Source of the DNA: Nemertoderma westbladi
Taxonomy: Eukaryota > Animalia > Xenacoelomorpha
NCBI GenBank assembly: GCA_032718475.1
Contig: JAUCBJ010000054.1
Span: forward strand, 1 to 64,000
DNA length: 64,000 bases
Direction of reading: 5' to 3'
The notes under the pieces are model-generated. The model searched no databases and had not been told where the DNA came from. It saw only the letters and a list, made by a program, of their open reading frames with translations. The position numbers and the translations under genes were made by a program. Shown here one piece after another: positions 1 through 64,000 of the stretch. The stretch's first letter is position 1; every line of letters starts with the position of its first letter.

Positions 1-799
1 AAGCGCGAACAGTAGAGATGATTACTGTGCTAACGGTACTGTAGATTAACCAGATGTTGTATTTAATGTGTCAGAGTGTCCAAAGAAAGGGCCCTTAAGT
101 TCAAATACCAAATTGGGATATTTATGATAATTTTTGACCATGTTAAGACGAAATTTATTTAGAAGATCCGTGATATATGCGAATTTACAAAGCGGCGTAA
201 ATCGATGTTTTAAAGTTCAGCAAATCTAAAATCGAAGCTGGTATGCATGTCAACATTTCAGTACAGGATTTAAATTTCAAATTGGTTTCATGAACTTTCA
301 TTCAAAGATCTCTATTTTGGCATGTTCTAGGTTTTTTTCGGAGGCAATTCAACTGAACTAATTATAATACTACCAGGGATCAGGGAAACGAAAGTACTAC
401 TTTTCACTGGGTCCAAATGGGTGGTGCCAGCACCAAAATTTAAACTTTTCGATTTCTTGGAATTTTATTAATTAGTATTAATTGCATTTTTATAGCTTTT
501 CTGTGGTAAAACACAAACAGACCAATGTAACTACTAATTTTCACTATCAACAACCAAGTGATTATAATCAACAGCAAAATATAAATCCACTAGAAACATG
601 TAAAATATATTAAACAAATAATCTTACAAAATAGACTGTTAATCCGCTCAGCACAGAATACAGCGATATAATAATACACAGCAAACCGTATCACCCCATC
701 CCAGCATACAAAGTGAATGTGCAAATTACACAGTGCGGGAAACTTGACGCAAATAACATCTCAGTGAATTAATATATCGCCTCAATGTTAAATTATGAA

Positions 800-930
800 C
801 TAAGGGAAATGAACAGGTTACAGAAACAGTGGCATGTTATTCTCACCAAAACAATAAACGAAAGTCAATAGAACAGGTTACAGTTTTAATTTGAGAGTAA
901 ACATATGTTATTTGGGTCGATTTTCAAAAG
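800..930 (+). repeat. Copy of a dispersed short repeat family (GAACAGGTTACA-containing); related copies at ~32245-32412 (-) and ~36042-36225 (+)
   Basis: Shared string ...agggaaa(t/a)ga(a/g)caggttaca...gtggca(t/c)gttatt...caaaacaataaa...caatagaacaggttacagtttt.atttgagagtaa at three loci. Confidence 0.6.
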
Positions 931-975
931 GAGAGGGATGAAGTTGACTGCATCGATAATATATTACTGATTTAA

Positions 976-1279
976 ATAATGTTTCGAAACTGCATTATTT
1001 TGCTAAATATTATAGGTTGATTTAAAACATATGTATGTTGAATTATTTTGCTTGATATTATTGCTTGTTTTAAATAAAACAGCAAGTATACTGAAGAGTG
1101 CACTACTGCATACAGTAAGTGTGAAGTGAAGCCTCAAGAGATCAGCTGGTTACCAGCTGATCTATTTAAAACAAGCTATAATTTAATTATTGGTTGAAAT
1201 AATTCAACAGACATGTTTTAAATCAACCTATACAATAGAGTAATATTAAACAAAATAATGCAGTTTTTAAACATTATTA
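976..1279. repeat. Imperfect inverted repeat (MITE-like hairpin)
   Basis: aataatgttt..aaactgcattattttg...ataggttgatttaaaacat..gttgaattatt is mirrored by aataattcaac..atgttttaaatcaacctat...caaaataatgcagttt..aaacattatt. Confidence 0.6.
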
Positions 1280-2172
1280 ATGTGATTCTAATATTAATAT
1301 CAAGCGAAATTATTAAGTTGAAAAACGTTATTGAAAACGACCAATAATATCAATCGAAATATTTCAGCATGGCAAAAATAATTTAAAACGATCAATAATA
1401 TCACTCGTATTAAATAATTGAATATTGATACTGTATAAAATGTATGTCATAGTGGCGGGGCTTTATTAATTATAGATCAAACATCACAAACATCAAGTAT
1501 TATTAATAAAACTAAAATTTTAATTACCTTTGTAATATTCAGTATTAGAGTAAGTGAATTCATAACTACATAATTATAGCTTCATTAATACGTAATATAA
1601 AGTTGGAATATCGCTATTTTTTGTTGCGAACGACGTAAAGGAAGTGTGTAGATTTATTTGTTGTCCATTAACGTATTTTTCTAGATAAGTTACATTATCA
1701 TTAGGATGTTATGAAATTCTTATTGTTTGTTCTACAATTCGACTCTCAAATTTAACAATAAGGTTCGTTTGTGGCTTGTCATTAATCTACGTCTACTGTA
1801 AGTTATTAATTTATTGTTATAAATTTGACAACAAAACTACTACCACGGTATGTGTTACATTGGTTACATCGTTACAAAAGGTTACTAATTCAATATAGTA
1901 CTTTACTAAGTCATTAAATGTGTTACTAATTTCTTACAACGGATTACTAAATTTGTTACCATGGAAAACTAATTCGGTAAACAGTGGCCTACTATTTCTT
2001 GTTACCATGGGTCACAAATTATTACAAATTAGTTACTATGATATACTAATTCGGTATACAGTGCCTACTACTAATTGGTTTCTAGTGGTACTAATTTGTT
2101 ACCTTACTTAATTTCTTACTCTACAACAGACAAACTGTAAATGAGGTATCTGGTCGGAAAAGTTGTGCTAAT

Positions 2173-3515
2173 GTGTGCCTAAAAGCTAATAGTCCTGAAG
2201 AACGTGTTGGAAAATTGAAAGATCACTTCAGCAACTTGCTTGGGCAGCCACCAAACATCGAAGTCAGCCCTACAAGGAAAATATATGACAAGACACTACC
2301 TATAGAAACAGGGGACTTCACACCTGCCGAACTCCAAAGAAGCATTAAAAGCATGTCCAATAATAAAGCGAGTGGATTAGATGAAATCCCTGCAGAGGTA
2401 TTTGTGCTAATCAGACCATTACTGGATGTTTGCAACCGGGTGCTGAACGGGGAAGAGCCACCACCAATTTGGACTAAAAGTCAACTAAAGCCTCTCCCCA
2501 AGAAAGGAGACCTCGGCATACCAACAAACTATCGTGGGATCTGTCTGCTTGTGGTAGCTGCCAAAATATGCAATAAAATGATTCTATATAGAATTATACC
2601 TCACATAGAGAAACTACTGCGTAAGAGCCAAAACGGATTTCGACCAAGTAGATCAACAATAGCTCGGATACTTGCAACGGAGACTAATTGAGGGAATAAA
2701 GTCAAAGAATCTCCCCGCAGTCCTGACATTTGTGGACTTCTATCAAGACCGAATTCATGACTTTTAATGTTGATGGAAACTCGACAATAATTGATAATAA
2801 TCAACTAAGAAAGGTTGACGACTTCCAGTACCTCGGGTCATGGATAGAGAGTAGCAAAAAAGACATAGAGCATAGAGGTTAGGAAAGCAAAGGCATGTGT
2901 AGCTCTATCAAAAATGGATACCATCTGAAAATCAGACCTCTCCGGGCCCCTGAAGACTAAGTTCTTTTGAACCGCAGTGGAAGTGTACTTTTATATGGGG
3001 GTGAGACCTGGATACTGACGAAATCACTTGAATAACGAACTGATGGTTGCTACTCAAGACTACTAAGGGTAGCCCTAATCATCAGCTGGAGACAACACAT
3101 GACAAACGCCGAGCTTTATACTACTACTACTATAATCAGCCTGCTGCATTGCAACTGCACACTGAGTTGTTATGTCAGCTTAACAAAAACATTTTGTCAC
3201 CACCATGCAGGCTTTATGCTATAATACCACCTGTATCAATCACCCTCAGGAAATGGAGATTAAGATTCAGTGGGAACTGTTGGAGAAGTAAACATTAGGT
3301 CATTCCAGATCTACTTTTCTGGCAACCAACAGAAGGAAAACTTATCCATGGACTAGACAACTGTCTAAAACATATATAGACCAAGTTGAAAGCTGGACTG
3401 GAAAGCCAAACTGGACTTGAGAGAAAATAAATTGTGATAATTATGGAGAATCAAGAAGCTGGGAAGGATCTCATTTCCACTGTTCGAGTTTACTTCACCT
3501 AGTAGTAGTAGTAGT
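2173..3515 (+). mobile_element. Degraded, internally deleted RTE-like non-LTR retrotransposon (ORF2 remnant) with (TAG)n tail
   Basis: ORF 2173-2691 has KASGLDEIPAE, PLPKKGDL, NYRGICLL and QNGFR. Downstream broken frames read KVDDFQYLGSWI, LYGGETW, TNAELY and RLRFSGNCWR. The YADD core is missing. tagtagtagtagtagt lies at ~3500-3515. Confidence 0.85.
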
Positions 3516-4450
3516 ACACTATAATAATGTATTTGGCAAATATACATAAATAAAATGATCATATAACCTTAGTGATTAATCAATAGCCTTTTATAGTCAG
3601 CCCATAAGATATGTTAATCTTAGAAGTTCCAATATAAGTTGTCTCTGCATTGTCAAGGATGACAGTGCATAGCGTACATCACAGGGAGAAAGACAACACA
3701 ATCCAACACATAAGAAGGATACACAGCACCAGATCTCACTAACAACAGTGATAGCCAAGCTATGAACAGCGAAAGTTCTACAGCTGCGCAGAAAAGTCAA
3801 TTCTTCTGAGTTACTCAACTGGGATGATTTTCAGATCCTAGAGAGCTGGAGATCCTAAAGAGGAACATGGAACGCCAGATATAACAATAATAATAAAGGG
3901 CACAGTTTTTGGGGAGTGAACAAAGGATTGCCAATCCATTAGTGAATTTGTATATATATCCTGGATTGGGTCTCCTAAAGTTAGGAGTCAGCATGATACA
4001 GGAGGTCAAAATAAAGATTAATTCTTGGAAAACATCAGCAGGTGGCAATATAATGTATTCACCAACATGGAATGAATGATGTACTATAGATTGGGCTTGT
4101 AGGAGTTGGATGCTTGATATGGGTGGGATGAAATAGAGGAATCAATCACTGTATCACTTAATGTTATCTTTGTTATAATTAACTTATTAGTACCATTCAT
4201 AACACTATAAATAAATCTAAAATGTCCTGTGTATTTCTTGCTCAATGTCATTGAATCAACTTAATATATAATTTAAATAACTTAGATTATATCCTACCTG
4301 GTAATGGTAAATGGTAGTGATGACAATTTCTAGATATAATGACTTGTACAAATTTTAGTATATATATATCTCTGAACACAAAATACATATGTATATATAT
4401 CGATATAACAACTAAATAACTGGGTGATAATGATATTGTTAAGGAATTAA

Positions 4451-5743
4451 TTAAGCACTAATGTGATTTGTAGATGATGCAGTACCATACTTTGCTTTGG
4501 GTTTTGGTGAGCTAGGGTAGTCTAGAGGGCTAGAGAGCAACCCTTCAGATTCCTTGGGACTATCTGGAATGGGTTGGTAATCAGGTAGAGGGTTGCCACG
4601 ATAAAGAATAAAAGTCTGTACACACATTATAAAGTCATAGAAGAGTGCAATGATGGGCATAAAAAATTTAGCGGCATCACCAGTTATAGATGCCCAATCA
4701 TTTGCATTGTATGCGAGGACAAGTGACTGAATGGTGAAACAGAAGCCGCCAATGATGTCTAGGAAGAGCAATCCAAGAGAGTAGCCAGTGGTGGACTTAG
4801 TGCGATAGTTTGTGATCACCTGCGGAGCATACTTCGTGAGATTGACTGCGACTTTAATATATGATATAAGAGTAATAGCGAACAGCCAAGTAACAGCAGT
4901 TGTGGTGGCAGCAAGGAGACAGCTGATGAGGGTATAGACAAGGAAGCCAGCTAGCAGAGTCATAGCAAACACAGAGAGCCGCTGACCTCTACTGTCATAT
5001 CGCCAGCATTGGTAGACGAGGACAGCCATAATCCAGATGGAGTGGATTGAGAAAACAACATCATTTATCTGAACAGGGTTGACTCCATTCGGATCCTCAT
5101 CAGAGTAGAGCTGTTGTATTAAGGGCCACCACCACATAGAGAGGTTGTAGAGTGCATAAGCGAGGTATCCTGCAACATCTAAGGCTACTCCATCCCAATT
5201 GAAACCAAAGGTAGACTGACGGCGATAGTTCTGAAAGGCTTGGGGGTAGAACTCGATGCCCCAGGTAATGAAGGCACCCCATCCTGCTACATCCCCAATT
5301 GTATGAAGCCACATAGCACGCACCACTGTAACGTGAATGCGACTGTCATTCAAACTAATTGCATTAAATTCCTCGCTACTAGAACTTAAATTGAGCACCG
5401 TTTTACCTGGGGTGTGTGTCCAAACAGTAATGGAATGGGAAGTCACATCATCAGCCTCTATTGTCAATGTTGGTGTTACCGTTGCAACCGCTGATTCTGA
5501 GGATGCAAATAGAAGCTCTGCGTCATCCTCCAGAGGAGTCATTGTTCTTATGGATATGTTATTGTGAGTCGCGACTGCGACATACATAACTGAGTCACCG
5601 CTCGGAATTACTTCCAAATCTACAGTTCTATTAGTCCATATAGTATCCCAAATGAAGGGTTGGGTGGAGGTGGCCAATATTGCAGATCCGGATGCCCAAT
5701 AAGGAAGACAGTGTATTATTGATATAATTAATAAAATCTTCAT
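4451..5743 (-). CDS. CTNS: Cystinosin-family lysosomal PQ-loop transporter, copy 1 (430 aa, intronless)
   Basis: Signal peptide, N-glycosylated luminal domain, 7 TM segments. PQ motifs EFYPQ and KYAPQ; cystinosin signatures PNGVNPVQINDVVFSIH, ISYIK, LDIIGG, GDAAKF; C-terminal YQPI sorting motif. Confidence 0.92.
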   Translation of the reverse strand: MKILLIISIIHCLPYWASGSAILATSTQPFIWDTIWTNRTVDLEVIPSGDSVMYVAVATHNNISIRTMTPLEDDAELLFASSESAVATVTPTLTIEADDVTSHSITVWTHTPGKTVLNLSSSSEEFNAISLNDSRIHVTVVRAMWLHTIGDVAGWGAFITWGIEFYPQAFQNYRRQSTFGFNWDGVALDVAGYLAYALYNLSMWWWPLIQQLYSDEDPNGVNPVQINDVVFSIHSIWIMAVLVYQCWRYDSRGQRLSVFAMTLLAGFLVYTLISCLLAATTTAVTWLFAITLISYIKVAVNLTKYAPQVITNYRTKSTTGYSLGLLFLDIIGGFCFTIQSLVLAYNANDWASITGDAAKFFMPIIALFYDFIMCVQTFILYRGNPLPDYQPIPDSPKESEGLLSSPLDYPSSPKPKAKYGTASSTNHISA

Positions 5744-6579
5744 TTTTAAGGTGTGGTCAATATCGTTACTGCTGGTAAACTAGCTATGTTGAAGCAGCAT
5801 TGGATCACATAATTAGCAAAACAACAGAAATCAATAATAATTAAAAACAATTAATTAAGTTATGGTAAATTAACACAATGTTCACTATATTAAAGTCCTA
5901 TGTAACAGCTACAAAGTAATAAAGAGAAAAAATTACAATCTTTTAAATTAACTACTGTAAAGTACTAAACCCACATCAAGAATCACGATGGCTTACACTT
6001 CACCATTTGTATCCAATTTAAATATGTATGTTTGTTTTAATATTTATTGAGGGTTGACGGGTAACTATTGATTTCCCACCAGTGACTTTTAGATCTCTTA
6101 ATTCTGCACTTATCATATTATTTCCACCACAACAAAATATTCTTAAATATAATCGTATATGAAACAATAATCATAAAACTGATAAAAAATAAATCATACC
6201 AAAGCATATATATATTAACAATGAGCTCTAGAAAATATTAACTTATTGTGAGGTGGAAAAATATATTTACTTAATGTTACTGCGAGAAGCAAAAATATAA
6301 ACATTTACTAGGAAATATATACTAGTAGTAATAATAGTTCTGGGAATGCATCCAAGAGCAAGTCCAGTATTAAATAAATTTAATATATTATTAGGATTTA
6401 ATATTAATCAAAACTGGAAAAGCAATCAACCAAACCAATGGCTCCTCACGATTATCAGTTCATTGGAGCAGGCTGCTTCAAGTGTTGTTCTTTTTTTTAA
6501 CACCAAGAAGACCAAAATTTTTTGACACTAACTTCGACAGTCCTCAGGAATTGCATGATCATATAAGGATAAGCTCCAA

Positions 6580-7230
6580 TGAGTGTGATTGAGTATGTGG
6601 ATAACTTCTGCTGTTTGGGTCCATGGATCCATTCCGGAATTCAGATACAGACCTTTGGTTAAGTAGAAGACGAAGCCATAGGTAGCATTGAATAGTCTAT
6701 CAGGATTACGATTTCCAATAGAATACGATGAAAAATCAAGGTTTAATTATTTAGGGCAGCAGTAGAATCATTACTCCTATTTGGGAGTCCATGCTGGGGT
6801 CTAACTGCCGATAATGCCAAATATCTTGATGCCACTTATACAAGAATGCAAAGCCAGTTTCATTATGTCAAAGTATAATCAGACCTAATACATCTCCTAC
6901 CAGATCCTATACAGCTGTGAGCTGTGCCCCATTGGTCTCCTCAAGCATGACACTTGATCAGAGCCACTTCCACTTTGCAGGACATTACTTTCGCTGCGAG
7001 GAACAGCCAATACACGATTTTGTGCTTTTGCAGCCTCATAGATAGAATAAGCACTGTGGACATGAACCGCCACTATTACATTATCATATCATTTACTTTA
7101 TCGATTCACTTCTTAAAGGACACTGACTGTGACGATAAGGATAATCTCTTGGAAGTCATGGGTGATACGGAGTTGCAGAGGCACAATTTTAAGATTATAT
7201 ACATAATGCGGCTGCAATGAAGCATTCAAT
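6580..7230 (+). mobile_element. Highly degraded RTE-like LINE 3' remnant
   Basis: Broken frames read IEYVDNFCCLG, LFRAAVESLLLFGSPCW, DATYTRM and FHFAGHYFR. The 3' part (gaagtcatgggtgatacggagttg) resembles the element at ~22630. Confidence 0.65.
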
Positions 7231-7640
7231 TATAGTAGCATAATAATACAATAGTTATAATCACGAAGGGAGACAGTTAGAGAACAAGTAATGAATCCTA
7301 GCAGGAGACTGAAGGTTGTTGCCATATTAAATTGTATAAAATTTAATTATTATCAAAAGCCACTGGGTTATGAGCTAGTGGCACCCCTGATAACAAATAA
7401 TACAGTTTCAAATGCATTGGTAATTAATCATCCTGCAGCAGGGCCCAACTCTACTGCTTTATATAATAGACTTCACAAATCACAGGCTTATAAAAAGTGC
7501 AAGCATATGAACAATTTGTTTTGAGGGATATAATCATAATCGTACACAGCGATAGTAGTTTTCCAAATAATGGTTGATAAATGCTGTTCATAAGTGTATA
7601 TAATAATGTTATTATAATAATATATATACCGGTATTGTAC

Positions 7641-8948
7641 TTAAGCAGTAACTGAATTAGTTGATGAAATGGAACCATAATTGTTTAAAATTTGTTTTAC
7701 TTTAGGCGCTGGAGAATTTGAGTAATCCAGAGGACTTCTGAGTGACTCTACAGAAACTGTGAGACTATCTGGAATGGGTTGGTAATCAGGCAGAGGGTTG
7801 CCACGATAAAGTATAAAGGTCTGTACACACATTATAAAGTCGTAGATGAGTGCAATGATGGGCATTAAAAACTTAGCAGCATCACCAGTTATAGATGCCC
7901 AATCACTTGCATTGTATGCGAGGACAAGTGACTGAATGGTGAAACAGAAGCCGCCAATGATATCTAGGAAGAGCAATCCCAGAGAGTAGCCAGTGGTGGA
8001 CTTGCTGCGATAATTGGTGATAACCTGGGGAGCGAATTTGGTGAGGTTGACTGCGACTTTAATATATGATATAAGAGTAATAGCGAACAGCCAAGTGACA
8101 GCGGTTGTGGTGGCAGCGAGGAGACAGCTGATGATGGTATAGACAAGGAAGCCAGCTAGCAGAGTCATAGCAAACACAGAGAGCCGCTGACCTCTACTGT
8201 CATATCGCCAGCATTGGTAGACAAGGACAGCCATAATCCAGATGGAGTGAATTGAGAAAACAACATCATTTATCTGAACAGGGTTGACTCCATTCGGATC
8301 CTCATCAGAGTAGAGCTGTTGCATTAAGGGCCACCACCACATAGATAGGTTGTAGAGTGCATAAGCGAGGTAGCCTGCAACATCTAAGGCTACTCCATCC
8401 CAATTAAAACCAAAGGTAGACTGACGACGATAGTTCTGAAAGGCTTGGGGGTAAAACTCGATGCCCCAGGTAATGAAGGCACCCCATCCTGCTACATCCC
8501 CAATTGTATGAAGCCACATAGCACGCACCACTGTAACATGAATGCGACTGTCATTCAAACTAATTGCATTAAATTCCTCGCTACTAGAACTTAAATTGAG
8601 CACCGTTTTACCTGGGGTGTGTGTCCAAACAGTAATGAAATGGGAAGTCACATCATCAGCCTCTATTGTCAATGTTGGTGTTACCGTTGCAACTGCTGAT
8701 TTTGAGGATGCAAATAGAAGCTCTGCGACATCCTCCAGAGGAGTCGTTGTTCTTATGGATATGTTGTTGTGAGTCGCGACTGCGACATACATAACTGAGT
8801 CACCACTCGGAATTACTTCCAAGTCTACAGTTCTATTAGTCCATATAGTATCCCAAATGAAGGGTTGGGTGGCGGTGGCAAAAATTGCAGACCCGGATGC
8901 CAAATAAGGAAGACAGTGTATTATTGATAGAATTAATAAAATCTTCAT
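7641..8948 (-). CDS. CTNS: Cystinosin-family transporter, copy 2 (435 aa from the ATG at 8948; near-identical to copy 1)
   Basis: Same motifs as copy 1 and colinear from the ATG to just past PDYQPIPDS; the extreme C-terminal tail diverges. Confidence 0.92.
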   Translation of the reverse strand: MKILLILSIIHCLPYLASGSAIFATATQPFIWDTIWTNRTVDLEVIPSGDSVMYVAVATHNNISIRTTTPLEDVAELLFASSKSAVATVTPTLTIEADDVTSHFITVWTHTPGKTVLNLSSSSEEFNAISLNDSRIHVTVVRAMWLHTIGDVAGWGAFITWGIEFYPQAFQNYRRQSTFGFNWDGVALDVAGYLAYALYNLSMWWWPLMQQLYSDEDPNGVNPVQINDVVFSIHSIWIMAVLVYQCWRYDSRGQRLSVFAMTLLAGFLVYTIISCLLAATTTAVTWLFAITLISYIKVAVNLTKFAPQVITNYRSKSTTGYSLGLLFLDIIGGFCFTIQSLVLAYNASDWASITGDAAKFLMPIIALIYDFIMCVQTFILYRGNPLPDYQPIPDSLTVSVESLRSPLDYSNSPAPKVKQILNNYGSISSTNSVTA

Positions 8949-11032
8949 ATTGAATCCAATATAACACAAAGGCAGAAAATTGTTGGGTTCAACAACAGTG
9001 AGTTAGTCTAAGCATTTAGTAAGCAGTTAGTCTGAGCTCTATTTATATAATGCTTCTTCTTAGAATAATAATCAAATAGTATTCAGAAGCAGCAGAGATA
9101 TATCTATACAAAATAGAGTTAGGGTTAAACTACAGTTATATTTCGGGGCTTAAGCAAAGTTACTCTTGTAACCTGTGAGGTGAATGTGAGCAATCTGTGA
9201 ATGGAACTCTTATCAATAGGTGGAATATTAGCTGATGAGTACATCAATACAAGTATTTAAATTTTGCTACCGAGAGACTGGCTGATTTTGGGGCACCAAA
9301 CTGCATGAAAAATACAAGTAGCATATTTTTCAAATTCTAGCTGATGAGTACATCATTGCCAGTCAGCTAGTATCGTACAGCGTACAGTAGTGCTAGCCTA
9401 GGCACCAGGAGCAATACTATAGACCGGGTAGACTGGTAGAGCACTTCAATAGAGGAGTAAACGCCTGCCATATCTGTCAGTCTGAACACGTCTACTTATT
9501 GACAGGTAAATCCGTTAGTAAAAATGCAACTGATGCTACTGAAGTTACTGATATATGTAGAAAGGAACAAAACGATAAACGAGAGTTAGTTTTAAGGATA
9601 TCGCATGAGACACAATTCTGCAACTTACTGACTTAATTGATACAGTTGTTGAATTTGATAACTTAATTGGTACATGTAAAACTGTAAAACGTTTCAATAC
9701 AGCAATAAGATCAATAGTCTGATAGTGGCAGGGCAGATACCGGTACCGGTAGCGCGGTAGGGGGTGTCGGTTGTCAGGTTGTAGGTTTAGAATGTTACTG
9801 TAGGACACTGTAGGAGGGTAGGTCTGTCTGTCTGTAGGTGTAGGTATAGAGGTTGAGGTAGGTAGGTCGTAGGTGTAACGGCAGAACGGTACCGGTAACG
9901 TTTACTTCTGTAGGCCTACTTCCTTCTTAACTGCTTAAGAAAGCATTGCCGGATCTGTCTGTTGTACATTCTGACTATCGAATGGAGGAAAGAAATAGCC
10001 TAAGCTGACAGTAGGCCTACTTACATAATTACTTCTGTACTTCAGTCTTCAGTATCGGTCAGCTGTACTTCTGTACTTATCTGTGTTACAAAATTTAGAT
10101 AAAAACAAACAAACCCAGCTGACTTTATGTTACTAAGCAACACACACAAAAAAGGTGGGAAATTTAAAAAGGCGGAATACGTGCCGTCAAAACCAGGAGA
10201 TTAAAAATACAGCACGTTCCTCTTTGTGTCAATGTTTCCCCAATTCTTGCCGATTAGTGGAATAAGATATACATGATATTATTGTTGCTTATCGCCCGCC
10301 ATCTTGAAGCAGTCAACACAGAAACAGAGAAAACCCCTAGTCGATCTTCATGTTTTTAACATGATAATTTTTAACAGGATAATTGGATATCGTCTTTTTC
10401 GTCTTTCAGAACCGCTAACTTTTCTACGAGCATACCTTTTCTACCATTATAAGCCAATGACAGTTCGCCGTAACTTTTGCCCCCTTTTGAATCAGAACCC
10501 CAAAGTCAAAAATTGTGTTGCAAAACACAGTAAATTAGTCCACCTGGCAAAACCCTGGCAGCCCGGAAATAAGATTTAATCCTGGGAAAACATATTACAG
10601 TAAACCACTTTAGGCCTATAATATTTGGCTAGACTTTAAATACGGCAATATTAATTAATACTGTAGTTAAAGGGATGCGGGGGAATAGTGGCATTACCCT
10701 CCTACCTCCCCCTTTTAGGCGTGGAGGTGTTTATTTACACGAGCAACTTCATCGCCAACCGTTCAAATATACATTAATATTGAGTGTCTTGGGCGAAATT
10801 TATTTAATAGGAATTAACAATAAGGTAGCACAATTATTATATACTGAATTAAAAATAAGAAAATCAAACACACAGGTACAGTACCGGTATGTAAATAAAT
10901 AAAATAAACAATCATCAGTTTGTGTGCATAATTAAAAATAAGATCATGTAAAACATACAGATCCCCCCACCCCCATCCATCCACATCCATCCACATCCAA
11001 AAAATATGATCCCTAAATTCAAAAGTGAGGGA

Positions 11033-11562
11033 TGTGGGGCGAGCCACGTAAGTCCAGGTGAGCCTTTAGCATAGGGGTATAATTAGTGGACCCGTCTGTC
11101 GTCGTCGTCGTTGGATATATTTGAACACTAATAAATCGGTACAAATTTTATGAAATTGAACCAAACTTGGAACACACATGTAGTCTATAAAAGATTTAGA
11201 AATTCTACACACCGACAGACTTACAGGGTTGATCTTTAGACTGCTATGTGGCCAATGACTAGGTCCACTATTGTACCTCTATTGTACGCAAACGCTCGTC
11301 TGGACTCACGTGTGGCGAAGGCTTTGGGTACTTGTATAAAAATTCGCGGAATCATATTTTAAAATAAACTTAAAACATGCCACCTCCAATACCATATAGT
11401 GTCTAGTTGGAGATATGTGAATTGTAGGCCTATACTTGACACAATGAACCAGACGCAGCATTCTTTTGCATGTGCCATCCCTAGATTTGATGTAATCAGC
11501 AGTTAGGGCTCAGGTGGTGTCCTGCAATGTCCTGCGAAGCGGAGGCGGCTTAGTTCTAGTGT
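11033..11562 (+). mobile_element. DINE-1/Helentron-like non-autonomous element, divergent copy
   Basis: Starts TGTGGGGCGAGCCACG, followed by a GTC microsatellite and the gaaattgaaccaaacttgg core. Putative end is a GC-rich segment plus CTAGT at ~11556. The 3' boundary is uncertain. Confidence 0.55.
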
Positions 11563-11689
11563 CAAGCCATAACTTTTATGGGGGACTACATGGTGATACA
11601 GGTTACATGGTAATACAGGCCCTATGCTGTGGGATTGTATAGTATACTTATCGTATAGCAATTAATGTTAATCGTGATTAAAGTGCGAA

Positions 11690-11880
11690 AATAAATACAA
11701 ATGGTGATTCAGTTTGGGAACTTATTACTTCTGTAATAAACAAAGTTAAAACTACTTTATATATTTCATAATTATTAAAAAAAATACAAATGGTGAATCA
11801 GTTTGGGAAGTTATAACTTTTTGTAATAAATGTTAAAACTACTTTATATATTTCATAATTATTAAAAAAAAATATAAATG
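11690..11880. repeat. Two-copy ~90-bp tandem duplication
   Basis: aaatacaaatggtga(t/a)tcagtttgggaa...gttaaaactactttatatatttcataattattaaaaaaaa occurs twice. Confidence 0.75.
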
Positions 11881-12266
11881 TATAGCAAATAATTCTATAA
11901 ATTTATTAGTAGAAAACTAAAATGTATGTAAACCTTCAATGCAATAATGGAGATTGTTTAATTAATACTTGGCCATATTTGTTTATTGTATTACGTCATC
12001 AGATACGGCGGCGAAGGAATGTGAAGGTTGATGGACATTTATTATTCAGATAAGCCCAGATTGATATTCTTTCAGCTGATGTGGTTATCATTGATTGATC
12101 TGGAATGCTCCTAATTAGTGGATTGTATCTGCCTTATCATAATATATTTGTACTTCACTAAGTCCAATAACCATTCGTCAGAAAGTATTTTTTAAATATA
12201 CTCTTTTTTATTAATTTATTTTTAGTATTGATTATCAGTGATTTTTAAATTTTTTTAAATATAAAT

Positions 12267-13511
12267 ATGGCTATAAAAATTACATTTTTCCTGGTAATTT
12301 TCTCCGCATATATTTCTCTATCATCAGCCCTCTATTCCCCACCTGGTTGGTCTTTATGTCGTCACCAACAACCGGAGCCTAACACTAACGCCACTAGCGG
12401 TACGATTTGTATCGATGTGCACCCCAGCACAGACTTTATGATGTTCTTTGTAATCGATTCAACCACATATTTATCAATAAGAGCAACCACATCTTTGAAA
12501 GAAGACGGAGTCTTATCATTCACGTCTTCGTGTTTACCTTATGTTGCCACAGTAACCCCTAATTTAACCATCGCTGCTAACGATACATCACCCTATTATC
12601 TATTAGTGACCACATACAGTCCTGGCAAGTGCATCATAAACATAACTTCTACTAGCGCTGAATTCAACCCGTACAACTTAGTAGCCAACACTATACACAT
12701 CACAGTCCTACGGTCCATGAGTTGGCACACGTTCGACCTAATTGTTGGTTGGATCGCCTTTCTAGCATGGAGCACGGAATTCTACCCTCAAGTATTCCAG
12801 AATTTCCAACGTAAATCGACAACAGGATACAGTTGGGACGGGGTTGCCTTGGATCTAGGCGGCTATCTATCCTATAACGTCTACACAATCAGTATGACGT
12901 GGTCCACCACCATACGGGGTCTTTACGGAGAAGGCACTATAAACCCGATACAACTAAACGACGTTGTTTTCGCTCTGCATGCCGTGTTGGTTATCATCCT
13001 TCTCGCCTTCCAATGTTTAATTTATGAGAACGCGGACCAACGTTTCTCTGTCACCGCTCGCTGCATATGCGGCGTGTTTGTAGTTTATTCAGCGACTAAC
13101 ATTGTTTTCGCTTGGTTTAATGTTATTGATTGGTTGCAGTGCATCACTTACATATCCTACATTAAAATATTCGTAAATATATTTAAATTTATCCCACAGA
13201 TTTTAACTAACTACCGTACCAAGAGTACCCATGGTTACAGCATCGGTCTACTCGGTTTGGATTTCACCGGTGGACTTTGTTTCATTTCGCAATCTCTTCT
13301 ATTGGCCTTCAATTCCAACGACTGGATTTCTCTCCAAAGTACAAAGTTTATGATGCCAATTTGTTCCCAAACTAACGATATGATTTTGGGATTCCAGCAT
13401 TTTGTTTTGTACAGAAAAAGTTCCAATTACACCAGAATTAAGGGCACTAAGGAATTGAGCGTTAATTATTATGGCTCCGTTTCGGAAGAAAAATCAATTA
13501 ATATTGATTAA
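12267..13511 (+). CDS. CTNS: Cystinosin-family transporter, divergent copy 3 (414 aa, intronless)
   Basis: Signal peptide; GWIAFLAWSTEFYPQ, NPIQLNDVVFALHAV, ISYIK, KFIPQ, LDFTGG, QHFVLY; C-terminal YTRI and YGSV motifs. Confidence 0.9.
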   Translation: MAIKITFFLVIFSAYISLSSALYSPPGWSLCRHQQPEPNTNATSGTICIDVHPSTDFMMFFVIDSTTYLSIRATTSLKEDGVLSFTSSCLPYVATVTPNLTIAANDTSPYYLLVTTYSPGKCIINITSTSAEFNPYNLVANTIHITVLRSMSWHTFDLIVGWIAFLAWSTEFYPQVFQNFQRKSTTGYSWDGVALDLGGYLSYNVYTISMTWSTTIRGLYGEGTINPIQLNDVVFALHAVLVIILLAFQCLIYENADQRFSVTARCICGVFVVYSATNIVFAWFNVIDWLQCITYISYIKIFVNIFKFIPQILTNYRTKSTHGYSIGLLGLDFTGGLCFISQSLLLAFNSNDWISLQSTKFMMPICSQTNDMILGFQHFVLYRKSSNYTRIKGTKELSVNYYGSVSEEKSINID

Positions 13512-13959
13512 CTTTACTTGTTATTTTACCCAATTAAAACAAATTTAACCACTTGTACTTTATAGAACCGCATATATTGAATATTGATATAAATTATTTT
13601 TTGCGTCGTTTAATTTAATTAAAACGTCAATATAACAACTCCCCCCGAAAAAATATTATTTTATTTTACCTAGAAATTGATTGAAACCCTGTTATACAAA
13701 TATATAACTTACTCTATGTTGTTTTATATATATATGTGGTTGTTCAGTTGGCGTATGTTTCAATTCAATAGACATGGTTCATCTAACGTAATTCATCTGA
13801 TATATTGTGGGGATAATATAATAATTTATTAAATTATTATATTTTTTATAATCAATTTGGCCACTGTGCCCAATCTACTGTACTTGGCCGTCTTTAACCA
13901 TTAAATTCCGACATACAAGTTATCAGGTACTGTATTATTTCCAAGTCTACCCTTTACCT

Positions 13960-14035
13960 GAGCCGCTACCTGAATGGTTTGAGCGTTAGACATCCAACCC
14001 GCAGGTCACCATGGTTCGATCCCATCTGGACGACA
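13960..14035 (+). mobile_element. Possible tRNA-derived SINE head or tRNA pseudogene
   Basis: A-box-like tacctgaatggt and B-box ggttcgatccc at tRNA-like spacing; no convincing cloverleaf. Confidence 0.35.
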
Positions 14036-14184
14036 TTGCCGACTTTGCAAAGCTGTGTCCAACAAAAGTTATAATTTATTTGATGGAACTGCAGTTACTG
14101 TAAATTTGAAGTGGCTAGTAGAGGGTTTTCACCACCCCCCCCCCCCCCCCCATATCTGTAATTTTCAGGATAAATTAGAATCAT

Positions 14185-14330
14185 TTACAAACTATCGATG
14201 CAACAATGTATTATGTTGTTTCACAAACTATCGATGCAATGTATTATGTTGTTTCACAAACTATCGATGCAATGTATTATGTTGTTTCACAAACTATCGA
14301 TGCAATGTATTATGTTGTTTCACAAATAAA
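14185..14330. repeat. 33-bp tandem repeat, ~4 copies
   Basis: Unit tttcacaaactatcgatgcaatgtattatgttg; explains the repeated CCFTNYRCNVL peptide in the ORF track. Confidence 0.9.
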
Positions 14331-14726
14331 TGTTTATGAACATACAGTAATAAGGCCCGCCTCTATATATTTACTTTCTGATTGTGGAATTTGATTTGTT
14401 GTTTTGCTGTTGGGGAATTACTATTATTATATATAAGTAGGGTATCATTAATTGAGCGAGAGGCCCTACCCTTCCTAAATATTCTCCCATTAGGCCTACT
14501 GTACAGTATATCACAGAAGCTATTCATTAGTCTTTTCGAACTACGCGTAGGTAATTAATGCAGTAGTAATTACTGCAGTACTGGGACTGGTTTTTAACTA
14601 CAGTACTGCAGTAGGCCAACAGTACAGCAGTTCTGCAGTTGTAGTTGCAGTGGTTTCAGTACTGCAGTACTGCAGCAGTGCATCAGTGATACTGCTACTG
14701 ATAGTGCAGTCCTGAATAAATTGATA

Positions 14727-16193
14727 ATGTCGACATCGTTAATAATTTCTTGCCCAACTGGATGTAAACAGATTGTTAAAACACATAAGAACACAATAAT
14801 TTACCAGATACTCACTGCAGTGTGTGGCAACCACTCCCTCGACCCGTGGATTCACGACCTGAAATGGAATCGTAGAGTATTAGATGTGGGTAACTCAGTG
14901 GCGTTATCCTGTCTGCAGAATAATGCTAAACTCGATCTGGTTGCCGTTGTTAAACCCCGTAGTTGTGGCAACGTCGATGTGGTTGTGCAGACGGAGAATG
15001 GCGACCGGTTGAGCGGAAGGTTTAGTGCTGCAGAGGTCTCCCTCGGCGAGATGGTTAACGGTTTGGGTCTGGGTTGCCATGGTGGCGGACTGGTTTATAT
15101 GAATCAAACAATAGACCGTGAGGAATTGGCCAACATTACTCTGAGATCTTTAGGGATTTTGAAAGGTACTGCCGCTTTCCGTTACGTAACAACCGTCAGA
15201 CAGGTTGACTCGCTCTCCCGGGTTCACATTCAGCACGCCAACCCGATATATGACAGCATTATGTCTGGAGACGTCGAAGCTGAGAGTGAGGAGAAACTCA
15301 TGGATAATAGAATACCTGAGTCCAGTGTTTCTGTTTATAGCGAGAAAAAAATTGAAAGTTGTAAATTAATTAAGAAAGAAAACCAGTTCCAGCCAAATTA
15401 TAATCCTACCGGTATGGGCGGTATGTCTACGGTGGATTTCCTCACCTTTGTCCCGCCTCCCGCCCCCTCCACAAACACTCCCCCCATAGACATCCCATCC
15501 GTGACCCCCTGTCCCAGACAACCTCTGCTCTACTCGGTAGACGAAGCGACTTCCCTTCTATCTCCCCTCCAGGACTTCCCCGAGGACTTCTATGACGTCA
15601 CTATTGAGGACGTCCGCACCATGGTGGATCTCAATAAGTCGACGCAGGACGAACCTTTACTCACATCGGGACAACGGGAACTCAATAGAATCCGCAAGAT
15701 GAACCGACATTCTACGGCTGTAGTCCGAGTCCACTTTCCCAACAACCTCGTCCTCCAGGGATTCTTTAGACCGGCGGAGAAACTCGAGAAGTTGTACGAA
15801 TTCGTAGAAGAGAAACTCGGCGGAGATTATAGGTTCTATCTGTACACGACTCCTCCGAAACGCGAGTTGCGGGATCGGAATGCTTCGCTGTACGATCTGG
15901 GGTTGTCTCCGTCCGGTAAGGTTTACTTCGGGTCTCCGGAATCCGTCAAGGCTGATTGTTTCGGGACCTCGACGCTCCAGAGTTACGCGGAGGTCTGTAG
16001 GTTAACGCGCGATCGGTTGTGTCCCGTTCGGGATGTAGAGATGGCTACCCCCTTGCCCCCCGAGCTGCGTGAGCTCCCCTCCTCCCTGCTCCCTACAACC
16101 AAGCCCCCCTCACAGAAGTGCACCACTCCCTCGCAGAAACCCCTGGATAAACCGCCTCCAACTAAAGTTCCCCGGTGGTTTAAAACTAACTGA
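14727..16193 (+). CDS. ASPSCR1: Tether containing UBX domain for GLUT4 (TUG/ASPSCR1/UBXD9), intronless
   Basis: N-terminal UBL (SLIISCPTGCKQIVK...LQNNAKLDLV), PEDFYDVTIEDVR, UBX domain (VVRVHFPNNLVLQGFFRP...FYLYTTPPK) and C-terminal KVPRWFK. First ATG at 14727. Confidence 0.9.
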   Translation: MSTSLIISCPTGCKQIVKTHKNTIIYQILTAVCGNHSLDPWIHDLKWNRRVLDVGNSVALSCLQNNAKLDLVAVVKPRSCGNVDVVVQTENGDRLSGRFSAAEVSLGEMVNGLGLGCHGGGLVYMNQTIDREELANITLRSLGILKGTAAFRYVTTVRQVDSLSRVHIQHANPIYDSIMSGDVEAESEEKLMDNRIPESSVSVYSEKKIESCKLIKKENQFQPNYNPTGMGGMSTVDFLTFVPPPAPSTNTPPIDIPSVTPCPRQPLLYSVDEATSLLSPLQDFPEDFYDVTIEDVRTMVDLNKSTQDEPLLTSGQRELNRIRKMNRHSTAVVRVHFPNNLVLQGFFRPAEKLEKLYEFVEEKLGGDYRFYLYTTPPKRELRDRNASLYDLGLSPSGKVYFGSPESVKADCFGTSTLQSYAEVCRLTRDRLCPVRDVEMATPLPPELRELPSSLLPTTKPPSQKCTTPSQKPLDKPPPTKVPRWFKTN

Positions 16194-16518
16194 AACTCAG
16201 CTGTTTAGCTCGATGACTTTATTTTACACTGGTAACCTTCATTTCTCATTGGCTGGTTTTTGCGGTCGTTTTATCTAACTTCAACTTGTTATTTGTGACT
16301 CTTGCTAAACTTATTAAATTAATATCTTTGTGCTATTTATAATTAATTAATTACAATCGGTTTGGTAATAAACCTATCGGTTGGGGAATAAATCTTTTAG
16401 TTTCATCTACATTTATTTTCATTGCTATCGAGTCCCCAAGATATAATATACTCAACTAACTCCTTGTGTTTCCCTGGTTGCCTTGGTATCTACCCACATT
16501 ACTCAGTCACATCCCTGA

Positions 16519-16921
16519 GCCAGCTGCACCCGGATGCACCCAGCTGCACCCGGATGCACCCAGCTGCACCCGGATATACCCAGCTGCACCCGGATATACC
16601 CAGCTGCACCCGGATATACCCAGCTGCACCCGGATATACCCAGCTGCACCCGGATATACCCAGCTGCACCCGGATATACCTAGCTGCACCCGGATATACC
16701 CAGCTGCACCCGGATGCATCAGCTGCACCCGGATGCACCCAGCTGCACCCGGATATACCCAGCTGCACACGGATGCACCCAGCTGCACCTGGATATACCC
16801 AGCTGCACCCGGATATACCCAGCTGCACCCGGATGCATCCAGCTGCACCCGGATGCATCCAGCTGCACCCGGATGCACCCAGCTGCACCCGGATGCACCC
16901 ACCTGCAACCAGCTGCACCCG
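16519..16921. repeat. 20-bp minisatellite, ~20 copies
   Basis: Unit cagctgcacccggat(at/gc)acc, located between the convergent 3' ends of ASPSCR1 and TTC36. Confidence 0.95.
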
Positions 16922-17179
16922 GCTAATATGATTGTGCGATCTTACACTTCGGTACAGGTTTTTATCGTTCTATCGAATTTCAAAAAAAGTTATTTAGTTC
17001 CGAATTAGTTAAATTAATTAATTAATTAGTTAAGTTAATTATTTGCAAAATCTAAGACAGTTAAACAGTGAAAATATGTGACTCAAAAATGACTCAAAGG
17101 TACTCCTTGTAAGAATATCGACCGGTACTGCGTGGTTAACCTAACTAAATTATTTAGTATTAATATAACCCCTTAACCC

Positions 17180-17743
17180 CTAACTATATACCTGTTCCCC
17201 TTTAATCGCTCTGTCTATCATTTCAGTTACCATTTGGTTACAAAGTGCCGCATACGGGTTTCGTGATAAAACAAGTTTTTTTGCCAACGGTTCCCCTAGA
17301 TTAGCTGCAGCCGTAAAATCGTTGCCGGAATCTTCTTCCCTGCCTTCTATGTGGTGCAGGATGGCCCGTTGGGTGTAGGCCAGAGACGCCACCCTCCCTT
17401 TCCCGTTACTCAGCTCGATCGCTTTATTGAGGTCCCGCAGTGCCGCAGGGGTATCGTTATTGAGACGATGCAGCTGCCCTCGGTTGTTATAAGCCGAGGC
17501 CCATCTCGGCGACAGCTGTATGACCTGCGACAATTGAGCTATTCCCCCGGACAGGTCTCCGTTCTCAGCCAACTTTACTGCTTCTACCTCCAGGGCCTTG
17601 GTTTGGATTGCGTCGGGTTCATCTAGGTCATCGGGTTCCGTTGGCTGGTCTGCTGGTTGGAAGTAAGGGAAGTCCGGGTTGAATATAACATGGAGGATGT
17701 GCTCGTCTGTGCTGGGAGACCATTCAGCTGTTTGACCAGACAT
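17180..17743 (-). CDS. TTC36: Tetratricopeptide repeat protein 36 (187 aa, intronless)
   Basis: DEHILHVIFNPDFP N-terminus, TPRs (ASAYNNRGQ, LRDLNKAIELS, AYTQRA) and the diagnostic C-terminal NPYAALCNQM. Confidence 0.92.
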   Translation of the reverse strand: MSGQTAEWSPSTDEHILHVIFNPDFPYFQPADQPTEPDDLDEPDAIQTKALEVEAVKLAENGDLSGGIAQLSQVIQLSPRWASAYNNRGQLHRLNNDTPAALRDLNKAIELSNGKGRVASLAYTQRAILHHIEGREEDSGNDFTAAANLGEPLAKKLVLSRNPYAALCNQMVTEMIDRAIKGEQVYS

Positions 17744-19329
17744 GGTAGTTATGATTAGGAACGGATTTATTCGTTTATATTTTTAACAAACGAGTTTATA
17801 AGCAAAGCAATTAGTTATTGTTAATAGATAAATGTACTTAAACGTTTAAATTTTCGAACATAATTACGTAAACCAAGGGGTGGAAATAACTTATTATTTA
17901 AACATAATTATTACACAATTTCTTACAGACCGTTTAATTTTATTGTATATTTTATCTAGCCAAATAATGATGACACAATCTGAAGGGTTCAATGTACAGA
18001 CAGGAGGTTGATCGGTCAACCGGTCAGACAGTCCATGCGGAGTGTTGCGGCGGCATACACCTGGTGAATGCCGTCGCAGCACGTCGCAGGGTTTCACAAA
18101 TCTCATCAAGGAGTCATTGCCCCACAATCTACCAAACGGACTCACTACTAGGCCCCACAATAGGTGGAGGGCTATTCTAATCAAAACAATAAACGAAAGA
18201 CTATAGCACAGTTTAATATGTGTTGCTGGCTGCTCTATTGTTATATGAATCACGTTTACACACCGACATTATTACCTATTATTGTTGAGGGAATTTAAGA
18301 ATATTGTAACTTAATCCATCTCTCTGAAATTATCACTTCCTGTAAATGTAATTTCAATTGTTATTTTTACTTTAAATAAATAGGTAGCGGGAACCAGATC
18401 CTAACAGAGCCGCACACCCCTTTATAAAAGATTATATTTAAAATATTATTCGTCACAGCAGATGGTCATATTGTTATTCTTTGTGTTAACGAATCACAGG
18501 CCAAATAATTATTGCACATAGGCAGGCCTACTGTCATAAATTAATGGTAGTCATGGAATATTCACAACCATTTCAATGTAATTAAAGTCATTTATTCCGA
18601 CATTCTAAATATATTTACCCACCACCAGCAAGGCAAACTACTGTATACTGTGTGAGTATACACAGTATGTAGGCTTTGGTGTTTAACCTCTCCTGGCATG
18701 CGCTTATGTTACACGTTCGGGAGGCCTTCACGCAGCACGAGGCTCAGTTATGAGATACAAATTCAATTGAGTTGAAGTTGAATTGAGTAATTCTGTCACT
18801 AAATCGGTATTTAAGAAATTTAACCAAACCGCCAATAAATTAAAGAAGATGGAAAAGTTCTTCCCCTTCAATCCCTCTTAATCTGCACCACCCCAACCCA
18901 AAGGAGCACAGAGGATTAATGTAAGACAGAGGTATTAAAAGGAAATTTGTGTTTTAAAAGTAATATATTAAATATAGGCGTGGAGGCGACCCAATTTGTA
19001 AGAATTATTAAAACTTACCTTATGCCGATAGTATTGATACTGACATATTAATTTATCATGTCAACACCTTAACGATATTATTTAGCTAATTATTCTAAAG
19101 AATCACGATTTAATACAAACCCAATAATTTTTCGAGATAAACAATAAGCAAGCTGTCTTAATAGTCTGGCTCATTACATTGCTGCCTTTGAATCAGAATT
19201 TCTTTTAATCCCATAACATACGGAATATTAGTTAAATAATAATACAAATAGATAACAGGGTAATACTCACACGAGTAAGATAATTATATACAATACAGTA
19301 AGTATCCTACGAATGAATTCATATAATTT

Positions 19330-20190
19330 AAAATATACAGTGCCAGAAAAAAATAAGGCGATTAAAATATGGCAAACAGTGATAAAAAATAATTATTTGG
19401 GGAGATAGACCCAGGGTGAGAAGGAAAAGAGCGCATCGAAGGTCAGTCGCGCATGGGGGAATGCCGGGGCAAGATTTGAAGTGCAATTTAGTGTCAGCCG
19501 GATTGTTGCACAGCAAGCAGATGCAACCATCATCCACTTTCCAACAGTTGGGACTGCTGCAAAGAGTCTGATGACACCCGTTGGAGAGAAGCAACGCCGC
19601 TGCTCGGCGGCGGAAGCCGGACAGGCCTCCCAACCTGATGTCACAATCGGGGTTGACGACGTTGTCTACGGCGTCTTATATCGCAGTAGAGGAGGAGATC
19701 TTGCTTACTCCACACCACAGTTTAAAATGAAAGGCGCGACATTTGCGAACATGTTCTAGAACGGCAACATCCTCGGTGTGTGTGAAAATATCGCACCCAT
19801 GCGTGACTGCAGGGAAGACCACCGAGAGCCATAGACGTTTTGCTGAGTCTAACGAGATCAGAGATAAATTTATTTTCGAGGCTAAATGGACACAGCATGC
19901 CAGACCCCTTTTGTGCAAGTGTGCAAAGTGACCGCTGGGTCCATTTTTGTTTGAGAGAGTTATACCGCGATAATTAAACTCACTGACAAATTCGATCTTC
20001 GTACCATTGTAAATTAGAACATCATTGTTACATATGCGACCTCCCCGGCGAAATTTTATGGCTTTGGTTTTGGATAAATTGACGGTTAGGTCATTTACCT
20101 TACAATAGTCAGCTAGAGAATCAAGACCATTTTGTACGTCAACAATCGAGTTACCATATATTACCAGGTCGTCGGCATACATAATAACAA
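19330..20190 (-). mobile_element. 5'-truncated non-LTR retrotransposon (RT C-terminal half plus Cys/His finger)
   Basis: YADDLVI...LTVNLSKTK...IEFVSEFNY in ORF 19676-20182, then CICLLCNNPADTKLHFKSC in a downstream frame. Confidence 0.85.
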
Positions 20191-20198
20191 GGCAGCCA

Positions 20199-20352
20199 GT
20201 GGGGAAGTGTCCGGGGGGGAAGTGTCTGGGGGGGAAGTGTCCGGGGGGGGAGTGTCTGGGGGGAAGTGTCCGGGGGGAAGTGTCCGGGGGGGAAGTGTCC
20301 GGGGGGGGGGGGAGTGTCCGGGGGGAAAGTGTCCGGGGGGGGGGAAGTGTCC
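20199..20352. repeat. G-rich G(n)AAGTGTCC tandem repeat (G-quadruplex-prone)
   Basis: About 9 units of G5-12 followed by aagtgtcc, directly at the 5' truncation point of the LINE. Confidence 0.9.
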
Positions 20353-21015
20353 GTACACCATGACCGGGGCATTTTGATTAACTTACTACTACGATCGGCA
20401 TGCTGCATTTCAGCTGTATTATATATATACTGTATATTGCATAATTGTATAAATTATAAAACTCAAGTAGATAAATACAACGGAGGGTGCGTGATCCGGT
20501 CAGACTATAATTTAGCTACAATAATAGCATGATTAAGAGTAATGCCAACTCAAAAATTTGCGAAATAAATATATAAACAATTTTATTTAATTTTATAAAC
20601 AGCGGGATATTGGTCTCTTTACTATTTACTTCAATTAATTATTATTATATATATTTAATATATATATTGTAGATATATATATACATTATTTAATTAATAA
20701 TTACTTTAAAAATGCTGTGCTGGATTGTCGACAAAATTGAACAGTAAATTGAAAGTGATTCACATAATATATTTCTATAGATTTTTTTGAGGGTATTAAA
20801 CAAGGTAATATAGAATAAAAAAAATTGGAGTGGATGAATTGTGAATTTGTAATGGGTGGGTGGATCCCCTTTTTGGCTAGATTGACTCCCCAAATTATTA
20901 TATTTCTATTTTCCTCTGCTGTCGCCTACAGCAGAGGTACAGATGTATACTGCACATACCAAAGTGCTTTACCCTGTTCTTCTCTAGAAGCCTACAAAGG
21001 CCATCAAATAAGTTT

Positions 21016-21998
21016 GCGCCAGTTCCCCAGAAGGGTGACCTAACAGTTGGTGCCAGTTCCATATAGAAGGGTAATCTAACAGTTGGTGCCAGTTCCCCAG
21101 AAGGGCAACCTTACAGTTGGTGCCAGTTATATAGAAGGGCAACCTAACAGTTGGTGCCAGTTCCCCAGAATGGCAACCTAACAGTTGGTGCCAGTTCCAT
21201 AGAAGGGCAACCTAACAGTTGGTGCCAGTTCCCCAGAAGGGCAACCTAACAGTTGGTGCCAGTTCCATAGAAGGGCAACCTAACAGTTGGTGCCAGTTCC
21301 ATAGAAGGGCAACCTAACAGTTGGTGCCATTTCCATAGAAGGGCAACCTAACAGTTGGTGCCAATTCCCCAGAAGGGCAACCTAACAGTTGGTGCCAAAT
21401 CCATAGTAGGGCAACCTAACAGTTGGTGCCAGTTCCATAGAAGGGCAACCTAACAGTTGGTGCCAGTTCCATAGAAGGGCAACCTAACAGTTGGTGCCAG
21501 TTCCATAGAAGGGCAACCTAACAGTTGGTGCCAGTTCCACAGAAGGGCAACCTAACAGTTGGTGCCAGTTCCCCAGAAGGGCAACCTAACAGTTGGTGCC
21601 AGTTCCCCAGAATGGCAACCTAACAGTTGGTGCCAGTTCCATAGAAGGGCAACCTAACAGTTGGTGCCAGTTCCCCAGAAGGGCAACCTAACAGTTGGTG
21701 CCAGTTCCATAGAAGGGCAACCTAACAGTTGGTGCCAGTTCCATAGAAGGGCAACCTAACAGTTGGTGCCATTTCCATAGAAGGGCAACCTAACAGTTGG
21801 TGCCAGTTCCCCAGAAGGGCAACCTAACAGTTGGTGCCAAATCCATAGTAGGGCAACCTAACAGTTGGTGCCAGTTCCCAAGAAGGGCAACCTAACAGTT
21901 GGTGCCAGTTCCCCAGAAGGGCAACCTAATAGTTGGCGCCAGTTCCACAGAAGGGCAACCTAACAGTTGGTGGCAGTTCGAAAGAAGGGCAACCTAAC
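21016..21998 (+). repeat. 34-bp minisatellite, ~29 copies, derived from LINE RT coding sequence
   Basis: Unit agttggtgccagttcc(at/cc)agaagggcaacctaac; the last copy runs into the RT frame. Confidence 0.95.
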
Positions 21999-22700
21999 AC
22001 TCTAAGGTTATTTTCGGGGAATCTCATTGATATCGATTGCTGCAAAGCTATACAATAGAATTCTATTAAATCGCATCAGGGATCCCATTGAGAGACAGAC
22101 TGCTCCATGGAAATCAGAATGGGTTCCGTAAAGGTCGTGGGACCAATAATCCCATTTTGGCACTTATAAGGATAATTGAAGAGTTATCAAAAAAGAAAGA
22201 CAGGCATCTGGCTGTTATCTTTGTTGACTTCTTCAAGGCCTTTAATTCAGTCTCTCGCTCACGTATGTTCAGCATACTTTCATTATATGGGATTCCTGAT
22301 GAAATTATTGTAGCAATCAGATCAGTATACGATGGTTCGACAACATTTGTGTCTACTGTTGACGGTGACACAGAACCATTCGAAGTGTTATGTGGAGTCC
22401 TCCTGGGAGACACACTTGCATCTTTCTTATAATTGTGATTGATTCTGCTCTACTTCAACAAAGCCGCCTCCGCTTTGCAGGACATTGCTTTCGACATGAG
22501 GACAAGCATGTCTACAATTTTGTGCTTTGACAGCCCCATGGAGAAAATATGCCCATGATTTTATTGACTTAAAGAAAGTCAAGAAAGGACATGACTTAAT
22601 GGACACTGGCCTTGGAGATGCGGATGATCTCGTGAAAGTCATGGGGGATAGGGAGTTGTGCGGCGCAATTTTGTCGAAAAGTCGACATATCATTATTTAT
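21960..22700 (+). mobile_element. Degraded RTE-like LINE RT fragment
   Basis: FRGISLISIAAKLYNRILLNRI, QNGFRKGRGT, IFVDFFKAFNSV and GVLLGDTLASFL, followed by a deletion to the 3' end. Confidence 0.85.
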
Positions 22701-23732
22701 GCACACTGCATTGGGGCATGCCAATTGTGGATTGCATGGAAAAATAGTTTGGTTATAAGCTGGCATAGCATCTTAATGCGCAGTTTCAATGCTGCAGGCC
22801 GATTATATTCTAGTAGTTAGTAATAGCCTTTCCAAAAACATCACAGCCAATAATATTAATCAATGTGTCTCCCATGGCACAACAAATCCGCAATATTTTG
22901 GAGCAAAGCAAGGAAAAATCAAGAATCAACATCACCTGAAACACACTGCGATCCCATTATAGTAACAAATTTAATGAAGATTCAGCAAAGAGGAAGACTG
23001 CAAGTAAACCATCAAATATCGGAGGACATTGAATACAGATGTTTCATTCGGAAATTAGCCCCTTATTGTATTTATAAGGAGAGTCAGTTCTAAGCAGCCT
23101 CTATTCAATAGTAAGGGACGGAATACCTACAACCAATCATCTTACAGGCACATAGTATCTATCAATATTTTATTCAAAATACTAAAACATATACTTCTTA
23201 TCTTAAATTTCCTAACAAATTCCAAAGGTTACAGCAACCAGATGACTTATAAAATGATACGTAGTACCGATTTAGCCATTGCTACTATTCCACAGTAGAA
23301 TGCATAGAGTAGTACCCATCTATGGAATTACCTTTATCTATAATGTCAATTACATTAATTAGACATATAGAGTAGAGTCCGCTCCATTTTAGACTACTAC
23401 AAATCCATTCCTCAAATTTGGTGAGGTGACAAACTGCGGTGTCAATTATTCAAGTTTTGGCGGTTGTGTTTCCTTTGATTTTTACAGTATATGAGGACTA
23501 TAAACCCATTTCAGATGTATTATCGGTGTGGTGCAGTAAAAGCAGTACATTTATATAACTGCCTATAGCATTAATTTTGCTGGAGAAATTTAAATATATC
23601 AGTAACATTATTCCTCAAACTCTCATTCTCATGGTTCTTTCTATACTTACAAATGTAGAAACTAAAGCGATATTAAATCTTTATATTGTTCTATAAGAGC
23701 GACTTATATCACCGGTAGTAATTATTAACATA

Positions 23733-25569
23733 TTAATCACTATTTAGGGGTTCAACTATAGACTTGACGAAGTTAACATTGGTAACTATGGCTGTGGTAG
23801 CAACAACAATACGGTAACCATGGTTTCGTGCGAGAAAACGTAACGCCGCGACTTCCGACCGAGTGCATCCTCCAAGGAAATAAACGAGCACAACTCTCGG
23901 GGTAGTGGAGAAATCGTCAGGGAGAGTTAGAGAAAGAACCAGAGAATGAACCGTGGAAGAGTTCCATTAGGGTAGGAGTGAACCCGCCCTTCAGGAGAAC
24001 CTTCTCGATGAGTTTAATACTAAGAGGGGAATAAACACCGTTGAATAAGTATGACATATGTGTGGGTTCATAGTAATCCGAAAATTTATTTACTTTTGGT
24101 TTTTCTCCCACTTCTTTGTAACACTTACGAAAGTTGTAATGAATTGATGGCTGGTCTGCCGAGTTAACTAGGAGTCCGAGATTTCTGAGATCCCGGAATA
24201 TCGGGAGGTGCCGGTAGCCATAGCTGTGTAGGTACTGCATCACAAGGGAATTATAATCAAATGATGGAAGAGTGCCATTTGTTAACGAGGCTAAACACAG
24301 TAGTCTCAGTGCGTGGTAACATGGCAACTGTTGGTTGATATAATCTTCTATAAACTCGAGACATTTCCGGAAGTAAGAGTTCCCCAGGAACTTCTTTTCA
24401 TTTTCGACAAACAACTGGCGGAATTCCTCATCACTTTTCTCATAGATCCATTCGATCATATTGAGATGACATTCGTATGACGTTCGGGGTTTTGTAGCAA
24501 TAGCTGCTGCTAATTTGCTCATCATGAATTTCAGCCAATCTCCACTCTCCTCGATATTTTTATTATTTTCTGAGAGAATCTTAGGCAAATCTTCCATTCT
24601 TTTACGTTCCTCTTTGAGAGCGCAATGGACCACAGAAAAGTGTTTGTCTCTGGAATTGTTAAACATAACATCAGATGAGTCCATGAGAAACCTATACCCG
24701 TCTAACATTACAGTCCCATCAACTCGGATGCCAAACCTCTCATCTAATATACCTTCATATATATTTTGGGAGAGAAGTGGTGTGACTAAATCTGCGTTTC
24801 GGTCTATTAGAAATAAATATCCAAAACTGGAAGTGTTGCTTTGCTCAGGTTGATTATTCATCAACTGTTCTCTAGTCATTTCGTAGACTTCCGTCGCACA
24901 GCAACCAACTCCGTAGACTTTGGGAATAATTCCGAATGCCGATTGAATTGAACACAAAGAACGAGAGATGCTTTTTAAACCGAAATTAACTTTATTTAAA
25001 AAGTATTCCGAATAAAATGATGGATTGTCAGCTGACATTAAATCGTCATCAACCACTACCAAGTCGAGTTTGAACTCATCTATAGTGACGTCATCAAATA
25101 TACCCCGATGATTATCTATTTCATTTCTACATATGTAATTAATTTCCGGCACCGCAAACAGATGGAATTTCCTCTTGGGACGGTTTGTTTTTTTCTTTTT
25201 TGTGATATTTCTCAGGATTTCTTGTTCTTGTTGTTGCATGTGTTGTATCTGTCTAGCCATAATCCGGATATTGGATAGACTTGGCCGCATTATGAAGACT
25301 ATATCTAGAGTGGACTCTGCAAGATAACTACCCTTCAAAGTCTTTGCTCCAAAGTTTTCAAAGTTTTCAAAGTTGTAGAATTTGTCAACATGATGCTTCC
25401 TAAGTTCCTTTAGAGATGATATTTTTTCGATAGCATTGATTACATCGGCCCCTATAACTAGACCATTCCTACCTGGGTAGTTGTCGAGAAGGTTAAATAA
25501 TTCATTTTCAGAGGTTTGATTGAATAGGCCAATATTTGGTAAACTTTCAGTAGTTGTTAGGGAATCCAT
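23733..25569 (-). CDS. VPS33B: VPS33B-like Sec1/Munc18 protein, copy 1; a 1-nt insertion at ~23920 truncates the C-terminus (pseudogene or assembly error)
   Basis: LFLIDRNADLVTPLLSQNIYEGILDERFGI and MSYLFNGVYSPLS. gtcagggagag here versus gtcaggagag in copy 2. The restored frame continues VVLVYFLGGCTRSEVAALRFL...VEPLNSD* (stop 23733-23735). Confidence 0.8.
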
Positions 25570-25676
25570 CACGCTTTCAGTTCTCTAATTATAATTATGA
25601 AATTCCTAGGCAATAAAAAATCATCTAGATACTCATTTCGTTTTAATATTTTAATATTTTAGTTTAGAATTAAAAT

Positions 25677-26172
25677 TATAAATAAATTACTCACTTATAA
25701 ATAAATTACTCACTTATAAATTTGTCAATAATTTATAAATAAATTACTCACTTATAAATAAATTACTCACTTATAATTAAATTACTCACTTATAAATAAA
25801 TTACTCACTTATAAATAAATTACTCACTCATAAATAAATTACTCACTTATAAATAAATTACTCACTCATAAATAAATTACTCACTTATAAATAAATTACT
25901 CACTCATAAATAAATTACTCACTTATAAATTTGTCAATAATTTATAAATAAATTACTCACTTATAAATAAATTACTCACTTATAATTAAATTACTCACTT
26001 ATAAATAAATTACTCACTTATAAATAAATTACTCACTTATAAATTTGTCAATAATTTATAAATAAATTACTCACTTATAAATAAATTACTCACTTATAAT
26101 TAAATTACTCACTTATAAATAAATTACTCACTTATAAATAAATTACTTACTTATAAATAAATTACTCACTTA
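25677..26172. repeat. 19-bp AT-rich minisatellite with a recurring spacer (higher-order structure)
   Basis: Unit ataaataaattactcactt; tttgtcaataattt interrupts it three times (~25720, ~25930, ~26043). Confidence 0.92.
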
Positions 26173-27169
26173 GAATTAAATGTTATAAGTAAATAATATA
26201 AATATATAAATAAATTTATATAAATAATAATATAAGTTAATGCACTCCTGATTGAAGCTCTGGCGTCGTATATTTTTCACATTTTTCTCAGTACCTGTCT
26301 TTTAATTGCCTTAATTTTAATTTTAATTTTGTGCATTTCGCATTTTGAATAAATTTTTTGATTACTAGCAATTGTAAACTTTAAAAATAATTATCTATAT
26401 GTTCTAGAACATATATATTTTTTATTATATTAATGTTCTAGAATAGTGCATAATATTTATATTTTGTTTTAGAGCCCTACAATGTTGCCATGGTAACAAT
26501 GATTTATGTTATAAAAATGTAGTGCTATACTGAACTGTTACCGTGAAAAATGTAATGTTGGATGAGTGTAGACTATGTTCTAGAACATAATATATACAAA
26601 TCAAGGAAATTTTAGCACGTTAAAAAAATAATGATGGGGATGTCGACATGCCGAACTAGTGCCGATTATAATAGGAAATAATCTACCATTTCAGTTAATT
26701 TTGTTTTAATTCTGTAATTTATACCTGAGAAGCAAATACAGTATTTACAGTTGAAATAGTAAATTGACGTATCTTGCAGCTCTCGCTTTCGGGCCACGCA
26801 ATGTCATGATAGAACCCGTAGCGCGTGAGCAGTTGGAGGCAGGAAACGTGGCGAGGTTGCGGTGAGCTGTCGGGATGTGGTGAGCGTTTAACAGACAGTC
26901 TCAAGCGTTGCTCGATATTCGATCAACCAATCTCGACGCCGAGTCTGTTACTCGCTCAACCATGTCGGTATTGGAGGTGGCGGAGAATGAGAAGATGAGA
27001 CTGTAGGGGCCTACTCTGCTGCAGTTACAGCACGTCGAACAGACTTCTCACCTTTCGTGGTTTCCTGCGATGGTGTTTCCCGCAGGCTAACAGACTTCTA
27101 CAACTATAACTACAACACGCCTGGGATCAACCGTAATTCACTGTTATGGGGGTGTTCGATCCAGGGTAC

Positions 27170-28740
27170 TGTTTGCAGTTGTGCGCGGGACCTCGTATTG
27201 TTTGTGTGGGTCACGCACCAAGTGGGGTAGTGGTGTGGGGTTTGTTTGAGGTTGTGTCTATAGGTATGTCAATCATTCGTTCCAATTCGCTTGAACTGAT
27301 GGCAAATAACAATAGCATACTATACTGTACATACATACAATACATACTGCGTAATATCCTTTGACAAAGCATCCCAGCCCGGAGTCTTATAGGGCAGATA
27401 GCGGGCCTTTTATATAATAGTTGAAGATTATATTATCGGAGAGATCAGCTAACCTTGTTTGAGTCCGAGGTTTGTGTTGTGATAATATGTATCCGCGAGA
27501 TTTCCGAATTTGAAAAATACGTTGGTTGCCTTGTAGTAGTCTACTAAGAGAATGCATAAATGCAGGTTGATGACTTCTGATAATTTGCGGAACAGTGTTC
27601 TGTAGTCAACATTGACAAAAGCAGAGGCAATGTCTACCTGTGCTATGTATAAGGGAGAGCCTCTGGAGTTGAAGAATTTTATGATTTCGTGCGCTAGGGT
27701 CGCTGCTATGTCTCATCCTACTTTCTTCTGATAAGCTATCGATAGATGGCTAGCTACTATTGTATCCTGCAGGTACTTCTTGAGTATAAGGTATTCCCAT
27801 ACCTTCGCAAAACGCTGATATTAGAGATGGGTCTGTAAGATTTTACATCCTCCGTATTTTTTCCATGACTCTTATGTACCGGTGTTACAATGGATTAATT
27901 AAATAGAGTCGGCTCCTTGCCTAGTCTGAACGAAACGTTGAACCCTAAATTTAAGTGCTTGCAAATTATTTCTGGTGATAGGTAGGTGAGATTCTCAATA
28001 GTTAATGAGCTGTTTGTTATCAGGTGCTTTTCCTTTCGCGAGTGCCATAATAGCTATCCCGACCTCCACATCGCTAAGTTCTGGAACCTCAAAAGTAGAT
28101 CTCTTATCTTGTATCCCTTCGACAATGTCAAAAAGTCATCAGGGGTTCGTAATTTCGATGACAAATGTGTACGCAGCACGTCCTTCATTCCCTCTGCCAT
28201 ATGTTCTCTACCTTTGATTTAGTTTTTAGGTTAAAGTGACTCCAAAAGGCACTGGATGAGCCATTGTTTGATGTGATTTTTGATAGCGCCTTATCAACGT
28301 GGGCCTTGCTCAGTTTCAATTGTAGCTTTCGAACAGTGGACCTGCCATTGTTTGCGTGGGTCATGCACGAAGTGGCGTAGTGGTGTGGGGTTGAGGTTGT
28401 GCGCGGGACCTGCTATTGTTTGGGTGGGTCATGCACCAAGTGGCGTAGTGGTGTGGTGTGGGGTTGAGGTTGGGCGCGGGACGTGCCATTGTTTGCGTGG
28501 GTCATGCACCAAGTGGCGTAGTGGTGGGAATTTGTTTGAGGTTGTGCGCGGGACCTGCCATTGTTTGCGTGGGTCATGCACCAAGTGGCGTAGTGGTGTG
28601 GAGTTTGTTTGAGGTTGTGCGCGGGTCACGCACCAAGTGGCGTAGTGATGTGGGGTTGAGGTTGTGTGCGGGACCTGCCATTGGTTGCGTGGGTCATGCA
28701 CCAAGTGGCGTAGTGGTGTGGGGTTTGGAAAACCCCACAC
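27170..28740. repeat. ~70-bp GC-rich tandem repeat (27170-27258 and 28338-28740) split by a LINE remnant
   Basis: Unit gaggttgtgcgcgggacctgccattgtttgcgtgggtcatgcaccaagtggcgtagtggtgtgggg; ends in the hairpin gtggggtttggaaaaccccac. Confidence 0.8.
27260..28335 (-). mobile_element. Degraded CR1/L2-group LINE RT fragment
   Basis: Minus-strand broken frames read VTPVHKSHGKNTEDVKSYRPISNISVL and VDIASAFVNVDYRTLFRKL. Confidence 0.7.
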
Positions 28741-28930
28741 CCACCGATCTGCCTTTACACTAAAGTATCAACTTATTTTAAATTTCCCGCCATTTTTCTT
28801 ATAGTTAATGATAAATATTCTGCTGGTGGTGGCTGGTTGCGATTTATGTATGTTTTATGTATTTTTTATTGTTTAAAATAAATAATATGTCGTGCAAATT
28901 GACGTGTCTTACCAAGCATGAAAGATTTGG

Positions 28931-29613
28931 GGTGCTACTTCGTCATGTCGACACCCCCCTGCTATTTTTTTACCTGTCACTTTTTGTGTGTTTTTGGTGT
29001 TTTTTTTATATGGATGAATGTTCTAGAACATTAGTAGATTTTTTTTAAGGTAGCTAGTGTTTTATTAAATTGTAAAATTACGTTATTTTTTTTATTTTTG
29101 TTATTGCTTTTTATTAACCAATTTTATTTATCACTTTTTTACGAATTTTAATGGTATTTTATTATGGTAGCTAGTATTATTATTATGTTTTTGTTATGTT
29201 TTAGTTATTATGTTTAATCCATTATTAATGAAATATATTTAGTTACGGAATATATGTAATAAAATGATTTGCATTTAAACTCATTGTTACCATGATTTTT
29301 TTACATTTGTTTTCTAGAATTGTTGTTTACGTTTACGAAGAGAAAGCATTGATAGATGTATTTTATTAAAAGGACTAAGAGTATTATTACACCAGAACAT
29401 TACAAGACAAGGTCTTTATAATCCCAACGTGTTTGAGATTGTCAATTTGAGGCATAAAAGTAAAATTTTTTATATTAAAAAAACACTAGCTACCATAAAA
29501 ACATTTTACTAATGTTCTAGAACATTCACCAATATCAAAAAATCAGTTTAATACAAAAAAAAGTGACAGGTAAAAAAAATTGGTCAAGGGTGTCGTCATG
29601 ACGAAGTAGTACC
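28931..29613. mobile_element. Merlin-like MITE with 8-bp TSD
   Basis: TIRs ggtgctacttcgtcatg / catgacgaagtagtacc; flanking AGATTTGG at 28923-28930 and 29614-29621; internal gttctagaac motifs. Confidence 0.8.
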
Positions 29614-29909
29614 AGATTTGGAGTGTTGTTTTATAAAACGTTTCTGTCAGAATATTTTCGAATAGTTCATTGAACCAGTTGATAGCTTGGATCATTCGGA
29701 TTAAAGTACTGAAGTAAAAAAATCATCAAAATTTTTTTTTGTTCCAAATTTTGGCTAAAACAGAAATCAAAGTTTAGTAATATATTAAGAAACAATGACA
29801 AATATTGCTAGCTAATTAGTAGAATACAACTATGCGTGACCATAGTAACAAAATTCAGTATTGCAAAAACCATTTGCTATAGAAAACGCATAGAATAGGT
29901 ATCATCAAG

Positions 29910-31212
29910 GCCGCTTCACCCCCTCGCACACAGAAACTTGTTGCTGGACCCCCTCACACACAGAAACTTGTTGCTGGACCCCCTCACACACAGAACTGTG
30001 TAAGGGGGTCCTGCAACAAGTTTCTGTGTGAAAGGGGGTCCAGCAACAAGTTTCTGTGTGTAAGGGGGTCAAGCAACAAGTTTCAGTGTGTGAGGGGGTC
30101 CAGCAACAAGTTTCTGTGTGTGAGGGGGTCCAGCAACAAGTTTCTGTGTGCGAAGGGGATCCAGCAACAAGTTTCTGTGTGTGAGGGGGTCCAACAACAA
30201 GTTTCTGTGTGCGAGGGGGTCCAGCAACAAGTTTCTGTGTGCGAGGGGGTCCAGCAACAAGTTTCTGTGTGTGAGGGGGTCCAGCAACAAGTTTCTGTGT
30301 GTGAGGGGGTCCAGCAACAAGTTTATGTGTGTGAGGGGGTCCAACAACAAGTTTCTGTATGTGAGGGGGTCCAGCAACAAGTTTCTGTGTGTGAGGGGGT
30401 CCAGCAACAAGTTTATGTGTGTGAGGGGGTCCAGCAACAAGTTTCTGTGTGTGAGGGGGTCCAGCAACAAGTTTCTGTGTGTGAGGGGGTCCAACAACAA
30501 GTTTCTGTATGTGAGGGGGTCCAGCAACAAGTTTATGTGTGTGAGGGGGTCCAACAACAAGTTTCTGTATGTGAGGGGGTCCAGCAACAAGTTTATGTGT
30601 GTGAGGGGGTCCAACAACAAGTTTCTGTATGTGAGGGGGTCCAACAACAAGTTTCTGTATGTGAGGGGGTCCAGCAACAAGTTTATGTGTGTGAGGGGGT
30701 CCAACAACAAGTTTCTGTATGTGAGGGGGTCCAGCAACAAGTTTCTGTGTGTGAGGGGGTCCAACAACAAGTTTCTGCATGTGAGGGGGTCCAACAACAA
30801 GTTTCTGTGTGCGAGGGGGTCCAGGAACAAGTTTCTGTGTGTGAGGGGGTCCAGCAACAAGTTTCTGTGTGTGAGGGGGTCCAGCAACAAGTTTATGTGT
30901 GTGAGGGGGTCCAACAACAAGTTTCTGTATGTGAGGGGGTCCAGCAACAAGTTTCTGTGTGTGAGGGGGTCCAGCAACAAGTTTATGTGTGTGAGGGGGT
31001 CCAACAACAAGTTTCTGTATGTGAGGGGGTCCAGCAACAAGTTTATGTGTGTGAGGGGGTCCAACAACAAGTTTCTGTATGTGAGGGGGTCCAACAACAA
31101 GTTTCTGTATGTGAGGGGGTCCAGCAACAAGTTTCTGTGTGTGAGGGAGTCCAGCAACAAGTTTCTGCATGTGAGGGGGTCCAACAACAAGTTTCTATGT
31201 GCGAGGGTGCGG
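29910..31212. repeat. 30-bp minisatellite (~40 copies) preceded by ~2.5 inverted copies (foldback-like)
   Basis: Unit gtgagggggtccagcaacaagtttctgtgt; its reverse complement occupies 29918-29995. Confidence 0.95.
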
Positions 31213-31303
31213 AATACGATGGGGGGTGTCTAGAGAAAAACTAAATGAAAAGTAGCTTACTTTGTCATTTAGTTTTTCTCTAGACACCCCTCATCGTATT
31301 CCG
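31210..31303. repeat. Near-perfect 94-bp palindrome (minimal MITE-like hairpin)
   Basis: cggaatacgatggggggtgtctagagaaaaactaaatga...tcatttagtttttctctagacacccctcatcgtattccg. Confidence 0.85.
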
Positions 31304-32964
31304 TTGGTTTATCAAAATATACTGTATTAACGGGGAGCGTGCCTGATTAATGCTTATTTATTTTGGTGCATAAATTCCCACTTAAAGAATATATTTTTTA
31401 CATCTACTTTTGTTATACAGTCCCTAGTCAGCCCTCGTTACGGTTTGACTTCTCCAGCGTCTGGCGGCAACCTAAGTAAGTACGTAACGCTAGTTTTGGT
31501 CTGAATCAACACATCTACTATCTTCAAATCTACTGTATATTAAATTCACTACTTATATTACCCTTATAGGCCTAGGCCTTCTGCAGTTTCCATACCTTAC
31601 TGAAGTACCGGTCACATAAGTACATAACAGTACATACAGTACATAAGTACCGTAGGTTTTAACTATATTTTACTGCTCTTATGTAGTTGAATTCAATTTT
31701 GGTCCTGACGATACCCCAACGGGGAGAAATAAATTGACCGTTAATTTACAACAACATTTTAAACTTGGCGATAAACCTCCTGCACCACCACCCCAACACT
31801 TTGGTGTGCTGACATTCGCAATAATTTCTGCCCAAACTGATGAAAGTAACGGTAGGTGCAGAGGCCTACGGCTGTAGGTACCGGTTTATATAATATATAA
31901 TTTTGTTGCGAGCGACAAAATAGTTGAGCCGTAGCATACTGTATAGTGGTATCATTCGTGGGGTCGGTCTGTGCCATTTTTAAATGCCCATTCCGCTGCT
32001 ATTATTAAACCAATTTTCAACGACATTTAATAAAATAACGAAGTTCAACACCCACAGTCATAGTCTAATGAAGATAAGTTAAAACGTTGCAAGCATTCAG
32101 GTTCTGTTGGAACCGTTCATCAGGTGTACAGTATATCGTTATTTTTTTTTAACAATATATCCCTGGTGAAGTGTTCCAACTGAACCTGATAGCTTTGCAA
32201 CTTATCTTCATTAGACTAAAAAAATTAAAAAAAATAATGTGTTCAGATAGGGGGGGAAACTGGACGCAATAAAAATTCGTTCCTCTCCAGAGGAAATTCG
32301 ACGCAAATAACAGCTGCTTACTCTCAAAAATAGAAGAGTAACCCTGTTCTATTGTATTTAATTTATTGTTTTGTTTAAAATAACGCACCACTGTAACCTG
32401 CTCTTTTCCCTAAATTGAGAAATTAACATGGAGTTGGATATGAATTCTCCAAGATGGGATTGCCCCCCCCCCCCCCCACTGTCTCATTGTCAACCCAAAT
32501 CAACCATCCATAAGTTATCACCATCCACGGCCCACTGCTCGTCGAGGACACCCCCCACCCCCCCCCCCCCCCCCCCCCCCCCCATCAATTACATTTCATG
32601 ATATTGCATTATAATTATATCACTTGCCCTTTAAGTAGTAGTTGTAGTATTTCGGGCACGGACAACCCCCTCCGAGGCGCTCTTAGTAGGAGATATTAAA
32701 CACAAGAGTTTTATTATTAGATCGTAATTCAAGCAGCTATTGGCGATTGAAATTCTAGAAACGCTTGTTTTGATAATCAGTATATTATTGTATACTACAG
32801 ACATACGGCATAGTGGTGTAGGTATAATGTCCTGGATCCCAGATACGTTTATTGGCTACAAAATATTACTGTCTTAGATGTGAGAGCTAAGGTGTTTTTG
32901 AGATTGACTAGTTAATGAAAATAGTAAATATTTTGTACTGAATATTTTATCTTTGTTGGCCTAT

Positions 32965-34848
32965 TTAACTATTTCGGGGTTCAACTATAGACTTGACGAA
33001 GTTAACATTGGTAACTATGGCTGTGGTAGCAACAACAATACGGTAACCATGGTTTCGTGCGAGAAAACGTAACGCCGCGACTTCCGACCGAGTGCATCCT
33101 CCAAGGAAATAAACGAGCACAACTCTCGGGGTAGTGGAGAAATCGTCAGGAGAGTTAGAGAAAGAACCAGAGAATGAACCGTGGAAGAGTTCCATTAGGG
33201 TAGGAGTGAACCCGCCCTTCAGGAGAACCTTCTCGATGAGTTTAATACTAAGAGGGGAATAAACACCGTTGAATAAGTATGACATATGTGTGGGTTCATA
33301 GTAATCCGAATACTTATTTACTTTTGGTTTTTCTCCCACTTCTTTGTAACACTTACGAAAGTTGTAAAGAATTGATGGCTGGTCTGCCGAGTTAACTAGG
33401 AGTCCGAGATTTCTGAGATCCCGGAATATCGGGAGGTGCCGGTAGCCATAGCTGTGTAGGTACTGCATCACAAGGGAATTATAATCAAATGATTGAAGAG
33501 TGCCATTTGTTAACGAGGCTAAACACAGTAGTCTCAGTGCGTGGTAACATGGCAACTGTTGGTTGATATAATCTTCTATAAACTCGAGACATTTCCGGAA
33601 GTAACGGTTCCCCAGCAACTTGTGTTCCACACCCAGCTTCTTGTATTCCTCCTCCACCAGAAACTGATCTTCCATACCAGATCCAACGTACAAGTGCCGA
33701 AACTCCTTCACGTCGGTGTTCATTACCCACTCGCACATACTCAGATGGTTTTGAACACTAGCACGCGATTTTTTATATAATTTAACATCCTTTCGAATAA
33801 ATTCATCAGTTTCTTCACTTGTAAATGATTTTGAGTTGGTGACTTCGTGTATGTGCTTCAGTTGTTTAGCTTTCTCAGTGAGGTAGAATATCGCACCTGG
33901 TATACTTAGGTCGCGAATACCAGCAAACACAGTGTCGTTAGATGTTGCTTCAATTCTTTTATTGTCTTTTGGTTCTGGCATCTCCCAGATTAACTCGCCT
34001 TCAACTCGGATGCCAAACCTCTCATCTAATATACCTTCATAGATATTTTGGGAGAGAAGTGGTGTGACTAAATCTGCGTTTCGGTCTATTAGAAATAAAT
34101 ATCCAAAACTGGAAGTGTTGCTTTGCTCAGGTTGATTATTCATCAAATGTTCTCTAGTCATTTCGTAGACTTCCGTCGCACAGCAACCAACTCCGTAGAC
34201 TTTGGGAATAATCCCGAATGCCGATTGAATTGAACACAAAGAACGAGAGATGCTTTTTAAACCGAAATTAACTTTATTTAAAAAGTATTCCGAATAAAAT
34301 GATGGATTGTCAGCTGACATTAAATCGTCATCAACCACTACCAAGTCGAGTTTGAACTCATCTATAGTGACGTCATCAAATATACCCCGATGATTATCTA
34401 CTTCATTTCTACATATGTAATTAATTTCCGGCACCGCAAACAGATGGAATTTCCTCTTGGGACGGTTTGTTTTTTCATTGACATCGTACGGCGGTTTGTT
34501 TACTGTTGTATTGAGTCGTTTCTCGTTGTCATATTCTATGTGTTTAGCCATATCTCGTATGTTGCCTAGACTCGGACGGAATATGTAAACTCTTTGATTA
34601 GAACTGGAATCTTTGAAAAAGGTTTGAATAGAAGAAGTGGAATCCGTTATAAAAGGAAATATTCTATTTATATTTTGATTTTTCGAAATTTCATCCATAT
34701 TGTACATTATATTTTTCGTGGCCTTAATAACGCTCTGTTCAATAACTATATCCTTAATACCTGGATATTTATCGAGAAGGGTAATCAATTCCTTTCTGGA
34801 TGTTTCGGTTAACTTGAATATGTTAGGTAACATTGAAGAAGAAGCCAT
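32965..34848 (-). CDS. VPS33B: VPS33B-like Sec1/Munc18 protein, copy 2 (627 aa, intact, intronless)
   Basis: IDRNADLVTPLLSQNIYEGILDE, LRLLCLASLT, YLHSYGYRHL, YLFNGVYSPLS and VYFLGGCTRSEVAALRFL...IVVATTAI. The B-type assignment rests on the GxYxPLS and C-terminal pattern and is less certain than the family. Confidence 0.85.
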   Translation of the reverse strand: MASSSMLPNIFKLTETSRKELITLLDKYPGIKDIVIEQSVIKATKNIMYNMDEISKNQNINRIFPFITDSTSSIQTFFKDSSSNQRVYIFRPSLGNIRDMAKHIEYDNEKRLNTTVNKPPYDVNEKTNRPKRKFHLFAVPEINYICRNEVDNHRGIFDDVTIDEFKLDLVVVDDDLMSADNPSFYSEYFLNKVNFGLKSISRSLCSIQSAFGIIPKVYGVGCCATEVYEMTREHLMNNQPEQSNTSSFGYLFLIDRNADLVTPLLSQNIYEGILDERFGIRVEGELIWEMPEPKDNKRIEATSNDTVFAGIRDLSIPGAIFYLTEKAKQLKHIHEVTNSKSFTSEETDEFIRKDVKLYKKSRASVQNHLSMCEWVMNTDVKEFRHLYVGSGMEDQFLVEEEYKKLGVEHKLLGNRYFRKCLEFIEDYINQQLPCYHALRLLCLASLTNGTLQSFDYNSLVMQYLHSYGYRHLPIFRDLRNLGLLVNSADQPSILYNFRKCYKEVGEKPKVNKYSDYYEPTHMSYLFNGVYSPLSIKLIEKVLLKGGFTPTLMELFHGSFSGSFSNSPDDFSTTPRVVLVYFLGGCTRSEVAALRFLARNHGYRIVVATTAIVTNVNFVKSIVEPRNS

Positions 34849-34957
34849 CTCTCTAATTTGTGATTAATATTATTATCGCACTCTAAATTAGTTACTAAGT
34901 TATCTTTGTTTCCAGTACCGTTGCATGCGTTAATTACCTACAATCTATAATAATTGT

Positions 34958-35915
34958 ATATTACACTAACTATATTACACTAACTATATTACACTAACTA
35001 TATTACACTAACTATATTACACTAACTATATTACACTAACTATATTACACTAACTATATTACACTAACTATATTACACTAACTATATTACACTAACTATA
35101 TTACACTAACTATATTACACTAACTATATTACACTAACTATATTACACTAACTATATTACACTAACTATATTACACTAACTATATTACACTAACTATATT
35201 ACACTAGCTATATTACACTAACTGTATTACACTAACTATATTACACTAACTATATTACCCTAACTATATTACACTAACTATATTACACTAACTATATTAC
35301 ACTAACTATATTACACTAACTATATTACCCTAACTATATTACACTAACTATATTACACTAACTATATTACACTAACTATATTACACTAACTATATTACAC
35401 TAACTATATTACACTAACTATATTACACTAACTATATTACACTAACTATATTACACTAACTATATTACACTAACTATATTACCCTAACTATATTACACTA
35501 ACTATATTACACTAACTATATTACACTAACTATATTACACTAACTATATTACACTAACTATATTACACTAACTATATTACACTAACTATATTACACTAAC
35601 TATATTACCCTAACTATATTACACTAACTATATTACACTAACTATATTACACTAACTATATTACACTAACTATATTACACTAACTATATTACACTAACTA
35701 TATTACACTAACTATATTACACTAACTATATTACACTAACTATATTACACGAACTATATTACACTAACTATATTATACTGAACTATATTACACTAACTAT
35801 ATTACACTAACTATATTACACGAACTATATTACACTACTATATTACACTAACTATATTACACTAACTATATTACACTAACTATATTACACTAACTATATT
35901 ACACTAACTATATTT
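34958..35915. repeat. 14-bp minisatellite, ~68 copies
   Basis: Unit tatattacactaac, starting ~110 bp upstream of the VPS33 copy 2 start codon. Confidence 0.95.
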
Positions 35916-36381
35916 CACTACCCACTACCCGTATAGTGTCATTTTCTGATGAAGATGATTTTCAAGAAGTATTGTTCACTGAAGGCCATTTATTATATTT
36001 AATAAATACGCGATGTTCTGGAACATTTCGTTTATGTATAAATAGAAAGGAGCAGGTTAAAGTGGCACGTTATTTTAACCAAAACAATAAACTAAACACA
36101 ATAGAACAGGTTACAGTTTTATTTTTGAGAGTAAGCAGCTGTTATTTGCGTCCAATTTCCCCTGGAGAGGGATGCATTTTTATTGCGTCCAGTCCCCCCC
36201 CCCCCCCTCCCCCCCTATCTGGAATAGCTACGCCGTAGATATATTATAGGCATACCGTTGTTGCCCAGGTCCGGTCCGGTCCGGTCCGGGTCATCAGAAC
36301 ATGACACTGTATTACGGGTCATGGTGTAACGTACCGGTAGCTCGTATGAACTACATCGTTATTACACTGTTATTGGTATTT

Positions 36382-37028
36382 GGCATTACGTTGTATAAAC
36401 AAAAATGAAAATTTTAATATGACATTTTCTGGACTCATCTTTTGTTTTTTGGCTTATTCATTGTTCCGGAACATGTTAGCTATTCATTTTTTAAAAGAAT
36501 TATGTTCTAGAACAAATATTTTTTTGTTCTAGAACATTTTTAAAAAAAATCGGGATTTTATTTAAAACGCATGGAATCGTTCTAAAACGTGTTTAAAATC
36601 AATAAAAAAATTTTGGAAAATTTTTTTTATTGATTGTAATTTTTAACGTTTTGCACGTTTTAAAACGATTCCATGCGTTTTAAATAGAAACAATATTTTT
36701 TCTAAAAAACGTTCTAGAACAAGAAATATTTGTTCTAGAACATATTTTTTTATAAATGAATAGCTAACATGTTCTGGAACACTTTCTATACAAATAGTAA
36801 TAAGAACTAGGTACTACAAAATATTTATGGAGGGAAGTAGGATGTCGGAACCAGTGTTGAAATTACTATGCTAAACCTACCTAAAACACTAGCTACCATA
36901 AAAAAACATATCTACTAATGTTCTAGAACACGTATCAATAATAAAAATCATAATATGAGTTCAGAAAATATAAAGAAAATGTCATATTAAAATGTTCGAT
37001 TTTTGTTTATACATACAATAGTAATGCC
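36382..37028. mobile_element. Merlin-like MITE with 9-bp TSD (1 mismatch)
   Basis: Termini ggcattac / gtaatgcc with long imperfect arms; flanks ttggtattt and ctggtattt; gttctagaac motifs. Confidence 0.7.
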
Positions 37029-37488
37029 CTGGTATTTATATAACTAAAAGAAAATAAAACATTGGCATTCAATGGGTTAATTCTTAATTCGCAGCCTAAT
37101 TTATCCAATATATATTTTTCGAATTTAATTTCCAATTTTAATGTCGTATTTAATTAATGTCGCAAGTGTCCTTGACGGAGTGAGACGGCGCCTTCAATTC
37201 GCCCTGATCAGGTCTAGTCCCCTGTGCCTCCGCGGTGGACGGCGACCTTGGAGGGGCCTAGGTTTCGGCGACGGAGCCGGGTTGCGGGGCAACGATGTCG
37301 CCACGCAATATGGCTGAACTCATTGCCATAGTTTCTTTAGTTAATTTAATCTGAAACTATTTAATTATTGTTATAATTATTACTCTCTATAATAATTATT
37401 AATTAATGTATTAATATATAATATTATATTTAGATATCCATTTTCAAATTAAATAAATTGTAAACTATAATTATTGTCTGTTCGAGAA

Positions 37489-37907
37489 CGGAATATACGG
37501 ATATACACCATGACCCGTACACCACGTCCTGGAATATACGGATATACACCATGACCCGTACACCACGTCCTGGAATATACGGATATACACCATGACCCGT
37601 ACACCACGTCCTGGAATATACGGATATACACCATGACCCGTACACCACGTCCTGGAATATACGGATATACACCATGACACGTACACCACGTCCTGGAATA
37701 TACGGATATACACCATGACCCGTACACCACGTCCTGGAATATACGGATATACACCATGACCCGTACACCACGTCCTGGAATATACGGATATACACCATGA
37801 CCCGTACACCACGTCCTGGAATATACGGATATACACCATGACCCGTACACCACGTCCTGGAATATACGGATATACACCATGACCCGTACACCACGTCCTG
37901 GAATATA
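37489..37907. repeat. 41-bp minisatellite, ~10 copies
   Basis: Unit ggaatatacggatatacaccatgacccgtacaccacgtcct. Confidence 0.95.
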
Positions 37908-40533
37908 GTGTCGTTATTGAGGTACCTGGACTCCCCCCCCCCCCCCCCCCCCCCAATTTTTCTACAAATCTTAATGAGATTGCATGAAATTTGAAACATA
38001 GATAGTTTCACCTCCCCCCCTCCTTGCTGGGTGAGCCAGAATTTTTATTTTTGCTTTCATTCTTTAGCTACAAACGTTTAAAAAAGGTGTCTCCGTCGGT
38101 ATTGCGCCAGTTACACCGCAGTTATTCTTCAACCTTATAGCGATTTGTTGATATTGATGGATAGATGACCATGCAAGGATTCCAATATGAATCACAATCT
38201 GAATTTCGTCGTAAAGCAGCTGAGATATGAGCGTTCAACATGATTTAGCATCTGCGCGACGCTATTTTATTTTATTCGGCAACTTTCCGAAGATGAACTC
38301 CAAAGAATTATCTAATAGTTCTCTGGTTAATAGTTCTCTCTAAATGTTCTCTGCAATACAATTTGGTATATTTCATTTGTGCGTAAAAATATGCAATTTT
38401 ACTTTGAAGATAATATATTGATTGATTTGTTTATTTGCATCTTTCGTTTACATATCAAACTGCAACCAACCATGATGGTGAACAAAACCCTCACCGATTG
38501 GTTAGTGCCGCATAATATTTTAAATCGGTGCACATGTAGGTGACGCAATAGCAATGCCAGTTTAGAGTTACCTACATGGTCATAGAGAAAGATGGTTGAG
38601 GTTGGTTGGGGCTTCTGGGGGGGGGGGGGGGGGGGGGGGGGGGCCCAGGCTGGCCAAAGCTGTCCATATTATCGATAATCCAAATTTTGTTAAGGTTATA
38701 ATTGACTTAACTTTATCAATAATCTAATGTAAATAAAGGAATAATTTTAAATGTAAAAGAAACAAACAATGAAAGAAAAGGTGACACAAAAACAGAATAA
38801 TTAATTATTTTTCGTTTTGCAAATAATTCTTTAAAGATTTTGAGAAAAGAAACTTTGAACCCAGACTACGCAAATGGTTTGGAAGAGAGTTCCATATTTT
38901 TGGACCCTGAAAAGGAATAGATCGTCGTCCTACTTCTAAACGAAATTGAGGTAAATAGAAACAACCCTGGGAAGAAGCATGAGTGTTGTGGGTGTGGATG
39001 GTGGCTGTTTTCCGGAAAAGATAAGCAAGAAGGTTAATTATTATTATTATTATTATTAGCGCTCTTTAATGGTAAAAAATACAACAATTTATACAAAAAA
39101 ATAAAACACGTTAGAGGGAGACCACCACTAGGCACCAGGCACTTACAGTGTAGGTTTAAAGTTCACTATGCATCACATCACAAGTTCACGATACAATGAA
39201 AACACATGTAAAAACAGCAATAACAATTATGAAGAAAAACGGATTATAAAAATTTTCAGAAATAAAATCATTTCAGCTACACTCACGGACGGTAAGAAAT
39301 TGGGTATAAGTAAAACTACAATTTGGACCATGGATGATATGAACAATAATGAAATTATATCAGATAAAGTAATAATATCAGATATCAAAATTACAGAAAG
39401 GCAGAAAATCGAAATCAAGTAGCAAATGAGAAAATATTGAAAGTGATTTTGCACCAACAGTTTCAGACTAGTAGTGATAGACTAGTAGGTGATGAGAAGT
39501 GATGAGAATATAGTGTCGGCTTGACCGACTTCATTATGTTAATAATAAATATCACTCTACTCTACAACCCAGACAGTAAGCAAACATTAACTGGTTTAGC
39601 TGGCTATTACAGTCTCAGCTGAATAACTCTTCCCAATGCATCCTTGCTATGTTAATTAATTAGCGTGCAAGCTAAATGACTGTTAGTTATACAGTGTGTT
39701 GGCTACTATTGATTGTACTGTGCTCTCTAGCTCTCATCTAATTATTGTTTTATTTTAAAATCCGTGTGCCAACATTAATACTGTGGAGGCTGTATGCTTA
39801 TAAGGCTGAATGTTTACTCAGCCTCATAATGATTCTCCATAAGGCTAACATCATAGTTTGAAATATAAAAATCTGTTATAATAATAATATAATTGTTGTA
39901 TTTAATTAATATCGTGGTTTACATTGAACAGTGTAAATTGTCAATCGAGGTTTACATTGAAACATCTCAACTTGTTTTATTTATTACAAAAATAAGAACG
40001 AATTTATCTTATCACTTCTTGTGCGCGATTGTATTGAATTCATGGCAACTGCTGTTATTATTATCAATTGACACCTCGACTCCTCTCTGAGATTCCGGCT
40101 ACTCTATCCGATAGAACAAAATAATCATTTCGCTAACTGCTCTCTATCTTCTATAATCACAACAGCTTTTATAATTCATTAGATGATTACCACATAATAA
40201 TTATTATAGTTTGAAGTTGTCTAGAAAATTTTTCGTACACCACTGGGACTACCCTCACACTTATTTATTATCAGACAGAACAAAAAGCTTTTACTTGACA
40301 TGTACTGTCTCCTACGACTTGCTTCACGGGCCGCTAGGTCCGTCTCTAGTAAACTATTGTAGTTTTTTAGGAAAAAAAAATAATAAATTACTCCTAAAAT
40401 CAACAGAAAACGAGCAATCGAGAACACTTTCAAAAAAAGTTCAAAACTAGCTAGTACAGTATAAAACATTCGGGAGGTTTGCGCCCCAAACATAATCGAG
40501 TTTCGACTGAATTCTCGCTCGTCGGCCAACAGA

Positions 40534-43500
40534 TTTATTAGCTTATCTTTAGTTTAATTGTCTTCTTTATGGGGTCGATCTGCTCTCCTTCGCTCTCTGT
40601 CGCGTACCATATTGGGTGACCTACTTTATTAGTTCATCTTTAGTTTCATTTTCGTCTTTATGGGGTCGATCTGCTCTCCTTCGCTCTCTGTCGTGTACCA
40701 TATTGGGTGATCTACTTTATTAGTTCATCTTTAGTTTAATTGTCTTCTTTATGGGGTCGATCTGCTCTCTTTCGCTCTCTGTCGCGTACCATATTGGGTG
40801 ATCTACTTTATTAGTTCATCTTTAGTTTCATTTTCGTCTTTATGGGGTCGATCTGCTCTCCTCCGCTCTCTGTCGCATACCATATTGGGTGATCTACTTT
40901 ATTAGTTCATCTTTAGTTTAATTGTCTTCCTTATGGGGTCGATCTGCTCTCCTTCGCTCTCTGTCGTGTACCATATTGGGTGATCTACTTTATTAGTTCA
41001 TCTTTAGTTTCATTTTCGTCTTTATGGGGTCGATCTGCTCTCCTCCGCTCTCTGTCGCGTACCATATTGGGTGATCTACTTTATTAGTTTATCTTTAGTT
41101 TAATTGTCTTCTTTATGGGGTCGATCTGCTCTCCTTCGCTCTCTGCCGCGTACCATATCGGGTGATCTAATTTATTAGTTCATCTTTAGTTTCATTTTCG
41201 TCTTTATGGGGTCGATCTTCTCTCCTTCGCTCTCTGTCGCATACCATATTGGGTGATCTACTTTATTAGTTCATCTTTAGTTTAATTGTCTTCTTTATGG
41301 GGTCGATCTGCTCTCCTTCGCTCTCTGTCGCGTACCATATTGGGTGATCTACTTTATTAGTTCACCTTTAGTTTAATTGTCTTCTTTATGGGGTCGATCC
41401 GCTCTCCTTCGCTCTCTGTCGCGTACCATATTGGGTGATCTACTTTATTAGTTCATCTTTAGTTTCATTTTCGTCTTTATGGGGTCGATCTGCTCTCCTC
41501 CGCTCTCTGTCGCGTACCATATTGGGTGATCTACTTTATTAGTTCATCTTTAGTTTCATTTTCGTCTTTATGGGGTCGATCTGCTCTCCTCCGCTCTCTG
41601 TCGCGTACCATATTGGGTGATCTACTTTATTAGTTTATCTTTAGTTTAATTTTCGTCTTTATGGGGTCGATCTGCTCTCCTTCGCTCTCTGTCGCGTACC
41701 ATATTGGGTGATCTACTTTATTAGTTCATCTTTAGTTTCATTTTCGTCTTTATGGGGTCGATCTGCTCTCCTTCGCTCTCTGTCGCGTACCATATTGGGT
41801 GATCTACTTTATTAGTTCATCTTTAGTTTCATTTTCGTCTTTATGGGGTCGATCTGCTCTCCTTCGCTCTCTGCCGCGTACCATATCGGGTGATCTAATT
41901 TATTAGTTCATCTTTAGTTTCATTTTCGTCTTTATGGGGTCGATCTGCTCTCCTTCGCTCTCTGCCGCGTACCATATCGGGTGATCTAATTTATTAGTTC
42001 ATCTTTAGTTTCATTTTCGTCTTTATGGGGTCGATCTGCTCTCCTTCGCTCTCTGCCGCGTACCATATCGGGTGATCTAATTTATTAGTTCATCTTTAGT
42101 TTCATTTTCGTCTTTATGGGGTCAATCTGCTCTCCTTCGCTCTCTGTCGCGTACCATATTGGGTGATCTACTTTATTAGTTCATCTTTAGTTTCATTTTC
42201 GTCTTTATGGGGTCGATCTGCTCTCCTCCGCTCTCTGTCGCGTACCATATTGGGTGATCTACTTTATTAGTTTATCTTTAGTTTAATTGTCTTTTTTATG
42301 GGGTCGATCTGCTCTCCTTCGCTCTCTGCCGCGTACCATATCGGGTGATCTAATTTATTAGTTCATCTTTAGTTTCATTTTCGTCTTTATGGGGTCGATC
42401 TGCTCTCCTTCGCTCTCTGTCGCGTACCATATTGGGTGATCTACTTTATTAGTTCATCTTTAGTTTCATTTTCGTCTTTATGGGGTCGATCTGCTCTCCT
42501 CCGCTCTCTGTCGCGTACCATATTGGGTGATCTACTTTATTAGTTCATCTTTAGTTTCATTTTCGTCTTTATGGGGTCGATCTGCTCTCCTCCGCTCTCT
42601 GTCGCGTACCATATTGGGTGATCTACTTTATTAGTTTATCTTTAGTTTAATTGTCTTCTTTATGGGGTCGATCTGCTCTCCTTCGCTCTCTGCCGCGTAC
42701 CATATCGGGTGATCTAATTTATTAGTTCATCTTTAGTTTCATTTTCGTCTTTATGGGGTCGATCTGCTCTCCTTCGCTCTCTGTCGCATACCATATTGGG
42801 TGATCTACTTTATTAGTTCATCTTTAGTTTAATTGTCTTCTTTATGGGGTCGATCTGCTCTCCTTCGCTCTCTGTCGCGTACCATATTGGGTGATCTACT
42901 TTATTAGTTCACCTTTAGTTTAATTGTCTTCTTTATGGGGTCGATCCGCTCTCCTTCGCTCTCTGTCGCGTACCATATTGGGTGATCTACTTGATTAGTT
43001 CATCTTTAGTTTAATTGTCTTCTTTATGGGGTCGATCTGCTCTCCTCCGCTCTCTGTCGCGTACCATATTGGGTGATCTACTTTATTAGTTCATCTTTAG
43101 TTTCATTTTCGTCTTTATGGGGTCGATCTGCTCTCCTTCGCTCTCTGTCGCGTACCATATCGGGTGATCTAATTTATTAGTTCATCTTTAGTTTAATTGT
43201 CTTCTTTATGGGGTTGATCTGCTCTCCTTCACTCTCTGTCGCGTACCATATTGGGTGATCTACTTTATTAGTTCATCTTTAGTTTAATTGTTTTCTTTAT
43301 GGGGTCGATCTGCTTTCCTTCGCTCTCTGTCGCGTACCATATTGGGTGATCTACTTTATTAGTTCATCTTTAGTATAATTGTCTTCTTTATGGGGTCGAT
43401 CTGCTCTCCTTCGCTCTCTGTCGCGTACCATATTGGGTGATCTACTTTATTAGTTCATCTTTAGTTTCATTTTTGTCTTTATGGGGTCGATCTGCTCTCC

Positions 43501-44361
43501 TTCGCTCTCTGTCGCGTACCATATTGGGTGATCTACTTTATTAATTCATCTTTAGTTTAATTGTCTTCTTTATGGGGTCGATCTGCTCTCCTTCGATCTT
43601 TGTCGCGTACCATATTGGGTGATCTACTTTATTAGTTCATCTTTAGTTTCATTTTCGTCTTTATGGGATTGATCTGCTCTCCTTCGCTCTCTGTCGCGTA
43701 CCATATTGGGTGATCTACTTTATTAGTTCACCTTTAGTTTAATTGTCTTCTTTATGGGGTCGATCTGCTCTCCTTCGCTCTCTGTCGCGTACCATATTGG
43801 GTGATCTACTTTATTAGTTCATCTTTAGTTTCATTTTCGTCTTTATGGGGTTGATCTGCTCTCCTTCGCTCTCTGTCGCGTACCATATTGGGTGATCTAC
43901 TTTATTAGTTCATCTTTAGTTTCATTTTCGTCTTTATGGGGTCGATCTGCTCTCCTCCGCTCTCTGTCGTGTACCGTATTGGGTGATCTACTTTATTAGT
44001 TTATCTTTAGTTTAATTGTCTTCTTTATGGGGCCGATCTGCTCTCCTTCGCTCTCTGTCGCGTACTATATTGGGTTATCTACTTTATTAGTTCATCTTTA
44101 GTTTCATTTTCGTCTTTATGGGGTCGATCTGCTCTCCTCCGCTCTCTGTCGCGTACCATATTGGGTGATCTACTATATTAGTTCATCTTTAGTTTCATTT
44201 TCGTCTTTATGGGGTCGATCTGCTCTCCTCCGCTCTCTGTCGCGTACCATATTGGCTGATCTACTTTATTAGTTCATCTTTAGTTTCATTTTCGTCTTTA
44301 TGGGGTCGATCTGCTCTCCTCCGCTCTCTGCCGTGTACCATTTGGGTGATCTACTTTATTA
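40534..44361. repeat. 91-bp satellite, ~42 copies, two interspersed variants, derived from the 3' end of the adjacent fibrinogen-like gene
   Basis: Unit ctactttattagttcatctttagttt(cattttcg/aattgtct)tctttatggggtcgatctgctctccttcgctctctgtcgcgtaccatattgggtgat. Confidence 0.95.
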
Positions 44362-45186
44362 ACTCTTTCACTATTACCATTGAGATTGGATTGAACATTG
44401 AGATTATTCCAACACCCACCTCCAATTACTTTGGCGAGGTTCATCTGCTCATGTTTGTCATTATCATTATCTCTAGTTGAGAACATCATCTTGTTGGTAG
44501 TAACTGATACTTTGTTACTTGATTTTATTTTTATCATAGCATTTCCAGCTGTTGAAGTTGTGTTGTAGCCGCTGATATGTAAAATGTAATTTGTTTCTTT
44601 TGATCCAATAGAGAATACATCATATATGGCGAAGGTCTGTTTGTTTCTGTACCACAAATCAACGCGTAGAGTGGATTTTCGACAAATGGTGAATCTTTTC
44701 TAGACCGACCCAGAAGCTCTTGGTAATATCGCCAAACCCGACTTCGTATTCCTTCCATTTTTGGTTGAAATTATATGTCATGTCTTCGTGTCTTTGGATA
44801 ACGACCCAAGAAACTCCATCTTCCATCTCGCAACGTGTTGTTAACTCGGGAAGTCCGAAACATTCGCTGGTAGGGTTGTCTTCCAAGGGAGCCGCGCACG
44901 GAAAAATAGCGCGACACTTCCTCATTAGCCGTTCTTCCTCATTCCATCTGGCTTTGTCCGTCAACCAAATACCGACACCGACTACAATCCCGACTGCCAC
45001 AACCACAACACTAATTACCAGTCCGTAAAATAATCGTTTATTTTTCAGTCTATCATTTTGAATTCTCCTTAATTGCGCTTTGCGCTTGAACTTCCTCAAC
45101 TTGTCTGGCTCCTCTTGCGCTGTATCGTATGATGGATCCTCCGCAGTTTCAAAGGATTCCTCTTCGGATGCGATAGAAGATGGCAT
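44269..45186 (-). pseudogene. Type II membrane fibrinogen-related (FReD) protein with two frameshifts (~44675 and ~44342)
   Basis: Acidic/basic cytosolic N-terminus, one TM, then CEMEDGVSWVVIQR, FNQKWKEYEVGFGD, FWVGLEKIH; the next frame reads LRVDLWY, YILHISGY, MMFSTRDNDND, SNLNG; the final frame reads PIWY...KTKMKLKMN*. Confidence 0.8.
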
Positions 45187-46444
45187 ATCGGAGAAACATT
45201 AATAAACTGATTGTAATTTTTATATAATTTTACAGGCGACTCTTACACTGTATACGGCGATATAAACTCTAGGTTAATTTGCATGTATTATTATCTTTAC
45301 GTTATTAGCTACTTTGTGTAATAAATTCCGGCTGAGTGGTCTATTACTTAGAAGGCGTTGCTGCTTTTATACAATCTAATGTTAAGTTAATGAATACACC
45401 GTTTTTTTGTTACTACACAACGGCAGTACTATAATATGTATAGTAAAATGTGTATAAACGAGGTTTTTTGGGAAGAGTTCCGTATTCTTCCCTATTATCT
45501 ATTTTTTTACTTGCTATTGCTATTATAAGCAATTTTTGTTATATTTTTGTTGCTTAAACATTAATCAATAACATAACTCCAAAAAATAAAAAAAAATAAA
45601 AAATATTTAAAATTTTTGACGTTGGCACAGTTCGACGTTAGCACAGTAGCTACCGGTAGTGTTTTTTTGGGTAGCTATTGTTTTTAAAATTACAAAACAA
45701 AATTGTTGGTACCCGTACCTAATTTTAGATCAATTTTTACCATGTTAATGGATATTATCATGATGTTTTTTGTTCTAGAACGTACATTTCACCTTCTGAG
45801 AGAGGTTAGCTATTATTTTTTATTATGGTAGCTAGTGTTTTTAAAGGTAGCTAGTGATCTTAAAATTACAAAAGAAAATTTGTAGTGCCCCTTTTATTTA
45901 GACAATTTCCATATCATCAATATATTCTTGAAATTACTAATAAAAACAGAAATACATCCAGAAATTTTTTGGATGCTCTGGTAAAGATCAAGAAAATACT
46001 GTAGTATTATTAAACATGATAAACTAGTCCTTTAAGCAGCGGTAGTGTTCTGACTGAGTATAATAAAAATGTATATAATTTACATTTCTGAATCGTAAAA
46101 ACTGTATTTTTTTAGACATCTGCCTATTTTGTATAAAAACCAGCTAGGGAATAATTACTAGGACTACAGTAGCTACTATACTTTGACTATCAAATAAAAA
46201 TTACCTACTACCATGCCATGACTCATTATTCCAGACAAATATATAATTGAGAATTAAATTATATCTTAAATTTTTTTACTAGCTAATAAATAGTACTAGC
46301 TGACACAAAACCAAAATTACTAGCTACCACCTTACTGACAGAAGGGCAAATATTTGTTCTAGAACAAAAAATCTCACGATAAAAGCGTTTCGCTAAATAT
46401 AGGAAGACATTACAGATAAAGTAAATATATTATTTCCATTAATA

Positions 46445-46890
46445 TTACCAAAATATCACGTGGGGAGGAATACGGAACTCTAGCCAAACACCGACACCGA
46501 CTACAATCCCGACCACCACAACCACAATACTAATTACCAGTCCGTAAAATAATCGTTTATTTTTCAGTCTATCATTTTGAATTCTCCTTAATTGCGCTTT
46601 GCGCTTGAATTTCCTCAACTTGTCTGGCTCCTCTTGCGCTGTATCGTATGATTGATCCTCCGCAGTTTCAAATGATTCATCTTCGGATGCGATAGAAGAT
46701 GGCATATCGGAGAAACGTTAATCAACTGATTGTAATTTTTATATAATTTTACAGGTAACTCTTATACTGTATACGGCGTTCTAAACTCTAGGTTAATTTG
46801 CATGTAATATTTATCTTTAGGCCTACGTTATTAGCTACTGTAGTGTAATAAATTCCGGCTATTACTTTGAAGGCGTTGCTGCTTTTATGA
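46445..46890 (-). pseudogene. Truncated duplicate of the FReD gene's 5' end (upstream DNA, cytosolic tail and TM only)
   Basis: ORF 46445-46705 is near-identical to the first ~75 aa of 44659-45186; ~180 bp of upstream sequence is also shared. Confidence 0.85.
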
Positions 46891-46950
46891 GACAGGGGGG
46901 GGGGGGGGGGGGGGGACTGGACGCAAACCCGCCTTGGCGAATTAATATCC

Positions 46951-47623
46951 GGTACTAGTGGGTTATAGGTACACACCCCCTCAATTTTTTTTACTAGCTA
47001 CTGTAGTTTTTGCAATTTCTTTTTATGAAATGTTCTAGAACATGAGATACATTTGAAAAAATAATAAAATGTTCTAGAACAAATATTTTTTGTTCTAGAA
47101 CAAATTAAAAAAAAGTTTACAAATTTTACTTTTTGTTAGTTATGTTTTATTTGATGTAAAGGAAATTGAATTTTCTAGAATATTCGAAATTCTACAGCTA
47201 TGGTTTGACTTTCGCCCAACAACTAGCTGAGTTTCGTTGGAAGCTTCTCCACAAATAAAACCTATTTTCTGCTCTGTTGGATTTGATCAGAAAATATTAC
47301 GCGCTGTCTGCAAAATAATAAATATTATTAAAAACGTTCTAGTTTAAAGTAACTAAACTTAAAGTTCTAGAACAAAAACTATTTGTTCTAGAACTTTTTT
47401 TTTCTAGTTCTGAATAGCTAACATGTTCTAGAACATTATTAAAAAATAAAAATAGAACATTAATTTTTTTTAAATAATTATAGAACAAAAAATAGTTTTT
47501 CTAGAACATATATATATTTTTTTTAATAGCTAACATGTTCTAGAACATGTTCATAAAAAGAAATAGCCAAAACTAGGTAGTAAAAAAAATTTGAGGGGGG
47601 TGTACCTATAACACACTAGTGCC
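46951..47623. mobile_element. Merlin-like MITE
   Basis: TIRs ggtactagtgggttataggtacacaccccctcaattttt / aaaaatttgaggggggtgtacctataacacactagtgcc; flanks taatatcc and taatatgt (imperfect TSD). Confidence 0.75.
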
Positions 47624-47845
47624 TAATATGTATAGTAAAATGTGTATATACGAGGTTTTTTGAAGTAGCTAGTTTTTGCTACGGTTCCGTATGCCACTAC
47701 AATTTTTAAACCTTAACCATTGCTACTATGGTAACAATAGTAGTTATAGAACACCATATAAATGTTATTCAACTATTCTAGAACATAAATAAAATAAAAA
47801 TATAATGTTCTAGAACATGTAGCTAGTTATTTTTAAAAAATACTA

Positions 47846-50800
47846 GGTACTGGTGCAGTATGCGTGCACCCCCACCAAATTGTTTCTACTAGTAAAGTTC
47901 TATTTTTGAAAACAGTTAGCTATTTCATTTTGAAAAAATTAATGTTCTCGAACAAATATTTATTGTTCTAAAACATTTTTTAGACAAAGGCCAGGTTTGT
48001 ATTTAAAAAGAATGGGATAGTTATAAAGCGTGTATAAAATAAATAATTTTTTTTAATATATTGTAATTTTTCAATTAAATTATGATGATAATAATAATAA
48101 ATAAATTATTGATGGTAATATCTGCGATAATTGCCTATTCTATACTCTTAATTATAGAACTGCGATAATTTCCTATTCTATGCACTTAAATATAGCTAGT
48201 CAAAATGTATTAGTTTCAATGTTCTAGAATAATGTTGAACGAGATTCATTAAAATTCTTAACTTCTGTTAATGAATGAATTGAATGAATTGAATTTTAAT
48301 GTTATGGGCTCATGCCCCCAGCCGCTAGCGGCTTACCAGACACCAGATTATAATAATGCACAGCACTATAACACAAAAATATATTTAAAAAGAGAGATGA
48401 ATAACTATAATTATAGACAAAACTGAATATAGCTGAAATATATGATAGAGAAAATATTCGAATTTACAAATCAGTAATCAATTACAAATGATTGTACAAT
48501 ATATTTTTCCGATCATCAAACAATGAAGATAAATATTTAACCGCACCAACTTGATTATCGCACATGAAATATTTAAGTTTTTGTTGATTATTTAATTTAC
48601 GTATATCTAGTGGTATAGAAGAGCGGTCTAAAGCACTACAGTCACTCAGAAAGTGGACCTCATCCTCGATCTCGCCCGATCGGCACACAGTGCAAATGCG
48701 GTCTTCTAATGACCTGCCCTGGAAACGACCCACCTCGATCGCTAGAGGAAGAACTCCACACCGGAATTGAGCCATTAGACTGCGCTGGCTACGTGTAACA
48801 CACTTATTAACAACATATTGCTCTGCACCGAAAATACTTTTAAATTTAATATAGGTACGTAGTTTAGGTTTCGATTTTAATTCAGAACTCCACTTATCTT
48901 CAAAATATTTATCGCATGATTTGCTAAAATTATTTAAATTAACCTTAAGTTTCCTATGGTAAGAGTCTGTAAAATTAAGCACCTTGAAAATACTTAGCAT
49001 TTCATTGCACCACCCTGAGGTGTCACCATGATCAACATTAAAAATCTGTTTAGGCAGACGGTCATCTGTCATTTCCACCAATCGGTTCCAGCGCCTAGCC
49101 AAGCTAAGATAACGTCTGTGTTGAGGATAAATCCAGCCCATTTCACCTTCAACTGCCAAGTTTGGTGTGAACTTATGGACACCTAAGAATGATCGCATCA
49201 CCTTTCGGTGTACAGTATCAATATCTGGCGCAGCTAGATACCCCCAAACACCAGACGCATTATCCAGGATGGGACAAACGCATGAATTATATAAAGAGGT
49301 GTATGTATTATAGAAAAAACCACCAACAAGTTTAGAACGTGAAATTATTGCACCAAATGCACGTTTATCAGAGTCTGTTAAGGTTTTAATCGCTTTGTCG
49401 AATTTTAGAAATTCGTCAAAAAATACACCAAGATACCTATAATCATGTACAATTTTTACAGCTGATTCACCAATATAAAATTTAAACTCAGTTAATGGTC
49501 GACGCACTCCGCGAAAATGGATTATTTCTGATTTAGATATATTAACTAACAGTCATTTTCCATCGCTGGGTCCAGCGGTGCAAACAATTTAAAAGTAACT
49601 GTAGATCAGATTCTGTTTCAGCCAAAAGCACCACATCATCAGCATAAACTAATATAGAGAAAATTAGATCACCAAATTGAACACCTAATTTACACTCTTT
49701 TATATCCTCTATTAGACTATTAATGAAAATATTAAAAAGTGCCGGAGATAAATTATCACCTTGCCTTACACCCTTTAAAGTACGAAACCAGGAGGTCTGA
49801 TAATTATTAACTAAAACAGAGGCTACAGTTTCTGAGTATAAGGCTTTTATACTACGATACAAGTTACCGCCAATTCCAACTGTAAACTAAAGAGTAACAA
49901 ATCCCTATCTACGCAATCAAAAGCTTGCGAAAAATCTACGAAGGCTACAAAAGTAGACTTGCTGGAATTTATTCGGTTGCTTATAATAGAATGTAAAAGG
50001 TAAATATGATCTTCGCACGAGCGACCCGTTTTGCTCTTCCGCCAATGTATTATTCTTATCGCAGAATTCTGAAACTCTAGAATTTAAAATACTTGTATAA
50101 AGTTTGCTCATACAGGAAAGTAAGCTTATACCACGATAACTTGATGGTGATGTAAAATCTGTCATTGTGCTTTTAGGTATGGGCTTAATCACTGCCTTCA
50201 GCCAGATACTAGGGACGACACCCTCCTTGAAAATGGAATCAAATAAAGTTGCTAATAAATCGTTTAAAGATTCTCGTTTCAGGATTTCATTTGGAATTTA
50301 TCAGGGCCGATCGACTTGTTAAATTTGAGCTTCTTTGCAGCACGTGCGACATCCTCGCTAGTTATACTGCAGTTTTCTGGTGAATCGGGATCGTAGGCCG
50401 GGGAATCGAGAACCCATTCAAATTGCTCACGTTCGCGTGAAACAGTTGAAGCGAACTCATTCGAGTTACTTACATTTTCACAATTTTCGCCGTTACTAGA
50501 AAAGACACCAGGAGGTAGTCGCGAGGGCGAGTTTATGTCGGCGTTAAGTAAATTACTAAAGCCTTCTCTCCAGTGATTAAGAACATCAGCGGGATCATTA
50601 GATACTGCACCATCTTTCTCTACCTCGAAAGGTATACGTGAATCTTTCCGTGGACCAAGCGATTTCAGATAATTCCAGAATTGCTTCGGGTCGTTGGTGT
50701 TTAATTCTTCAACTATATTCCTTGAGCGCCATTGATATTGACGTTCTTTCCTCCGCAGGGTTCGATCGAATATTCGTCGGGACTTTTTGAAATTGTCTTG

Positions 50801-51768
50801 TAGATATTCTAACCGCGCTTTACTAGCCTTGTTCTTCTTTTCCTGAAGTAGCAGTTTTTCACTTTTATGATAAGTTTTCCACAGTTCAGTTAGATCAGCG
50901 TCCCAGAACAGTTTATTTGTTTTAAGACGTTTCCGCGTAGATTTCTGCAATGATGAGGGTTGCAAGTAACACTTCATTTCTTCGTAAATAGCATCACAGA
51001 TATCATTGTACACTGTGTCAATATGTAGTTGATGTTCCCTAAACTCTAAAATACGTTGGCAATACCATGTTTCAGAATGCATGAACCCAGGGGGAATATC
51101 GTTTACTCGCCATTTCTTACTTTCTCCATGGTTAGTAGTTTGACTATCAGTTTGTTTATCGTCGACAAGGTTACTCTGCACTAAATTGTCAGTATTAAAT
51201 GTTAACTTTACCAAAGAGTGATCAGGTAATTTGCTATTTCCAAACAGAAGATGCGCTAAATTATGTTTAGTCACTAGGTCGGAGCCGGATTTAACCTCCA
51301 GCTTATCACACTGTTTGAGCGAGTGATGAGTTAGTAGAAAGTAGTCAACTACTGAGCTTCCATTGGTATGAATTGATGTAAAATTATCGTATTGAGGAGT
51401 AATTCTTCCATTAGCGATGCACATACAGCTCTCTTTGCAATAATCTATAAGACTGCGTCCGTGCGAGTTAATCTCTGGATCAATGGGAAGGCGGTGAGGT
51501 ATGTTATCATCATCAAGACCCAGAATGACATCTGCCAAATTACCAACTCTACCGTTAACGTCCCCCGCAGCTAAAATGTTAATATAACGAACTCATAACA
51601 TTTTAATACAAACCTGTTTTTTTCTAAAAGGATGTTCCAGAAAAAAAATATTTGTTCTGGAACACTATTTTGTATAAACAAATAGCTAACATGTTTTAGA
51701 ACAGTACAAAAAAAGAAATTTTAAAAAACTAATAAGTACAAAAATTTTACACATACTGCACCAGTACC
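47846..51768. mobile_element. Merlin-like MITE split by a LINE insertion
   Basis: TIRs ggtactggtgcagtatg / catactgcaccagtacc; no clear TSD. Confidence 0.6.
48273..51576 (-). mobile_element. 5'-truncated, frameshifted non-LTR retrotransposon ORF2 (APE end, RT, CCHC; RTEX/CR1-like)
   Basis: AAGDVNGRVG, VVDYFLL and PDHSLV (APE); SYRGISLLS, GVRQGDNLSP and LVYADD (RT); LAIEVGRF...CTVC..EDEVHFLSDC. ATTC-type 3' tail; candidate TSD tgttaat at 48266-48272 and 51577-51583. Confidence 0.9.
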
Positions 51769-52182
51769 AATTAGCTACTAGCTATATGTTCTAGAACATT
51801 ATATTTCTATATTTCTATTTTATTTATGTTCTAGAATAGTTAAATAACATTTATATGGTGTTCTTAGTACTCTCGGATGGTTGCCATGGTAACAATGATT
51901 TATGTTTAAAAAGTGTGTTAGCATACGGAACCGTTAACAATATTTGATTAATTTTGATTTTGTGTTAGCTAGTACTTTTTATTAGCTAATAAAAAATTAA
52001 ATTTAAAATAATAATTTAATCCTCAATTAAATTAGTCTGGTATAATTTATGAGTCGTGGTAGCTAGTAATAATTTACTAGATTGTATTTTTATACAAAAT
52101 ATTAGTGACAGTCTAATAATATAGTTTTTACTATTCAGAAAGGTAAATTATTATTATTTTAATAATTTGTTTAAATACAGGT

Positions 52183-52804
52183 TGTGGGGCGAGACACGTA
52201 GTCGGCGAGCCTTTGCATACGGTTCATATAGGGCAAATGGGGCATGTCCGTCTGTCTGTCTGTCCGTCCGTCCGTCTGTCTGGTAAATGTTTGAACGCGA
52301 ATTTCTCGGCATCGCTCCTTTGGAATTGAACCAAACTTAGTAGGTAAGTAGTAGAGAGAAAGTTTAGAAAGTTTGTAAAGTTTGGTGAAAAATCATGCAG
52401 TCTGACGTCAGCTACGACAGATTATGTGGTTTTTAGAAAATGTTAAATTTCTCGGGAAGGCCTCATTTTCCTGAGCTGAAATTTTGGTGGCCTGTAGAGA
52501 ATCATGAAGTCTATCTTTTACGAAATTGAAAAGTTAAGACATTTAATTGGGGATCCGCTAGAGACTCAGAAGTAATGACATAGGCCATCGGTACGGTACT
52601 GCTGTACAGTGCTGCACTGGTAAGTACGAAATTGCAGAATAACAATTTGACACCACCTAGCGGATTAACATATGATTGTATATCGAATGAATACATTTAT
52701 AGCATGGGATATGGGGTCCAAACTAGACATGCCACATTTGCTCTATATGAACCGTATGCCAAGGCTTGCCGACTACGTGCTGCGCGAAGTCCCCACGAAC
52801 GTGT
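52183..52804 (+). mobile_element. DINE-1/Helentron-like non-autonomous element with ~65-bp subterminal inverted repeats
   Basis: TGTGGGGCGAGACACG...(gtct/gtcc)n...ggaattgaaccaaactt...cgtgctgcgcgaagtCCCCACGAACGTGT; arms gcatacggttcatatagggcaaat / atttgctctatatgaaccgtatgc. Confidence 0.7.
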
Positions 52805-52952
52805 ATAACGATACCTGTACAATTTAGTTTTTTCCTTGCCTTCGAAAAAATGTTCTAGAACAAAAAAAGTGTGTTCTAGAACCTTAATTGATAGTAAACT
52901 GATTGGTAACATTTAAAAAAAAGTAGCATAAACTAGCTAGTTTAAAAAATAT

Positions 52953-53618
52953 GGCACTACTACAGTATGTGTACCCATGATCGGGATTTATTTCTAGGAG
53001 TTAGATTTTGCTACTTTTATTTTTTGTAATGTTCTATGTCATTTTAGCTATAGTTTTGCAAAAAAATGTTCTAGAACAATTCTTTTTTGTTCTAGAACAT
53101 TTATTTAAAAATTTATAATTCCTAATAATTACCTTAAAATGTTAATCTGTTGCCTTTAAATACTTCAAAATATTATTCTAGAATGTTTTTAAATGTTTAC
53201 AGTAGTAGTTTCACTTTAACTGTTTTCATTAAATAAAATGCCACGTCACGAAAACAAAAAGGGAAGTGCTCTAAAGATCCAAATATTATTGAGATTTCCA
53301 AGGAATAGTATAAAAGAAAAGTATATAATTTTGAAAAAAAAAAATTCTAATAATAGCTAATTTGGAAAATCACTAGCTAGTCTGATAATATGTATTTTTT
53401 AATGTTTATAGATAAACAAACAAATTATTACACATAATAATAAATTTTGAATAAATTTTTTTTATATAAAAAATGTTCTAGAACAAAAAATATTTGTTCT
53501 AGAACATTATTTTTTACCTGCCAATAGCTAACATGAAATAGAATAGTTCTAAAAAAAAGTTGCTAAAACTAGCTATTAAAAAAAATATGGTCATGGGTAC
53601 ACATACTGTAGTAGTGCC
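52953..53618. mobile_element. Merlin-like MITE with 9-bp TSD
   Basis: Perfect TIRs ggcactactacagtatgtgtacccatga / tcatgggtacacatactgtagtagtgcc; AAAAAATAT on both sides. Confidence 0.85.
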
Positions 53619-54349
53619 AAAAAATATAGGCTTTTAAATAAAGGTACAAAAAATTGCGTACTTGAACATGAATATTTTTCATAATTGGAGATAACATGTT
53701 CTAGAACATTTGCTGTCATGTAATATTATTAGTCCTAACTGTAAGTTGCTAAACTGGTATTCATAGAATTTAGTCTTACTTAAAAGTTAGTATTAGCTGT
53801 AACTTAAATTTCTAGCCACATGAAGATGTGACTAAGTTGGTAGGAACGCTTACTTATTCTATATAGACCTTCATACATACATTATGGTTATTATGTTACT
53901 GACGACTCCGGCCATATTATACTCTCTCCTGTTTTTCTAGTATACTGCGTTCATTGCAAATGTGTTGTTGCAAAGAAACTGTCAAATGTAACGATATAAA
54001 GCTTTTTGTTTTTATACATATATCCGACTTGATTTTCCAAATTTCAACTTACATTCTTGAATGGTGAGATGCTCCCAAACGGTGCGCGTCCGTTGAAAAA
54101 TGTGTCTAAATAATTCTACCATTCGCGAACTTTCGCAAGATGAAAAGGCGGTAGCGTTCCCACTTCATTCTTTTCCTCTCTATTATCGAATGTAAATAAT
54201 GGTATTCGATAATGGTAGCCAATTGATTTATCGCCTTACTAAAAATATTAATTTTTTACTAAAATTTTAACAGGAAAATCACTAAAATATTCAGTTCCCA
54301 CTAAAATCTATTAATTAACATTAAATCTATTAATTATAAAATCTGGGAA

Positions 54350-55187
54350 AGGGCAGGTTACATAGGGCAGGTTACATAGGGCAGGTTACATAGGGCAGGT
54401 TACATAGGGCAGGTTACATAGGGCAGGTTACATAGGGCAGGTTACGTAGGGCAGGTTACATAGGGCAGGTTACATAGGGCAGGTTACATAGGGCAGGTAC
54501 ATAGGGCAGGTTACATAGGGCAGGTTACATAGGGCAGGTTACATAGGGCAGGTTACATAGGGCAGGTTACATAGGGCAGGTTACATAGGGCAGGTTACAT
54601 AGGGCAGGTTACATAGGGCAGGTTACATAGGGCAGGTTACATAGGGCAGGTTACATAGGGCAGGTTACATAGGGCAGGTTACATAGTGCAGGTTACATAG
54701 GGCAGGTTACATAGGGCAGGTTACATAGGGCAGGTTACATAGGGCAGGTTACATAGGGCAGGTTACATAGGGCAGGTTACATAGGGCAGGTTACATAGGG
54801 CAGGTTACATAGGGCAGGTTACATAGGGCAGGTTACATAGGGCAGGTTACATAGGGCAGGTTACATAGGGCAGGTTACATAGGGCAGGTTACATAGGGCA
54901 GGTTACATAGGGCAGGTTACATAGGGCAGGTTACATAGGGCAGGTTACGTAGGGCAGGTTACATAGGGCAGGTTACATAGGGCAGGTTACATAGGGCAGG
55001 TTACATAGGGCAGGTTACATAGGGCAGGTTACATAGGGCAGGTTACATAGGGCAGGTTACATAGGGCAGGTTACATAGGGCAGGTACATAGGGCAGGTTA
55101 CATAGGGCAGGTTACATAGGGCAGGTTACATAGGGCAGGTTACATAGGGCAGGTTACATAGGGCAGGTTACATAGGGCAGGTTACAT
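54350..55187. repeat. 14-bp minisatellite, ~60 nearly perfect copies
   Basis: Unit agggcaggttacat. Confidence 0.95.
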
Positions 55188-55437
55188 ATACATTTGATAA
55201 CGAAAAAAATTTACCGGAAAACAGGATTTGTTTTAATGACCAATAAAACTAATGGGTTTAATATTGTAGGCTATCAATACAAGTAAAACAGTGAACATAG
55301 AGACATGCAGGGCATAGCTACCGTCATTGAAACTGAAAGCTTTTTGATAATAATAATAGTAATAATAAACATGAACTTATATAGCTCTTTACCTAAATGT
55401 CAGTTCAAAGTGTAGTAGGAACCATATAACATTATAC

Positions 55438-57098
55438 TGTGGGGCGAGCCACGAAGTGAGTGAGCCTTAGCGTAGTGGTACCATTAATCAACCTGTGGGG
55501 CGAGCCACGAAGTGAGTGAGCCTTAGCGTAGTGGTACCATTAATCAACCTGTCGTTCTGTCGTTCTGTCGTTCTGTCGTTCTGTCGTTCTGTCGTTCTGT
55601 CGTTCTGTCGTGTTCAATTTTAAACGTTAATAACTCGGCCAATCTTTGATGAAATCTATCCAAACTTGGTACACATGTTGTTTGGCAAAAGTTTAGAAAT
55701 TTTCCAAGTAGAATTTCAGTGTGGCCTTCGAGAAGCTAAGATAATAGCAGTTAATTAGTTAATTAAGTTATTACGGTAAAAACACCATTTTCAACCTGCC
55801 TTTTAAAGGAAATTAATTGTTTTACAGTATAAGATTTAAATAATTGTAATTAAAAATTATACAGATGTAATCCCCATACGCCATTCTATTATAGTTTTTA
55901 ATTAGTTCAAGTGATTTGCTTTAATAATTGTGTCTTTAATTGATCTAAAGTAATTAAAACGGCAAAAAAATTTATTCTCATTAAATACTGCTCATTTATT
56001 GGCCAACATGCTGGTACATAGATGGGATGTGTGTGTCATTCCCAGTTGCTGGGAATGATTATTGGTCAAGTCTCTGCTGCTGGCTGGGAGTTGTTGCTAA
56101 GACTAACCAGAGAGGAATAGTAATAGACAACCTAGTATTGCTATTCCAGCCCAGACAGCATTCTTTAAATTCACTATAAATGTTGTATTGCTATCTCAGG
56201 TGAATGACAGATATCATAACATAAATACTATCCATGGCATGGCTGTTGTGTAGGCTTCTGAAATAGTTTATTCCACAATGTATATGTCTGGTTATTTTTT
56301 AATTGAATTTTTGCAAAGTAGTAAAATTAATGTTCTTAAAAATAATATTATTATTTTATATGTAACCTAGGAAATTAGCTACATTTTTTCGCTGCAGCTT
56401 TAAGAGTGTACATTAATTTAATATTATTTCAATACCCATATTACTACATCGGCATAAGATGCGTTGGCGTTGTATCACACATCTCCACATATCACACATA
56501 TCCACATAGATGTATCAACAGTTACTCGCACAGTTTCGAAACTTCGCATAGTTATAACTGTATAAAGATCGTCAGTCTGCGTTTAGGAAAAATATTTTAT
56601 AACAAAACAGGACAAGCGACGAGCGCAACGAGGCATATAATGAAGACGAGTACTGCGTTGACTAAATTATTATATAAACCACCTGGCTTCACATATTGAT
56701 CGCATCCCTAGTTATTATTATTATAAAGAACGTCCTAGCCTGCGTTTAAGAAATATATTTAAATACAAAACAGGACGAACGCAACGAGGCTTATAATGAA
56801 TACGAGTACTGCGTTTATTATATTCCTATAAACCACCTGGCTTTGCATATTGAACGTGCGATTGGAAATAAGTTCGTGCTACCCTTCCGTGGGTGGTAGA
56901 TGTCGCGGTTATGTATTGGTGGTTGGGAAGGGTGGGGGGGGGGGGATTAAAAGGGGTGAACACGTACTGTCCCCCTTTCTTTGATTGATTGGTGGTGTGG
57001 GTAAATTTCTCAAAACCTGATTTTGTGATACAGTCGCTCAATTTTAATTTGTATCTCATAACTGGGCCTCGTGCTGCGCGAAGGCCCCACGAACGTGT
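55438..57098 (+). mobile_element. DINE-1/Helentron-like element inserted in the 5' LTR
   Basis: TGTGGGGCGAGCCACG...(ctgtcgtt)n...ccaaacttggtacacatg...cgtgctgcgcgaaggCCCCACGAACGTGT; the empty site in the 3' LTR reads tacTGTaatat. Confidence 0.85.
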
Positions 57099-57337
57099 AA
57101 TATATCCATGTGCTTATGGTGGAGGGAATTTCAAATGCGATCCTGACTTATATACTTAGATATACTCGTAAACCTTTATTAATGTATACGCCAGTCTCTA
57201 TTACGTTTGAGTTTCACTTATGTTGTGATATCAACATCTACTTGGCGCAGTGTGTAGCAAACATACGGCCTTGGATTAACAGGGTTTGAAAACCTCAAAT
57301 CGGGCAGACTGCTGATCGAGAATCGGATCGAATAAGC

Positions 57338-57525
57338 CGGAGGGTTGACGACGGACTGGAGGATAAAGCAGACTACCAGAGGGCCGACGACGGACCGGAT
57401 ATTTCGAAATCGAACCAGACGTTTCGACGACGATTTCGTGATCCCATCCCAATCAGTTCACCGGAGGGTCGACAACGGACTGGAGGATAAACCAGACTAC
57501 CAGAGGGCCGACGACGGACCGGATA
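57338..57525 (+). repeat. Direct repeats in the retrotransposon 5' leader
   Basis: ccggagggt(t/c)gac(g/a)acggactggaggataaa(g/c)cagactaccagagggccgacgacggaccggata occurs twice. Confidence 0.8.
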
Positions 57526-57823
57526 GTTCAAACTTGAATCATAAGTTTTGACGACCATCCCGATTAGTAAAACCACATGGTCGACGACGGACTGTGGTTC
57601 AAAATTTTATAAACGTAGAGAGAATATATTATATAGATACTATACCAAATATATATTGAGATAATCATATCTTGGAGGTTAGGCAAAAATATTCCCTCAG
57701 TCCGTTTTACTTGATTTATCAAATAATTTTTCCATTTTCAAAATTTTTTTTTTTGTGTTTAAATTTTGTTTTTCTTATTTTATTTTGATTTTCCTTGAGG
57801 GAAAGTTACCAAATATCATCAAT

Positions 57824-58918
57824 ATGGCTGAAGCAAATGACATTACTGCACTAGAAGCTGAACTAAAAAGGGCAAAGAAGCGACGTGATGGGTACCGTCT
57901 CAACACCAGCAATGCCATTAAAACAGCCAGGACATTGCTTGACAGGTACATAGCACAAGGGGATGTCGGGTCACGTGGCAGCACGGCAGGCTTGGAACAA
58001 ACAATGCTCAGAGTTCGTGAACGACTGGATACCTACATGGATGCACAGCAAAATGTCAATGAGATCCTTAATGTTGAGGATACGGATGGCTTGAAAGTGT
58101 TGTGTGACCTGGACTTCTTTTCAACGGAAGTCTGTACCGACATTTATACAGTCATGGATACTGAGGCCAGATATTCCATTACAGACAGGCATTCCATCAC
58201 CCCCCTCAGCACACAGCCCAAACAGGACTGGATAAGGTTGGATAATCTACCAAGACCACCAAAATTGGACACCAGCTCACAGATCCACTCATTTCACTCA
58301 TGGTGCAAGTCTTATGATGTATATCGTCGACAGGCAGCATTGGACAAGGCTCCAAGAGAGGATCAGGTAGCAAATTTCTTTGGTATGTGTACTCCAGCAA
58401 TGATGACACGACTTGAGACAGCCGTGTCCATCAGGGCTGACACAAAGATGACCTATGAGGAGATTACAAGGGCTATCCAGGATTATTTCCAAAGTCGTCA
58501 AAACATTTTGCTTGACTACAAGGCATTGTTTGACCTGCGGCTGGATGAAAGCCAGGACATTGATCTCCATGTTGACAAATGGGAGGAAGCAGAGGAAATC
58601 TGTGGCATCTGGAATGCTGACACAGAAACAATCCGAGCAGTGCTTTTCACCATGTCTTTGAGAGGCAGGCCCAAATGGCAAAAGAAAATTTGGGGAAGTG
58701 ACAAAAAATTGCTGTATCCTGACATCGTCAAGCTGTTCAGGTCGCTTAAAGCAGCAGAAGAAACAAGTTCATGTGTTGCAGGTGGGGATGTTGCTGCAGT
58801 AAAGAGACATACACCTTACAAAAGAAATCAAATTGCAAACATGATGGAAAAGGGTAAAGATAAGGCAGGATCTGACCTGCCTAAAGACAGTGCCCTGCTC
58901 TCATTGTGGTCTACGTAA
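57824..58918 (+). CDS. gag: Retrotransposon Gag (coiled coil plus capsid-like region; stops before the zinc knuckles)
   Basis: Long ORF between the PBS and pol; FHSWCKSYDVY, IQDYFQSRQN and F.LRLDESQDIDLHV resemble Mag-type capsid motifs. Confidence 0.8.
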   Translation: MAEANDITALEAELKRAKKRRDGYRLNTSNAIKTARTLLDRYIAQGDVGSRGSTAGLEQTMLRVRERLDTYMDAQQNVNEILNVEDTDGLKVLCDLDFFSTEVCTDIYTVMDTEARYSITDRHSITPLSTQPKQDWIRLDNLPRPPKLDTSSQIHSFHSWCKSYDVYRRQAALDKAPREDQVANFFGMCTPAMMTRLETAVSIRADTKMTYEEITRAIQDYFQSRQNILLDYKALFDLRLDESQDIDLHVDKWEEAEEICGIWNADTETIRAVLFTMSLRGRPKWQKKIWGSDKKLLYPDIVKLFRSLKAAEETSSCVAGGDVAAVKRHTPYKRNQIANMMEKGKDKAGSDLPKDSALLSLWST

Positions 58919-61900
58919 AGTACATCTGAAAGAAAAGCCTTGCATGGCACTAAATAAGAAATGCCATAAATGTGGAGAGATTGGGCATTTCTCATCTGTC
59001 TGCAAGAAGTCGAAAGCAATGGTTAGCGCTATTTGCGCCATTGGAATTGATTCGACATCTTTAGACATCCAATTATCAGCAGGGACCGGAGAGGCTACTA
59101 TCAAAGCATTTCCAGATACCCAGGCTACAGTAACAGTTGCTGGGATTAGTCTTCTGGCAGTGCTCGGACTCAGTATAGAGGACCTGGATCCATCACCTGT
59201 GGCAAAGTTGGTTGGTGTTGATAAGAAGCCGATCAAACAGAGGGGATCACTGATCTCAGTCATTCAAGTTGCTGAAGAAGCTACTGGGGAGCGTGTTATC
59301 TTCTGTGAAAATATTGATGGGCTCTACCTCTCTCTGGAAGTTTGCAAGCAACTACATATCATACCAGAAACATTTCCTTATCCTGTTCCAGTTGTTGCTT
59401 CTGTTGGCACAAGAACCCTTGACCCATTAGACCCGACCCCAGAACGGATACCAACTACTGGAGAGATGCCAAACTGGGCCAATCAATGGTGTACCAATTT
59501 GCCAGACATACCAACAGAGTCTCAAATTTCAAAGATCAGAGAGTTCTTATTCAAGAAGTATGAGGATGTTTTCAATACAACAGAACTCAAGACAATGGCT
59601 GGGGCAGGAGTTGGTAAACCAATGAAAATTGTTTTGAAAGAAGATGCAAAACCCTTCATTGTCGGAGCACCGAGACCAGTACCAATGGCCTATAGAGACA
59701 AGGCTGCTAAGGAGTTGAAGCGGATGGTCGATCAAGGTTGGATCTCTCCATTAGCTGATCGCCCTACAGAGTGGGCACATCCGATGGTTGTGGCACCAAA
59801 GCCTAATGGAGATGTGAGAATCTGTGCAGACTTAACAAAGCTGAATTCACAGGTAATACGCACATATCATCCTGTACAGCCGTCTTTTGAGGCAGTCGCC
59901 ACCCTAGTAGCTGGTGGTGGCAATGAATGGTACTTCAAACTGGATGCATCAAAGGGCTACTACCAGATGCCATTAGCAGATGAATCAAAGACAATGACAA
60001 CTTTTGCTACATGGCTTGGGTACTATTATTATAACAGAAGTCCAATGGGATTCACATATACAGGTGACTCTTACTCACTGAGAGGGGATGTAGCACTGAA
60101 AGGCATCAGCGATGTAGTGAAGCAAACTGACGACATTGCTGGAGGGGCCAAAACATTCAAGGACTGCATGGCTAAGTTGATTACAGTCTTGGAGAGATGT
60201 AGAAAATATTCAATCACGCTGAACAAGGAGAAGGCTGAAATCTGCATGAAAACAATCAAGTTTGTTGGCTTCTTAATCAATGGCGAGGGCATCCATGCAG
60301 ATCCAGAAAAAGTAAAAGCAATCCTTGAATTTCCAGAGCCGACAACTAGGACAGAACTGAAGAGTTTCATGGGCCTTGCAAATCAGCTCGGCCATTTTTC
60401 TGCAGAATTCAAGCCAACAGTGGAGCCTTTGCGTCCACTGCTATCAACCAAGACTGAATTCTTATGGGCATCCCCTCAAAAGGCAGCTTTTGAAAAGACT
60501 AAGAATGTGTTGACATCCCTGCCTGTATTAAAGCCGTGGAGGAATACAGCAAAAGAAACTGCCTTGTTTACGGATGCGAGTAGGCATGGATTAGGATTTT
60601 GCCTCATGCAGCGCAATTTAGCTACAGAGCAGTGGTCGCTAATTGAATGCGGATCTCGATTTCTGAGTACAGCTGAGAGTCGGTATGCTGTTATAGAGCT
60701 GGAAGCTCTGGCCATCACTTGGGCAATCAGGAAATGTAAAATGTACCTCTTGGGTCATCCAAACTTTAAAGTCATCACAGACCATGCACCATTACGAGCA
60801 CTTTTCAACTCCAAAACAATTGATCAGGTGGAGAATGTTCGTGTAGCCTCATATAGAACTAAGCTGACAGCATACAACTTCATTGTAGAGTGGAAGAAGG
60901 GAGCACTGAACCTGGCCCCCGATGCACTTTCAAGATATCCAGTATTGAATCCAACAGTGGAAGACCTGGCTGAGAGTTCTGTTACTCCAGAAGGAGCTTG
61001 GGCAACAGTATGTGCAATTGAAACTATAAAGGAAGGGTACATAGATAATGACCTTACGTTACAACGCTTGAAGGATGCGGCAAAAGCTGATACTGATTAC
61101 ACCAACCTGATTGAGGCTATCAAGCAAGGCAAACCTGGAACAACAGGCCTCTCCCGTTGCTACAAGTGTAAGTTTGATGAACTTGCTATTGAGGATGGAC
61201 TGGTGATCATCAATGGGCAGGTGGTGGTGATACCACAGAGGGAACGCAGAAGCGTTCTACAGGCTCTGCATCTTGGACACTCTGGATTTAACAGAATGCT
61301 TCTCAGGGCAAAATCATCGGTGCATTGGCCTTCCATGCGATTTGACCTTAAGAATTTGTCAGATTCATGTGAGCCTTGTCAGATTCTCCGACAGTCACTC
61401 AACCCAGAACCAATCTTACCAACCCCAGTACCACAAGGGCCTTATTCTTCAGTAACAGCTGATCTGTTTCAACATGCAGGGTACTACTACATTGTTTATA
61501 CTGATCGATTCAGTGGATATACTCATACTGCAAGATGGAGAAACTGCCCAACATCAGCACAGGTGATTCGTTACCTTACCCTGATCTATAGGGATACTGG
61601 TATCCCGAGGGAAATCTCAACCGATGGTGGACCTCAATTTAATGCTGCTGAAGCACAGGCTTTCTACAAGAAATGTGGGACTTTCTGGCGCTGTTCCTCA
61701 CCATATTTTCCTCGTAGCAATGGACATGCTGAGGCAGCCGTAAAGCGGGTCAAGCATCTATTCAAGAAGACAAATACTTCTGATCCTGGGGGTATAGAAT
61801 TCGCTTTTGGGTTGTTAGAAATGAATAACACACCCAGCTCGGGAGGTGTAAGTCCAGCAATGCTTGCACTGGGCCGTGAGCAAAGGACACTCGTTCCCCG

Positions 61901-62345
61901 TTTGGAAACCCCAATGGTGACGCCTGCGACACGCACTGCGGGTGCAACCGCTCGAGTTATGAAGACAAAGGAAGCCACAGAAATGAAAATCAGAAAGGCT
62001 AGAAAGCTACAACCAATCGAACAGGGAGAACTTGTCTGGGTTCAGGATCCGAAATCAAGACGCTGGTTCTGTTCCGGTGTTGTAACTGAGATTCTCAACA
62101 ACAATGACTATATAATCGAGACCGATAATGGAAAGGAATACCGCCGTAACCGGATATTTATCCGCCCAAAAAGTGCTCATGCCGCGACACATAGTATAAC
62201 AGCACAACAACACAAAGAGGACGAGGAGAGTCTGGGTGCAGCTCAGCCTGATCATGTTGGACCTATTCAAAATTATACAGTTTATCAACCTAGACGTTCC
62301 GGGCGGGAAAAAAAAATTACAGTACCATATCAGTACATAAATTAA
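58890..62345 (+). CDS. pol: Retrotransposon NC-Pol (zinc knuckles, protease, RT, RNase H, integrase), +1 frame relative to gag
   Basis: CHKCGEIGHFSSVC; FPDTQA; RICADLTKLN, KLDASKGYYQM, PMG, QTDD; FTDASRHGLG, ELEALA, TDHAPL; HLGH...CEPC, TADLF, STDGGPQF, SNGHAEAAV. Confidence 0.95.
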   Translation: MPCSHCGLRKVHLKEKPCMALNKKCHKCGEIGHFSSVCKKSKAMVSAICAIGIDSTSLDIQLSAGTGEATIKAFPDTQATVTVAGISLLAVLGLSIEDLDPSPVAKLVGVDKKPIKQRGSLISVIQVAEEATGERVIFCENIDGLYLSLEVCKQLHIIPETFPYPVPVVASVGTRTLDPLDPTPERIPTTGEMPNWANQWCTNLPDIPTESQISKIREFLFKKYEDVFNTTELKTMAGAGVGKPMKIVLKEDAKPFIVGAPRPVPMAYRDKAAKELKRMVDQGWISPLADRPTEWAHPMVVAPKPNGDVRICADLTKLNSQVIRTYHPVQPSFEAVATLVAGGGNEWYFKLDASKGYYQMPLADESKTMTTFATWLGYYYYNRSPMGFTYTGDSYSLRGDVALKGISDVVKQTDDIAGGAKTFKDCMAKLITVLERCRKYSITLNKEKAEICMKTIKFVGFLINGEGIHADPEKVKAILEFPEPTTRTELKSFMGLANQLGHFSAEFKPTVEPLRPLLSTKTEFLWASPQKAAFEKTKNVLTSLPVLKPWRNTAKETALFTDASRHGLGFCLMQRNLATEQWSLIECGSRFLSTAESRYAVIELEALAITWAIRKCKMYLLGHPNFKVITDHAPLRALFNSKTIDQVENVRVASYRTKLTAYNFIVEWKKGALNLAPDALSRYPVLNPTVEDLAESSVTPEGAWATVCAIETIKEGYIDNDLTLQRLKDAAKADTDYTNLIEAIKQGKPGTTGLSRCYKCKFDELAIEDGLVIINGQVVVIPQRERRSVLQALHLGHSGFNRMLLRAKSSVHWPSMRFDLKNLSDSCEPCQILRQSLNPEPILPTPVPQGPYSSVTADLFQHAGYYYIVYTDRFSGYTHTARWRNCPTSAQVIRYLTLIYRDTGIPREISTDGGPQFNAAEAQAFYKKCGTFWRCSSPYFPRSNGHAEAAVKRVKHLFKKTNTSDPGGIEFAFGLLEMNNTPSSGGVSPAMLALGREQRTLVPRLETPMVTPATRTAGATARVMKTKEATEMKIRKARKLQPIEQGELVWVQDPKSRRWFCSGVVTEILNNNDYIIETDNGKEYRRNRIFIRPKSAHAATHSITAQQHKEDEESLGAAQPDHVGPIQNYTVYQPRRSGREKKITVPYQYIN

Positions 62346-62589
62346 GCAGAACATCGTTCTGCTCAAAGAAAGAAAGAGAGATGTAGTAGGAACCATATAA
62401 CATTATACTGTAATATATCCATGTGCTTATGGTGGAGGGAATTTCAAATGCGATCCTGACTTATATACTTAGATATACTCGTAAACCTTTATTAATGTAT
62501 ACGCCAGTCTCTATTACGTTTGAGTTTCACTTATGTTGTGATATCAACATCTACTCAAAGGCGCTTTAAAACAAATCGTACTTAGGGTA

Positions 62590-62860
62590 TGCACATGAAA
62601 ATAAATGAATTTTTAATCCGCCTCAAAGCAGCTCCAGTTGAACGAGTTAATGGTGGAGAAATTGACGTCGACGTGGATAAACTCGCGTCCAATCACCCTC
62701 CACGGTACCTATCTTACCAAGGGGGAGTTTCACGATGCTGCCTGCCTGCGGTACGGTTGGCATCCCTGGTCTACCCCGGTCCGTTGTGCCTGTGGGACAC
62801 GATCGCGTCGCGTCATCTGCACTGGGCCTGCAACTGGGTGCGACGTTAGGTAAGCTTTGC
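62590..62860 (+). mobile_element. Remnant of a CRE-like (RLE-type) non-LTR retrotransposon C-terminal region
   Basis: STWINSRPITLHGTYLTKGEFHDAACLRYGW...PVRCACG matches the W-P-HG-L-KGEF-DA-CLRY-C-CG pattern I associate with such elements. Confidence 0.55.
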
Positions 62861-63039
62861 GCTACTGCGGGCAAGCCTAGTGAGTTCTCCACTGCGTTAT
62901 GGTGGGGCGGAACTCATTATTCCTGTACAGTATATACGAACTTTCCTGGTTTTTGATTGTCTGTAATCACTACCGTACACAACGTACTACAGTATTGCAT
63001 ATAGTGGATTACAGTAGGACATAATTCATCCATACATTA

Positions 63040-63320
63040 TTGTAATTGTCAAAGAGGCTGGGGCCTTCGAGTCGTCTCCGATGTCCATCTATGATGTTCA
63101 CTGGTCGCTTTTACTCATAAGGAACGTAAACTGAAATGAAACTAAAACGATGGTCTAAAATTTGAAAAAATTTAAAAAATGCACTTGAGAGTTAGAGAGA
63201 CGTATCCTTACATTATTGGTAATTGCCAAGAGAGAGGAGCCTTCGGGTCGCCCCCGGTGTTTCGTCTGTCACGTTCACTGGTCTCTTTTACTTATCAGGA
63301 ACGTAAACTGAAATTAAATT
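63040..63320. repeat. Diverged two-copy direct repeat (~100-bp arms)
   Basis: gccttcg(a/g)gtcg...gttcactggtc..tttttact.at.aggaacgtaaactgaaat occurs twice. Confidence 0.6.
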
Positions 63321-64000
63321 CCACTTAGGTGTTTCTTTTCGAAATTAAAAGCATAAAAAACCATCGGGGTCATATTGACCCCAATGGTCGTTGGTGTGGT
63401 CAAGGTAATTAAATTCAAATTAAAAGCGTAAATTAAATTTTTGGTCTACAAAATTATATGGGTCATGTAGAGCACACAAAAATTGAGGAATTCATGGAAT
63501 TACAGCACCTGAACATTAATTGGACTGAAATTACAACATTTTAAATGTGTCCTTGGGGTCTTAATAGACCCCATGGGTGCCCGTGGTTTAAAGTAGTTCG
63601 CTAATTGCACAAAAACGCCACATTTTTGCCGCAAAAGCTTTAACAAAGCTCTCACTAAGTAGCTGCTGTAACTAATACTAACTCTATGAATACCGCCCCA
63701 GGTTTTTAACATAATTTTAAATTGATAATATCGTGCCTGTGCAACCGGTTTAACGTTGAATAAAATAAAATAAATAATACGATGTGTTGCCATTTTCAAG
63801 TACATTTAACATTTCTAACTAACTAAACTATAAACTTTAGCCCTAATGAATTACTTTTTGCATTGTTTTTACGTAACTTTAATACATTAATATGAAGTTA
63901 GAGATTATCGCGCTTGCTGTTACTTTTATACTCTAAATAATAATTAATATTCTAGAACAAAAACATTAGATTTATAGCGATTTACGTCTCAAAATTTACA

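What the first reader, a model, noticed from the sequence alone, without database searches (positions are those of the whole stretch)
23733..34848. VPS33 paralog pair: homogenised scaffold with two swapped-out SNARE-contacting domains
Seen: the copies are almost nucleotide-identical in two blocks (24719-~25193 vs 34001-~34475; ~23745-24393 vs ~32975-33621). They are barely alignable in the first ~125 aa and in the ~110-130 aa after ERFGIRV, with abrupt boundaries and open frames in both divergent segments. Established: in Sec1/Munc18 proteins domain 1 contacts syntaxin, and domain 3a (just after the TPL...YEG motif) templates SNARE assembly. Inference: an old duplication under ongoing gene conversion, where selection keeps only the specificity domains distinct, giving two VPS33 variants for different SNARE sets or lysosome-related organelles. 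This is my best candidate for an undescribed system here.
Basis: partly seen in the sequence, partly recalled or inferred. Interest (0 to 1): 0.82.

Follow-up and report, generated by a model that had tools for sequence, protein, structure and literature searches.

The report
Twin VPS33B genes, divergent SNARE-facing parts
An animal carries two neighbouring copies of the membrane-fusion gene VPS33B that are about 99% identical in two blocks but only 23-33% identical in protein in two others, likely because gene conversion keeps copying the shared scaffold while selection likely keeps apart the surfaces predicted to grip the fusion (SNARE) proteins.

Summary
The mosaic is real. Copies A (25569-23733, minus) and B (34848-32965, minus) have intronless CDSs and fall in the animal VPS33B clade. 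Two blocks (478 and 661 nt) are 98-99% identical. The N-terminal ~125 codons (33% aa, dS about 1.3) and ~110-128 codons of domain 3a (23% aa, dS saturated) are old-diverged, and the flanks do not align. Short-read contigs from two samples fork at the block ends, arguing against an assembly artefact. Reading: an old tandem duplication under continuing gene conversion. New here: domain 3a, the slowest segment in 39 other VPS33B, lies 2.0x (A) and 1.5x (B) too far from them, while shared blocks sit at 1.0x. Residues equivalent to the tested Vps16-binding sites lie in a shared block. Against: breakpoints miss domain borders by 17-41 residues and lie 2-13 codons from indels (a neutral barrier); copy A has a +1 frameshift in the window, absent from all four runs laid; a third, non-homogenised paralog exists; expression and SNARE partners are untested. 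This is a known process (opsin or ATP1A1 type divergence islands) in a new protein family. The scan had not noted it on other DNA.

The parts
32965..34848 (-). VPS33B-like copy B, intronless CDS, 627 aa
   Evidence: ORF; Pfam Sec1 E 1.3e-66; AlphaFold model pLDDT 81, pTM 0.86; best fold matches are Vps33 structures, TM about 0.78
23733..25569 (-). VPS33B-like copy A, intronless CDS; the window's ORF stops at 23917 (550 aa), and the homologous tail continues in another frame to a stop at 23733-23735
   Evidence: Pfam Sec1 E 5.6e-54
34476..34848 (-). Diverged segment 1 of B (residues 1-125: N-terminal three quarters of domain 1)
   Evidence: 33% aa, dN 0.60, dS about 1.3 against A; domain 1 = B 1-166 by mapping to C. 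thermophilum Vps33
25194..25569 (-). Diverged segment 1 of A
33998..34475 (-). Homogenised block 1 in B (end of domain 1, first half of domain 2, first helix of domain 3a)
   Evidence: 99.0% to A; 5 differences
24716..25193 (-). Homogenised block 1 in A
33628..33997 (-). Diverged segment 2 of B (residues ~284-407: beta-hairpin and helical hairpin of domain 3a, a 17-residue insert, first helix of 3b); a few mismatches continue to residue 415
   Evidence: 23% aa, dS saturated; 1.5x outgroup distance; helices 316-339 and 344-387 in the model
24400..24715 (-). Diverged segment 2 of A
   Evidence: 2.0x outgroup distance; 5 of 7 variants seen in other samples are synonymous
32968..33627 (-). Homogenised block 2 in B (most of domain 3b, second half of domain 2); ends at the stop codon; holds N429, Y469 and L472, the positions matching the Vps16-binding residues A411, H451 and L454 of C. 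thermophilum Vps33
23739..24399 (-). Homogenised block 2 in A
23920..23922 (-). One extra base in copy A of the window (short homopolymer), giving a frameshift and early stop: assembly error or young allele
   Evidence: absent in contigs of 4 of 4 runs (table 4)

Best explanation
These are two tandem VPS33B-type genes from a likely old duplication, whose shared scaffold is likely kept near-identical by repeated gene conversion while selection likely holds apart the surfaces predicted to bind SNAREs, so the two proteins would dock on the same adaptor but handle different SNAREs. Shown: two copies; 98-99% identity in two blocks; deep divergence in two segments and in the flanks; position inside the animal VPS33B clade; excess change in domain 3a of both copies; mostly synonymous variation in copy A's private segments. 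From known structures: in Vps33 the R-SNARE runs along the domain 3a hairpin to the 3a/3b interface, the Qa-SNARE crosses to a pocket on domain 1, and Vps16 binds the opposite face, chiefly through domain 3b and not 3a. Inferred: conversion tracts that carry one copy's domain 3a into the other are removed by selection; indels that then built up inside the islands sharpened their edges; both proteins bind one VIPAS39-like partner; they serve different fusion steps or cell types. The case is stronger for domain 3a than for the N-terminal segment, which may have escaped conversion passively.
For: Ongoing conversion: 4 base differences in the 475-nt core of block 1, and 4 plus one indel in about 630 nt of block 2, beside dS 1.3 or saturated next door; homology stops at the stop codon; a third paralog outside the cluster is only 77 of 104 nt identical in the same C-terminal stretch (my hand count). 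Non-neutral domain 3a: among 39 other VPS33B-clade proteins the segment has the shortest mean distance (2.06 against 2.30 and 2.37 for the shared blocks and 2.86 for the N-terminus), yet A and B lie 2.01x (5-95% 1.70-2.37) and 1.48x (1.28-1.79) that distance away, against 1.01-1.02x in shared blocks and 1.04-1.11x in the N-terminus (60 column bootstraps). Constraint today: 7 of 10 variants in A's private segments are synonymous where 20% of sites are (binomial P 0.0008). Structure: hairpin wholly inside diverged segment 2; the three tested Vps16-binding positions inside shared block 2. One domain 3a substitution lets worm VPS33A partly stand in for VPS45 (PMC10995724). The neighbouring cystinosin pair, with no internal indel, is similar along its whole CDS, so conversion-like homogenisation here can span more than 1 kb.
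Against: Breakpoints miss the domain borders by 41 (domain 1), 17 (3a start) and about 14-30 (3a end) residues. All three internal breakpoints lie 2-13 codons from an indel between the copies, as a neutral barrier would give. Random placement of two segments of these lengths covers the hairpin and spares the three 3b positions 12% of the time, so the overlap alone is weak. Acceleration fits relaxed constraint as well as positive selection: of 31 conserved columns in segment 2, A keeps 12 and B 13, against 43 of 53 in block 2. The N-terminal segment is not accelerated. The only 2 variants seen in B's private segments are non-synonymous. Copy A is frameshifted in the window. [quoted passage not shown] The outgroups were found by similarity to B and no close relative was available.
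Confidence: 0.48

Rival explanations
1. Neutral escape from conversion. After an old duplication, indels (and the non-homologous 5' flank) blocked heteroduplex extension, so the N-terminus and the indel-bracketed 3a segment dropped out of concerted evolution and drifted under relaxed constraint, because a third paralog does the main job. The copies need not differ in SNARE choice.
For: Indels at B 119-123, 289-294 and 382-398 flank the breakpoints; large indels and divergence are known to end conversion (PMC3924837 passages); many conserved 3a residues are lost in both copies; dN/dS about 0.46 in the N-terminal segment; a third paralog exists.
Against: Does not by itself explain why the normally slowest segment is accelerated and the normally fastest is not; both frames stay open through saturated dS; A's private segments show purifying selection now.
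Confidence: 0.3
2. Selection keeps the islands apart, but for a partner other than SNAREs, such as a cell-type-specific cofactor or a pathogen or symbiont protein that targets VPS33B.
For: Acceleration of an exposed hairpin fits an arms race as well; mammalian VPS33B has several non-SNARE partners (PMC9688865 passages); that a bacterial phosphatase targets VPS33B is recalled, not checked here.
Against: The two islands are the two walls of the SNARE cleft in solved Vps33 complexes; no such partner is known here.
Confidence: 0.1
3. Copy A is a recent pseudogene (or null allele), and the mosaic is the relic of a pair that is now collapsing.
For: Frameshift in the window removes the last ~60 residues, which the model of B places in the domain 2 fold; A has the longest branch in segment 2.
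Against: The extra base is in a homopolymer and absent from contigs of 4 of 4 runs; 7 of 10 variants in A's private parts are synonymous. Even if true, it leaves the older history to be explained.
Confidence: 0.09
4. Assembly artefact: identical blocks produced by collapse or mis-polishing of two diverged paralogs.
For: No read or contig spans a whole copy; the phase between the two diverged segments rests on the window alone.
Against: In runs of two samples and two studies, contigs end at the block edges, both copies' private segments and flanks are present, and each block is one main contig; in run X3 private parts have depth 10-14 and shared blocks 24-28; the window's copies differ at 8 core positions plus the indel, so they are not a plain paste.
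Confidence: 0.03

Closest known systems
Animal VPS33B (SM protein of the VPS33B-VIPAS39/VIPAR 'CHEVI' complex; PMC9688865, passages)
   Same: Sec1 family, Vps33 fold, nests among named VPS33B of lamprey, quail, sea spider, spider, millipede, tick, octocoral and two sponges
   Different: At most 35-36% identical to the top-scoring relatives; intronless CDS; at least three copies in this genome; two of them a conversion mosaic with accelerated domain 3a
Divergence peaks in duplicates under gene conversion: human red/green opsins (Fawcett and Innan 2011, PMC3924837, passages)
   Same: Nearby tandem duplicates, homogenised except where function is thought to differ
   Different: There a narrow peak around two residues in one exon; here two domain-sized islands at 23-33% aa identity, 40% of the protein, in a core trafficking gene; function not shown here
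Leptodactylus ATP1A1 paralogs (bioRxiv 10.1101/2020.08.04.234435, abstract)
   Same: Tandem duplicates of a housekeeping gene in which selection is argued to oppose conversion
   Different: 12 scattered substitutions, shown across species and by protein engineering; here contiguous islands, one species, no assay
C. thermophilum Vps33-Vps16-SNARE structures (PMC3693963, passages and section 11; PMC13507793, parts 1-2 of 5 and supplement passages)
   Same: Same fold (TM about 0.78); gives the domain borders and binding faces used here
   Different: HOPS/CORVET-type single-copy Vps33; contact residues of VPS33B with its own partners were not available

Membership tests
Sec1/Munc18, Vps33 subfamily | Sec1 domain and three-domain arch closest to Vps33 structures | tested here: met
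   Pfam PF00995 above cut-off in both copies; 12 best fold matches are Vps33, E down to 2e-37, against 9e-22 for Munc18-2
Animal VPS33B | Falls in the VPS33B clade of a Vps33 tree | tested here: met
   A and B nest in a 41-row clade (FastTree support 0.99) with 9 named VPS33B clusters. Caveat: the 6 rows looked up outside it were non-animal Vps33; no named animal VPS33A was identified in the tree
Animal VPS33B | Binds VIPAS39/VIPAR rather than VPS16 | not testable with these tools
   No genome held; partner sequences of this animal not available
Concerted evolution by interlocus gene conversion | Patchy near-identity between old paralogs, bounded by homology limits | tested here: met
   98-99% blocks beside dS 1.3 or saturated segments; unalignable flanks
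Concerted evolution by interlocus gene conversion | Paralogs cluster by species in converted blocks and by locus in the others; polymorphism shared between copies | not testable with these tools
   No close relative found (top hits at most 36%); contigs collapse both copies
Selection-maintained divergence island | Excess divergence at the island beyond the segment's normal rate | tested here: met
   Met for domain 3a (1.5-2.0x), not for the N-terminal segment (1.0-1.1x)
Selection-maintained divergence island | Positive selection rather than relaxation, and a functional difference | tested here: inconclusive
   Purifying selection now in A; dS saturated, so no valid dN/dS or McDonald-Kreitman test; no assay
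   Borders missed by 17-41 residues; A and B are sisters in all 7 segment trees, support 0.83-1.0

The most novel reading that the evidence does not exclude
A natural domain-swap experiment: one animal keeps two VPS33B proteins with an identical adaptor-binding chassis and two different SNARE-templating cassettes, so that one VIPAS39 module serves two fusion routes (for example two lysosome-related organelles). It would show that SM-protein SNARE specificity can be re-encoded in domain 3a plus the cleft wall of domain 1 alone, and held there by selection against gene conversion.
Probability: 0.35. Interest if true: 0.75.

Novelty: new member of a known kind. Interest (0 to 1): 0.5.

Why it matters
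How SM proteins encode their choice of SNAREs is still open, and natural SM paralogs differ everywhere, so they do not localise it. This pair differs almost only in domain 3a and the front of domain 1, which gives ready-made matched constructs for binding and swap tests. It is also an extreme case of a divergence island under conversion (99% beside saturation) in a core trafficking gene. If the neutral rival holds, it is a clear example of indel-bounded escape from concerted evolution and of modest interest.

Tried and rejected
No whole genome is held, so the copy number, VIPAS39 and the SNAREs of this animal could not be searched. No RNA holder was listed for copy A; this is no evidence on expression. 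Run X5 (kind guessed; longest contig 11.6 kb) held a 2,167-nt contig of the third paralog at depth 550 and nothing on copy B, and next to none of copy A's sampled words; absence of cover is not counted as evidence. X6 laid nothing. The single-sequence fold was useless (pLDDT 32); the alignment-based one was used. The word-index homolog search found only 5 distant proteins at 22-25%. TUG and TTC36 neighbours gave only distant animal hits (27%; 37-47%), so the lineage was not placed beyond 'fast-evolving animal'. Contig alleles in the shared blocks cannot be assigned to a copy, so shared polymorphism was not scored. Depth in run X2 is uneven (A private 76-80, A 3' flank 43, B private 20, B 3' flank 11) and fits no simple unequal-crossover product; left unexplained. 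No complex prediction was run: no cognate SNARE or VIPAS39 was at hand. Residue lists for the domain 1 SNARE pocket were not in the passages or the supplement passages seen. Literature: VPS33B + paralogs + gene conversion, 0 papers; VPS33 + concerted evolution, 1 unrelated listing; Vps33 + duplication + phylogeny, 6 listed, none on such a pair by title or abstract start; one search returned only generic duplication papers. The library covers open-licence papers only. Earlier scan notes: none on VPS33.
Full report
Observation. The window holds two same-strand genes 9.3 kb apart: B, 34848-32965 (627 aa), and A, from 25569. Self-blastn finds two shared blocks, 478 nt at 99.0% and 661 nt at 98.3%. 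A codon alignment gives 33% amino-acid identity, dN 0.60 and dS about 1.3 (rough, Nei-Gojobori) for B residues 1-125; 98% for 126-283; 23% with saturated dS for 284-411; and 97% for 412-567. The steps take less than ten codons, with a short run of five mismatches at the start of block 2. Similarity ends at the stop codon and the flanks tested (about 105 nt upstream, about 1 kb downstream) do not align. tblastn finds no further copy in the window. Copy A has one extra base at about 23920 that ends its ORF at 550 aa; the homologous tail goes on in another frame.

Is it real? Of 6 runs listed, 4 hold the stretch, from 2 samples and 2 studies; one sample may be the window's source. Laid on A (X1-X4) and on B (X2, X3, X5, X6), contigs of X1, X2 and X3 end at the block edges. 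Both copies' private segments are present in X2 and X3. In X3 private parts have depth 10-14 and the shared blocks 24-28; the tool warns that depth is not copy number. Some junction contigs overlap a block by only 30 letters, below the tool's 31-letter rule for bridging, and no contig spans a gene, so the phase between the two private segments rests on the window. All 4 runs laid on A lack the extra base, but they collapse A and B there. I put the chance that it is an assembly error at about two in three (judgement).

What the genes are. Both pass the Pfam Sec1 cut-off. The best solved relative is human VPS33A (E 3e-46); no VPS33B chain came up in the PDB searches. A model of B from a 20-sequence alignment (pLDDT 81) matches Vps33 structures best. 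The exhaustive search gave 1,581 hits and listed 150. Seven of the top ten clusters are named VPS33B, and none is named VPS33A. In a tree of the 109 of 150 hits of 540-680 aa, A and B are sisters on a long branch inside a 41-row clade (support 0.99) holding 9 named VPS33B clusters; the 6 rows checked outside it are non-animal Vps33. So these are VPS33B-type genes of a fast-evolving animal. In mammals VPS33B works with VIPAS39 apart from HOPS and CORVET and serves lysosome-related organelles and recycling routes (PMC9688865, passages).

A third copy. Contigs in X2 (2,484 nt) and X5 (2,167 nt) match B at 32999-33042 with 6 differences in 44, and their 30-letter loose ends on both sides are homologous to B's neighbouring bases. 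My hand count is 77 of 104 identical, in frame. This is a further VPS33B-like paralog that is not homogenised with A and B. Its place and full sequence are unknown.

Breakpoints against structure. C. thermophilum Vps33 has domain 1 at 1-138, 3a at 249-380 and 3b at 381-501 (PMC3693963, passages). Carried over by hand through, these are B 1-166, 267-~381 and ~382-505. Diverged segment 1 thus covers 125 of 166 residues of domain 1. Segment 2 starts 17 residues into 3a, covers the whole helical hairpin (model helices 316-339 and 344-387) and runs through the first helix of 3b. In the Vps33 template complex the R-SNARE tracks along that hairpin to a pocket at the 3a/3b interface and the Qa-SNARE crosses to a pocket on domain 1 (PMC13507793, parts 1-2 of 5; PMC7470827, passages). 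Vps16 binds the opposite face and does not touch 3a, and paired mutations A411D/H451D or A411D/L454E abolish binding (PMC3693963 section 11); these map to B N429, Y469 and L472 in shared block 2. The fit is approximate, and random placement would give it 12% of the time. I could not map the domain 1 pocket or the domain 1 Vps16 contacts.

Selection or passive escape? If intrinsically variable regions had simply escaped conversion, the diverged segments should be the fast ones in other animals. That holds for the N-terminus (mean distance among 39 outgroups 2.86) but not for segment 2, which is the slowest (2.06 against 2.30 and 2.37). On a fixed topology, A and B lie 2.01x and 1.48x the outgroup distance away in segment 2, against 1.01-1.02x in the shared blocks and 1.04-1.11x in the N-terminus; the bootstrap ranges for segment 2 and the shared blocks do not overlap. 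Limits: outgroups were chosen by likeness to B, only 110 columns were used, and alignment there is uncertain. Variants seen in other samples in A's private segments are 7 synonymous of 10 (P 0.0008 against 20% synonymous sites); B's two are non-synonymous. On the other side, indels lie 2-13 codons from each internal breakpoint, both copies have lost more than half of the conserved residues of segment 2, and a third paralog could have freed them from constraint.

Ongoing or one-off conversion? The block cores differ by about 0.8%, like alleles (0-1.5% in private segments). Conversion needs high similarity over a few hundred bases (PMC3924837, passages), so blocks that had once drifted as far as their neighbours would hardly have been rewritten twice just now. 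Continuing conversion is therefore the inference. It is not shown by cross-species trees or shared polymorphism. The neighbouring cystinosin pair shows the same CDS-limited similarity along its whole length.

Comparison and verdict. The process is known: opsin-type divergence peaks and frog ATP1A1 (abstract). Searches found no report of it for VPS33 or in this form for an SM protein, within an open-licence library. One domain 3a change lets worm VPS33A rescue loss of VPS45 (PMC10995724, part 1 of 3), so the specificity idea is plausible. I rate old duplication plus conversion at about 0.9, SNARE-directed selection as the reason for the islands at about 0.48, and neutral or relaxed escape at about 0.3. 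New member of a known kind; interest 0.5.

Noticed in passing
window 4451-5743 (-), 7641-8948 (-), 12267-13511 (+): Three intronless cystinosin-like (PQ-loop) genes. The first two are 94% identical over the CDS only (4491-5749 vs 7696-8954; 1-6 differences per 100 nt over the first 900 nt, more in the tail; 28 synonymous and 14 non-synonymous codons), with no local alignment beyond it; the third is 33-64% by window. A second lysosomal gene family expanded beside the VPS33B pair.
   Followed up: partly
contigs of runs X2 and X5 matching window 32999-33042: Third VPS33B-like paralog, about 74% identical at the C-terminal end, not homogenised with the pair.
   Followed up: partly
window 25676-26172 and 34957-35920: Each VPS33B copy has a different minisatellite starting about 108 nt upstream of its ATG (19-mer x26; 14-mer x69). 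A's unit reads like a splice donor on the coding strand, and an acceptor-like site lies 36 nt before A's ATG, so there may be a 5' UTR intron with a donor-site satellite like those noted elsewhere in this genome (lead).
   Followed up: no
window 32600-34950 against 23000-25660: In run X2 copy B's private parts have a half to a quarter of copy A's depth, but about equal depth in X3: library bias or copy-number variation.
   Followed up: no
window 14727-16193 (+) and 17180-17743 (-): Intronless TUG/ASPSCR1-like and TTC36-like ORFs; all full-length housekeeping CDSs seen between 4 and 35 kb lack introns.
   Followed up: partly
window 57824-62345 (+): LTR-retrotransposon-like element: a 364-aa ORF overlapping a 1,133-aa ORF with zinc knuckle, RT, RNase H and integrase domains; a 147-nt 100% direct repeat at 57096-57242 and 62409-62555 flanks it.
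   Followed up: no
window 44659-45186 (-), 44965-45370 vs 46484-46888: Transmembrane fibrinogen-C-domain gene fragment with a 92%-identical 414-nt partial duplicate nearby.
   Followed up: no
window 40534-44361, 29997-31207, 21018-21999, 54350-55188, 37490-37907: Large tandem arrays (periods 91, 30, 34, 14, 41); the 30-mer array has a short inverted copy at 29918-29995.
   Followed up: no
window 2353-2691, 19676-20182, 48482-51424: Reverse-transcriptase fragments and LINE-like ORF pieces (the LINE reading of 48482-51424 is by eye).
   Followed up: no
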